Assembly: GCA_037379345.1 (NCBI GenBank)
Contig: CM074511.1
Span: 12,400,001 to 12,464,000 of the forward strand
Length of the DNA stretch: 64,000 nucleotides
Source: Perna viridis
Taxonomy: Eukaryota
Reading direction: 5' to 3'
Below are positions 1 through 64,000 of the stretch, piece after piece (position 1 is the first letter of the stretch; each line of letters begins with the position of its first letter). Under the pieces are notes generated by a model that was given only the letters and a program-made list of their open reading frames with translations, was not told where the DNA came from and searched no databases. The translations under genes and the position numbers were made by a program.

Positions 1-2217
1 TCTGACACTACTTGACCAATTGGAATCAAACTTGGTATGAATGTTCCTTGGGGTATCCTGCATAGAACTGATGTGGGGATTTTTGATCCATCAAAAAACA
101 TGGCCGCTGTTACTAGAAAATGAACGTAGGGGTCAGACTAGTTTTTCACATATATCTCCAAAACTGCTAGGTTTAGCCAAATTCTGACTTGGGTTAAAGT
201 GTTCAACATGATGAGATCTATCTGTGGTCGAATTTTCACTATTACTATTAAGCCATGTTGGAGTTATTGTCCTTTTTCAAAGTTTTTTTGCTAATTTTTA
301 GCTCACCTGGCTCAAGGCCAAGTGAGCTTATGCCATCACTTGGCTTCCGTCATCGCCATGGACAAATTAAAAAAAATATTCTCCTCTGAAACTACTGGAC
401 TGACAGGTTATAAACTTAGCATGATTGTTTCTTAGGGTGCTCTGCACAGAATGACCGTTGGGATTTTGATCCATGAAAAAACATGGCTTCTGTTGTTAAA
501 AATAGGACGTAAGTGTCAGATTGCAGTTTTTTGCAAATAACTCAAAAACTGTTGCCTTTAGCAAATTTCTTGCATTTATTGAATATTGTTCAGCATCATG
601 AGATGGACCTATGGTAAAATTTTCAAAACGATTGGTCAACTGATGTAGGAGTTACAGCCCCTGAAACAGTTTTCTTTTTTGCATTTTTTGCATGTGCAAC
701 TTTGAGAATCTTCTCAAAATCCATTATACAGAATTCAATTAAAGTTGGCATTTATGTTCCTTAGGGTATCCCACGCAAAATAACCTTTGGGATTGTTGAT
801 TCATGAAAAAACGTGGCCGCCATTACTAAAAATAGAACATAGGGGTCAGATGGCAGTTTTTTGCAAATAACTCAAAAACCATTGTCTTTAGTAAATTTTT
901 GGCATGGGGTAATATTGCTAAGCATCATGAGAAGGATCTATGCCGAAATTTTCAAAACCATTCATTGACTAATGTAGGAGTTACGACTCCTGAAACAGTT
1001 TTTTTGTTGTTTTTTTTTCACATGTACAACTTTGAAAATCTTTTTCTCTAAAACCATTGAAGATCATTGAATGAAAATAAGCATAATAGTTCTTTAGTAA
1101 ATTGTGCTCAAAATGACTTGTGATTTTCAATCCGTGAATAGACATGGCTGCCTATACTAAAAATGGAACTTAGGGGTCATAAGACAGGTTTTTGAAAAAA
1201 AAAAAAATTGTTGCCTTCAGCAAAATTCTGGTTCAGGTCGTGAAAATGCTATGAAAAGCATTTCTTGCATTTGACAATTTAGTTGATTTTAACTTAGCTT
1301 GTCTCATTCCTCAAGTTTTTCAAATAAGCAAATGGTTAACCAGGTGAGCGATTCAGGCTCTCTTGAGCCTCTAGTTATGTTAGTTCTTTCAAAAATCTTC
1401 TCCTCTCACAATACTTTACCAATTGGAACCAAACTTGGTATGAATGTTCCTTGGGGTATCCTGCATAGAACTGATGTGGGGATTTTTGATTCTTTGAAAA
1501 ACATGGCTGCCGTTACTAAAAATAGAACATAGCGGTCAGACAGTAGTTTTTCACATATATCTCCAAAATGTTTAAGTTAAGCCCAATCCTGACTGGTAAA
1601 AAGTGTTCAGCATGATAAGATCTATCTGTGGCCAAATTTTCATTTTAATCTGTTCAGCCATGTTGGAGTTATTGCCCTTTTTCACAAAATTTTTGCCAAA
1701 TTTAATTTTATTTCTTTCAAAAATCTTCTCCTCTGACACTACTTCACCAATTGGAACCAAACTTGGTATGAATGTTCCTTGGGGTATCATGCACAGAACT
1801 GTTGTGGGGATTTCTGATCCGTCGAAAAACATGGCCGCTGTTTCTAAAAATAGAACATAGGGGTCAGACTAGTTTTTCACATATATCTCCAAAACCTTTA
1901 GGTTTAGCCAAATTTTTTCAATAGCTGAAATGATCCTTATTTTTAGGACTACAAGTCTTCATACATAAAATTTGGCAGACATCTTATAAGAGTTATTGCC
2001 CTTGACAGGGTAAAATGACAGGTTTTTTTTTTAGTTTTCAGCCAATGTCTTGAAAACTATGATAGTTTTAGACTTTCTTTTACTGAAATGATCCTTATCA
2101 AAGCCCTATCAAGGTTTCCTGGAGTCAAAATTGTTGGACAACTTCTTGTTTAATTTATTGCCCTTGAAAGGCAAAATTTAACCAAGTGAGCGATTCAGGC
2201 TCCTGGGAGCCTTTTGT
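1..2217 (+). mobile_element. Non-autonomous Helentron/HINE-like element (outer copy; 5' end outside window) with about 330-bp internal tandem units
   Basis: The unit (ccaattggaaccaaacttggtatgaatgttcc...) recurs at about 17, 1419 and 1747. The 3' end is caagtgagcgattcAGGCTCctggGAGCCTtttgtt (sub-terminal IR plus palindrome). Confidence 0.75.
296..1376 (+). mobile_element. Related HINE-like element inserted inside the outer copy
   Basis: 5' ttttAGCTCACCTGg...agtgagct; 3' CAGGTGAGCGattcAGGCTCtcttGAGCCTctagtt; inserted at a T-run that splits one outer unit. Confidence 0.75.
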
Positions 2218-2606
2218 TATGTGTGACAAAAGTCCTTTCTGTATTTAGATTAGTATTTTTGAGATTACTGCATTTAACCTTCCACTAAATCAAGCAAATC
2301 AAGAACAGTAACTCTTGCAAAGTGTCAATTTTATACACAATCAATATGATTTTTATTGCAAAAGTGCAAGAACCAAATGAAAAACAGTGACTGGTTATGT
2401 GATCAGCAACTGTTTCTGAACAAGAAGTAAAAGATCATACAGTAATTTAATGATATACAAGTCTGATTTTGATAAAGACTAATACTTAATTGGTATCCAA
2501 GATGGCTTTTAGATATCAATTGGTATCTAAGATGTTTTTGATATTAATAAGTATCCAGGATATTATTTATTGGTTAAATGTATTCCTGGAAAAAGTTGAT
2601 TAGATC

Positions 2607-3821
2607 TATCTCGGGAAATTCATCAGGCGACCGTCATTATTGTCTTTCTACCTTGGAAAGTTCATCAGGTCACCGTCATTATTGTCATTCTACCCCAGGA
2701 AGTTCATCAGGTGACGGTCATTATTGTCATTCTACCCCGGGAAGTTCATCAGGTGACGGTCATTATTGTCTTTCTACCTTGGGAAGTTCATCAGGTGACG
2801 GTCATTATTGTCTTTCTACCTCGGGAAGTTCATCAGGCGACGGTCATTATTGTCTTTCTACCTCGGGAAGTTCATCAGGCGACGGTCATTTTTGTCTTTC
2901 TACCTCGGGAAGTTCATCAGGCGACGGTCATTATTGTCTTTCTACCTCGGGAAGTTCATCAGGCGACGGTCATAATTGTCTTTCTACCTCGGGAAGTTCA
3001 TCAGGTGACGGTCATAATTGTCTTTCTACCTCGGGAAGTTCATCAGGCGACCGTCATTATTGTCTTCCTACCTCGGGAAGTTCATCAGGCGACCGTCATT
3101 ATTGTCATTCTACCTTGGGAAGTTCATCGGGTGACGGTCATTTTTGTCTTTTTACCTCGGGAAGTTCATCAGGTGATGGTCATTATTGTCTTTCTACCTT
3201 GGGAAGTTCATCAGGTGATGGTCATTATTGTCTTTCTACCTTGGGAAGTTCATCAGGTGACGGTCATTTTTGTCTTTTTACCTCGGGAAGTTCATCAGGT
3301 GATGGTCATTATTGTCTTTCTACCTTGGGAAGTTCATCAGGTGATGGTCATTATTGTCTTTCTACCTTGGGAAGTTCATCAGGTGACGGTCATTTTTGTC
3401 TTTTTACCTCGGGAAGTTCATCAGGTGATGGTCATTATTGTCTTTCTACCTCGGGAAGTTCATCAGGCGACGGTCATTATTGTCTTTCTACCTTGGGAAG
3501 TTCATCAGGTGACGGTCATTTTTGTCTTTTTACCTCGGGAAGTTCATCAGGTGATGGTCATTATTGTCTTTCTACCTCGGGAAGTTCATCAGGCGACCGT
3601 CATTATTGTCTTCCTACCTCGGGAAGTTCATCAGGCGACCGTCATTATTGTCATTCTACCTTGGGAAGTTCATCAGGTGACGGTCATTATTGTCTTTCTA
3701 CCTCGGGAAGTTCATCAGGCGACGGTCATTATTGTCTTTCTACCTCGGGAAGTTCATCAGGTGACCGTCATTATTGTCTTTCTACCTTGGGAAGTTCATC
3801 AGGTGACGGTCATTATTGTCT
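2607..3821. repeat. 39-bp minisatellite, about 31 copies
   Basis: Unit gggaagttcatcaggYgacggtcattattgtctttctacctY; explains ORFs 2578-3855 and 2711-3823. Confidence 0.95.
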
Positions 3822-4189
3822 AAGGAAGACATATAAAATAATAGTCAACGTTTAATTTGGATACTGACAATATCGTGAAATATCTAAACGAGCATGTGAG
3901 TGATGTTCCACATGATATTGTCAGTATCAAAATTGAAAGCAACTATTATTATGTTTACCAGTAATCAAATAATTGCATTTTTGATCATTATAATGTACTA
4001 CATTTGTACTAGCAAAAAATTAAGTAATGTGTTTACAAACTATCGGTGTCTGATATCAATTTCATTCAAAACTAAAAAAAAGGTGTAATGATGTTAAAAT
4101 TTTGACAGACATTTTAGAATATCTTGTCAAGCATGAGAGATAGAAAAATATCTGTCAACAATATTAAAGGAAAAATTGATAAACACCTT

Positions 4190-4336
4190 AGCTCGTTTAC
4201 TTTTGTTACTTCGTACTTATTATTTTGGTTATTTTATATTCTTTGTTGTGTGTGCCTGTTTTCCATGTCTGGTCTTCGTCCCTGGATTATATTCTTTTGA
4301 TTTCCACTAAAATCTTGGTACCCTTGATAACTCTTT
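4190..4336 (+). repeat. Degenerate copy of the same dispersed repeat
   Basis: gcctgttttccatgtctggtcttcgtccctggattatattcttttgatt...cccttgataactcttt. Confidence 0.7.
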
Positions 4337-4748
4337 CCACTGAATATCATTATTTGAAAGTGTTAAGTTGAAAGTATCATCAGTAGTAGTTCATACAGAT
4401 TACTTTAATAGAACTTGATATTCTAAATTTTGATTCATAACTGAAGTAAGCTGTAATGTTATAGTTTTGGAGTTTATTATATGATATTTGTTAATAGACA
4501 TTTTCTTTATATTTTACATGTGATGAAAAATACATATTTATGGCTAAACCAGAAAATTGTTGAATCATGGACAGCAACAGACATTTCTAACAATGCATGC
4601 ACCATCAATATGAAGCTCCAATTTTGAAATCAATTTGTGATGTAGAAACCAAGATAATTACGAGTTACAAAATACAAGAAACATAGAGAATCTTCAGTAA
4701 CCTTTCATGCCCTATTACTGGAACATAATTAAGTCATTATTGAACAAA

Positions 4749-4754
4749 TTTATT
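4749..4754 (-). terminator. Candidate polyadenylation signal (AATAAA) of MON2, implying a 3' UTR of about 0.8 kb
   Basis: tttatt on + strand about 800 nt past the stop codon; the hexamer is common in AT-rich DNA. Confidence 0.4.
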
Positions 4755-5554
4755 AATATTCCATAACAACTACAAATAAACAATTCATAATCCTCAAAAA
4801 TGTTTCAATAAAATCTTACATTTATCACAATTATAAGTCCCTCCAACATAAAACGTCTGATTTAAAAAAAAAAATACAGTAAGTGTGTTTTGCTCTCTGC
4901 TTACTCGTCCCTGTATATACAATAAATCCTCACTTCTCCATTGCAACTAAGTGGTACAAAAATTATTACAAGTAAGTTAGTTTGTGAGTAAAATTTATAA
5001 AAAAAAATTCTTATTACTGGAATATCAGATGTTAACAAATCATTCTTGTGCAGCAGATTAAAAAAAAATTGTTTAAAAAAGATCTGGAATTACATGTACA
5101 GGGAAACTCAGATGGTAATATAATTTTGAAATAAATGAGAAAAATTCCAGAGTTATCTCCCAATGTAATGATCATGTTGAAACACTAGAATTATCTCCCT
5201 TCACACACTCATTTTTAGCACTTAAACATGATTTAAATAAACTCTCTACATAAAAAGAGGTTTAATATTTAAATGAAACAGATCTTTACAAGTGCAAAAC
5301 ATGGTAAGAAAATAATCTTATCACACTAAATGGTTTTCATACCTAATGACTATTTTTCAAATCCATTTACAGGCAATATTAACCTCTAAAATAGTTTACA
5401 TGAACAATTAACAAAGTATGATTTGTGTACCTGTAAATTCCAATAAAGTACAGTAACATATTCATGTCAATATGAGCTGACATACTCATTCTGTTGGAGC
5501 CAGATCAGAAAAAGTTCCAACATAAAGTAAACCAATTCTAAGATGGGATATAAA

Positions 5555-5718
5555 TCATATAGACCCATTGTGTGTATGTGATGCCAAGGGTTGTAACAAG
5601 TCTTTATACTCATGGAGGACATCTTTGAGAGCTTTACACACACTTGGTGAAGGAGATGTTGTACAATCTACTAGCGAGGGGTATAACTGTATCACCTGAT
5701 GCCATACATTCTTCTCAA
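5555..5718 (-). CDS. MON2: MON2 last coding exon ([42 protein letters not shown]...stop)
   Basis: ATTTCAG|TT acceptor; TGA at 5555-5557. Confidence 0.92.
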
Positions 5719-8700
5719 CTGAAATAACAAAATGACAATCACAATCAATATTCGTTAACATAAAGAAAAGGGAATGTTGTTAAGTATAAGTAAAGATAAG
5801 GCTGCCAGTAATAATTGGAAAACCACAAAGCTATTATTTCTTAAACTGTTGTGAATATTTTTTTGAAGAATATTATAAAATAATTTGAGGAAAGATTGCA
5901 AATTTAAAACTGCACAAAAGTAGATTGGTCACAGAAACTGCAAAAAAAAAAAGATGGCACAAACAATTCCAGGTTTACAGTATACAAATGTAAAAAAAAA
6001 CAAAATAAAGAAATTATAAAAGAACTATCTAAACCTTACCTTATTACATCACCGAGAGCAATTATGTATTATTTGCAGTTATCTAAGTAAAGATACATAA
6101 AAGTTTTGCACCAAAAGTTAAAAAAAAAAATTAAATACTAAAGAGGTAAAATGTGTATAAAAAAAACACAGAGATTTTATTGCATTATCCAAGTATTAAT
6201 ACATCATAACCTCCAGAAATAATCATAAAAGTGTTAGTAAAGTTTACCTTTTTTAAGATATTGACAAGTCATATTTAGTTGAAATGCACTTTTGAAAAAT
6301 TTTTCCTGCAGTTCCTTACATAAGCAGTCAAAAATATTCATGTCAAAGATCAGGATAAATTTAAATAGCTTTGCAGTTGTTTCCTAGATGTACTGAATAT
6401 ACTTGAGGGAAAAAAGGACCAAACTGAGAATTATGGTGTGCCAACCACTGCCTGATTCTCATATAGAATGGTACTTACTGGTAATCTTTGGCAATGGGGG
6501 TATCTGAATTCTTAAATATATGCTGTATTATATGTATGTGAAGTCTTTGTAAGGACAATTCAGAAAAATGCTTTATACTATAACTTCAGAAATCTCCTTT
6601 ACTTACTATTGCCAGGAGGAGCCTTTTTCAGAGATGAAATCAATGTGGTGATTGCTTTTAAGACAGAAGCCATCTCTGCCAATCTGGGTCTGAAAAATAA
6701 GATGTAGTCTTGTATTGTAACTAGAAATCAATTTAGTTCTTTCCATAGAGAAGAAGTCTATCACTGATAAAACTAGACAACAGTTCCTGTAGAAGTTTTT
6801 TTTCTTCAAAACATTGGATCGTATCATAACAAAATAAATACCAGAACAGGATTTAAAATAAGTTATCTTACTGTGCAAAAATTTCAAGGCATAAAAATGG
6901 GACAATATCTCTAAAACATTGTAAAGAATTTATATCATATGACCCTTTTCAGTTAATACACTACAGTTGTATGAAGTTCTAGTACAATTCAAGTGGTTTA
7001 ACACTTGAAAAAAATATAACAGAGACTGTACACAAATCAGAAAACACATAAATGAACATAGTGATTTGGTCAAGGATATGTACTTAAATTCAGGCTTTCC
7101 CCACACAAAATGATTTACCCAGTATTCAGCAAAGATTTATTCACTTTTTGAAAGCTTCAACACCTCTGCAACTTCAAATACTAAATCCTGTGAAAGAACT
7201 GTGCAAAGTGTACTGTAAAGTTTAAATGTTTGTATTATTGTAATTGAATGGGCACTCTTTTATAAACTGTGGATTAAGATGCTTATGAAGAACTTAGTTG
7301 GTAAGATTTATTTTTTGTGCATTAAGTACCATTCTGTGTATGGATCAGGCAACGGGTGGCAAATCATATTTCTCAATTTTGTCTTTTTTCCCCTCAGATA
7401 TATGTAATACATCTAGAAAACAACTGAAAAGTTATTAAAATTTATCCTAAGCATCTGTGACGTAGATATTTTTGACAGCTTATATAAGGAAAAAGTGCAG
7501 GAAAATTTTACCGCCATTTTTCCATAGAGCATTTCAACTAAATTTGACCTTTCAATTTCTTTAAAAGGCAAATTTTACAAACACTTTGATGGTTATTTCT
7601 GGAGGTTATTGGGTATAAATACTTGGTTAATGCAATAAAATCTCTGCATTTTTTTCCTTCATGTGCCACACTTTATATACATTTTGCCTAATTCTTAGAT
7701 GGAGAAGCACTTAATTGTTTAAAAATGTTCTTTAACTTGTTTAACAATCATCATTGTATATTCTTTTAATTAGATAATTTATTGTAGTTTGTCAGGGACT
7801 TGAAAATGAAGAAAATTTATTTATATATGAATAATTAAGACTTATTTATTTCAGAGAATCATAAATAATAATCTAATTGAAAATAAAAGATAAAACATTG
7901 TAATCATACTCAATCTGTCTAAAGACTAAATACCTCGTGCAGGTCCGGGTGTTAAAAGAATAGGCTTGCAGTAGCGCTAAGCTTGTCATAAAAGGCGACT
8001 AAATAGTGCTCAGAAACCTAGCCGGGGGCTAGGCGCTCTGCCCACAGAGCAACTGGGATGTGTGCCCCAGGTGGTGGAATGGGGTACCCCTGGCGTGTTA
8101 CATGCTGGGGTTGTCAGGCTATAATACGGAAAACCTGACCGCAAACCATAGTGGTGCACCGTGTTGGGAAAGATGCCACGTTCCTCGCACGTTAAAGAAC
8201 CCTGCTGTGGTATTCGATAGGAGTAGGAACCTTTGCGCTTCGCCACAGGAGGCTGAATTGCCCGACCATACCCATCCCCCTTTTTCCAGTGGCAATCAAA
8301 ATTTGTCGACCCTATTATCCTTGTGACCCATCTTTTTTTTTCATTTCATGTTCATTTTATCATCCATTTCATGTTCATTGTCTGAATATAGCTGAAATAT
8401 TGCTGCTCAGACGTTAAACCCCAACAAACATAAAGACTAAATACCTTTTTTAGTGGAGTGGTAAAACAGGGAAGTGGTTATTAGGTGGGGGAGGAAAGTG
8501 GTTATTAGGTCTGGGGAGAGACGTGGTTATTAGGTAAGGGGAGGAAAGTGGTTATTAGGTCTGGGAAGGGAAGTGGTTTTTAGGCCTGGAGAGGGAAGTG
8601 GTTATTAGGTAAGGGGAGGAAAGTGATTATTACGTTGGTGGAGGAAAGTGGTTATTAGGTCTGGGGAGGGAAATGGTTATTAGGTAAGGGGAGGAAAGTA

Positions 8701-11700
8701 GTTATTAGGTCTGGGGAGGAAAGTAGTTTTTAGGTAGGGGAGGGAAGTGGTTTTTAGGTAGGGGAGTGGTTTTTAGGTAGGGGAAGAACATGGTTATTAG
8801 GTCTGGGGAGGAAAGTGGTTATTAGGTCTGGGGAGGGACGTGGTTTTCAGGTCTGGGGAGGGAAGTGGTTATTAGGTCTGGAGAGGGAAGTGGTTATTAG
8901 GTCTTGGGAGGGAAGTGGTTATTAGGTCTGGGGAGGGAAGTTGTTTTTAGGTCTGGAGACGGATGTGGTTATTAGGTCTGGGGAGGTAAGTGGTTATTAG
9001 GTCTGGAGAGGGAAATGGTCTGGGGAGGGAAGCAGTTATTGTCTTGGAAGGGAAGTAGTTATTAGGTCTGGAAAGGAAGTGGTTATTAGGTCTGGGGAGG
9101 GAAGCAGTTATTGTCTTGGAAGGGAAGTAGTTATTAGGTCTGGAGAGGGAAGTGGTTATTAGGTCTGGGGAGGGAAGTGGTTATTAGGTCGGGGAGGGAA
9201 GTGGTTATTAGGTCTGGAGAGGGAAGTGGTCTGGGGATGGAAGCGGTCATTGTCTTGGAAGGGAAGTAGTTATTAGGTCTGGAGAAGGAAGTGGTTATTA
9301 GGTCTGGAGAGAGAAGTGGTTATTCTGTCTGGGGAGGGAAGTGGTTATTAGGTCTGGAGAGGGAAGTGGTTATAAGGTCTGGAGAGGGAAGTGGTTATTA
9401 GGTCGGGGGAGGGAAGTGGTTATTCTGTCTGGGGAGGAAAGTGGTTATTAGGTCTGGAGAAGGATGCGGTTTTTAGGTCTGGGGAGGGAAGCAGTTATTG
9501 TCTTGGAAGGGAAGTAGTTATTAGGTCTGGAGAGGGAAGTGGTTATAAGATCTGGGGATGGAAGTGGTTGTTAGGTCGGGGGAGGGAAGTGGTTATTCCG
9601 TCTGGGGAGGAAAGTGGTTATTAAGTCAGGGGAGGGAAGTGTTTATTAGGTCTGGGGAGGGAAGTGATTATTAAGTCCGGGGAGGGAAGTGGTTATTAGG
9701 TCTGGAGAGGGAAGTGGTTATTAGGTATAGGAAGGAGATTACGTTACATACCAACATTTCATCATACCTTGGTAATGGACATTTTCCACTGAGTCTTTCA
9801 TCTTCAACATATTTCTTGACAACTTCTTGACACCTTTGTAACAAAGACAAAACAGCTACTTTTGTGATGGAACCTTCTTCTGAATGACTTTTAGATATAA
9901 AAGAAAACTGCAATAACGTTTCAAAGCAGGTTTTGGCAAACTCTTCTCTGAGCTTTCGACTAGATTCTGTATCTGGAATAGATAAGAATAAAAAAAACTA
10001 TTATCCTCTGAATGCTTTTTAAGAGTTTTCAATAAACAAACTGTTCCTGAAAAAGAAATCTAAAGATAAATTAGGATTTTAATTTAAAATAGAAAAAAAT
10101 TTCAGTGTACTAATTTTCATTTTTCGGTTTACAGTATAGTCTCATCTTGATTAATCAAGATTAAAAGTACAGATTGACTGAAATAGTGAAGTATTAATCA
10201 GTTACTGGATTGAAAAACCTTCCAAAACTGAACCCTTTTTGAATTTCAGATTTTATACATTCAGGCAAGTGTACATTTCACACTGGTAAAGTAAGGAATG
10301 CATAAAGACCAATAATAGTAGACTTCATTTATTATCATGATTCGTTACAACACATTTATATTCATTATCATGTTTTGTTGGGACACATTTTTTTTCTTCA
10401 TCCTATTATCATTTTTTAATGGCCATCCTATTTTGACAAGTATTTTGTTCTAGGTACTATTTAGTTAGGTACTTTTTTGTTCTATTGAGACAGAGTTTGT
10501 TCTGTAAAGACAGGTTTTTTATCCTATGTTTTATTTAAACTGGTACTTTTTTAATCTATTGAGACAGAGTTTATGTTCTGTAAAGACAGGTTTTTTTTAT
10601 CCTGTGTTTTATTTAGACAGGTATTTTATTCTAGGCTTTGTTTAGACTGGTATCATTTTCAGGGTTAAGACAGTTTTGTTGTAACAGTGATCCTAAAGAG
10701 TGTAAATATACTGAATTGAGACTACGGTTGGTAAGAAAGGGAAAATCCGTTAGCTTACAAAGTGAATGTAAAGTGTGCTACAGATTCTCATTATACAACG
10801 TAAAAGTGAAATATATACACCTACAAATGAGTTTAAAATATGACTTCACTAACTCTAGCTTTCAAGGAATTGCTGCAGCATTGTGTATACTGTAAAGTAA
10901 TATTTTTTGCTATTTTGTATACAGTTTAATACCCAGTCCCAGTATCCAGTACATTTTGTTGCACTTCAATGTATATCCATTTAAAAGAGATGATTGCAAA
11001 AATAAAATATAAAAGTGTTAATGTAAATTGCCAGCAATAAGAATATAAGACACCACAAAAAGTAATACTCATACAGTATATTAAAGCACAAAAAATAGGA
11101 AACAAAATCCCTTACTTCACATATAGGTATATGTTGTGTATGTAAATGGCAAGGGCACATCAAGGAGAGCTTTTATTAATTTGTATCAATAAACTGGTTA
11201 ACTAGGACGATACGCTTCCAGATCTAATTCTTAAAATTAAACAAAATCAACTCTGAACTCAACCATTCATTAGATATCAAATACAAACTCTGAAACTTGC
11301 AACACAATAAAATGTAAATAACACAAAATAATTCAGCTCCATACTCCCCCAGCAACCTCTTAGACTAACTAAATTAATTGTCCTGGTTTCCAGAGAAACA
11401 CAACCCATCTTCCTAGCAGCATTTAATCTAAGAAATTGTAGAATTTTTAACTTACTTTTTTCCAAAACAGAATGATTGGCAAATGAAAATTTTTTGATAT
11501 ACTTTATATAGAGTAGAAAATATCTTCATGCAAAAAGATTTGTATCCAACAAAATGGACCAGACCTAAAAATAGCATCCCTTGATCCTAGGTTGAAAGTC
11601 AAGGTTGTCAAAAAGCTTGAACATGCAGAGAAATCCTGCACCACTTACCTCCAACTCCCTTTAGAAATATCTTCCCTAAAATAACCACTTATTCTTGTCA

Positions 11701-14700
11701 TTCTAATTTCAATACAGAAACATTGACAGAGATATTCAACAGTGCCAATGGTTCTGATCATTCTATGCACAAATACATGCGTAACAAACTGTATCTTCTA
11801 TCTATGACTTAAGATCTTTCAAATTCATGGCTCTAAGGCAATTTTTCATGAAAACTAATGAAGGAGGAAGGGAAGCACTCCCTTTTACCTTTGTATTGTC
11901 CTAAAAAAAGAAATGAATGTGTTTTTTTCATTGTTTATGAAGGAGGTCTTATTTCCTTTTTATTTTGTTAATTGATAAGGCAATTAAAATGAATAATTAG
12001 GAACCCTTGAAATAGACAAGGAAAGGCCAAAGAATCAAGTCAAAAACACATATCATCTAATAATTATTCTCAAAGTTAAATTTATACATGTATCCCATAA
12101 CCAAAATGACAGAATCTTCTAAACTAAAAGTAAACAATCCTAAACATATAAAAATATACCAGTACATATAGATAATTAAAGTCCCACCTAATCATAGTCA
12201 TAAAAAGTCTATTTAAAATTTTCATGATGCACCCTTGCCATGCAGAAGCAAGAAAACAACTGTTTCAAATTGACCCAAAACATAAATTGTCCCACTGGTT
12301 GTTGTAACATTGAGGAAATCTTACCAATAAACTGATCTGATGGAGTGGCATGTATACTTCCTTTGTTTAATATCTGCATAATCTTCTTGACAAATTCAGG
12401 TGGCATTGAACCAGCATGAGATAAAATATCATCTCGGATCAACTGAACAACCTGAAAACAGAAATGCAACCAGTTTCTATAAATATCATGGAATCTGTCC
12501 ATACAGATATACATAACACTATACTGCATGAAAAAATTGCTTTTGGTTTTATAAAATAAGTGTATAAGCTGACTGTCTAAGGTTTATTCAGAACAAATTA
12601 TGTATGCAGTTTTATTATAGTAGTTCCTTTGTCAGACTGGAATGTTTTTCCCTCAATTTAGTAAATAAGAAGATAATCCTATTCTTAGGTGGTATAATAT
12701 TTACATGTCACAAGCAAATTTAAAGAAAATTGTCAAAGGGAGATAATGCAAATGAATTATCTCCCTTACACCTTGCAAGAATTATGTCAAAAAATTTTGC
12801 CATACTTTTTATAATAGATCACTGTTTTAAAAGTTTTTTTTTTAATTCCCAACCATAATTACTTTTATAACGAACAAAAAGCAAATGATTACACTACTGA
12901 GGAATATGAAAACAAACTTTTGACTAATAACCATCTGCATAAATCTTAAATGAATGTATATTATATGTAAACTTGACCTACCTTACAATCAATGGCTTCA
13001 TCTCTCTGGAAGTCTTCTACAGATAATGTTGGTAATGATGGACTGAAATAATTAGATAGATGAGCTGTTGATTCTTAAAATTTTTTATCAGTTCTCACTA
13101 AAGTACCAATCCATATAAACTTTAGAAACTGAGGATGGTAGAGGTGATACAACATATTGAATACGAAGCTCTATACTTACACCATATTCTAACATAAATT
13201 AATAGTCATATCTGTATACAGATCTGTATTCTGAAGAAAACCACATCATTCATCTCCCTCTTAAATCAACCAAATCAAAAATGATCTCTCTTTCATATAC
13301 AATCCATAGAACCAAATGACAACTTTATCATTAGGACATCACAAAACATTTCTTTTTTTTTTATTATAAAACTTCTTACCTGTAAATGTTTTGAGTTCAT
13401 TATGAATAGTTTACCTTTTAGAAAATAGGAAATCTTCAAGGGTCTGGGCCAACTCTAACCACATTCCTTTAAATGCAGATTCTAACAAAAAAAGGTAAAC
13501 CAAAAGTGATAAGTATGAGATTACAATATAACAAAGACATTTGGTAACTCTTAACAGGTGACACTTACTCCTAATTTTTCCCTTTCCTTTTTTGTCTACC
13601 CCGGACTTGACTTTTTATGAGCAACTCGGCAGGTGTTTCTAGAAAAGCAGATGACGCTTAACCTACTGGTACACCTGGTCCATGCTCCCAGTTTTTAGTG
13701 GAGTCTGAGTTGCTCATTTGCTTTTGTTACTTTGTATGTATGATTTTAGTTACTTTATGTTCTTAGTTGTTTATGTCTGTTTTCCATGTCTGGTCTTTGT
13801 CCCAGGATTACATTCTTTTGATTATCGCTATAACCTTAGTTCCCTTGATGACTCTTTTCTCAATGTTTAAATAAAATTGATTTTTAGCAATATGTTGCTC
13901 TCACATTTTCGCTCCAGTGCCACAAAACTTTAAAATTAATGTGTGAAAACTTTTTTTAACAGTTTTTAATGTCATTAATTTCAAATACTTTTATTAGAGT
14001 TACCATGAAATTAAAGAATATTATCTGACATAATTTATTTTATAACTTTTATGTTGGCCGGGGCCTGGTTTAACTCAAGTCTTTCTGTATTGTGTCCCAC
14101 ATTTACAATGCCAAGAGTATTTTCCGTGTAATTATTTGTTCAACGTGATCTTGAATTTTTTCATTCTTAAAAAACACACCTCATTGACCCAATGCATTTA
14201 GAATGAAATTTAGTTGTGAGTTGATAGGTGTAAAGGCAGATCATTAGTTATCTGTCACTTGCAGAGCTTTTCTCAGAATTATTGAAAGTGCACTCTGAGT
14301 TTAGAGTACTACTATTTACAGATTAAGTTTGGTTCCAATTGGTCAAGTAGTTTCAGGGGAGAAGAGTTTTGAAAAATTGTTAACGACTAAAATTTGATTT
14401 ATCTGTATTTTATACAAGCATTTTATCGTAGGAAAAGAGACAGAATAATCTGCAATACTAGAACTAAAAAAAAGAATAAAAGAAAAGTGAGAAAAAGCAA
14501 ACTTCAAAATTTGAATTGGTAGAAAAATGGTCTAGAAAATGTAAATTTTGTCATCAACAAAACTTGATACAAATTGTAAAGGTGAATGGGCCTTTCATTC
14601 TTACAGGAACTTTTATGTTTCATTTTATTGAAGTCCATACCATGTCTCCTGGCAACAGGAAGTCCTAAAGTCAGTATGTTTAGTAGTGAGTTAATGACTA

Positions 14701-17700
14701 ACATCCATGTTGAAGGTGAAGGACAACTGTACTTGTAGCTCAAGGGAAGTCTAAAAGTCTGAAAATAGAAAAGTATGTTGGTTATTTCTAGGTGTTACAT
14801 TTGTACGTTTCATCTTACAACAACCATGGTATGGTCTTGAAGCATTTCTATCCAACAAATGGCCTTGAGAACATATAAGGATCACAGCATATAATGTCAA
14901 AGCAATTAAATCAATGAGTACGGTGATAGTTTTTTTTTACTTTCTTGAGCTTTATCCTCGAAAATATGGTTTCAACCTGACCATCCCACTCATTGAATTC
15001 TTTCTTTCCTAATTTTAACATATGAGTAAAAAAAAAATAAATTCACTTCACATGAATATGTGGGAGTTGTGTATATATTTAGAATTTATTCAAGACAATA
15101 AGTATAAAAACCAAATCATCTAACAAGCCCCAGTTAATATAGACATTTATCTATCACGTAGTGCAACTATGATTCAAATCAAATATTTTTTTCAATAATA
15201 ATCAATTCAAACTCCACAACTATTCTGGTTATCTGATCACTATTCACTACATTCAAATAAAACTGACCACATAATGTACTGAAGGAGTATTATCAAGCAT
15301 TAAATTATAGATAAGTTGGTCGTGCATATAGTAAGATACACACGACAGAGCGACCTTGACTGGTCAGGATAGGTTACTTTATACAGTTACTTGACCATCA
15401 TTACACCACGAAGTGTCAACGTTAAATCACTTGGTATAAGATAGTACATGTACTACTTGTAGATAAAATATCACCTCAATTGAGTGTGTATTGCTCAGAT
15501 CAAAGGGGGGTTTGTGTATTGGCTAGATCAAGATGATTTCACTGTTTATTGTAGACACTCTTTGAGATGAAGTCTCATAAAATATTTTTCCCATGGATTT
15601 GTATGATGTCAAATAGTCATCATATGAAAGATGAGCATTTTAATATAAGCTATTTCAAACAAGAAATTCCAGTTGGAAAAAGTTAAATTACCAAATAAAA
15701 CCCATACATCCAGTACTCATGTAACTATGATTTTTTTTTTAATTGGAAATAACTTTCTATCACCATTTAAATATAGAAATATTGATTTGAACTTAAAGGA
15801 AGAACTCATATTTTTCTTAAAATTCATGAATAGTTAATTTCTAGCAACAATATAATACATAGTATCCAATAAGTTATAGCTATGATTAACCTTTTTATTT
15901 GTAATAATAGTAAAAAAATTCATCAGGAATGATGAGATTGGTGGAACAAAGTTAGAAAAGCCAAAACATCCATCATCTACAATCAACTAATGATTTACTT
16001 CATGTAAAAGAACAATGTAGCAATATTGCTGTATACAATATAAAAAAATATGATTTTCTAAGAAAGGCTCTTGAAGGAGGTGTTTGAATTTCTCAAAATT
16101 ACTGGAAAATATAGAATGGAGTGTAGTAAGAAATTATTTTTTTAAAAAAAGAGAGAAAATTAAAGATTCTTTTTTTTTCAGCACCATATGCAGTACATGT
16201 GTATTAAATCAATAGATAACTGTAGGAAAATGTTAGTGGCTATCATGATGACCAGTACTGTCAATCAATGGTTCCCTGCAGGGCATTGTAATACATCTAC
16301 CAGTCTACAGGCAGTACAAAACTTCCTATATCCATAGATAGTACAATGTTTTCATTGTAGCTCCACTAATCGTTGTATGTTTGTATATGAGTCAACTGCT
16401 TTGAGTTTGAGCTTCAAACAGATTTTAATGTATGTTTACACTTTATGAGTCAATATTTCCACAAATTCACAATCATGGCTAGAAAAGCATGAATTAGTTA
16501 CTGAAAATTATTTTACTTTTTCAATCATATTCCACATTCAATTTAATTCATAGAATAAAGAAAATTTCTCGATGTTAGAATGGATTTAAAATATCAATAA
16601 TTAAAAATTTTTTTTTAATTCTTAGATTTAAAGAATCTCTAAGACTCCAATGAAATGATTGGATAATGTAAATACATTTTTAATCAAGAGATCTCCCAAA
16701 ACGCAAAAAAAAAAAAAAAGATGTCAGATTTCCAAAATATATGTCCAAAAACTGTACAAAGTATATTAAAAGCTTTGGATAGTTCCGGTTGTTTAAATGC
16801 CAAGGTAACTGTGAATTATCTGGATATGAATAAATACAATTTTCAATGTTTTAACAAAAGATAAAATTTAGGTGAAAATCCAGGTAATTCCTTTTTCTCA
16901 ACTGACCACAATGAAATTTGGTAGGTCAGTGAGACCACTAATTTGACATTCAATTCTTATTACATTAAAGGACACTAGCTATTGAAATTGGAAGATTTAT
17001 TGCCAATTACCTTTTCTGAAATAGACTCTTTCTAATTTTATCTGTTATTGTCAAACCTGACTTTGATGTTGGAGTTTTTCTCATTATAAACATATTTACA
17101 CAGTACAGATTTAATTCTGTTTTTCCACATTCCAATGGGCAGTTAGGTTAGTATGTCTTAACATCTAGTCCAGTTATTGACCAGTGGCCCACACAAGTCA
17201 ACCACAACAATTTTAATGCAAAAAAGGGTGCAATTTTAAAGTCAAAATGGTGAAGTTATAGAACTATAATGACCCTTTCTTTTTCAGAACTCTAGCATTT
17301 ATTCCTCCCTATCAATTCTTTTTCCAACATAAATTAAATAACCCACACCAGAAAAGACAGTAGAAAGTTGACCACAAAAAATGGAAAAGAACAATAGATA
17401 AATGATCCATTCTGAGACTAACTGTTATCTATCTAACTGTTTTCCTTGTTTGCCCATGTATTAAACAGTGTGGCAGCTAGTCAGACTACATGCACCTACA
17501 CAAACCACAAACATCACATGCACAGTTTGAGATCTTTTTATTGGATTTTATTTTATCCGGACAAATGTTTTAATGCAGTTACATGTATCAACATTGTCCA
17601 GTTGCCCACACACCAACTGGTATCAAACCTCAAATATGCTCTGTACAATGTTAATGAATCTGCTGTACATGGGATTGTCTTTGATGTTACCAGAAATAAA

Positions 17701-20700
17701 TAATTGTAAAGTTGATTAAAGATTCTTCCTATGTAATTTTTGGCTTTTTACAACCTTGAAATAGTCCAGATGATGAAAGTACATGTATAATAAGAAGATA
17801 TTATACCTCAATGTTCATACACCTCAATTACAGTATCCATGCAGTGATCAAAATTTAAAATGCAAATTTTGCTGGACTGAACCAAAACTATAAGACATCA
17901 CCCAAATATTGGCAAAATATATTGCAGCATAAAAATATAAGGACTATGAATTTATACAGATTAAAACCCAAACACATGACCAAAATGTAAAAACAGGAAA
18001 GAGAGAAAATCATTATATGTAGACAACAAAATAAAATATAATTACTTTATAAAAACAGAGAAAAGGAATACAGGACTCACAAAAAAAAATAAAGCACCTG
18101 CAATTTGAAGTTCCTTTTCAGAACAAGCAAGTTCACTGTAATATTCATCATGTCATTACAAACAAAATACCAGGATTGTTAGAGCAGTGGTTGCCATGCT
18201 GTCCATCTTATTTCTATCCTCTCATTACAGAGGTGTTAACAAGATGACAAATTTAATACCCCTTCCTCAAATAAAATCACTGTATTAATTTAACACCTCA
18301 ACTGGAAACTAATAAACTCTATTAGAAGACACGCTTCAGTATTTTTATTAACTACCAGAAGTTCATAATTGGGATATGAGATAGATGCTTATCAATTAAT
18401 ATCAAGACATGGGTGCATCTGATTACTTAGCTAGGCCAAACAAAACAGATTTTAGATGATTAGGTAATGTGTAAAAATATTCTAATATAACAGTAAATTA
18501 AAGCAATGTGGTAGTTTGTTTTTGTCAATAAATACCAAGTTTCATCTGAGAATACTATGAAGTTTCTAACAGACACAAACTTCAAGGGTCCTCTATCAGT
18601 CCCATTTTTTTTCTTTCTGTACACAGAATCAAATAATGTAGAGTTTCATAACATGTTTTTAAAGAAAATTTAAGAGATACAAATATTTTTAAAATTAAAT
18701 TTTAATGGTTTCTCAAATAGCACATAGTTTTAGACAATTCTAGAGAATTACATACTTAAATCAGCAGATTCCACAACTAGATTCCTGTGGCCTATTCTAA
18801 TGATCACCCATGGCAGATGACCTCAGCAGTGGTCTCCCCTTGGTGGGTCATTAAATTGATATCAGTAGATATCAGTCAAACATCCTCACTGTCCAGTAGG
18901 TCCAGGGTTTAATTATCATCCCAGATGGTGGCAAGTCTGGTCATCTTGGTTTTTTTTAACCCCTCCCACATTTTTCTGGGATTGGAGAGGCAGAGGTCAT
19001 GACTTCAAGTTGTCATATCATTCTCTGATTGATTGTGATTTAAGAAGGAAATAAAGCCATGAGGTCTGAGGTAAGAAGTTTATGACTGTGCCACCTAAAT
19101 ATTGAGGTTATGTTAGGATATTCAAAATGAGGTAAGATAATGTAATCTTTAAAGAAATTAAGTAGGCTGAAGTTTGAATGTACACAATCTGAGATAGAGA
19201 AACCAATTAACTGTTCTGGTCATTACACATGAATTTGGTTGGTTGATCTGAAGAATTCCTATATCCTAGGAAACATTCAGAAATAGAAAATCAAAGACTG
19301 AAGTCTTCAAAGTTGCTAATCGTCAAATATTCTATGCAACTAATTTTGGCTTGCTTTCAACATCTGAAATGGCACGAATGCCATTTGCTGTAAAATGTGG
19401 TGACTTCCGCTACTCTTTCATAACTGTGATGACCCGAATGTTTTTCAATCAAAACAACCTGGAAGGGCGGGTAATGTTTTTGTTGCACACACACATATAT
19501 ATATATTCCCAACGATGTTAGAACTGTTAAATTTCCGATGCAAATTTTTGGTCGTTCCCTCCACCAGACTCAAACTTGTACCGCTGTGACATCTATGGCA
19601 ACACAGCCTGCACAAAGTCCAGCTAGGCTATATAAAAATATAGCTTTCGCTGGCTGGGTCATTCCTCCTCATAGGATTAATCTAGGGTTTTAACTAAGTG
19701 CATGATGTATGGTAGTATGGGACAGCTCATTTAGATGTTATTATATAGGATAGAGGATCAAATTAATGATACATTTCACAACAAATCAATATTATACAAA
19801 CATCAGTCGTCACATTCTGAGACGTTTGTATATATATAGCCTAGATGGTCTAAGGCGCTGGACTTAGTACAGGCGATGTTGCCATAGATGTTACAGCGGT
19901 ACGAGTTCTAGTCCCGCAGAGGGAACGAACAAAAATTTGCTTCGCAAATTTGACAGTTCTAACATTGTTGGGAATTTTTCATAACCTTTTATATATACAT
20001 ATGTAATATTACATTAAGTTCAATGCTAACCGATCATTTCATCTTTTAATAAAAACTTCCCATTCTCATGGACATACTAGCAAAAAACCCATGTAGAACA
20101 CATATGTATGATCTTTAAGAGGTACATTTTGATCTCGTATAAACTAGACTTGATGGTAAACACGACATCGATCAGCAGCATGTGGTGTAGTAAAATATAA
20201 TTATGCAAATCATATGCAAATGTAAAGTACTGGAATTACGAGTGTGATTTAAAAATCTTTAGGACAATATGGATAAAACCTTCACTCCCTACACCTCCAA
20301 ATCATATTCTGGTAAAGTACTGTGTACTATTACTAGTGGAGAAGTCCTTATTTGTTGTAAAAATTTTGTGTTGATTATGTCATTTTTTTCATAGCTTTTT
20401 GTTTCCCCATCAAAAAACTTGGAATCTGAGATTTAGTCTTCACTCATTGACTTGTTTTCATTAATGTACTTTATCCATTTGGATTCATAGTTCCTTCACA
20501 GAATGAATGTGTAAATTAATCATTATTTATCAAAGGTGGGGTTGTGACAAACCAAGAAAATTGAATTTGACTAACTGATTTCATATAGCTGTGTTGAAAT
20601 GTGGAAACTGCTTTGATGAAAGAATAACTGATAATCAAGGATTCCTGATAATCAAGGATTCCTGATAATCAAGGATTCCTGATAATCAAGGATTCCTGAT

Positions 20701-23700
20701 AATCAAGGATTCCTGACAATCAAGGATTCCTGATAATCAAGGATTCCTGATAATCAAGGATTCCTGAAAGTTGTCAAGTAAAGGGTTGTCTTAAAAAATC
20801 AGTCAGAAAAAAAAACAAAAAAACATTTGAATATAACCAAAAGCAAACATAAAGATTGCATTGACAGCATTAGATACATGTACATGTACGTTTATCAGTC
20901 CGCTTTCATTTATTCAATTACATTAATCTAATTTTGTAACAAGAAAATCAAAGACTAAGGATTAATATATTAATTATTGCTAATGAAATCAGCATCAGAC
21001 ATGGATGTATGTTTTATTGATCACCAAATATTACATGGACAGACCAGATGGTTAGTCTGATGATTGTCTCTAGGGAATACAGGCCTACAACCTGACAATG
21101 CTACATGTCCAGAAAATGCTGCAGTATTTCTTTTATTGCAACTTATTTATAATTACAAACTATCCATTCTTTCTAAATGTAGTTTACAGGGATGAGATAG
21201 GAGGAACAATATGGAAGTGAAAATAACCCAAAACTGAAGGAAATATACAGTAGAATGAATTGAAATTGTAAAGAGTTAAAATCTGTGAAGCTGCAGAAAA
21301 AAATCACATTTCTGACTTGACCAAAAAAAAACAGAAACTTACAACAGAATCAAAAAGAATGGCCACTATAATACTTAATTTCTTTTATCTTTTCTGATGC
21401 ATACCTGAATAGACTAAAGCATTAATGTGCTTCTTATGAAAAAATATTGTAATGTTGCTTAAATTCTGACCTGGAAATGTAATTTTTTTCTCTCTTCTTA
21501 CTGAAAGTTACATGTCTAAAATGAATGAACTTTGACTATGACAGACCTATATAACCTGAATATTCCGGCATGAAAATGAGAACTTTGACTATGACAGACC
21601 TATATAACCTGAACATTCCGGCATGAAAATAAAAACTTTGACTATGACAGACCTATATAACCTGAACATTCTGGCATGAAAATAAAAACTTTGACTATGA
21701 CAGACCTACATAACCTGAATATTCCGGCATGAAAATAAGAAACAAAACATTAAATTACTAGGTTTAGGAACATAATACTTTAAAAAAAAAAAGAGAGAAA
21801 TTCATTTAATTTTTTTTTTTAAGACAAGATATAACTTGCAAAAAAAAATAAATTATTTAAGCTGTGTGCTAATTATAGGTTTACAGATCCCTTATATAGA
21901 TACTTTCCAAGGCCATTCACCCTTAATTACATATTTCCTACAAGTAAGGGACCCCCATAGGGCAATTTATGGAACAATGAACTATAAATTTATAAAATAT
22001 AAGCTTTTAAAGTTCAAGAACCGTTTGGTCCCTTTAAAAGATTATCCGCATTGAAGAGAAATTGTACCTTCTTCTATAACAGTTATATAAGAAGAGATAA
22101 TCTGGTACATGTGAAAAACTTGATAACAACCATGGCCTGTTAACGTTATTGTACAATTGTTTAAATCCACACGTCACCGATTTTTCAGTAAAAATACAGG
22201 ATTTAAAGATTAACTGTACTATGAGTAGATTTGTAAATAGAAATCCTGGCCAATATGACATTCATTCATGTTTTCTGATTAATAAATGAAAACCTGTTGG
22301 GATTTAAGCTATACTTTCAATACACTCCTGGTGTTATGTAAGGTTACATAAGTTATATAAAGAATTAAGAATAGTTTATAACATGGTCTGGACAAACAAG
22401 AATAATTACAGCAAATTCCTAGTTATACTCATGACGGCAAAAGTCTGTATTTAAGTATCAGATTTGAAAAGCTTGTTTTGAAATCGTCAGGTGTTTTAGT
22501 AATATTTTTTCCACATGAGTAAGTCTATAATTATGAAAGCAAATTAAGTGATAAGAGGTATGCCTTTTGAATACAAATTTAAAAAAAGGGGGTTATACAG
22601 TATCTAAGTTTTCTACTGAAACAATTTCCCAATCAATCCAGATTGTCATTATACCCTCTTTTGATAACCTATTAAAAACTGACTTATTTATTTTATTTGT
22701 CCTAAAAATTGTTTCTACAAAACCAAATAGTCCAAAAAATAGCACTTTAAAGGAGATTTTTTTTAAAGAAAAAGAAAACAGTACCAACTAAAGTCTTTTA
22801 TTCTGTAAAGGATAAAAGTCAGGATCAGTTTGTTAACTAGTACCTTCTAATTATAAAGAGTTCACCAGAAAACAGATTTTTAAAAAAATCAAATGTTTAT
22901 TCTGATAAACTACTAAATAAATGCTGAAACTTCAAGATTTCTTTCAAAATCGTTTGAATAGATCACTGATTAATTCATACTTCCACCAATAAGCTCTCAC
23001 TGTTGATTTAACCTCATTCTGATAAAGTTCTTAATTATTAAATAAAAATGTAAAAAAAAAAAATAGTCTGAATAACATTAATTTTGTAATGGATAAAAAT
23101 TAAGCATGTGGCAAAAGCAAACACTGCACACAAGATCATACATACAAAAAATAATTCATACACACAAAACATAAATACTTTTTTGCATACCTATTTCAAA
23201 GTAGCCAACCTTATTCCAATAAGCAAATTTAGAATGAAATAATTGTTACATTGTTATAGTCGAAAACAAAAAGTTTTGAAAATACAACTCTTGACACTTA
23301 AATAGAACAATTATTTCTGAATGATAGTTCCTGCCAACAAATACACAAAATTTAAAATTGGGTCTCTGTAATGGTATCAAAATCATAGCAATGAAATTTT
23401 CATAAACCCCACTACACAAAATTTAAATACATCTCTGTAACATCATCAAATTCATGATAACACACCTAACCCTAAATACTGAGAATTTAAATAGAACCAA
23501 CATGTAACATCCAGAAACACATGGTAACATTAAATTTCTGATCAAACATTATCTTTGTAAGATTATTTCATCGTGACCTTAAACCCAAGGTCAGTGGCTG
23601 AACAACAATGATCAGGTGACATAACTCTGTACAATACTCTGGTTGCATCATGTGTTGTCATTTTAATTCACAGAACAAGTTGTTTCCTTGTAATATATTG

Positions 23701-26700
23701 TAATGGATTCCAATACACAATTTTTTGAGGACAAACAAAAGAGGCAAATCAATGGGAAATGGTAATTTGATAAATTTGTATGAATTTGAAAAAGTTGAAA
23801 TACAAATTTTGAAGAATTTTAAATATGTGAGAAACAACTAAATAAAAAAAACTTAAAATTTATCTAACCAGCATACATTTTACACAATAAAATAAATCAA
23901 TGAAAATAATGACAACTAATTTTCATTTGAAATGAAATATGTTATAATAGTAAACTTGGATATTTTAATGTACTCCTGATCATATGAAACATATAACATA
24001 TATCAGAATTCAAATTTCTTATCAACAAAAGAAAAACAAAATTTCTTTCATTTGAAATCACTTTAATTTAAAACATTAAGATTACCAAAGTATAAAATAA
24101 AATATAAAAAACATAATAAATATTATATGTCTACCCCCAAAACTGAAGGTATTACTGTATAAAGTTTGAAATAAATGAAATCAATGGAGAAGAAAAATAT
24201 AAAAGAACTAAAAAAAACCTATATAGTACACCCCTAATAAAAACAAGCATTAAAAATACATATTCTAATACATATATTAGTATTTATCCCCAAAATCAGT
24301 TTTGAATGTCCCCGAGGGAAGGAAGTAGAATAGCTGTCAAATGTTCATGTCAACTGGACCTTGGTCATCAGTCACAGTCACAAAGGTACTTCCCAGTCTA
24401 TACTTATTTTTAAGTAAGAGAACTTAAAACCTCTCTGTAGACAACTCAGGTGACCAGTAGATAGATGTAATACTTGACAATTTGGATCTAATGTCTTATC
24501 ATACAGAATAATTGTTGGTGTCTTATTGCAAAACTTTGTGCAAGGTAAAGTTACAATGGTTTACTTACTGGAATTATATCTGTTTGTTTACATTTTTTAC
24601 TAATATATCTTTTTTTTTAAATTTGAATGTATGATAATTTTTCATTATGAGTTATAGACAAAAACAAAGTTTTGAAATAAAACTTTACACAATTTAAAGC
24701 AATACTATTTTTACAGGTGTTAAATCGACATTTTTTTCCCAGAAAAATATAATAATCACTTTTAGAATTTGTATTATTTGAAAAAGAACATGTTTTTTTT
24801 GGCTTTCATGCTTAAGTTGTCTCATTATACAATACTGAGATTGAACAACATTGTATGTCTTTAATTCAGATTTTAGATAGATCTAAATTTAAGCAAAATT
24901 TTCAAGTTCATACGATTTTTTTTAAGGAACAAAAAGTGACAAATTTCTATTACTTATTTTAATTATATGAACATAAAACATGACACTTATAGGGACTCAT
25001 ACAAATTGTTTATATAGAGCAATTAACTTAATTATCACTCAGATTAATTAACATTCATGTCAAGAAAATAAAAATTCCAAGTGACATTTTTACACAACTG
25101 ACAAATTCATAAAATTTCAAAGATGGTGTCAAATTTCTTGTTTATAGCTGCAGGTTATTTATTTTAAAAGTTGTGGGCTATTTTGGATAAATGAAATTTG
25201 AGAAAACAATGTTGACACAACCAGTTTCCTTGTTCTGGGTTTTAAAGCTACTGGAAAAATTCTTAAGAAATATAATCTATAAAGAATATTAAAAAATAAA
25301 GCTTGCAGAAAAGACAAACATATAAATAAAAACTTTTCAGTATAAATATTCTGTTCGTCTTTTAATAAGATATTTCTACTTTGAAAGACAACACAAAAAA
25401 TGTTTGTTAATTTTTTCATAATTACTTAATTGAAAGATTTCCAAAAAAATCTATTAAAATTTAATTATTTTTTATCAGATAATACACAATGAATTAATCC
25501 CTTAAAAATGACCTTCTCTCAGTGATTTTCATTTTCATAAAAAATATTTACAAATCCCAAAAATTACCACAGGTAAAAACACTCAAGCCCTAACAGGTAT
25601 AAGATCAAATGAGTTTTCCTTTAATGGTATTATTGTTGTTGGTTAATTAACAAAGTTTTGCTGCTATGGTTAAATAGTCACATGGTTCAATAAATTATAA
25701 ATAATCAACTAAGTTGAAAGGTCAAATAGGGAAATACTCAAATTTGATTGGTTGATTCATGGACTTGTAAAGTTTGTGTAATATTGACTGGTCAGGGAGA
25801 AATAGGTGGACATCTAAATGGACAAGCTAGTGAGATAAGTGTAGGTCACTGACATTTTGAACATTTTAAAAAGATGCTTTAGAAAATTATGTAATAGAGG
25901 AGGAATTGCTGCATTCTAGATAAATAAAGGTAAATATGAACAATACACTAGCCATGTGGTTCTGTTTATGTTTTTGTTGATGGGCCAGTTTTGTCCAGAA
26001 TGAAGTTGTTTACATTTGGCAAGGAACTATAGGTGTGTGACTCAATATTGAATAATGGTGGACATAACCTAAGTACACTGTAAACACCTTGAATATTATA
26101 AAGGCATTTGGAAATAAATAATTATAAAAACTTCAGGTAAACAAATATGGTCAGTTTCAAGAATTGGTACAAATTGTTGTGATGATGTAAACATTTTGGG
26201 TTAAATATATAGGTTAATTATTAAAATGGACAGAGTTGTTTTGATTATTCATTTTGATACAGGAGATTGTACCTGTTAATATTAACAGCAGTAAGAAAGT
26301 AAATAGTTATAGGGAAAAAATGAAATACAAACACTTTCTAATAATGGAAATAACTTATGCTTATATATTGCCTTGTATGCTACCTACATGTACATTGTAA
26401 ACATGTATGTGTTTGATATTAATTATCTTTTTTTAAATACATGTGCATGTATCTATATTATTATCTTTTTTTACTCTACATGTACATGTATCTAAAACAG
26501 ACCTGCATTACAAAAGGGGGAACAGGGGAGGGTGTAATAAAAAGTTTAAAAACAAGTATTTTAACAGTTACTTTATTCAGCATAATATTGAATAAATTAA
26601 ATTATTTATTTTGAGTTAAATCATAATAATTTAAGAAATCATAACTTTGGGTTGTACATAATTTTGCATGGTTTTTAAACTTACATGTATAACATACCAC

Positions 26701-29700
26701 ACGAACCAACACAAAAACATCAATTTCAATAATCTTTTAAATATGACTCCAAAACAATCCATTCCAAAAGGAAAATAAAACTTAATTACTAATCCTGTAT
26801 GAAAGAAAATAGTCAATATTTTTTAGTAAGCTTTAATCCTGGCTCTTTGTACATATTGGTCAAAATTTTCTGGTGATTATTTTAACATTAAAACTACAAG
26901 TACATTTGCACTGTAAACTGATAGTCAACATAACAAATATGAAATATGTAACATTTACTAAAAGTACATGTACATGAACTACATGTATCTATTTTCTTCT
27001 TTATGTTTACACCTTCTCATTAGTAAGGATGTGCTGATGAAAAAACTGACCTCATAATTTTCATGACAATAGAATGAACAATTTTTTTGGAATTCTCATT
27101 TATTGTTTTTGTTTTTATGATGCTTCTCTTTCATGTTTTATCACACCATATAATTCAGATTCTACCACTCCTTTTTTTTATCTTGACTTTTCTTGTAGAT
27201 CTTGCACAACTGCCCAATATGGGAATTACATGTATACAATTAAATATCAAATGAATCTTCAACAAAAAGGGACATTGCTTATTTTAATAAATGAGAGCTT
27301 TAGGTTTCTTAACACATCTGTCATACACACATTATGTGACATACAGTTATTTATTGTCACTCTCTCCAGACTTTAAATGAATAGGGTTGTTGTGAATATG
27401 AAAAATGTACAGAGGAAGGTAAAACTATACAATGTACCTACAATGTACAATATACAAAATAAATATGGAGTCATTCTTCCATACTGCTATTAAAAAAAAG
27501 TTTCCTGTACAAAATATATACCCAACAGACTACTTAAATATCTTGAAAAGAAATCATTCATCCAACTTTCTGGTTCCATCATTTATGATATGAACAAATC
27601 CTGACTAATTCCAAATATACAGGTGTATTGAGTCAGACTTAAAACAGCAGATAAGCAAGTTGTGACCTCCACTGCCCTTGCAACTTCAAAATAGACGAAA
27701 AAGACAAATATATCACAAAGCCTCTTCATATTCATTTATATGCTGGATGAATTGCATGTATCCTCCAAATGGAAAATTGAGTGCAAAGAAACAATAATAC
27801 CAACACCCCCTCCCTTTGAATGGAAGGATTTTGACTGGAAAATATTGGAACAAATGCTTTATTGGTCTATTGGACAAATTGGTGAAAAGTAACTTTTACA
27901 ATAAGATGACTTGACAACTTTTCAATCTTGAATGATTTGACCCATTATTTTGAAGAAAGGTTTGACCATATTTTATTGATACTATGCACAGTAACTTGTA
28001 TAAAACTAGGATAATAATAGGGGAAACCAAATAGGGGAGAAGCAGTAAAGAATTGAATTATAGCTTTCTGTATTGTAAAACTTTGCCATTCTGACAACAA
28101 CAGGTTTAACAAGTATCAAAGGATAGCTTGATAGATAAATCTGGTGGTGTTTTAATGACATCTACCTTCATTTACCTTTGGCTGAATGGCCCTCAATCAA
28201 GGGGATTAACTCACAAAGGTGGTCCAGTTAACTCCCTTTTCAAGAGAACAATAAGAAATTGACACCTACCCTGGAAACAGCCCTGGGGTTATTGTTAAAT
28301 GTCAAATATTTTGTGGGATAATTACTAGGATTAATAAAAGAGATTTTTACTTTTTTGTGTAGAATGACATGAATTGTTAACAATACATTCTATATCAAAT
28401 AGTAAAACATGTTCTAACGATAGAGGGCAAGAAGAAAGAAAAACATGACAAATATGTGTTAAAAGTCTGTCATGTGAAAATGCAATTTACATTAGTAAGA
28501 CTTAAAGATTTTATATGTACATGTATTTTCAATCAAATCCTTATATGTAAAAGAAAATATATTGACATATATTTCAAAGCAAATGTATATGGAAAGAACT
28601 GTCCTTCCATCTAATTCTTCAAAGGAAGTTTATGTTCTTTGACATTAAAAAATCATGATCTAGTATTCATACAGATACATTTGTATATTAAACATTCAGA
28701 ACATCCTCATGGACATGTGACATGGCTAGCCAAAGCTGAAATAACAAGTCTTCATTCCTCAGGCCATAATCCATGGAAGACAAACAGTTAATAGGATTAT
28801 TCTTCATCAACAGTAAACCCATGATCCACCCTCAATTTATTTCATGATTGATTGCAATTAAAGTAAATGATTGCCTTATTCAAGGTATCATCTAGGCGTA
28901 TGCCATATTTTTCCATAAGCTGCTTTTGAAATACGTATGTAGTCATACCAATTTGATCTAAAGAAATCAAAATCACAATTAAGAACCAATTAATGTTGCT
29001 ATAAACAGTTTACAAACTTATTTTCAACCACAATTAACCATCAGCAATCATATTTTATTTGTGTAATAAGAACTTTGACTGAAACAAAAATCTAATTACA
29101 GATAATAAGGATTAAAAAAATTGTCAATGTGATTAATAGTGATACAGGATTAGGACGTTTCACATATAAAATCAGGATGCACATCAAACTTCTGATCTTT
29201 TTCCATAAATGAACAAGCCTGTGATATAATCCTAAAGGACATAGTTACAATACACTTTGCTAATGCTTTAACTGGTAAGTTGGGATGTTGTAAAAATTTT
29301 TGTTGTTACTTTCTATAAATTTTACCAAAACAGTAGGTATACAAAATTAAGCTTATTGCAACATTTAGTATTGTTTTTATTATTGTGAAATTAAAAAAAA
29401 AACAATTTATACATCCTCTTCCTTAACAAGCTTAGCTAAAACAAATATAACAATAAAGTTTCAGATAGGAAATTTGGAAGTACATTGTATTACTATCTGC
29501 AATGAATTACCAATACAAATTAACCATACTAATATCTTCTATTCATGACATAGTACTTCCTGCCATAACTAGTTTGAATGATAAGTTCAGGTATAAACAA
29601 CTTCCATTTGTTGTTTTTAAGACAATTTTTTTTAAAGTAAATTCTATATTGACACTACACTTTGGAAAGTCAGTAACATAAAAAAGCATCTTATTTGAAC

Positions 29701-32700
29701 TACAGACAATTGCTTCCCCATCATTATGGAAATACACAAAAATGTCTGTTGCTGACACGTATCCATATACAGCAGCTGTTGGCTGCTTTATAAAAAAATA
29801 AAGATGGCCATGTACCGTTTTACTACCAGCATTACCATAGTCTCTTTCCTTGTACAAATGTAAATTTATCAAAAAATGAACAATTGAGTTAGTGTATGCT
29901 GAAAAACATGCTAATTTAATAATAGGCATTTCATAAATTCAATTTTTTTTCACTATGGTATATTTCTGTTTCAGGGATTTTAATCTTTCACCTGGAATCC
30001 ATCACAGATCGTAAGGAGAATAAATAAATCATACACTGATATTACACATACTAAGTAAGGTCAATAATTACTGTGTGTGTTCATTAAATATCAAACTGGA
30101 GTCCACATTTGCAATGCAGGATCCCTACTCTATGATGCATCGAGACGATAGATTTTTCAAGCCTTATAACCAACCATCTTCAAGTTCTTCAAGATTTTCC
30201 AACATGTCAGCATCTTCCTCATCATACTATGGAATGCATTATCCATCTCACACCATTACACAGAGTGACTTGAGTGGATCATTAGACTTCTCACAATTTC
30301 CAGCCGGTGTGGAGGGTTTAATGACATCGTCACCAACCACACACACAATGCCGAACCCTATACCGGCACATTCTTCCAACAACATGTCAACCTTACCAAC
30401 AGATAGTTTGTCGCCAGACTCATCAAATAATCCTCCAACAACCTTATCTCTATCACATAATCACCATTCCTCCAGTGGTTCTCCAACAATGGATGTTTTA
30501 GATGTTTTAAATTCTCATAGTTCTAGTCCCATTGATGATAAGACAAGTATTAAAAAGAAGGAGACTGATTTTAATACAAATACAGAACTTTCATCACCAT
30601 CATCAACAACAAGCAATCACTCATCACAACATGATTCAAACAATGCTGAATGTGATGGTGAAGGTGACAATAACATGCCTCCAAAGAAAAGGCAAAACTC
30701 AAGTCAGGATTCCCAAAGAGACAGTGCTTATTGGGAAAAACGAAAGAAAAATAACGAATCTGCAAAGAGGTCAAGAGAAGCTAGAAGGATGAAGGAGGAA
30801 CAAATAGCATTAAGGGTAGTATACCTTGAGCAGGAAAATTTGCAACTTCGTACTGAAGTGTCTCTATTGAAAGGGGAGATTGAAAAACTGAGATGCATGT
30901 TGTACAATCCATGAGAATGGACTTCATCAAGAACTTGAGATAAATTCTGTGTTCAGATATCAGTGTTCAAAAGGCAACTGTGTATTTTATTCTGTCTCAA
31001 TGGCAACAATGGAAAAACAACTCAGGGTCATAAATCAGGGTTTACTGAACTGTGATATGAAATTTCTCAGGGATGTCAGTCACAATGAACTTTCATTCTA
31101 AATCATAGAATGAAAAAAAAAACATGAAATGTTTGTTACAAATTATACATTATTGTACAGAAAATATATTTATTGATTGTGTATTAGTGCTGTACGAGAA
31201 GTTTCCACGACCATCTGATATTAAACAGGGTTATATCCTTTTTATAGCAGTATTCACTACATTTGACCAGGCAGTTTTACTACATCAAAAAAAATAATTC
31301 TTGAAATTTATTAAGACTACAGAAGAATTTTTGATAAGAAACCTATCCAAATTGGGAAATTTACTCCTTAAAAAATGAGAATAGAATATTTTTTCCCTGT
31401 AGTTTCAAAACAAAAGAAAAAAACCCAAACTAGTAACATCTACATGTGGACTGGCTCAAAGTAAAGATTGATACATTTTGTTCACCAATATATAAAGTAC
31501 CAAATCTGCAATACAATATATCTCAGCCTGGTCAAATGAAAACAACTGTCATATGGACATTTATACATGCTGAAAGGCAAAAAGGGTAACCATTTTGTTG
31601 TGATTTTTAATAGAGGATTTTTTTAATTGTTAAAAACCAGTTTTTTTCTATTGAATTGGAACCCGGTAACTTGTTTGAATGTGACATTTTAGCAATTGTT
31701 TGCAACTTGTTGTGTACCATTTTATTTTGTACAGATTCAATTTTTTATTTACAAATACTCCAATAACTTTCAAGTTTACTCATATGCATGTTTCTGCAAT
31801 AGTCAAATATTTCGGATGGTCTTATTCTACAGAAGTCACTGAAACAGGTAATCAGCTGTAAAGTCTTTGTACAATGTATCTTTGTAAAAAGGACTATTTT
31901 ACAGTCTTAAAAATTATTTGAAATCTTTAGAATGTTAAAATTAATGCTAATTCATGCCATCCTGGTTTTTTTATTGAATATGAATCATACAGTTACATCC
32001 ATTATAAACATGGATGATACTTACAATTATTTTATTCAAATATAATTGTGAATCGTTATCTTAAAAACTTTATATCAGTTGATATTTTATACAATACTCA
32101 AATTCAAAAAACTAGAATATGACTTATAACAAGTATAGATGTATAATCATTTTGCCATTACCATGCCAACCATTTGTTTATACTAAGTACCCCGGTGTAA
32201 AATAGTATTATGTAAATGCTATGTAAAGGTGTGTATTCACACCAATTTGTTCAGCAATGTTTGTGATTACACATTTTTAAAAAAAAACAATAATAAATAT
32301 GCAATAAATCAAATGAAAATCAGAGGGTGTCATTTTCCTGCATCTTAAGAAATAAAATAGTGTACTCCAATTCATATTCCCTGACCTTTGACCGTAATTA
32401 ACTATCATACAACTACAAAAAAACATTGTCTTTTAACTCTAAGGTACACAAAATCACAGCATATAGTCCCTCAAATTTCATGGAAGAAACCTTTCTGATT
32501 GTACACAATACCCTTGAATGGGACTTTATGAAGGGGTCTGAATAGCAGAACATGACCATTACAGACAGAATATGAAGTACTACAGGCAAAAAAATGCTAT
32601 GCAACTCTAAAACTTCAGATTAATGACTTGATGGAACAACAGTGGGACCATCATATTTCAGAAAACTACAACATAATAAATATCAGGTATTTTTAGTAAA

Positions 32701-35700
32701 ATCTGACTTGTTCCATTAACAATTAAAATATACCTTCAGGTTATAAATGTATATGTTTGTACATGTACATGCAAAGTCATAGCAAAACTGATCCCTCATG
32801 ACAACAGTAGTCATTCATAACTGATAAAGAACTTTTTTTTTTACAATGAACCTGGTAACTGGCCTCTATAACAAGGTCGGTTATAAACGGATTGCCAGAT
32901 ATGTTATTATTGAGACATTTACACAAATCGTTATAACTTAATCATAAAAACACACAAGTTGAATATACATGTATATTTATGGATAAAACTGCACCTAATG
33001 ATCCATAATGATATAATACAGGAAGGGTCATATAGTGTATGGGTCGTTATACAATGGACATTAACTAGATGCACTGTCCAAGAAACAAATAGTCATGTTT
33101 CAAGTATAAACCCAATCAAAAGTCAGGCAATGGCTGACTTGATCTGAAAATTATTCTATGAGTCTTTAGGCACTATAAATACAGTGCATATTAATTTTTT
33201 TTTAAAATAGTTATGGAGACAAAATCTTTCATGGTACATGGTATTAGTCTGAATTTCAAGCTACTGGTACTTGTATTTAAGGCATCTAGAGTTACTTATC
33301 TTACAATTAACCAATTAACATTTACAATGTTTTTTTTTTCAACAGAAAAGTCCATTATATAGCAATATCATTTACATGTAACATGAGCATTTATGGAAGT
33401 TTAAAGAACTCAAAAAACGTTCAGATATAAAAATGAAGTTATACCACTGTGATATTACACAATATGTGCCAGTTTACTAGATGTACATGTATTACTTTCT
33501 CAGTCCACATTCTTTATGGCTATGTGAAAATATTTCATATGCAAAACAGAAGATCTCCTGAGACTGGCATAATTTCATCTTCACAGCTTATAATCAATGG
33601 TCAGTAGCAACAGTTAACCCAATACTGTTGAGTACATTTGTACTGCAGCATATATTTCACAGATACAAAGAGAGATAACTCAGTTTCAAATATTGAATCA
33701 TGAAAAGAAATTCTGATCCATTAGGGTTATCTCTCTTGTCATATAATAAGGTGGCCAGATTAAAAATGAGAGGTTATGTAAAGTGACAAAGACAGTTTAA
33801 TAAATATATCTTATGATTCACAGAAGTCATGCCAATATATTTGAAAACCCAATAATATTCTCACCAATAACTTGCATCTGTAGAACTGCATACAGAAAGA
33901 CATGACTCTTATCAATTCGATTAAACATTATAGTGGCACTAGGATACCAAAATTGAACACCATGGTGGCATGGGAACATCCAGGTTAAACACTACGGCAG
34001 CATGAAAACACCCATATAATTCACTCCAGTAGCATGAGAATGTCCAGACTAAATATTGTAGCATGAGAACACCCAGATTAGAAAGTACCAGTAGTTGTTT
34101 TCCCCTGCTAATATTGCCTAAATTTCTATGCTTAACATATGAAGAACACCTTTTTATTCTCCAAAAAGAATGGTTTAAGTCATTTGGCTATAATGTGTCC
34201 ATAGCAAGAGACCCAATTTATGAAGATTTCCAATATTCTTTTAAAGAAACACCATAACCCCCATCCCCCCAAAAAAAAATAACAAAAAAAAAAACCCCAA
34301 AAAAACAAAGCACCTTTTATTAGTTAAGTTTGTTCTAGATGTGTTAGGGATGCTGTTTGAAATATAAATAGATTGGAAGTGTTAGGAACTGACATGATTC
34401 ACTGTAATACGGTTGTTTCTTTTTGTAATCTTTTTATACATAAAATATACGACTTGAAAACAGGAACTTTATGGTACCTGAAATTAATACTTTTTTCCAT
34501 TATAGGAGAGCCAGTGATGAGTTGGCTGTAAGAAAAGGGGGATGCAGTACAGTCAATCCTGACTAAAGTGATCTTCCAGGGGAGATTACATTCATTTTCA
34601 TATACATAAGACACACGGTCTTAGTATACAGGTTTCTTTTACATGGGATTCACTAAATAGGGATATATATCCTTTTGACAGCTATTTAACCGTCCGTGCG
34701 AGACCCGACAAAGTGGTAAAGGACGTTAAAGAGTAATCAAGGTTATAGCGGTAATCAAAAGAATGTAATCCAGGGACAAAGACCAGACATGGAAAACAGA
34801 CATACACAACAAAGAACATAAAGTAACTAAAATCATACATACAAAGTGACAAAAGTAAATGAGCAACTCGGACTCCACTAAAAACTGGGAGCATGGACCA
34901 GGTGCACCGGTAGGGTAAGCGTGCTCTTAGTAGTAGCAGTTATTGAACTTGAATATTACAAGAGTGACAAACGTTGATCCCTGGTGAATAATTACCTTTA
35001 AAATATGCTCCAGTATATGACCATTGATGACAGCCTGTTGTTTGGCAGTCACCCTGTATAGATCTACCACCATCTCGACACATTTCTCAGAAAATGGCAC
35101 AAAATTCATGGTTACCCAATCAACCTGTTGATATAGTGTATAATAGTAATAGACAAGTTCAGATGGTCAAGTAGTTTTTGGCTTAAAATATTAGGAAGTC
35201 AAAAAGATTTTAGTGTAAGTTGTTTTTTTTTCCAGAGAAACTCTTGATAAGTAATGATTTTAACATTTTTTCAACCACAAAAGAAGTAATTAAATTATTT
35301 CACCGTAATATGAAATTATTTCAATGTATGCATTTTGGTATTGAAATTTTACTTTAAAACAGCCAAAATTGTGCAATAATTTTCTAAAAGAAGAGTTTAA
35401 CATTCTTACATAATTGTGGTAACTTTTGGAGCAATGTTTTTGGTTTTTTGAGTTGCTTTTTTGTTTTTGTTTCTTTGTACAAGTTATTTTGTTTTTTTCA
35501 TATTCCTGACTGTGTGTCTGTTTTCCTTGTCTGGTCTTTATTCTTTATTATTTTGTTTTCTGCTTTTATCTTGGTTCCCTTGATTACTCTTTCAAATCTA
35601 TTCTTGTTTTATTGATTCCTTTTAAGTATGGCAAGTTCAGCCTCCTCTTTGTTCAGCTAACTGAATACATAATGTTTAGTCATCCAATAAGCTCACACAT

Positions 35701-38700
35701 TATGAAAGGCCAAATTGTCTAAGTTTTGTCATCAAACTTAATCTATTTTGAACATTTGGTTATATATCACTATATCTACCTACCGATGGTCCTTTGACAG
35801 TACCAAATGCCTTAGCTTCTATCTGTCCAAACTTTGGTACCCTGACACCATACTCTACATATGTTAACAACTGATGGTATATATCTGGGTACATAGACTG
35901 CATTTGTTCTGGACCAGCATTTACTGCCTGTAAAATAATCAACATTGTAATGATGAAACCTATCTTTAACAAAAAAAAGCATATCATTCAGTGAATTGTA
36001 AATTGATATATTCTAACTACTCAGCTCAGCATATGAATCATCATTAATCAATGGCTTTTAATTAAAAAAAAAAAACAACATTGCCTTACACTGAACTAAA
36101 GTGAAAACACTAATAGGACAAATTTTCACTACCATTTAAAACAGAGTTAGTAGTATAAACTAATGGTAAAAAAATACTGGCAACCCCTTGCCATTAAAGA
36201 GACGTTCTAAGACCTTATGCTTTGACCTTGAAAATCAATAGAATATCCTCAGTACTACATATTTTCTAAGTCTGGGATGCAATCTACTGGAGGATTTTGA
36301 TTCTTGGAGGGATAAAGGAATGAGAGATGGAATGACTCATACTATCCTTACTTTACCTTCAGCAGCAAGGAGATAGCAAGCTTGGAACAAGTATATTTAG
36401 ACTATGTTATGTCTTTCTAGAGTCTAGTTTACTTTTGTATAAATTTTAATATTTTTTGCTTCATACTTCCTATTTTCCCTGCTGGTAATACAAATGTATT
36501 TTGTAGTTGCTATGTACATGTTATTCCACAGAAAACATTTCTGATTCAGTCTTCAGATAAATTATTAGGTAACTGCTGGACATTTGGTTCAGCTGATCAG
36601 CAAATTTACAGAACAGGACCTAAACCTTCCAAGGGACCTTGATAAAATGACTATAGTTCATGTATTTTTCAAATTATAATTTGTAGAGCTGTTGTGGACT
36701 GCATAAAAATATCTTTATGCCAATCTGCAACATTGTTTTAATCTACATACAATATATAATCTATATAGTAGAGTGTTAGTAAAATTCACCCGTGAACACA
36801 TTGAAAGGAAGTTAGAACATACAGTTAGACCCTTCATACAGTCTAACAATTCTACTATACTAACACTGTATAGCTAAATATGTACAAATATTGGAACATG
36901 ATACAAGTAAAGCCAGTGTTCAACAACATATCATTTTATTTTTTATTCTTCATGCAAAAGATCTCAAAGAATATATAGTTCTCTTGTAACTGTCAATATG
37001 GAGTTACATACAAAAAGGTAAAGAGAGTAATTCAAGCAGTCAACATTTAATCCATACCAATTATCATTGCAAACCCCAAAAAATTGGTATATAAGAGTAT
37101 ATTAAACTTCATAGTAGTAGAACAGAGAACCTGGCAAGTTGTTTTAGGAATGCATAATTTATCCATCTGGTAGAAGTTATAAAAATTACGTTGGGATGTA
37201 AAGAAAAAATATCTACCAGTTTAAATATACAAGGTTAAAAAATACTAACTAAAGTTTTATGTAATATCTTGATGACTTTTATCAAACCAATGGAATCAGC
37301 TAGAAAGAGTTGAAACAGGCAGACATGTTGATTACTAATACATGTATTATATACCCTGTCTCCACCGAAAAAAATAAAACCAAAAAAACTTGACCAGAGA
37401 GAATTAAGAATCAGTTAATAGATTAGGACAAGTAACTGTTACTGACAATGAGGTAAATTATTTTCAAATGTGCACAAGAATCTAGTCCAACTAGACCATA
37501 CACACTTCAACTGACAGAAGCAATTCACTATTGGCATCAAAACAATACACTAATTACCTTGTAAGCTGCAAACTAAATACATCGTAAAGTCATAAAATCA
37601 TAGTGAAAAAGTAGGAAAATAAAAGTAATATAAATATTATATCATGCTGATATATTTTAATGAATTCAATCAAAGATTTTGATAAATGAACTATCATTTT
37701 AAAATAAAGATGATGAATTGAGACTAGATTAAACTATAAAAAAAATACCACAAAAAAACCACAAAAATGACTTGGAAAAAATATTGATGAGAAGATCTGC
37801 ACCTTTTAATACGAATTATAAAATGGCTCATATTATGATCTTGCGCATGCACAAAGCTAGTTAAAGTGCACTGACTAGACGAAGTACTGATATATGGTTG
37901 AGGCTAAGAACCACAGGAAAATGATGGACTTCGATATTTCCACTAGTTTTTTTGTCCAATTAGTGTTCTGATTTTGTCCTTATATTGCTAACATTCTAAA
38001 CAACTAAACAACTAAACAAGAAATAAAAAAATTTGATCTGAAGCTGGCAACTGCAAATTAATGTACTGTACTGTACATCACAATAACAAGTTGTTGAATA
38101 TCACATATAATTATACTAATTATAATTTTGACTGCTCATATATAATGGTTGCTATAGAAACAAAACCAGGTTTCATGACATTGTGGCTGTATCTTTATAG
38201 CAAACATATTAATACAAATTTATGCTGTGAGTATTGATACACGGAAAAAACATCTCTCAGCCCAAACTCAATTGACAGTATGTAAGGCAAAAAAAAAAAA
38301 AAATGTAAAATATGAAATGTAAAAAGGTGAGCATGCAAATAAACATATTGCTGTGTAGTACATGCACTATGTTCATAAATGAAGAAACAAGGGTGCAACT
38401 ATTTGCCTTACCCACTTTGTGGTAGAGGCATTGATCTTTTACATTTGAGTAACTATAGTGGATCCTGTGAAGTAAAACAAGGGGATGCTGTGGAGTGAAG
38501 GTAGAGGATCCTGTGGAGTGAGGGTAGGGGATTCTGTTAAGTACGTCTTAAGTGATTCTGTAGAGTAATACTAGGGGATCCTGGGAGTGAGTCTAGGGGA
38601 CCCTGTGGAGTGAGACATGAGGATCCTGTGGAGTGAGTTTAGGGGATCCTGTGGAGTGAGGCTACAGGATTCTTTGGAACGAGTCTAGGGGATCCTGTGG

Positions 38701-41700
38701 AGTGAGACTAGGGGATCCTGTGGAGTGAGGCTAAGGGATTCTTTGGAATGAGTCTAGGGGATTCTGTGGAGTGAGACTAAGGGATCCTGTGGAGTGAGGC
38801 TAGGGGATTCTTTGGAATGAGTCTAGGGGATCCTGTGGAGTGAAACTAGGGAATCCTGTGGAGTGAGTTTAGGGGATCATGTGGAGTGAGTCTAAGTGAT
38901 CCTGTAGAGCAAGACTGGAGGATCCTGTGGATTGAGTCTAAGGGATCCAGTTGCATGAGTGTAAGTGATCCTGTAGAGTAAGACTTGGGGACCCTGGGGA
39001 GTGAGACTAGGGGACCATGTGGAAAAAGACTACGGGATCCCGTGGAGTGTGGCCAAGGGAATCTGCGAACCTTTAATTCGTTCGTCACTCCATAAATGCA
39101 GAGGAAGAGATTTGTTACACATGTATCTTACTGAGAACATGTTGTTTATTGTCCAATAAACTTTTTTTTCAGTTGAACATTGTTGCTGGTGTTTCTGTTT
39201 TATGAGAATTTTCCCACCTCTGTTTTTTTTTACATTACCTTAGAACCCATACACCAACCAGTAATAAAAATTGACATCTAGCAGGAGATTGTACAAATTT
39301 CAGATAAATCATGAAAAGTTGACATAGTTGTTATGGTAGTAATAAATGTATATGATTTTAACATGAACTCCAAACAACCTTTTAGATAGTGGCAGTCATG
39401 TTTACTTACTTTAATAAGGACATCCATGGCTTGCAGTACAGCTTCTTGTAAAGGTGTAACAGTGATTTCTGGGTAGGAAGGAATAATAAATGGTGATGCA
39501 TCACCATGGACAGGAACTGACAATGCTGTTTGTAATACAGACGATAATTTCTGCAGATCAGCAGTCACAAACCGAGTTTTGATATGTTCAAATAAATATG
39601 GAAAGGTTTGTATCAAGGCAGTTAAAAAAGCTTGTGAGGGAACATACACTTTTTCTGATTTTTTTGCAACTTTGGGTGGTTTTGTGGAGTTAGTTCCTAT
39701 ATTTAGCCACACTTTCCAAGCAGCTGTCCATAAAGTCAGATCATAATCACTTTCAGCATCAGCTGAAGGTTTATTTGATTGCACTTGTTCATGTGACTTT
39801 TTGACCTCCGACCTTTGCATGACCTCTTCAGGAGGGGGAGACATTTGAGGTAATCCTTCTATTTTGGGTTCATCAGTTTTATCCTTGCTGATCTGAAGTA
39901 TCTCCTGAAAGCTTTTCAATGCCGCTAGAGACACCTCAGCACTTTGACACAGTGATGCTGTTTCTAAATATTCCAGTAACAGTGACCAAGCACGAGGAAA
40001 ATCACCTGTAACACATGAAAAAAGGTGTATACCACACTCATATCATAGTCAATTCCTGTAGAAATGTCTAATGCAAATGTCTTTATTGAATTTTTTGTGA
40101 TTATTTTAAGGCAATGTTTAATAGTCTGGAGTAAGAATCTATCACATAAATTTTGGGTGTATTTATCTTGTGCATGCCTAAATCCAAATATTTAAATGCT
40201 AATACATTTAAAAGACTTGGTAATTTAATTTTTAAATGATTTTTGCAACAAGAAACTTCATTTGTACATTCACACTACACATTCTGTTGGTACTGAACAC
40301 AATGAATAATAACATTCCTTGATTATTCCCCTATCTAAGCTTACAACATGCCCACAATACAGTTCTGTATAATTTTCTATTTGTAATATTGTTAACATAA
40401 TACTGGTTTAAAAGCAGACCTATAGGTTGGAGAAATTTGCGTTTTGAGTTGAATGTTCTAGCCACACCAGCTAGAGTAAGTACTCTGGTCTCCGCCCATT
40501 GTTTCTCTGCAGTATCGCGGGAATGATGAATCAGTATGTTGCCAGTAGCAGCTTCATCCTTCACATTAGAAGCCTGTCCTGACAGCTTCTGTACATTTGC
40601 CAGCAATGGAAACAAAACCTGTAAAATATGAAGCATTACAGAAATTCACATCATCACCTTGATATTGAATGGTATACTTTACCAAAAAAGCATTTTGCAT
40701 TAAGATTTACAATATCCTATTGGTATGGCTGGAGGATAACAAGTGAAAAACAACTGATTAAAAAAAATATGAATAAGTACATCTGAACTCAATCTCTATA
40801 AAACATTTTATAGAGTCATTGGTGGCAATCCATTACCTCCTCTCCTTATTATAGATTGAACACCTTTAGTACAGGGAATTTTATTCTCTGTTGACTTGTA
40901 TTAGGATTACACAAGTTGTTAACATTATTGTTTTAACAGGTTTTTGTTGATTTAAGGTTTTGTATGTGGACATGATTAAATATTCAGCTTTGTATTCTAA
41001 TGTCAGGTCCTTATATGATCCACCCTAACACAATCCTTACCTGCCATAGGACTTTCTGCCATGTATCTTTATGTAAAAGACTACCATGAGCTGATATCAT
41101 AGAGAACAGTGTCTGCCCAGCGCTTTTCCTGATGGCGGGTCTCTGGTCCACACAGAGCTCACCAAGCTTGGTGTATAGACACATCCAGAGAGAATCAAAT
41201 GCAGGCATACCAAGTTTTTTACGATCTGCCTCAGAAATATCTGATTCCAGTTCCTTAGATATTCGTTCTCTATTTTGGTAAAAAAAGTCAGAAATGTTCC
41301 ACTGAAATGAGAAGAGAAAAATATTAATTCAAATTTCATTGATTGTACCATACAATGTTATAGGGAGGAGAACAGATAAATGTTTGTTTACTAGTCCTAT
41401 AAACATAAACAAAGTAAGTTGTCTGACATCACTATATATGAAGTATATACATTTCTTATAAGTGTCTATTTTTGTTGTTTGGGTAATGTTAATTCTTAAT
41501 AGGTTTTGTGATTTGTTAGTATATTTTGACAAATTTATTGACCAATAGAAAAAAAAACCAATCTTTATGGGGAACAGAAACCAATCACGATAATCCTCCA
41601 CACAAATGAGCTTATACTTATTCACTATATTTTACCAATAGTCCAATAGAAGTCAGACTTATATTCAATTCTTGATGCTGGAGACCAAATCTTGCTGCAA

Positions 41701-44395
41701 CATCAACACAAACTTCCAGGTAAACACAAGGAATTATGGGTAAGTAGTCTGTCACCACTAACTGTAAACTCTGGAAAGCTGTTTGTATCAACTTCTCCCT
41801 GCAATATATATTTATGGTATTTATTGGTGTTATAAATTACATGTACAGTGCTTGGTGGGGTGTCCCTCCCGTTCAGACTTTAAATGCTAAATATAAAAGT
41901 TTTACATTTGAACGATAATATATCTAAAAAAATATCAAAATTTAAGTTGAGATAAAATGCTTTCATGTAGTTCCAAAAATCTATGAAACAGCAATGCTAG
42001 TTATTGTCAATTTGTATACTATGTTATGTGCTATAGCACTTATATTGCTTTTGCAAATATAGATATTTTATGTTTACCTAATCATGACATTGTTTTGTCA
42101 ACTTGAGAAATATGAATTCGCACATGCTCAAATAAATTGTATGTGGGTGGGAATAAAGGAATTATTTCAATTGTTATTTTTTTTTAAATTCAAGCACTAT
42201 GTATTTTGAGTATTTTTTATAATAACTTTTTATCAACAAATTATTATCAATTAAGTTATAGGAAAAAATCTGCACTATATTGTTATTTTTTTCCTTAGCA
42301 CTTTTCTTTGAATTGAGCCTTGTTCTACTTTCATTTTACGGTGGATGTGATGTTGCACAAAAACATAGGCCACATGGACATTGGTTCCATGAGAATGAGC
42401 TAATATCATTATAATCATGTTTCATAGGTTTCTTCTGTGGCGCTTTGTTTTAAGCCATGTAATGATTTAATTAAAGTGATATCAGTGTAGGTTGCTTGGT
42501 TACAAAGTTTTAATTTTGTTAAAAAATAATGGATTTTTTTCTAGCATTATTACTTTATTTATAAAATCTATTATCTTTTAATATATACAATTGTAACACT
42601 ATATTTTTTGTAACTATTCTCCAGGTTATAGCTTACCCAAATACAACTGGTCACTAATGTATATCATGTTCAAATTTATCTTTAATATGCACCATTAAAC
42701 CCATATCATTCAAAATAACTTTACAACCAAGGACATTCCCTGGATGGTATGGCACCACAAAAATGGAGTCTTCTGCCACAATAACCATGACTGACTACCA
42801 CATCGTGAAAAAGCATGTATCATGCATAGTACCAAAGGTTACCAATGGACTGTCCCCTATGGAAGAGTACTTCTAACCCTGAGCCATCAATGACTTATCC
42901 CTGATCATTTGTAATAGCACCAATCACACTCAACAGTGAGGGCCATCCCTCAAACAAACTGGATAAACTGGAGTTTCCATGATTATTTTTTATTCTATTA
43001 GGACAATTACGGTACATTTTTTACATTTTCATTACCTATTACGGTAACCTTAGACCCACCATATTTGTTCATATTTGGCTGTACTCTTTACACTATATCA
43101 GTTGAAATGGTCGTTAGTGAAACTTGGTGCTTTGTATTATTTATAATGAAGGAAAGAGCGGATCAAGTAGAACAATGTTAGATATGTCAATAGTTGTTTA
43201 CATTATAAGGTCACAGTGTTCACACATGGGCAGGTACAACGATTCATTCATTGACGATTGTTATTTTTGTTTTCATACACGATGGTGCACATGGTGAGTG
43301 CTACTGTGTACGTGTATATATATTTTTTACATAATACAATATAACTTTTCTAAAACTTAATGTTTGATATTTTATCAAATAAGAATTTGATGTTCATTCA
43401 CACTACTGAAATGAATGAAAACAGATGATACACATCAGGTTGTTAAGTGTGTTTTTTCACATGATTTAAGGTGGGCAGTAATTTACTCACACACAAGCAA
43501 TGCCCAATAAGTCGCATGCTGCTCATATAGCAATCGAAAATCAACCACAGTTGTGGTCTCAAAGCCTTTTAAGGACATCATATTAGAGTTAGCTGTGAGA
43601 CATCAGTGACTTACCCCTGATCATTTGTAACAGCACCAATCACACCCAGTACCAAGGGCCATCCATGGACTAGTTTGTCACCATTACTATGCAGTATCTG
43701 TAGTACACATTCTAGCTGTCTCTGTCTTATATCTGGTTGATGTATGTTGGACAGTTCTTGTAATGGACCAAGGATACAGGTCTGTAGTTTCTAGAAAATA
43801 AAATAAATAACATACATGAATTCTGGACAAGTCAGTTGTAAACAGGGATTAAGCCATGTACATCTCACTACATAAAGTGAGCAGAGTTTAAAACAGGGTC
43901 ATAGATGAACTGTAAATTTACCTTAATTTGGGCATGTCATTTTCTATTGTTAGGTGAAATTGTGTTAGTCAGAGGCTTTTTTTTTCATCAGGAACTACAA
44001 TTTGTGCAGCTTTGAAAGATCTGATGAAGAGATTAACAAAAGTTAAGATATATTAAATACATGGATTGCATTTTCAGAGCATCTATGAAAAGAAAAATGA
44101 CTACCATAACTAAGATGTATTGACACCATTGTAATACCAAGATCCAGTGTCAAGTCTTATTAAACTTCAATGTACAGGTTATTTGTATCATTGTTTAATG
44201 ACTAACTAGACACCTCTTTTCCATGACTATTGATACCACTATTAAAATGATAGTGATGTGTTGAGAAAACGGTTATAGACTCACCAGATTTTGATGTAAT
44301 GGTGGGTTGTATGAATAATTTAAAGCAGCTTTGACAAGGGAGGTAACTGCCTCTGCTCCCCAGCATCTCATACCATTGTGAGGATGCTGGCATAC
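5555..44395 (-). CDS. MON2: MON2 homolog (Golgi/endosome trafficking regulator, Sec7/BIG-GBF1-related scaffold); 3' part of gene, 15 exons, 867 aa; 5' part outside window
   Basis: The 15 GT-AG exons have compatible phases and sum to 2604 nt. Peptides recognisable as MON2: [108 protein letters not shown]. Confidence 0.95.
6138..7698. repeat. Long diverged inverted repeat: arms about 6138-6477 and 7323-7698
   Basis: cagagattttattgcattatccaagtatt (6169) pairs with aatacttggttaatgcaataaaatctctg (7618), and agaatggtactta (6465) pairs with taagtaccattct (7323); collinear throughout. Confidence 0.85.
6607..6689 (-). CDS. MON2: MON2 penultimate exon (83 nt, [27 protein letters not shown])
   Basis: TTTTTCAG|A acceptor, A|GTAAGT donor; phase 2-1. 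Confidence 0.9.
7936..8430 (+). mobile_element. SINE-like retroposon insertion with 16-bp target-site duplication
   Basis: TSD taaagactaaatacct at 7920-7935 and 8431-8446. GC-rich body with a gcacgttaaagaaccc core and an atagctgaaatattgct...cgttaaaccccaacaaaca tail, reminiscent of mollusc Meta-type SINEs (from memory, not searched). Confidence 0.8.
8469..9727. repeat. G-rich minisatellite, unit about 25 bp
   Basis: Unit gggaagtggttattaggtctgggga with variants. Confidence 0.95.
9768..9972 (-). CDS. MON2: MON2 exon (205 nt, [25 protein letters not shown]...[12 protein letters not shown])
   Basis: ATTCCAG|AT acceptor, AG|GTATG donor; phase 1-2. Confidence 0.93.
10466..10625. repeat. Short tandem duplication (two copies of about 75 bp)
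   Basis: tctattgagacagagttt...tctgtaaagacaggtttttttatcct occurs at about 10481 and 10555. Confidence 0.75.
12325..12451 (-). CDS. MON2: MON2 exon (127 nt, [34 protein letters not shown]...)
   Basis: TTTTCAG|GTT acceptor, G|GTAAG donor; phase 0-1. Confidence 0.92.
12982..13042 (-). CDS. MON2: MON2 exon (61 nt, [21 protein letters not shown])
   Basis: TATTTCAG|T acceptor, AAG|GTAGG donor; phase 2-0. Confidence 0.9.
13415..13481 (-). CDS. MON2: MON2 exon (67 nt, [22 protein letters not shown])
   Basis: TTTGTTAG|AA acceptor, AG|GTAAA donor; phase 1-2. Confidence 0.9.
13600..13857 (+). repeat. Dispersed repeat family (probably retroposon-derived), longest copy
   Basis: cacctggtccatgctcccagtttttagtggagtc...tgttttccatgtctggtctt...ttcccttgatgactcttt; other copies at 4190, 34728 (inverted) and 35449. 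Confidence 0.75.
14324..14387 (-). mobile_element. Short fragment of the HINE-like family
   Basis: aagtttggttccaattggtcaagtagtttcaggggagaagagttttgaaaaattgttaac is nearly identical to 52762-52821. Confidence 0.7.
14641..14758 (-). CDS. MON2: MON2 exon (118 nt, [26 protein letters not shown]...LPVARRH)
   Basis: TTTTCAG|ACT acceptor, G|GTATGG donor; phase 0-1. Confidence 0.92.
19505..19975. mobile_element. MITE-like element with about 130-bp terminal inverted arms in TA-rich flanks
   Basis: 19505-19634 is the reverse complement of 19833-19975; (TA)n lies immediately left and shortly right. Confidence 0.75.
20628..20767. repeat. 17-bp tandem repeat, about 8 near-perfect copies
   Basis: Unit ctgataatcaaggattc. 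Confidence 0.95.
21528..21739. repeat. 53-bp tandem repeat, 4 copies
   Basis: aactttgactatgacagacc... starts at 21528, 21581, 21634 and 21687. Confidence 0.95.
29961..29974 (+). promoter_or_regulatory. Splice acceptor opening the bZIP coding exon (implies an upstream non-coding 5' exon)
   Basis: tatttctgtttcag|g about 140 nt before the ATG; no ATG in between. Confidence 0.6.
30114..30914 (+). CDS. CES-2/Giant-like PAR-family bZIP transcription factor (266 aa, single coding exon), nested antisense in MON2 intron 14759-34995
   Basis: C-terminal basic region and zipper [63 protein letters not shown] is typical of PAR/CES-2/Giant bZIPs, with a Ser/His/Asn-rich N-terminus. First ATG is at 30114 (gcaATGc), with an in-frame upstream TAA at 30021-30023; the track's GTG start at 30075 is unlikely. 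Confidence 0.92.
   Translation: MQDPYSMMHRDDRFFKPYNQPSSSSSRFSNMSASSSSYYGMHYPSHTITQSDLSGSLDFSQFPAGVEGLMTSSPTTHTMPNPIPAHSSNNMSTLPTDSLSPDSSNNPPTTLSLSHNHHSSSGSPTMDVLDVLNSHSSSPIDDKTSIKKKETDFNTNTELSSPSSTTSNHSSQHDSNNAECDGEGDNNMPPKKRQNSSQDSQRDSAYWEKRKKNNESAKRSREARRMKEEQIALRVVYLEQENLQLRTEVSLLKGEIEKLRCMLYNP
32292..32308 (+). terminator. Tandem AATAAA polyadenylation signals, candidate 3' end of the bZIP gene (3' UTR about 1.4 kb)
   Basis: taataaatatgcaataaatc. Confidence 0.5.
33923..34082. repeat. Highly degenerate tandem repeat, unit about 32 bp, about 5 copies
   Basis: Recurring aaacac...gtRgcatgRgaa...cca..tt pattern. Confidence 0.5.
34728..34922 (-). repeat. Inverted copy of the same dispersed repeat
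   Basis: Reverse complement of about 13652-13857. Confidence 0.78.
34996..35124 (-). CDS. MON2: MON2 exon (129 nt, [23 protein letters not shown]...HILK)
   Basis: AACAG|GTT acceptor, AAG|GTAAT donor; phase 0-0. Confidence 0.92.
35449..35592 (+). repeat. Degenerate copy of the same dispersed repeat
   Basis: gagttgct...tgtgtgtctgttttccttgtctggtcttt...cttggttcccttgattactcttt. Confidence 0.65.
35784..35927 (-). CDS. MON2: MON2 exon (144 nt, [21 protein letters not shown]...KGPS)
   Basis: TTTTACAG|GCA acceptor, TCG|GTAGG donor; phase 0-0. Confidence 0.88.
38458..39062. repeat. 23-bp G-rich minisatellite
   Basis: Unit ggggatcctgtggagtgagtcta. Confidence 0.93.
39410..40005 (-). CDS. MON2: MON2 exon (596 nt, [15 protein letters not shown]...[15 protein letters not shown]...[14 protein letters not shown])
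   Basis: TACAG|GT acceptor, AAA|GTAAGT donor; contains most of ORF 39278-39934. Confidence 0.94.
40420..40618 (-). CDS. MON2: MON2 exon (199 nt, VLFPLL...[27 protein letters not shown]...)
   Basis: TTTTACAG|GTT acceptor, ATAG|GTCTG donor; phase 0-1. Confidence 0.92.
41041..41301 (-). CDS. MON2: MON2 exon (261 nt, [12 protein letters not shown]...[19 protein letters not shown]...VLWQ)
   Basis: TTTCAG|TGG acceptor, CAG|GTAAG donor; overlaps ORF 41011-41208. Confidence 0.93.
41636..41798 (-). CDS. MON2: MON2 exon (163 nt, [20 protein letters not shown]...[12 protein letters not shown])
   Basis: TGCAG|G acceptor, TTG|GTAAAA donor; phase 2-0. Confidence 0.92.
42880..42948 (-). pseudogene. Decayed duplicate of the 3' end of MON2 exon 43615-43790
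   Basis: tgacttatccctgatcatttgtaatagcaccaatcacac vs authentic tgacttacccctgatcatttgtaacagcaccaatcacac; donor GT changed to AT. Confidence 0.8.
43615..43790 (-). CDS. MON2: MON2 exon (176 nt, [33 protein letters not shown]...[17 protein letters not shown])
   Basis: TTTCTAG|AAA acceptor, GG|GTAAGT donor; phase 0-2. Confidence 0.92.
44285..44395 (-). CDS. MON2: MON2 exon (111 nt, [25 protein letters not shown]...QNL); first exon visible in window
   Basis: TGTAG|GTA acceptor, CTG|GTGAG donor; phase 0-0. Confidence 0.9.
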
Positions 44396-46789
44396 CTACA
44401 AAATCATTACATATACAAATTATAAAAAATAAGATATTACTCATAATATTAATTGATTAAAAATAAATATATCACTACAGTAACTGATAATTTTTTTGTA
44501 TTAAGAATCTTAAACAACTTATAACTTTATATTAACAATTTTTCCATGAACACATAAATAAAAAATAAAGTTTGTATTTATTTCATTAATAATGTAATTG
44601 TACATTGTAAAAATTTATGGACGAAACATTTAAGTAATAACTTTTTAATTCTGACATGAAGATCTAAAATTAAAAATTGCCTGAAACATAAAATATCATC
44701 ATTCAAAAACATGTGACAATTAAACTAAATAAATACATAAACATAAATAAATAGACAATAAAATTAAGACATAATTGAACATAAATGAGAAGAAATGCCT
44801 GATATCTTATCAAAAATTCATTTCAAATTATGTTTTATTAAGCCAGTCCTTTGGAAACACCTGTAATAAACGAAGAATATAAGACATTATATCATACATA
44901 TATCAATATAATGAAGAAATGATATTCTATACAAGAATTGTGTCAACTATAACGGAAATAAGATATTCATATTAACATTGACAAATATTGAGAAATAAAA
45001 CTTCACAATGGTGCCTATAAATATGCTTCTGTGACATTGTAGCCATAAAGAGAAGTTAGCAGTAAGTCACTTATGGAAATTGAAGATTAGCCAAGTTTTT
45101 GTGTTTTCACTAGATCAAAAATCTTCGTTAAATACTTCCATACAGTATTATAACTAAAAACATACCTAATAACTCCATATCTGTCATGTTTAGTTCCTCC
45201 AGAAACTGATGATTTTCTTGGAGCGATCAACATTCTGAAGAAGAAAAAAGCAGACATTCTAAATTCTTCTGGAAATGCAAGTCTAACACATTGGCAGTTT
45301 AATGTAACAATGTGTCCTAACCCATCATCGATAATTCAAACCTGAAAACAGGATATCATAGAAGCATTGCAGCTACAGTTGTGGGAAATATGTAAAGTGC
45401 TCTCCTTGACTGTAAGTAAAAAAATGCAGAGTTTTGGAAGTAAAAGGAACCCCTTTTGAAACCCAATGATTTCTTCCCTTCCTGTTAGAAATTCATTATC
45501 TTTCAATACTTTCCACTGAACAGTACCAGTATTCTTATACAACAAGAAATTTCTAACACTTTTAGATAAAATCCCAGATCTTTAATAAGGACTTATGTAA
45601 GAACCTATTAATTGGAGTGAAGCAAGAAAACAAGTTGACATGATATAGAAGAGCAGTAGACTCCAGTTACACTTTAACTGACTGAATACAATAATGTCTA
45701 TCCACAGTATTATTTCAATTACAACTCAATGCAACTTGTTTAAACCATCAGCTGTGGAATATAGGGTTACTGCATGGATATTGGAGAATACTGTCCCAGC
45801 AAGCATTCTGTGTTGCACAAAATTGCAAGAACAATAAAGATAATAGAGTAAAAATTAAATTGTGGTTAAGATGATGGTTACTTATCATCAGAAGCTATAT
45901 TTATACTTGTGCAATATGGCGCAGACTTTGTCCCTTTCTGTGATAAATATTATGATGATAATAAATTGTAAGTAAAAAACTGACACTAATATTTTCCATT
46001 AATGTTTAAAAAGAAACATCAACAAGAACTCAACAAAAATATTTAATCTTGACTAAGGAAACGATTTCATATTCTAGTCTTCAGAACAAGTTTATGACAG
46101 TTTTTAACAAATACAAATAAAAAATGGAAAATTTATAATGGTATTTGAAAGAGATTTTCAATAAATCCAAACATCGCCTATACATCTGATGATAAATGAC
46201 AGTAACGAAATTGAGAAAAGTCTTAAATAATCTATTTCATCACTTAGAAAAAATATGAATATATTTTATTACAGAAACTGGTGATAAATCCTCACTTTAA
46301 ATCTCAAAGCAATATCGCCATATGAAACCATATCTGGTATCCATTTCATTGAAAAATTAGCATTTATTCAGCATGTTGATGGCATAAAAATAACTTAAAT
46401 TACCATTTTTCATGAAAAATCACCAATAAGGGATGACACCAAGAGAGGAGTTTTCCATAAATCTATATCTTCCTGGTCTTTAGTGATATCATTGAAGACA
46501 ATAGTTCCATTTGTCTGAAAATAAATGAAACGATATGAAAAACTGTTGTCATAAAGAGAAAAGAATATAAATCATTTATATACATTATGCTGTCTATGTT
46601 TGTAAATTCATAAAACATAAAGTGGGATTAATTTGTACAATAAAAACATTGTATAGGAATGAATGAAGTACAAAAACATAGGGGAATTTGTTAAAAGGTT
46701 AAATTTATGTCGATAACTGCAGGATGAAACATTTTATGAATCAAACAGACCCTGCTTATTTCTAGTCATGATCCATTACATATACTATA

Positions 46790-48834
46790 TTATACGTGCT
46801 CATAGAAGCATTAGTCTACTGTAAGACAAATTTCATCATGCACGCTCATAGAAGCATCAGTTCACAGGAAGACATACTTCATCATGCATGCTCACAGAAG
46901 CATCAGTCAAATGGAAATAAGGGTAACAACAAAATTACCAAACACTAATCCTGGAAGACATACTTCATCATGCATGCTTATAGAAGCATAAGTTCACAGG
47001 AAGACATACTTCATCATGCATGCTCATAGAAGCATCAGTTCACAGGAAGACATACTATATCAGGCATGCTCATAGAAGCATCAGTTCACAGGAAGACATA
47101 CTTCATCATGCATGCTCATAGAAGCATCAGTTCACAGGAAGACATACTTCATCATGCACGCTCATAGAAGCATCAGTTCACAGGAAGACATACTTCATCA
47201 TGCATGCTCACAGAAGCATCAGTCAAATGGAAATAAGGGTAACAACAAAATTACCAAACACTAATCCTGGAAGACATACTTCATCATGCATGCTCATAGA
47301 AGCATCAGTTCACAGGAAGACATACTTCATCATGCATGCTCATAGAAGCATCAGTTCACAGGAAGACATACTATATCAGGCATGCTCATAGAAGCATCAG
47401 TTCACAGGAAGACATACTTCATCATGCATGCTCATAGAAGCATCAGTTCACAGGAAGACATACTTCATCATGCACGCTCATAGAAGCATCAGTTCACAGG
47501 AAGACATACTTCATCATGCATGCTCACAGAAGCATCAGTCAAATGGAAATAAGGGTAACAACAAAATTACCAAACACTAATCCTGGAAGACATACTTCAT
47601 CATGCATGCTCATAGAAGCATCAGTTCACAGGAAGACATACTTCATCACGCATGCTCATAGAAGCATCAGTTCACAGGAAGACATACTTCATCATGCATG
47701 CTCACAGAAGCATCAGTTCACAGGAAGACATACTTCATCATGCATGCTCATAGAAGCATCAGTTCACAGGAAGACATACTATATCAGGCATGCTCATAGA
47801 AGTAACAGTCCATTGGAAGACATACTTCATTATGCACTCTCATGGAAGTAACAGTTCACAGGAAGACATACTTCATCATGTGTGCTCATAGAAGTAACAG
47901 TTCACAGGAAGACATACTTCATCATGTGTGCTCAAAAAAGCAACAGTCCACATGAAGACATTCTTCATCATGCATGCTCACAGAAGCATCAATCCACAGG
48001 AAGACATACTTTATCACTGATGCCCACAGAAGCAAAAGTCTACTGGAAGACATACTTCATCATGCATGCTCACAAAAGCATCAGTCAAATGGAAATAAGG
48101 GTAACAACAAAATTACCAAACACTAATCCTGGAAGACATACTTCATCATGCATGCTCATAGAAGCATCAGTTCACAGGAAGACATACTTCATCATGCACG
48201 CTCATAGAAGTATCAGTCTACTGGAAGACATACTTCATCATGCATGCTCACAGAAGCATCAGTCAAATGGAAATAAGGGTAACAACAAAATTACCAAACA
48301 CTAATCCTGGAAGACATACTTCATCATGCATGCTCATAGAAGCATAAGTTCACAGGAAGACATACTTCATCATGCATGCTCATAGAAGCATCAGTTCACA
48401 GGAAGACATACTTCATCATGCATGCTCATAGAAGCATCAGGTCACAGGAAGACATACTTCATCATGCATGCTCACAGAAGCATCAGTTCACAGGAAGACA
48501 TACTATATCAGGCATGCTCATAGAAGCATCAGTTCACAGGAAGACATACTTCATCATGCATGCTCATAGAAGCATCAGTTCACAGGAAGACATACTTCAT
48601 CATGCACGCTCATAGAAGCATCAGTTCACAGGAAGACATACTTCATCATGCATGCTCACAGAAGCATCAGTCAAATGGAAATAAGGGTAACAACAAAATT
48701 ACCAAACACTAATCCTGGAAGACATACTTCATCATGTATGCTCATAGAAGCATAAGTTCACAGGAAGACATACTTCATCATGCATGCTCATAGAAGTAAC
48801 AGTCCACTGGAAGACATATTTTATCATGCATGCT
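46790..48834. repeat. 46-bp satellite with six interspersed 86-bp variant units (higher-order repeat)
   Basis: Unit catagaagcatcagttcacaggaagacatacttcatcatgcatgct; insert caaatggaaataagggtaacaacaaaattaccaaacactaatcc. Confidence 0.95.
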
Positions 48835-48929
48835 GCTACAGCCAATGGGAAGACAAACTTAACAAACTTAACAAAATGTTCTAACTCCATTTAAACTGGT
48901 CACCATGCTCATTTCTGTCAGAAGAAAGT

Positions 48930-49370
48930 TGGACTGAGGCCTGATCCAATCTTTACAGATGAAGGATGGACTGAGGCCTGATCCAATTTTTACAGATGAA
49001 GAATGGACTGAGGCTTGATCCAATCTTTATAGATGAAGGTTGGACTGAGACTTAATCCAATCTTTACAAATCTTTACAGATGAAGGATGGACTGAGTCCT
49101 AATCCAATCTTTACAGATGAAGGTTGGACTGAGGCCTGATCCAATCTTTACAGATGAAGGATGGACTGAGGCTTGATCCAATTTTTACAGATGAAGGTTG
49201 GACTGAGACTTAATCCAATCTATATAGATGAAAGATGGACTGAGGCTTGATCCAATCTTTATAGATGAATGATGGACTGAGGCTTGATCCAATCTTTATA
49301 GATGAAGGATGGACTGAGGCTTGATCCAATCTTATAGATGAAGGATGGACTGAGGCTTGATCCAATCTTT
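48930..49370. repeat. 37-bp minisatellite, about 11-12 copies
   Basis: Unit ggactgaggcctgatccaatctttacagatgaaggat. Confidence 0.93.
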
Positions 49371-52040
49371 AACATGGTAAAGGTATTGAGCAAATAACCT
49401 TGCAATCTTAAGGAACTTGTACAGGCAGTTGAAAAATGAAGTTTTTATAGAAATGAACCATTACAGAGGATATTGTATACTAGTCCAGTCAATAGATGAG
49501 TATGGTACAATACTAAGAATTACATTCACTAGTTAAAGAGAAATATAAAATAGAAGAGAAAATTGAGTCCAAATCTTAAAAAAATAGGCAGCTACAAATG
49601 CAAGAGTTGTTGATTACTACTGTCTAAAAACAGAAATACATAGTTTATACACAGTCAATCAACAAACCAAACCTCAGTAATAGAGGAGAATGATATTTAC
49701 TTGGATTTGGGCACCTGTCATATGTAATGTACAAAATAAGCTGAACATTGTCTACAGCTGCCTACTTTACAATACATTATAATTCATTAATCTAAAGGAT
49801 ACCCAATCAGGAAGTTCACAGTAATTATTTTCCAGCATCTGTTTACAAATGAATAAAGTAGTGTCATTACAAACATGGACTATGTATAGTCACAGACAAC
49901 CCTATAGATGCATCCATTTGAACAGATTAACATTGAGGAAACAACAGCCATGCTGATTTAACAAAATGACAAAAACAAAATCTGTTTATAAAACATAGTT
50001 AAAATTGTAAACAAACAAATTTGTGAAGGATAAGGAAATCCATTCAGTGGGGTTGACATTGTAATCTCCTTAAATTGATTTTTAGAGAACAAGATGCAGA
50101 CATGTGACAATAACTGTTGATTATGGTGACAGGCACTTCAAACTTGAATTCAAGGATGTTTCAGAGTTGTAGTACAGCTTACAATGCTATTATTGGGTGT
50201 ATTGTGCTGACTAAACAATAAGAAATATGTAAAGTAAATGAAATTTATTCTATAGATTAGCAGTGATTTATTGATTGTTCTCTTAGTAAAACAATTTGAA
50301 TATAATTCACACAAAAATAAATTCAGTAAATTCACTCGAGGACTTTCTTCCAGCCAAAAATGTCACAATGTAAATATTAATATGCCGATCCCAAAATTAA
50401 AATTTATGTTGAAAACAGTATTAAATGAAGGAAGAAAAATCCATATAATACATAGGATCATCAATTAGTTATCGTGAATATGATCACTCATTCAAAGAAG
50501 GCTTAAAGACTTTACTTGTGTGTGGAACAAGTTCTCATACCTCTTTAATTCTTAGCGTTCTTTGGCACTCATGATCGGGTTTTGGTTATTAAGTCTTTCT
50601 AATTAATTATCTCATTATTCTCTTATTTCTGGTAAATTTTCATGTTTTCTCACCAATGTGAGAACAAAATAATTTCCTCTCTAGTGAACTTATTGTTCTC
50701 GGCAGATAATTGGTTGGAATTCCATTGCAACCCCATCAAGCTGCTGTACTTTAGGCTACAAACCACGGATTCAGATTCCCATTACCCTCTATGATGATTT
50801 GCTCATTTTCAGGGGATCCTCAGTAGTTTACCTTAAGTTTAACCTCACCAAAACCATATATCACATGAAACATACAAATGTACTGCTATGTCACTCAAAA
50901 TTTCACAAGGGGTTTACTACCTTGCAGTGCCGGACTGACACTCAGAACTCATCTACCCTAAAAATAGCCTGGGGAATCCTAAAACTTCTTTATTTAGACC
51001 ATCTTTATTTATAGTTCCACCAAATTAGTTTATTTAAGTTTGAGGCAGCATACTTTGGGCTCAAAATTATCAGAATAAAATTCCCTTTATGAAAAAAGTT
51101 CATTCATTTAAAAATTCATGTATTGTCAACTTTTTTTATTATGGCATGCTAAAGGGACTACTTTGTACCTTGGCGTAGGACTTTTTTTGCGTACTTCCAA
51201 ATTGGTGATGCAATTTGTGGTCTGTAACCTAAAGAGATGTTTCCTTACTTCCAAAAATAAAAACATTCATTCGGTTCAACCATTAGAATATTTTGAACAT
51301 ATTTACCAACTTTCAGACAGTTTAAATGGGTATTTTCTGAAAAAATGTAGTTTTTATAGGATATCAGAGTTGCGGGGCCTTAAAAACTGCAAACTGGCCT
51401 ATCAAGAAACAGGGCCTGGGTGTTTTCTTATATCTTGTTTTAATGAACTCATGAATGTAACATTAAATTCCTTTATGCATAAAGGAGAGAACTGATCTTC
51501 AATTGTAAATTTTGTTACTGTGGTTTTATTATTTTTTGTGGGGTATGGTGTAATTGTCCACAAGTTTACTTTTTTCAGCAATCTTTTGAGTGTGGCAGTC
51601 GGCAAGGGCACCTTGTTACCTTCTTCCTGTTTTTGACATTTTCTAACTGAAAAGGTAACTAGGAGACAATATTATGCAGTGGAGGAATAAAGCTTGGCAT
51701 TATTTGACACCCTTTATCTGTAGAAAGTTTAGTTGCAGGACGAAATTGTTTATTAACACTTATTAGCCTCATGGCTACCTGTGTTATTTAATGTCAGCAT
51801 TACCATAAATACATCGTAGAATGACATTTGAAACCCTCAGCTGTTTTAATCTCTTCACTGTTAAAAGATGACTTTTGTTTAACTAACAAGAACAAATGGG
51901 AGTCATAATTACCCAATTAATGTATCATGTAACTAACAGTTATTCAGTCTGAATTGTAAGAGTTGTGAAACACATATTGCAAAAAACTAAATGCAAACGG
52001 AATGATTGTTTTTAATCTCTAGCAGGAAAAAAAAAAAAAA

Positions 52041-52885
52041 ACAATAGGCTCCCAGGAGCCTGAATTGCTCATCTGGTTGAATTTTGTCTTTCAAGGGCAG
52101 TAAATTTAAGAGCAATTTCTATCTATCGTAGTTCTCAAGATATTAGCTGAAAATTGTAAAAAAAAACTGTCATTTTTCCCTTTTCAAGGGCAATAACTCT
52201 TAAAAGGAATCATCTGACAACTTTTTTCCCTGAAGACTTTTGTAGTCCTAATAATATGGATCATTCTGCTATTGAAAGAATTTATTTAAACCTAACGGTT
52301 TTGGGGATATTTTATGCAAAAAACTACTGTCTGACCCCTATGTTTTGTTTTTAGTAACAGCGGCCATTTTTTTGGACAGATATCCCCAAATCAGTTCTAT
52401 GTAGGATACCCCAAAGAACATTCACACCAAGTTTGGTTCCAATTGGTTAAGTAGTGTCAGAGAAGAAGATTTTTTAGAGAAATAAAAAAAAAAAAAATAG
52501 CAAAAAACTTTGAAAAAGGGCAATAACTCCAACACGGCTTAATGGATTAAAATGAAAATTTGACCACAGATAGATCTCATCATGCTGAACACTTTTACCC
52601 CCATGTCAGAATTTGGCTAAACCTAACTGTTTTGGAGATATATGTGAAAAACTACTGTCTGACCCCTATGTTCTTTTTTTAGTAACAGTGCCCAGGTTTT
52701 TTGACGGATCAAAAATCCCCATATCAGTTCTATGCAGGATACCCTAAGGAACATTCATACCAAGTTTGGTTCCAATTGGTCAAGTAGTTTCAGAGGAGAA
52801 GAGTTTTGAAAAATTGTTAACAACGACAATGACAGACTCCAAGTGATGGCAATAGCTCACATGGCCTTTGGCCAGGTGAGCTTAA
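52041..52885 (-). mobile_element. Complete copy of the same HINE-like family, reverse orientation
   Basis: Reverse complement of both termini (aggctcccaggagcctgaattgctcatctgg ... atagctcacatggcctttggccaggtgagct) plus internal units matching 1-2217. Confidence 0.78.
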
Positions 52886-55800
52886 AAGTATAATATAGTA
52901 AGAAGAAACTTATTTGAAATGGCAAACCTTCAACCAAACAAAGGTTAAACATTATTGGAAAGTAAAGTACTTAACAATGTTGCACTTCTTAAGTACAGTT
53001 CATTAAATATTTTTGTATGCATTACACAACAATTAATGATAACGTCATTCATCCAAGAAAAAGAATATGTACCTCTGGAACTAATTTGTATGTTCTCATT
53101 CATCAATGTCTTTAGTTCAATTTAAAGCAGCCTCTTTAGTTCTGTGTGGTCTGAAGGATTAAGAGCAACATTAGACATACTTCATATATATACAATTACA
53201 TATAATGTAAACATAAAAATAACAGCTTCTATTGTTTTCTATGATACAGCTTGCATGTGATGCATATTTTTCAATCCAAAATGAAACCTTTTATCATAAA
53301 AAAGATAAAGGGAGGAATCTACACTATGTACTCCAATAAACTGTTTAGAGAACAAATAAATTTCAGATTGATAAAATATATGTTTTCCAATAAAAACAGT
53401 ACTTTTTGTATTCATGAGACAACCTAATATATTTTTTTCTCCTATCAAGATGAAAAGAGTACACCTGTTATCTCTCTCTCAGACAACACAGGTGTTCAAA
53501 TGTACCCTTAATAATTGGTTCCAGGTAATACATAGATTAAAATTGAAACAGTATCTAGTGGTATCATTTTAGAATTTTTGTTTTGTAGGATAAAACATTT
53601 GTTTAAAAATTATCAAGTGAAAACCAAGATTCTTGCAAAATGATTAGGCACTGACCATATTCATACTGAGAGGGAGCCTGGGATTATTTGAGAAAAAAAA
53701 TATTCCAAATTAGATCAACAAAATATCTTTTTACTTAGCCATGGACAGAAAAAAACTAATGATTTAATATTTTCCCCATTACTTAACTCAGATTATCAAT
53801 GAAAATTTTGAACTTTTTAATTGGAACTAAGACTAAATGATAATCAATGTCAATGGACTGTGACTGCCAGTGTATATCCACAGAATGAATACAGAATTGT
53901 GGTAGGGTGATGCTAATGCAAAGATGAGACAGAAACATAATCACAATACAAAAAAGTATTTGAGAGATAGTGACAGAATCTATAACCAATGATGAATGCT
54001 AACAGCAAGTTAATTTGTAGATGTGTCTAATTACCAATGTCAATATCACAGAGTAGATAAAACAGCAATGAAACCTACCAAAATAACCAAGTTTATGTGC
54101 CAATGTATCAGGTACAGAACAGTTAAATCAGTAGGAAATCACTGATAATGAAATTTTCATTGCAATAGAAGTGAAATTTTGATTGTAGTCAAAGATTCTT
54201 AGCAAGGGCAAACAGGTCAAGATGGTCCAAAGTCATCACTTATCAAAATTCTCGAGGTTACTGCTCAGAACTTCTCAAAAGAGAATTATTTCTAATGACA
54301 CCAGTAATGGCCCATCACATAATTTGGAGCAACCAAAATTCCTCCTAAAAACTTTATTGCACTCACTTTTATGTTACTAGTATATTGATCCAAGCAAGCA
54401 TTATTATTGACAAAGGTTTTAATCCTGCAAACAAGATCATTTGGTCAAACTTTACAGGAATACTGAACTTTAAATACCAGTATATCTAGACATTGATATA
54501 AAAATATGTACATGTAAAGCACTAACTGAAATGTCATTGAACTTTCTTAAGGAAATCTTTTCTCCCCTTCTTTAGTTCAAGGAAAAATTTAAAGCTTCAG
54601 AATGGAATTTTTGCATGTTTGTATGATGGCATATTTTACTACTTTAAATAGCCATTCATAATTGGATTATTTATCAGAAAGAATGAATAACCAAAATATG
54701 ATCACAAATGCCGAAGAATGCATAGATTTAACAAGTGTGTTCCAAGCAGAAATTAATCTTCAAGTGTTTTTAGCACGAGTGATTATATTTTGGTGATTCA
54801 TGATAACCAATTGATTGTTGATTTACATACATTTTCTAGATAATTTATTGCTATTTTCAAAATAAATTTTAAATTTTGTGATCAGCAGATTGATATAGGT
54901 GTATGAGAAAGGCAGAGAGTGAAATTTTACACTTTAATCCACAATTATCCAATATTTTTACACAGGGAACATTGGATAAATCACTGCTATCTACATAATA
55001 ATTAGCCATCTTTGTACTGTGTATTTGGATAGTAAATATATTTTTAAAGTTTTGACAAAAGCAAAATGCATAGATCTAAATACTATTCACTAGAAATTAG
55101 TATTCATGTGCACATTTACTGCTGTCATATTTAAGACCAAAATGATATTTTTTTTATTTTTGAAGCATCCAGGAAAATCCTGTGTCACATTGATGTTTCT
55201 ATAATTTATGTTTCATACAAGTTATAGCAATATAATAATTAAAGGTTGGATATTATACTAGCTTCAAATAAAATAAATTATTCTGAATAAAAAAACAGCA
55301 TGATCTCAGGAATTATTTATTACATCAACCTAAGGGTGTTGACACAGCAATAATGCCCTGCTCCACACTTCCTAGATAGAAAGAGAAGAGCAGTTTACAT
55401 CATGATAAATGTGCACATAATGTCATGATAATATAATGAAACTAGATGACATTAATTCCACATTCAAAGTAAGGAGGATATACACACAAATGGGACGTCC
55501 TCATTCAACTTGACATGTTTTCAAAATTTGAAAAATCTGATGAACCAAATACAGTACTTATGTACCCACTTTCCAATAAAGATAGAAACCAGGTCTAATC
55601 AATTTTTACCTTAATATGATGTTAACTAGACATTGTTGTTCTATTATAATTTTTTTTTGAAGATTCAACAGTTTCCTTGATAAGCAAAGATGAAACAAAA
55701 GATGAAATAAGTAAAAAAGTAAAACAAGCAAGAAATATAATCAGATATTGAATCACAAATGAAAAAAACAATAGGGAGCATAAAGAATTTTGTTTCTATA

Positions 55801-57890
55801 TAATTGATAGGATGGACTAGAGGAATTATCATGGTTTCAATTCAAATTCTTTAAAATAAAGTATACTTACTACCTATTTAAGGCACTTTTCATAGCAACA
55901 GTCAGATTTATATCATCTGAGATATACTTCATACATTTACATATGTTGATCTATTACTTTAATATTCTTTGATCTGTTTCGCACATGTTTGGCATTTGCA
56001 CTACATGTTCAAACTTTTTAATTGCATTTAAAATGATAATTAAAAATAAATTAAAATGATAAATATACATTAATGGGAAGTTATTGGGAGGTAAATTCAA
56101 TAATTGCAAAAAATCTAGTAATAAATGTGTCTTGGGATGTAAAGGGATGTAATATGGAAACCATCTATATCATATATCTATATACAATCCTATACAGAAA
56201 ATCATTCAAGTTTTCATTCCAAATAAAAAAATAATAATGTATGAAGAAACTCCTTTTAAATGTCTGTGAAACATGTACCCATGGCAATTCATGCAAAAAA
56301 ATTGAAACCCATGAAAAGAAATGAAAACACAGTTTCTCTTGAGTAACAAACAAATTAGAAACTGGGATGATTTCTCCCTCAAAATGTACCCAACTGTTTT
56401 TTTAATTACTGATGAAGTCGTTTTGACATTATCCTATATTAGTTCTACTTATAGTGTTACATTATTTCCTTTCTTAGCTAAAACAAATCACATGGACCTT
56501 TTGTTCAGGTTTGTCAATAAAGCAGAAGGAGTGTTTGAGATAGCCATCATCAAGATTTTAGGCAATATAGCTAAAGAAGAGTACCAAGATTTTAGAAAAA
56601 AATATTTTGCAATGAATTTGTTCAAGATACAGAACATTTATCTTACTACAGCCATCTACTACAACCAGAATGCTACAAAACTCTTTGTGCAAAATGGCTT
56701 GCATAAATTTTCAAATTCAAAGTGCAATCGTCAACTCAATTTCTATATGTACATGTACCCTTTTATATTTAATCAGATCTATTTGTATTGTTCAAATTGC
56801 ACTGAAAATTTCTAAAGCCTACTTTAGATGAATAGGCTTGTATTTCAGTTTTTGCATTTATATCATGGCAAAATAATTACAGAACACATAAAATAGAGAC
56901 AGACAGACAGACAGTCTGTAGGATTAAATCATTCTGACTTATAGCTCAGAGTTACATAATATCTTAATTTATTTTATGGCCTGTTTCACGATATATAATG
57001 CATCTTGAAAATTTTATCTACAAACTATGTCTATATTTGACTATTAATGGCATTAAAGGTTCCTGAAAAATTACGTTTTGAGTTATCTATATCTCATTTT
57101 ATACATGCATAATTATTATCATCCCACGATCACAAAAAATGTCATTCAGAAAACACATTATTGCAGTTATTATAAAGATATTTATTTTTACAATTCTTAT
57201 CAATCCTTATTTCATTCAAATGGCAGAAATGAAGTGAACCAACAACCACTCCCAATATTAATTTAGAAACAAATGGTACATCACAGGACTATTTCCACTA
57301 AAGTCATACAGGTTTGGTACACAATGGAAATGGCAGCAAAAATATTTCATTTAAAAATTAAAAAAATTAGCCTGTAGAATTACCAATCAGAGCTCCTCAG
57401 TCTTTCAAGTTACACAAAAGAAAAATCGAAAGGCAAAAGAATCTGTCCAGAATTTGACCAATCTGATTCTAAAATAATTGTTTAACTGGTTGAAATTTTT
57501 ACTATTGCTTTTTTTCCTAGCTCCTTGTTTCATGCCAAAATTCTTGACAGAGTTATTGCTCTTAATAACTAGTGATATCTAACAAAATTTTTAGCACCAC
57601 CTAGTGGATAAAACTATTTTGTGTCACATATGACTACAATTCCGGCAATTTTTTCAAGAAAAAATTCTCCTATCTGCATCTAAGGTTAATTTTTAGTGTA
57701 GTGGAAATGGCTGAGTAGTTCAGATTGATAGAATTACGTCATTAGTACTGGAAATTTTGAAAAGGAAATAATCAGAGTAAAACTAGGGTATAGGGTAGTC
57801 TACCAAAATAATACATCTAGTGGATTGAAAGATACAATAAAGCAAAAATATTTTATAAAGCTGGACCTCAACCATCAAGCTAATTTCAAA

Positions 57891-60800
57891 ACACCTCATT
57901 ATGGATCTGAAAAAATAGCTAAGTAAATAAAAATAGAAAAATGGGCTTTAACTGGTTGCTGTAGGTTGTTTACAAAACATCATACAAAGCAAACTTTCTC
58001 AAGGAAAATATCTAATAGTTAGGTATGAACTCTACTATAGAAAAATATTAATTTATTTCCAAATTAAAGGAACCAAGGGACAATGTTCAAGGCATGATTT
58101 CATTGTTTCTTTTATATTATTTTATTGATTTATTTACATGTATTTATTTATATAAAATTTGATGTAGTTTTATACATCAATACAATACTGTCAATAGTCA
58201 AGGATTAACTGTACATGTTTCAAAAAGTAAGGATCTAATTGTTTGTATTTAATAGTACATACTGGACAAATATATTAACAGATCTTCAACTTTTGTCAAA
58301 ATAAAGACTAAAATATAAACAGCAGAGCACAAAAGACTTGAAAAAACCTCACCTGATAAATAAATAATGAAAATGGCTGATGTGTCAATTTCTGGTTATC
58401 TCCCCTTCACCATTCATACTCATCAACTACACCAATGCATTAGGGAATATATACTGTGCATCCAAAATGGTGCACACAAAGTGGGGGGGGGGATGGGGGG
58501 AATAATGTTCAAGTCAATAGAACTGAAAAATGAAATAAAATATTTGCACCATTTACCCCGATGCTGGAAGAAACCAAATCTGGTAAACAGTGTGATTTTT
58601 TTAATGCCTTTGAACTTTTAAAATAGTGATGTTTGTAATTGTCCTCAAATTCGAATTGGAAGACTGAAAAGTGTTTCCTGCTCATACAAGTTATGCTATT
58701 AATCTTAAAGTGGGAGCAAATATCTTGCTTTTAAGGTAAAAATATGCTTAACAAACAACTGCCTTTGACTTTTGACCTCTTCCACAATTCTAGAAAAATT
58801 ACATCAATGAAGTTAATTACACAATATGCCGGAACAAATAAACAGTTCATCAATTAAAATGACAAGATAGTTAGGAAATTCCAATTCCATTTTGACATCT
58901 TAAATCATCTAAGGTGCAGATTATAAATCAACATCTTCTGTCCCCAAAATAAGTTTCCTTCTTTAACAGAAGAATGCTCCCTTGAGAAATAACCTGTCAT
59001 ACTCACTAAAAGGAGGTCACAATGCCATCTATTTTCTAACATTACTGAGTTTGTTATTTGGCATTTTGATTGTCATGACATTAAATTCTGAAAATTGACT
59101 TTTGAATTGAGTTGAGTGTAATCAATGTAAAACTTATATATGGAATATATTTGACATGATGTGATGCTTTGATGCCTTATCTCAAAACATCTTTAATAAT
59201 CTTACTTCTAAAACTTTTGGTCAAGACAATTGACCTGGCCTTGTAAAAGTTTCAGCAGACAAACCTAAAATATATTGCGAATTTAATTTATCATGTATCA
59301 TAACGAATCTTCAATTTTTAAAAATATGATATTGTAGTCTGAGTACCTGACCTTCAACATGAGGAGAAGTGATACTGATGTGCAGTATAGGAGAAGGTAA
59401 AAAGACCATGTATCAATCATACCCTTAGTCAGGGAGTAACAAAGAATACCATATATCATACATATAGTCAGGGAGTAACAAAGAATACCATATATCATAC
59501 ATATAGTCAGGGAGTAACAAACAATACCATATATCATACCTATAGTTAGGGAGTAACAAACAATACCATATATCATACATATAGTCAGGGTGTAACAAAG
59601 AATACCATATATCATACCTATAGTTAGGGTGTAACAAACAATACCATATATCATACATATAGTCAGGGTGTAACAAAGAATACCATATATCATACCTATA
59701 GTCAGGGCTAACAAAGAATACCATATATCATACCTATAGTTAGGGGGTAACAAACAATACCATATATCATACCTATAGTCAGGGGGTAACAAAGAATACC
59801 ATATATCATACATATAGTCAGGGGTAACAAACAATACCATATACCATGCATATAGTCAGGGGGTAACAAAGAATACCATATATCATACCCATAGTCAAGG
59901 AGTAACAAAGAATACCATATATCATACCTATAGTCAGAGGTAACAAAGAATACCATATATCATACCTATAGTCAGGGGTAACAAAGAATACCGTTTATCA
60001 TACCCATAGTCAGGGAGTAACAAAGAATACCATATATCATACCTATAGTCAGAGGTAACAAAGAATACCATATATCATACATATAGTCAGGGAGTAAAAA
60101 ACAATACCATATATCATACCTATAGTCAGGGGTAACAAAGAATACCATTTATCATACCCATAGTCAGGGAGTAACAAACAATACCATATATCATACCTAT
60201 AGTCAGGGGGTAACAAACAATACCATATATCATACCTATAGTTAGGGGGAAACTAAGAATACCATATATCATACCTATAGTCAGGGGTAACAAACAATAC
60301 CATATATCATACATATAGTCAGGGGGTAACAAAGAATACCATATATCATACATAAAGTCAGGGGTAACAAAGAATACCATATACCATACATATAGTCAGG
60401 GGGTAACAAAGAATACCATATATCATACATATAGTCAGGGGGTAACAAACAATACCATAAATCATACCCATAGTCAAGGAGTAACAAAGAATACCATATA
60501 TCATACCTATAGTCAGGGGTAACAAAGAATACCATATATCATACCTATAGTCAGGGGGTAACAAACAATACCACATATCATACATATAATCAGGGGTAAC
60601 AAACAATACCATAAATCATACCCATAGTCAGGGGTAACAAAGAATACCATATATCATACATATAGTCAGGGGTAACAAAGAATACCATATATCATACATA
60701 TAGTCAGGGGTAACAAACAATACCATAAATCATACCCATAGTCAGGGGTAACAAAGAATACCATATATCATACCCATAGTCAGGGGTAACAAAGAATACC

Positions 60801-61339
60801 ATATATCATACATATAGTCAGGGGTAACAAACAATACCATAAATCATACCCATAGTCAGGGGTAACAAACAATACCATAAATCATACCCATAGTCAGGGA
60901 GTAACAAACAATACCATACATCATACCTATAGTCAAGGGGTAACAAAGAATACCATATATCATACATATAGTCAGGGGGTAACAAAGAATACCATATATC
61001 ATACCTATAGTTAGGGTGTAACAAACAATACCATATATCATACCTATAGTTAGGGTGTAACAAACAATACCATAAATCAGACCTATAGTCAGGGAATAAC
61101 AAAGAATACCATAAATCATACCTATAGTTAGGAGGAAACAAAGACACCTGATTATGGATGTGAAAAAAATAGCTAAATAATAAAAATAGAAAAATGGGCT
61201 TTAACTGGTTGATGTAGGTTGTTTTCAAAACATCATACAAAGCAAACTTTGAGTATCATCTCTTCTCAAGGAAAATATCTAATAGTTAGTTATGAACTCT
61301 AGAAAAAGATTAATTTATTTCCAAATTAAAGGAACCAAG
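57891..61339 (+). repeat. Direct repeat of about 190 bp (57891-58077 and 61144-61339)
   Basis: Both copies run acacct.attatggat.tgaaaaaa...ttccaaattaaaggaaccaag with few mismatches or indels. Confidence 0.9.
59405..61135. repeat. 38-39-bp minisatellite, about 45 copies
   Basis: Unit accatatatcatacctatagtcagggagtaacaaagaat; explains the many ORFs at 59298-61240. Confidence 0.95.
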
Positions 61340-61992
61340 AAAATTTCTTCCCAATACCCCCCCTCTAAATAAGTTCTGGCTATGGGCCTATCATATGATA
61401 AAAATATGTCTGTGACCTAATAACATAATGTTTACGTAATAAAAAATCATACCATACAATTCAAGAAATATGCCAAACTTGACTTTATAGCCTCTTAACC
61501 CTACCAGCAACAACGTAACATTTAATGCTTACTGATACAAAATAATGGTATTTTGTTCAATATGAAATTACAAAACACGGATTTTATGTGCTACAGTAAA
61601 CCATTGAACCAATTTACTTCTGTATGACATTAATTTTGAGAATTCAGACAGGAAGAGAAAAGAAGTAAAATATAATAAACTTAATGAATTGTATTCACAT
61701 ATCCACTCAATGGATACTTGAGGTTTTAATTTGCAGTTGTTTAATCAAATCAAAGTGAAATTAATCAAATTGATTGATTATTTTATTTCCTTCTATACAA
61801 TAAAAGGATACTTAAATTAGTTACATTATGTAATTTTCCAATATAAACCTCTAAGAAACAGAAGACAGCTTAAGTTTGTGCTAAATCACATCAAAAGGAG
61901 ACAAACAAATCGAACATTCACCTTAATATTAACATCCAGAATTTCCAAGATTTTCACTAAGAAGTGCCCTTCATCTGCAGTGTGATTTTTGT

Positions 61993-62722
61993 GTGTGCCT
62001 GGTATTGTATGGTCAAAGGATTACATATTTTTGTGAGTGCCTGGTGTTTTGTGGTCCAATGATTTCCAATTTTTTGAGTGCCTGGTGTTGTATGTCCAAG
62101 AATTTCTTCTTATTTTTCAAGTGCCTGGTGTTGTATGGTCTAAGGATTTCCTATTTTTGGTGTGCCTGGTGTTTTTATGGTCAAGGAATTTCCTATTTTT
62201 GGTGTGCTTGGTATTGTATGGTCCAGGAATTTCCAATTTTTTAAGTGCCTGGTGTTGTATGGTCAAAGGATATCCTATTTTTTGGTGTGCCTGGTGTTTT
62301 TATGGTAAGAATTGTTTTATTTTTAGAATGCCTGGTGTTGTATGGTCCAAGAATTTCCTAATTTTTTAGTGTCTGGTGTTATATGATCCAATGATTTCTT
62401 ATTTTGGTGTGCCTGGTGTTTTTATGGTCAAGGAATTTCTTATATTTTGAGTGCCTGGTGTTGTATGGTCCAAGAATTTTCTATTTTTGGTGTGCCTGCT
62501 ATTTTTATGGTCACAGAATTTATTTTTAAAGTGCCTGGTGTTTTTATGGTCAAAGGATTTCTTATTTTGTGAGTGCCCAGTGTTGTATGGTCAAAGGATT
62601 TCCTATTTTTTGGTGTGCCTGGTGTTGTTTGATTCAAGATGTTCCTATTTTTTGAGTGTCTAGTGTTGCAAGGACCAAGGATTTTAATTTTTTTTTGTAC
62701 CTGGTGTTATGGACCAGGGATT
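61993..62722. repeat. Degenerate minisatellite, unit about 41-42 bp
   Basis: Unit gtgcctggtgttgtatggtcaaaggatttcctattttttg. Confidence 0.92.
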
Positions 62723-64000
62723 TCTGTCTTTTTGTACCTTTTTTTACTATTTCTTCTTTTTCCTGTTTAAAAAATGTTTGATGGTTAAGCATTCTAAATA
62801 TCAATTATCATCTATATAAAGGGGACTTTGTTTAAAAAATTCAGTATAAATTGTGAAACTTTAAGTCATCATGGTTTTACGTTGAGACTCAAAAAGGATA
62901 CCAAACAAAGCAATGAAGAATAAAATATTTTCCTCTATGATTAAGAGGGTGTCTGCAAAAACCTGGCAGTGGGTGGCACATGACATTTTTGTTTTCAAAA
63001 ATACTTCATCTATATCATATGGCAAATGCATCCTTCCTCAAGCTGAATGATGGTTTTTGATTAACTGCAATGATTAAAGAGATATAAATTCCATAGAAAG
63101 CATTGAAATTCATGGAAAAAGGGAGGTAACTCTTTCATTTTGTGCAAATTTCAGTTGCTTTCTTAGGAAAATTTAAAATCATTTTCTGAGCCATCTATGT
63201 CAATTAAAAAAAAATATGTACTATTGAACGTGATATAAACATTACATTGGAACAAATAATTCTGTGTAATAAAATTTAACATGCATATGATAGGAACTGC
63301 CTGGTTTCTAAATGGTCAGTCTCTTAAAACACTCTAACAAATACTTTGGTCTATTTTCTTTATTAACCTTTCTAGATGTAAAAAGTAAAAAAAACATACC
63401 CACAACATATCTACAATAAGTTTTTTCTAAATCTCATAATAAATTAAAGGAATCAATAGAATTATTACTTTGACATTTTAATTTGATTCACGATGCAGTG
63501 GAGAGTGGATGACTAACTGACAAAAACAGAAAGAATGAAAATTGAAAAAAAATTAAAGTAAGGGCAGAAGTTAAACCAGACAAGCAGTTACTCAAATATA
63601 CTGTACATGGATGATTGATAAATTGATGGCACTCATGAATTAGCAATCAGTTACTGTCTAAGCAGTGTGGCCCATATTAGGTCCAAGGAAGGTATGTGAA
63701 TACATGGAATGGGAAGAAACTACTGATTTAATTATAAACATAGGACAATAGAGGCTGTATATAGTTAGTAGTTATATTTTCACAACATGTTTGATATTAA
63801 ATACCATATAAACTTCAGACACTGCCTATGTTTACTGAAATCAGCTATAAATAACATTCAATACTATTTAAGGGTATTTTATGGTATCAATGAATGCTTG
63901 AATTTAAAGTGGATTGTCATTTGCAAGTCAGCCAACATAAACACAAGATGTGGATGTTCATAGGCACTCTTTCTGTTGGAAGCTGATTATAATAGAAAAC

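Follow-up and report, generated by a model that had tools for sequence, protein, structure and literature searches.

A ces-2-like bZIP gene nested antisense in a MON2 intron and found at the same intron in distant lineages

We consider it very likely that the 64,000-nucleotide stretch of DNA analysed here (the window) carries a functional ces-2-like bZIP gene nested antisense in an intron of the single-copy MON2 gene, and that this arrangement is old, inherited and most likely kept passively. The pair is of a known and fairly ordinary kind; the conservation of bZIP/MON2 nesting across lineages is what is new here, and it opens no new mechanism. No description of this nesting was found in the literature, and supplementary microsynteny lists might already include the pair.

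MON2, a trafficking gene, is recognised as the host by its colinear Mon2_C and HDS exons, and it is single copy, with all nine Mon2_C matches of the genome lying colinearly within the window (exon frames were searched one by one, without being joined into a spliced model). The host intron is 20,237 bp long, lies on the minus strand in phase 0 and has GT-AG splice sites, read from the sequence (donor GT at 34995/34994 after ...HILK; acceptor AG at 14760/14759 before TFRLP...); its flanking exons match Mon2_C positions 496-533 and 535-574 (Pfam), which places the interruption of the profile between positions 533 and 535. The length given in the initial annotation is thereby borne out. Its range of 0.3-3.5 kb for most other introns holds roughly among the exons mapped from 5.6 to 44.4 kb (gaps of ~0.3-4 kb apart from the host intron) but fails beyond them: no MON2 exon was recognisable in 44.4-64 kb of the window, which implies a second MON2 intron of at least 19.6 kb. 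The sole candidate MON2 DCB/HUS exons lie 194-202 kb past the window (C1:12.658-12.666 Mb), their membership in MON2 being presumed, and the gene seems to span ~260 kb here, with other large introns. Given these other large introns in the same gene, the view of the host intron as exceptional in size for MON2 does not hold.

Most of the host intron lies upstream of the bZIP gene. As to the description of this sequence as mostly unique, at least 183 genome matches were found (a lower bound, with 39 of 7121 candidates scored), and among the 150 matches listed all fall on a single MITE-like element of ~0.5-0.7 kb, besides which there is a 53-bp tandem array (Table 1). Nine other open frames of the intron have no Pfam match, and no Rfam family was found in 14000-36000. 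Elsewhere in the window, a 425-aa open frame at 2578-3855 was rejected as a gene, as it corresponds to a 42-bp tandem array.

The nested gene is contained in a 279-aa open frame at 30075-30914 (+), in which the ATG at 30114 yields a protein of 266 aa whose MQDPYS start is common to bivalve orthologues. Its score of 59.7 bits against PF07716 (cut-off 22.3; E 3e-16) establishes family membership; a genome search places the bZIP_2 domain at C1:12430720-12430872, and the best match among solved structures is the NFIL3 bZIP (E 1e-10). Orthologues were found in 190 proteins, including ones from Mytilus (LOC143076793 in Mytilus galloprovincialis), scallops, oysters, Mercenaria, Mya, Haliotis, Patella, Platynereis (Ces2), Owenia, Capitella, Lineus, Trichuris and ticks, many of them labelled 'TEF-like' or 'HLF-like' in the source databases, and full-length orthologues from bivalves, gastropods, annelids and one nemertean share 54 invariant alignment columns. 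In comparison with the mytilid contig L013, dN is 0.154 over 257 codons and dS is saturated, hence no numeric dN/dS is given; judging from sequence, the nested gene is evolving under purifying selection. The complete opposite-strand coding sequence that had been proposed is confirmed on all these counts. Together with its probable 3' end (to ~32.36 kb), it lies wholly inside the host intron, between canonical host splice sites.

In a tree of the domain (70 columns), the nested bZIP is one of 31 rows that form a 'ces-2-like' protostome clade (support 93/99). The input comprised 48 named proteins of 265 (unnamed ones were excluded), seven single-frame metagenome open frames, and the open frames of loci L001-L012 and L031 of the same genome; three of the 71 domain matches were discarded (L002, which is the window gene, and P0258 and L012, with fewer than 50 residues matched), and two environmental contigs (L027 and L028) were left out, their bZIP being split by an intron and the pieces not joined. 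Genes of the Giant-like, PAR and NFIL3 types, all of which also occur in this genome, lie apart from this clade, and the nested gene is the only member of the clade found there, bar one long-branch row. The rows of insect giant and of mollusc giant-like proteins fall outside the clade, and since the genome has separate giant-like genes (at C2:3027308 and C2:4768938), the nested bZIP is not the Giant orthologue. Nor does it group with the PAR proteins, sander TEFb pairing with L005/L010 of the same genome, or with NFIL3, which groups with L007/L009. Its basic-region motif (10 protein letters, not shown) is set against KNNVAAKRSR. Acrobeloides P0208, the only rhabditid-like nematode row, falls outside the clade in this tree, which does not include C. 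elegans CES-2. The 'CES-2/Giant-like' identity first assigned is therefore sound as to the CES-2/Giant/PAR superfamily and can be narrowed to the ces-2-like clade, but the tree does not support orthology with Giant.

Evidence from RNA is thin and runs out close to 32.3 kb, at an AATAAA cluster that is conserved. Contigs from run X1, presumed to be RNA, cover only 29668-32277 of the intron, with pieces at 30446-31212, 31221-31605 and 31790-32277 and nothing in 32325-33300. The poly(A) signals noted earlier agree with this pattern: AATAAA occurs at 32292, 32303 and 32351, the X1 contigs stop at 32277, and the mytilid contig realigns in the same region, at 32204-32311. The piece at 29668-29927 may stem from host pre-mRNA or unspliced RNA, or may be 5' UTR. 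Raw reads are first-mate-plus upstream (27400-29566) and first-mate-minus over the gene body (29961-31733), with thin support, three runs contributing 6, 8 and 6 reads; two oligo-dT metatranscriptome runs contain 12-18% of sampled words. The few RNA reads and contigs examined include no start site or splice joint of the bZIP gene, and the 'own acceptor' of the initial annotation was not confirmed: the sequence offers candidate AG sites at 29973 and 30119, but neither a spliced read nor a loose end accompanies them.

Table 1. Features of the MON2 host intron and of the nested bZIP gene (window coordinates)
Feature	Position	Strand	Basis
MON2 exon starting TFRLP..., 3' of host intron	14641..14758	-	Pfam Mon2_C; donor GT 14640/14639 from sequence
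MON2 intron hosting the bZIP gene	14759..34995	-	Splice sites and Mon2_C match on both flanks
MITE-like dispersed repeat, internal inverted arms 19505-19623 / 19857-19975	19288..20014	.	Self-comparison and genome matches
53-bp tandem array, 5 copies	21475..21792	.	Repeat analysis of window
Stretch under one X1 contig upstream of CDS	29668..29927	.	X1 contig
ces-2-like bZIP CDS, 266 aa and stop, single coding exon	30114..30914	+	ORF, Pfam, orthologue alignment
bZIP_2 domain (basic region and leucine zipper)	30720..30872	+	Pfam PF07716, residues 216-266 of 279-aa frame
Probable bZIP 3' UTR, ending at AATAAA cluster	30915..32356	+	X1 contigs, signals, L013 alignment
Dispersed element near intron 5' end	34739..34927	.	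Inverted copies at 13649-13837 and 4191-4317
MON2 exon ending ...HILK, 5' of host intron	34996..35124	-	Pfam Mon2_C; acceptor 35126/35125 from sequence only

The age of the arrangement is indicated by environmental contigs. Opposite-strand MON2 exons were found on 4 of the 21 that carry a bZIP orthologue, representing three organisms. In L019, the bZIP gene (open frame 3189-3659, +) sits in the same MON2 intron at the same position and phase (2314-3955, 1,642 bp, GT-AG, phase 0), and the exon that follows aligns with Mon2_C 535-574 (E 1.4e-11); L020, assembled independently from the same organism or a near one, has the same arrangement. Nine MON2 open frames of the window are matched in L025 (10 listed pieces), where the donor, ...HVIK/gt, lies 771 bp from the bZIP stop and the homologue of the HILK exon is recognised by Pfam (E 5.9e-11); upstream of its last matched MON2 exon, L025 yielded no exon probe that could be used for the far 5' part of MON2. 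Homologues of this exon also occur in L019, L020 and L027, in the last 1.7 kb 3' of the bZIP gene, which in L027 as in L028 is split by an intron. The nesting-positive organisms can be called distantly related because their MON2 exons are only 25-52% (L019) and 42-76% (L025) identical to those of the window. The check suggested in the initial annotation, for a bZIP gene in the orthologous MON2 intron of relatives, was thus positive in three other organisms (L019/L020, L025 and L027), and synteny of the regulator-bystander kind is kept across these distant lineages. No MON2 exon was found on the remaining 17 orthologue contigs, most of which have less than 3.3 kb of 3' flank; they include L023, whose flanks extend 9.5 kb on the 5' side and 2.3 kb on the 3' side. 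One further orthologue, on L033, a host contig inside a bacterial bin, is uninformative, with ~325 bp of 3' flank and no MON2 exon. Nesting is probably absent in L018, where a CTU1-type zinc-ribbon exon lies 2.8 kb upstream of the bZIP gene; the corresponding gene is on another chromosome in the window's genome.

Independent assemblies of other organisms showing the same arrangement make it scarcely credible that an assembly artefact placed the bZIP gene inside MON2; moreover, 69-100% of the words sampled from 30000-31400 are present in three runs from the same organism, and the window contains no N. A recent lineage-specific insertion into a long intron, for example of a retrocopy, would fit the intronless coding region of the window gene and the observation that nested genes are typically young duplicates inserted in long introns, as stated in the accessible part of PMC5174743. 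This origin is nonetheless highly improbable, given the orthologue in the same intron in L019, L020, L025 and L027, the full-length orthologues across phyla and the lack of any other clade member in the genome bar the long-branch row. We therefore favour an arrangement that would have been inherited rather than recently inserted.

Why the pair has stayed together is a separate matter. Functional coupling, with MON2 as bystander in a regulatory block of the bZIP gene or with antisense transcription tuning MON2 splicing or expression, could account for nesting kept over such large sequence distances and for the constant geometry of the pair: in every nested case the bZIP gene is found close to the donor end, and the larger share of the intron lies on its 5' side (15,355 of 20,237 bp in the window, 875 of 1,642 bp in L019 and more than 7.2 kb in L025). 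The accessible text of PMC3939940, which places expression of the Platynereis orthologue in specific apical-organ cells, is in line with such a role. Against it, comparison with L013 (flanks of 0.66 kb on the 5' side and 2.8 kb on the 3' side) reveals no conserved non-coding block beyond the CDS edges and the poly(A) region at the 3' end, nesting seems to have been lost in L018, and its survival in the 1.6-kb intron of L019 implies that the pair is not kept by a large regulatory domain; on balance, coupling is unlikely. It is quite doubtful that the pair is spiralian-wide or older and held by function, with the control landscape of the bZIP gene built into MON2, antisense transcription feeding back on MON2 splicing or output, and MON2 possibly hosting several nested regulators.

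Passive retention of an inherited nested gene is the explanation that we prefer. The bZIP gene would be transcribed as one coding exon, apparently from its own promoter within the host intron, with its transcript predicted to run ~1.4 kb beyond the stop codon to a poly(A) site, and the protein should dimerise to bind DNA through its almost invariant basic region and zipper. MON2 and the bZIP gene would overlap in DNA only, since splicing removes the host intron and leaves no mature RNA in common. Any break separating the two would cut MON2, which is most likely why the pair persists, and control DNA of the bZIP gene may also fill the intron, adding to its retention.

Nested genes are common, but far fewer nested pairs have stayed at one intron in animals as divergent as these. 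Such pairs can serve phylogeny as rare genomic characters, and they are natural tests of whether overlap constrains gene order; the ces-2-like bZIP gene in the phase-0 intron of MON2 at Mon2_C 533/535 provides a precise marker that can be checked. Our results also distinguish from Giant, PAR and NFIL3 a bZIP clade that has been little studied and whose domain is almost invariant from nemertean to mollusc.

The closest known proteins are those named ces-2-like by NCBI (Haliotis, Ornithodoros and Tropilaelaps) and Platynereis Ces2 (W5XJE8), which belong to the same 93/99 clade and share bZIP_2 motifs with the nested bZIP (10 and 20 protein letters, not shown). Orthology with C. elegans CES-2, which acts in cell-death specification, is putative, the sequence of that protein being absent from the tree. 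Giant and the mollusc giant-like proteins are sister-like, with the extended basic region and the C-terminal KLRCMLYN in common, but differ in lying outside the clade, and the PAR bZIPs (TEF/HLF/DBP) and NFIL3/E4BP4 belong to the same Pfam family but hold a different place in the tree. As to the arrangement, conserved nested pairs are described in the accessible text of two reports, namely LRRTM genes in alpha-catenin introns (PMC3933685) and 2mit in Drosophila timeless2 (PMC3786989). As with bZIP/MON2, a whole coding gene has long been kept in a host intron in both, and 2mit also lies on the strand opposite to its host; by contrast, the pair described here has other partners and occurs in a mussel-like genome and in invertebrate contigs.

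The 20,237-bp gap in the minus-strand MON2 is a true phase-0 intron, as indicated by its splice sites and the Mon2_C positions of both flanking exons, one ending in ...HILK and the other beginning with TFRLP.... On the opposite strand, an ATG at 30114 opens a 266-aa protein that matches the Pfam domain bZIP_2 with 59.7 bits and has the NFIL3 bZIP as its closest solved structure. A protein search returned 190 relatives, including full-length orthologues in Mytilus (76%), scallops, oysters, Pinctada, Mercenaria and Mya, and domain-level matches in Haliotis ('ces-2-like'), Patella, Platynereis ('Ces2'), Owenia, Capitella, Ridgeia and Lineus. The 18-row alignment of orthologues contains 54 invariant columns, with an MQDPYS start common to the bivalves, and comparison with the contig of a mytilid relative (L013) gives a dN of 0.154 over 257 codons, synonymous sites being saturated. 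The coding sequence is unbroken in the window and in loci L013, L014, L015, L019 and L025; in L027 (also L028), an intron of ~500 bp splits the basic region between ...AKRS and RDARR.... Splice sites, domain match, orthologues and dN bear out the initial annotation in its central claim, a genuine antisense bZIP gene nested in a MON2 intron.

Looking for the bZIP in the orthologous MON2 intron of other animals, as that annotation had proposed, gave a positive answer. Twenty-one loci (20 from a metagenome-contig scan with the bZIP alignment and one from genome bins) were compared with the window's minus-strand open frames, Pfam and single-exon HMMs, and in four (L019, L020, L025 and L027) opposite-strand MON2 exons adjoin the bZIP, which in every case lies close to the intron's donor end. 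The L019 host intron (1,642 bp, GT-AG, between ...TIIQ and SLNVP) has the position and phase of the window's, its MON2 exons being 25-52% identical to those of the window, and L020, from a separate assembly, has the same adjacency at ~95% protein identity. L025 matches nine of the window's MON2 open frames in 10 listed pieces (42-76% identity); its 362-aa bZIP ORF, on the other strand, stops 771 bp from the donor of the last MON2 exon, and the next exon was not found in the remaining 7.2 kb. The N-terminus of this bZIP (MLSILPF...DRPFKAYP) is closer to the annelid and nemertean than to the mollusc rows of the alignment, a resemblance that falls short of an identification. In L027, 1.7 kb separates the bZIP from a HILK-exon homologue on its 3' side, which tblastn matches at E 3.8e-6 and Pfam at only E 0.027 and which is closely similar to the L019 exon; these two loci are more alike than either is to the window in the single-exon HMM comparison.

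By the same three comparisons, no MON2 exon was found in the other 17 loci, most of which are uninformative because they offer 0-3.3 kb of 3' flank against the 4.1 kb required in the window; some may be transcripts. Nothing MON2-like appeared in L023, whose flanks reach 9.5 kb on the 5' side and 2.3 kb on the 3' side. In L018, a CTU1-type zinc-ribbon exon (PF16503, E 8.8e-19) lies 2.8 kb upstream of the bZIP on the same strand; the CTU1-type gene of Perna viridis sits on chromosome C6. L026, L029, L031 and L032 hold more distant bZIPs. The contig from the genome bins, L033 (JALWFW010000300.1), is assigned to a Polyangiaceae bacterial bin; it codes for a complete ces-2-like bZIP of animal type and is probably misbinned host or environmental animal DNA.

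The label CES-2/Giant-like is refined to ces-2-like. In a tree of 68 bZIP domains, named as in their sources and including neither C. elegans CES-2 nor Drosophila Giant, the nested bZIP falls inside a clade (support 93/99) comprising all lophotrochozoan orthologues, rotifers, Trichuris, Trichinella, tick and mite 'ces-2-like' proteins, and loci L016, L018, L019, L023, L024 and L025, whereas insect giant and mollusc 'giant-like' proteins, with own-genome L001 and L006, form a polytomy outside it. Many forks are unresolved because only 70 columns were available. The clade has a signature of 10 plus 20 residues, and giant-like proteins have the C-terminal KLRCMLYN in common with it. Fish TEF clusters with own-genome L005 and L010, and NFIL3 with L007 and L009; the outgroup was the divergent, head-to-head pair L003 and L008, which lie within 2.5 kb. 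The NFIL3-like frames of L031 and L007 each contain two bZIP domains, the second ones pairing with support 100/96. The Platynereis clade member is the 'bZIP.TF' described as expressed in the apical organ, in its crescent and putative mechanosensory cells, with no established role (PMC3939940).

Coordinates of features in the window and in compared loci
Feature	Sequence	Position	Strand	Remark
MON2 exon ...HILK, donor GT	window	34995	-	Mon2_C 496-533
MON2 exon TFRLP..., acceptor AG	window	14759	-	Mon2_C 535-574
HDS domain of MON2	window	43614-43790		
Nested bZIP ORF	window	30075-30914	+	
DCB/HUS matches	G000:C1	12657860-12666335	-	
AATAAA downstream of bZIP	window	32292, 32303, 32351		
Minisatellite arrays	window	2479-3954, 8393-9818, 38413-39102, 46775-49377, 59316-61249, 61964-62710		periods 42, 25, 23, 46/37, 39, 41 bp
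Dispersed element	window	1-1914, 52377-52817	both	families D13, D15, D17, D18; pairs I1, I3, I4, I6, I8-I10, I12
Inverted repeat	window	6160-6252 / 7563-7655		93 nt, 87% complementary
MON2 exons upstream of intron	L019	4515-4390, 4108-3953	opposite to bZIP	
Host intron	L019	2314-3955		phase 0
bZIP ORF	L019	3189-3659	+	
MON2 exon	L019	2313-2194	opposite to bZIP	Mon2_C 535-574, Pfam E 1.4e-11
Further MON2 exons	L019	714-604, 106-5	opposite to bZIP	first: Mon2_C 615-657
End of last MON2 exon, ...HVIK, gt	L025	9079		Mon2_C 488-535, E 5.9e-11
bZIP pieces	L027	1837-1935, 2441-2575		
NFIL3-like frame	L031	9491-11773		
NFIL3-like frame	L007, C1	59608990-59610288		
bZIP_2 gene	L003, C5	8298927-8299085	-	
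bZIP_2 gene	L008, C5	8301444-8301602	+	

All nine Mon2_C matches in the 723-Mb genome are colinear on the minus strand inside the window, and MON2 is single-copy in Perna viridis. Its exon frames were searched singly, leaving out a joined, spliced model; the remaining gaps between exons in the mapped stretch (5.6-44.4 kb) measure ~0.3-4 kb. From 44.4 to 64 kb, a stretch full of tandem arrays, no MON2 exon is recognisable, and the sole DCB/HUS matches left unassigned are on MON2's strand, 194-202 kb past the window end. The host intron is thereby less exceptional than first described: if these matches are its N-terminal exons, MON2 would span ~260 kb with several very large introns. In the 15.3 kb preceding the bZIP ATG, all genome-wide matches among those listed fall on one element, 19288-20014.

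Minisatellite arrays crowd the MON2 introns and flanks. The 25-bp array produces a strong GC skew (0.51 in 8001-10000), and a 425-aa ORF was rejected as a spurious product of the 42-bp array. A dispersed element of ~100-200 bp occurs in several copies, and an inverted repeat flanks a stretch near the MON2 3' end.

Reads were mapped over 27400-33300. A run presumed to be RNA (X1) gave four contigs, all inside 29668-32277 with depth climbing toward 32277, and nothing over 27400-29566 and 32325-33300. Given this contig limit, the AATAAA cluster and the L013 alignment, which is confined to 30091-31073 and 32204-32311, the bZIP 3' end is placed near 32.3 kb. Only 6, 8 and 6 reads came from three raw RNA runs, each of them 19-25% read; first mates are plus at 27400-29566 and almost always minus at 29961-31733, which, if the libraries are of the usual stranded kind, points to transcripts from the minus strand (host pre-mRNA) upstream and from the plus strand over the bZIP. 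The mapping showed neither a splice joint nor a loose end or start cluster, and the bZIP's own acceptor in the initial annotation is a candidate site. Two oligo-dT metatranscriptome runs contain 12-18% of the sampled words.

No description of the MON2-bZIP intron nesting or of MON2 microsynteny was found in the papers searched. The bZIP and MON2 are a real, conserved nested pair; the manner of its retention is something we infer, and functional coupling of the two genes is hypothetical. Nested genes as such are widely documented. One study puts nearly 10% of D. melanogaster genes in nested structures (PMC3814207), and another names young duplicates inserted into long introns as a frequent origin (PMC5174743). 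By contrast with such young insertions, the bZIP and MON2 form an old pair.
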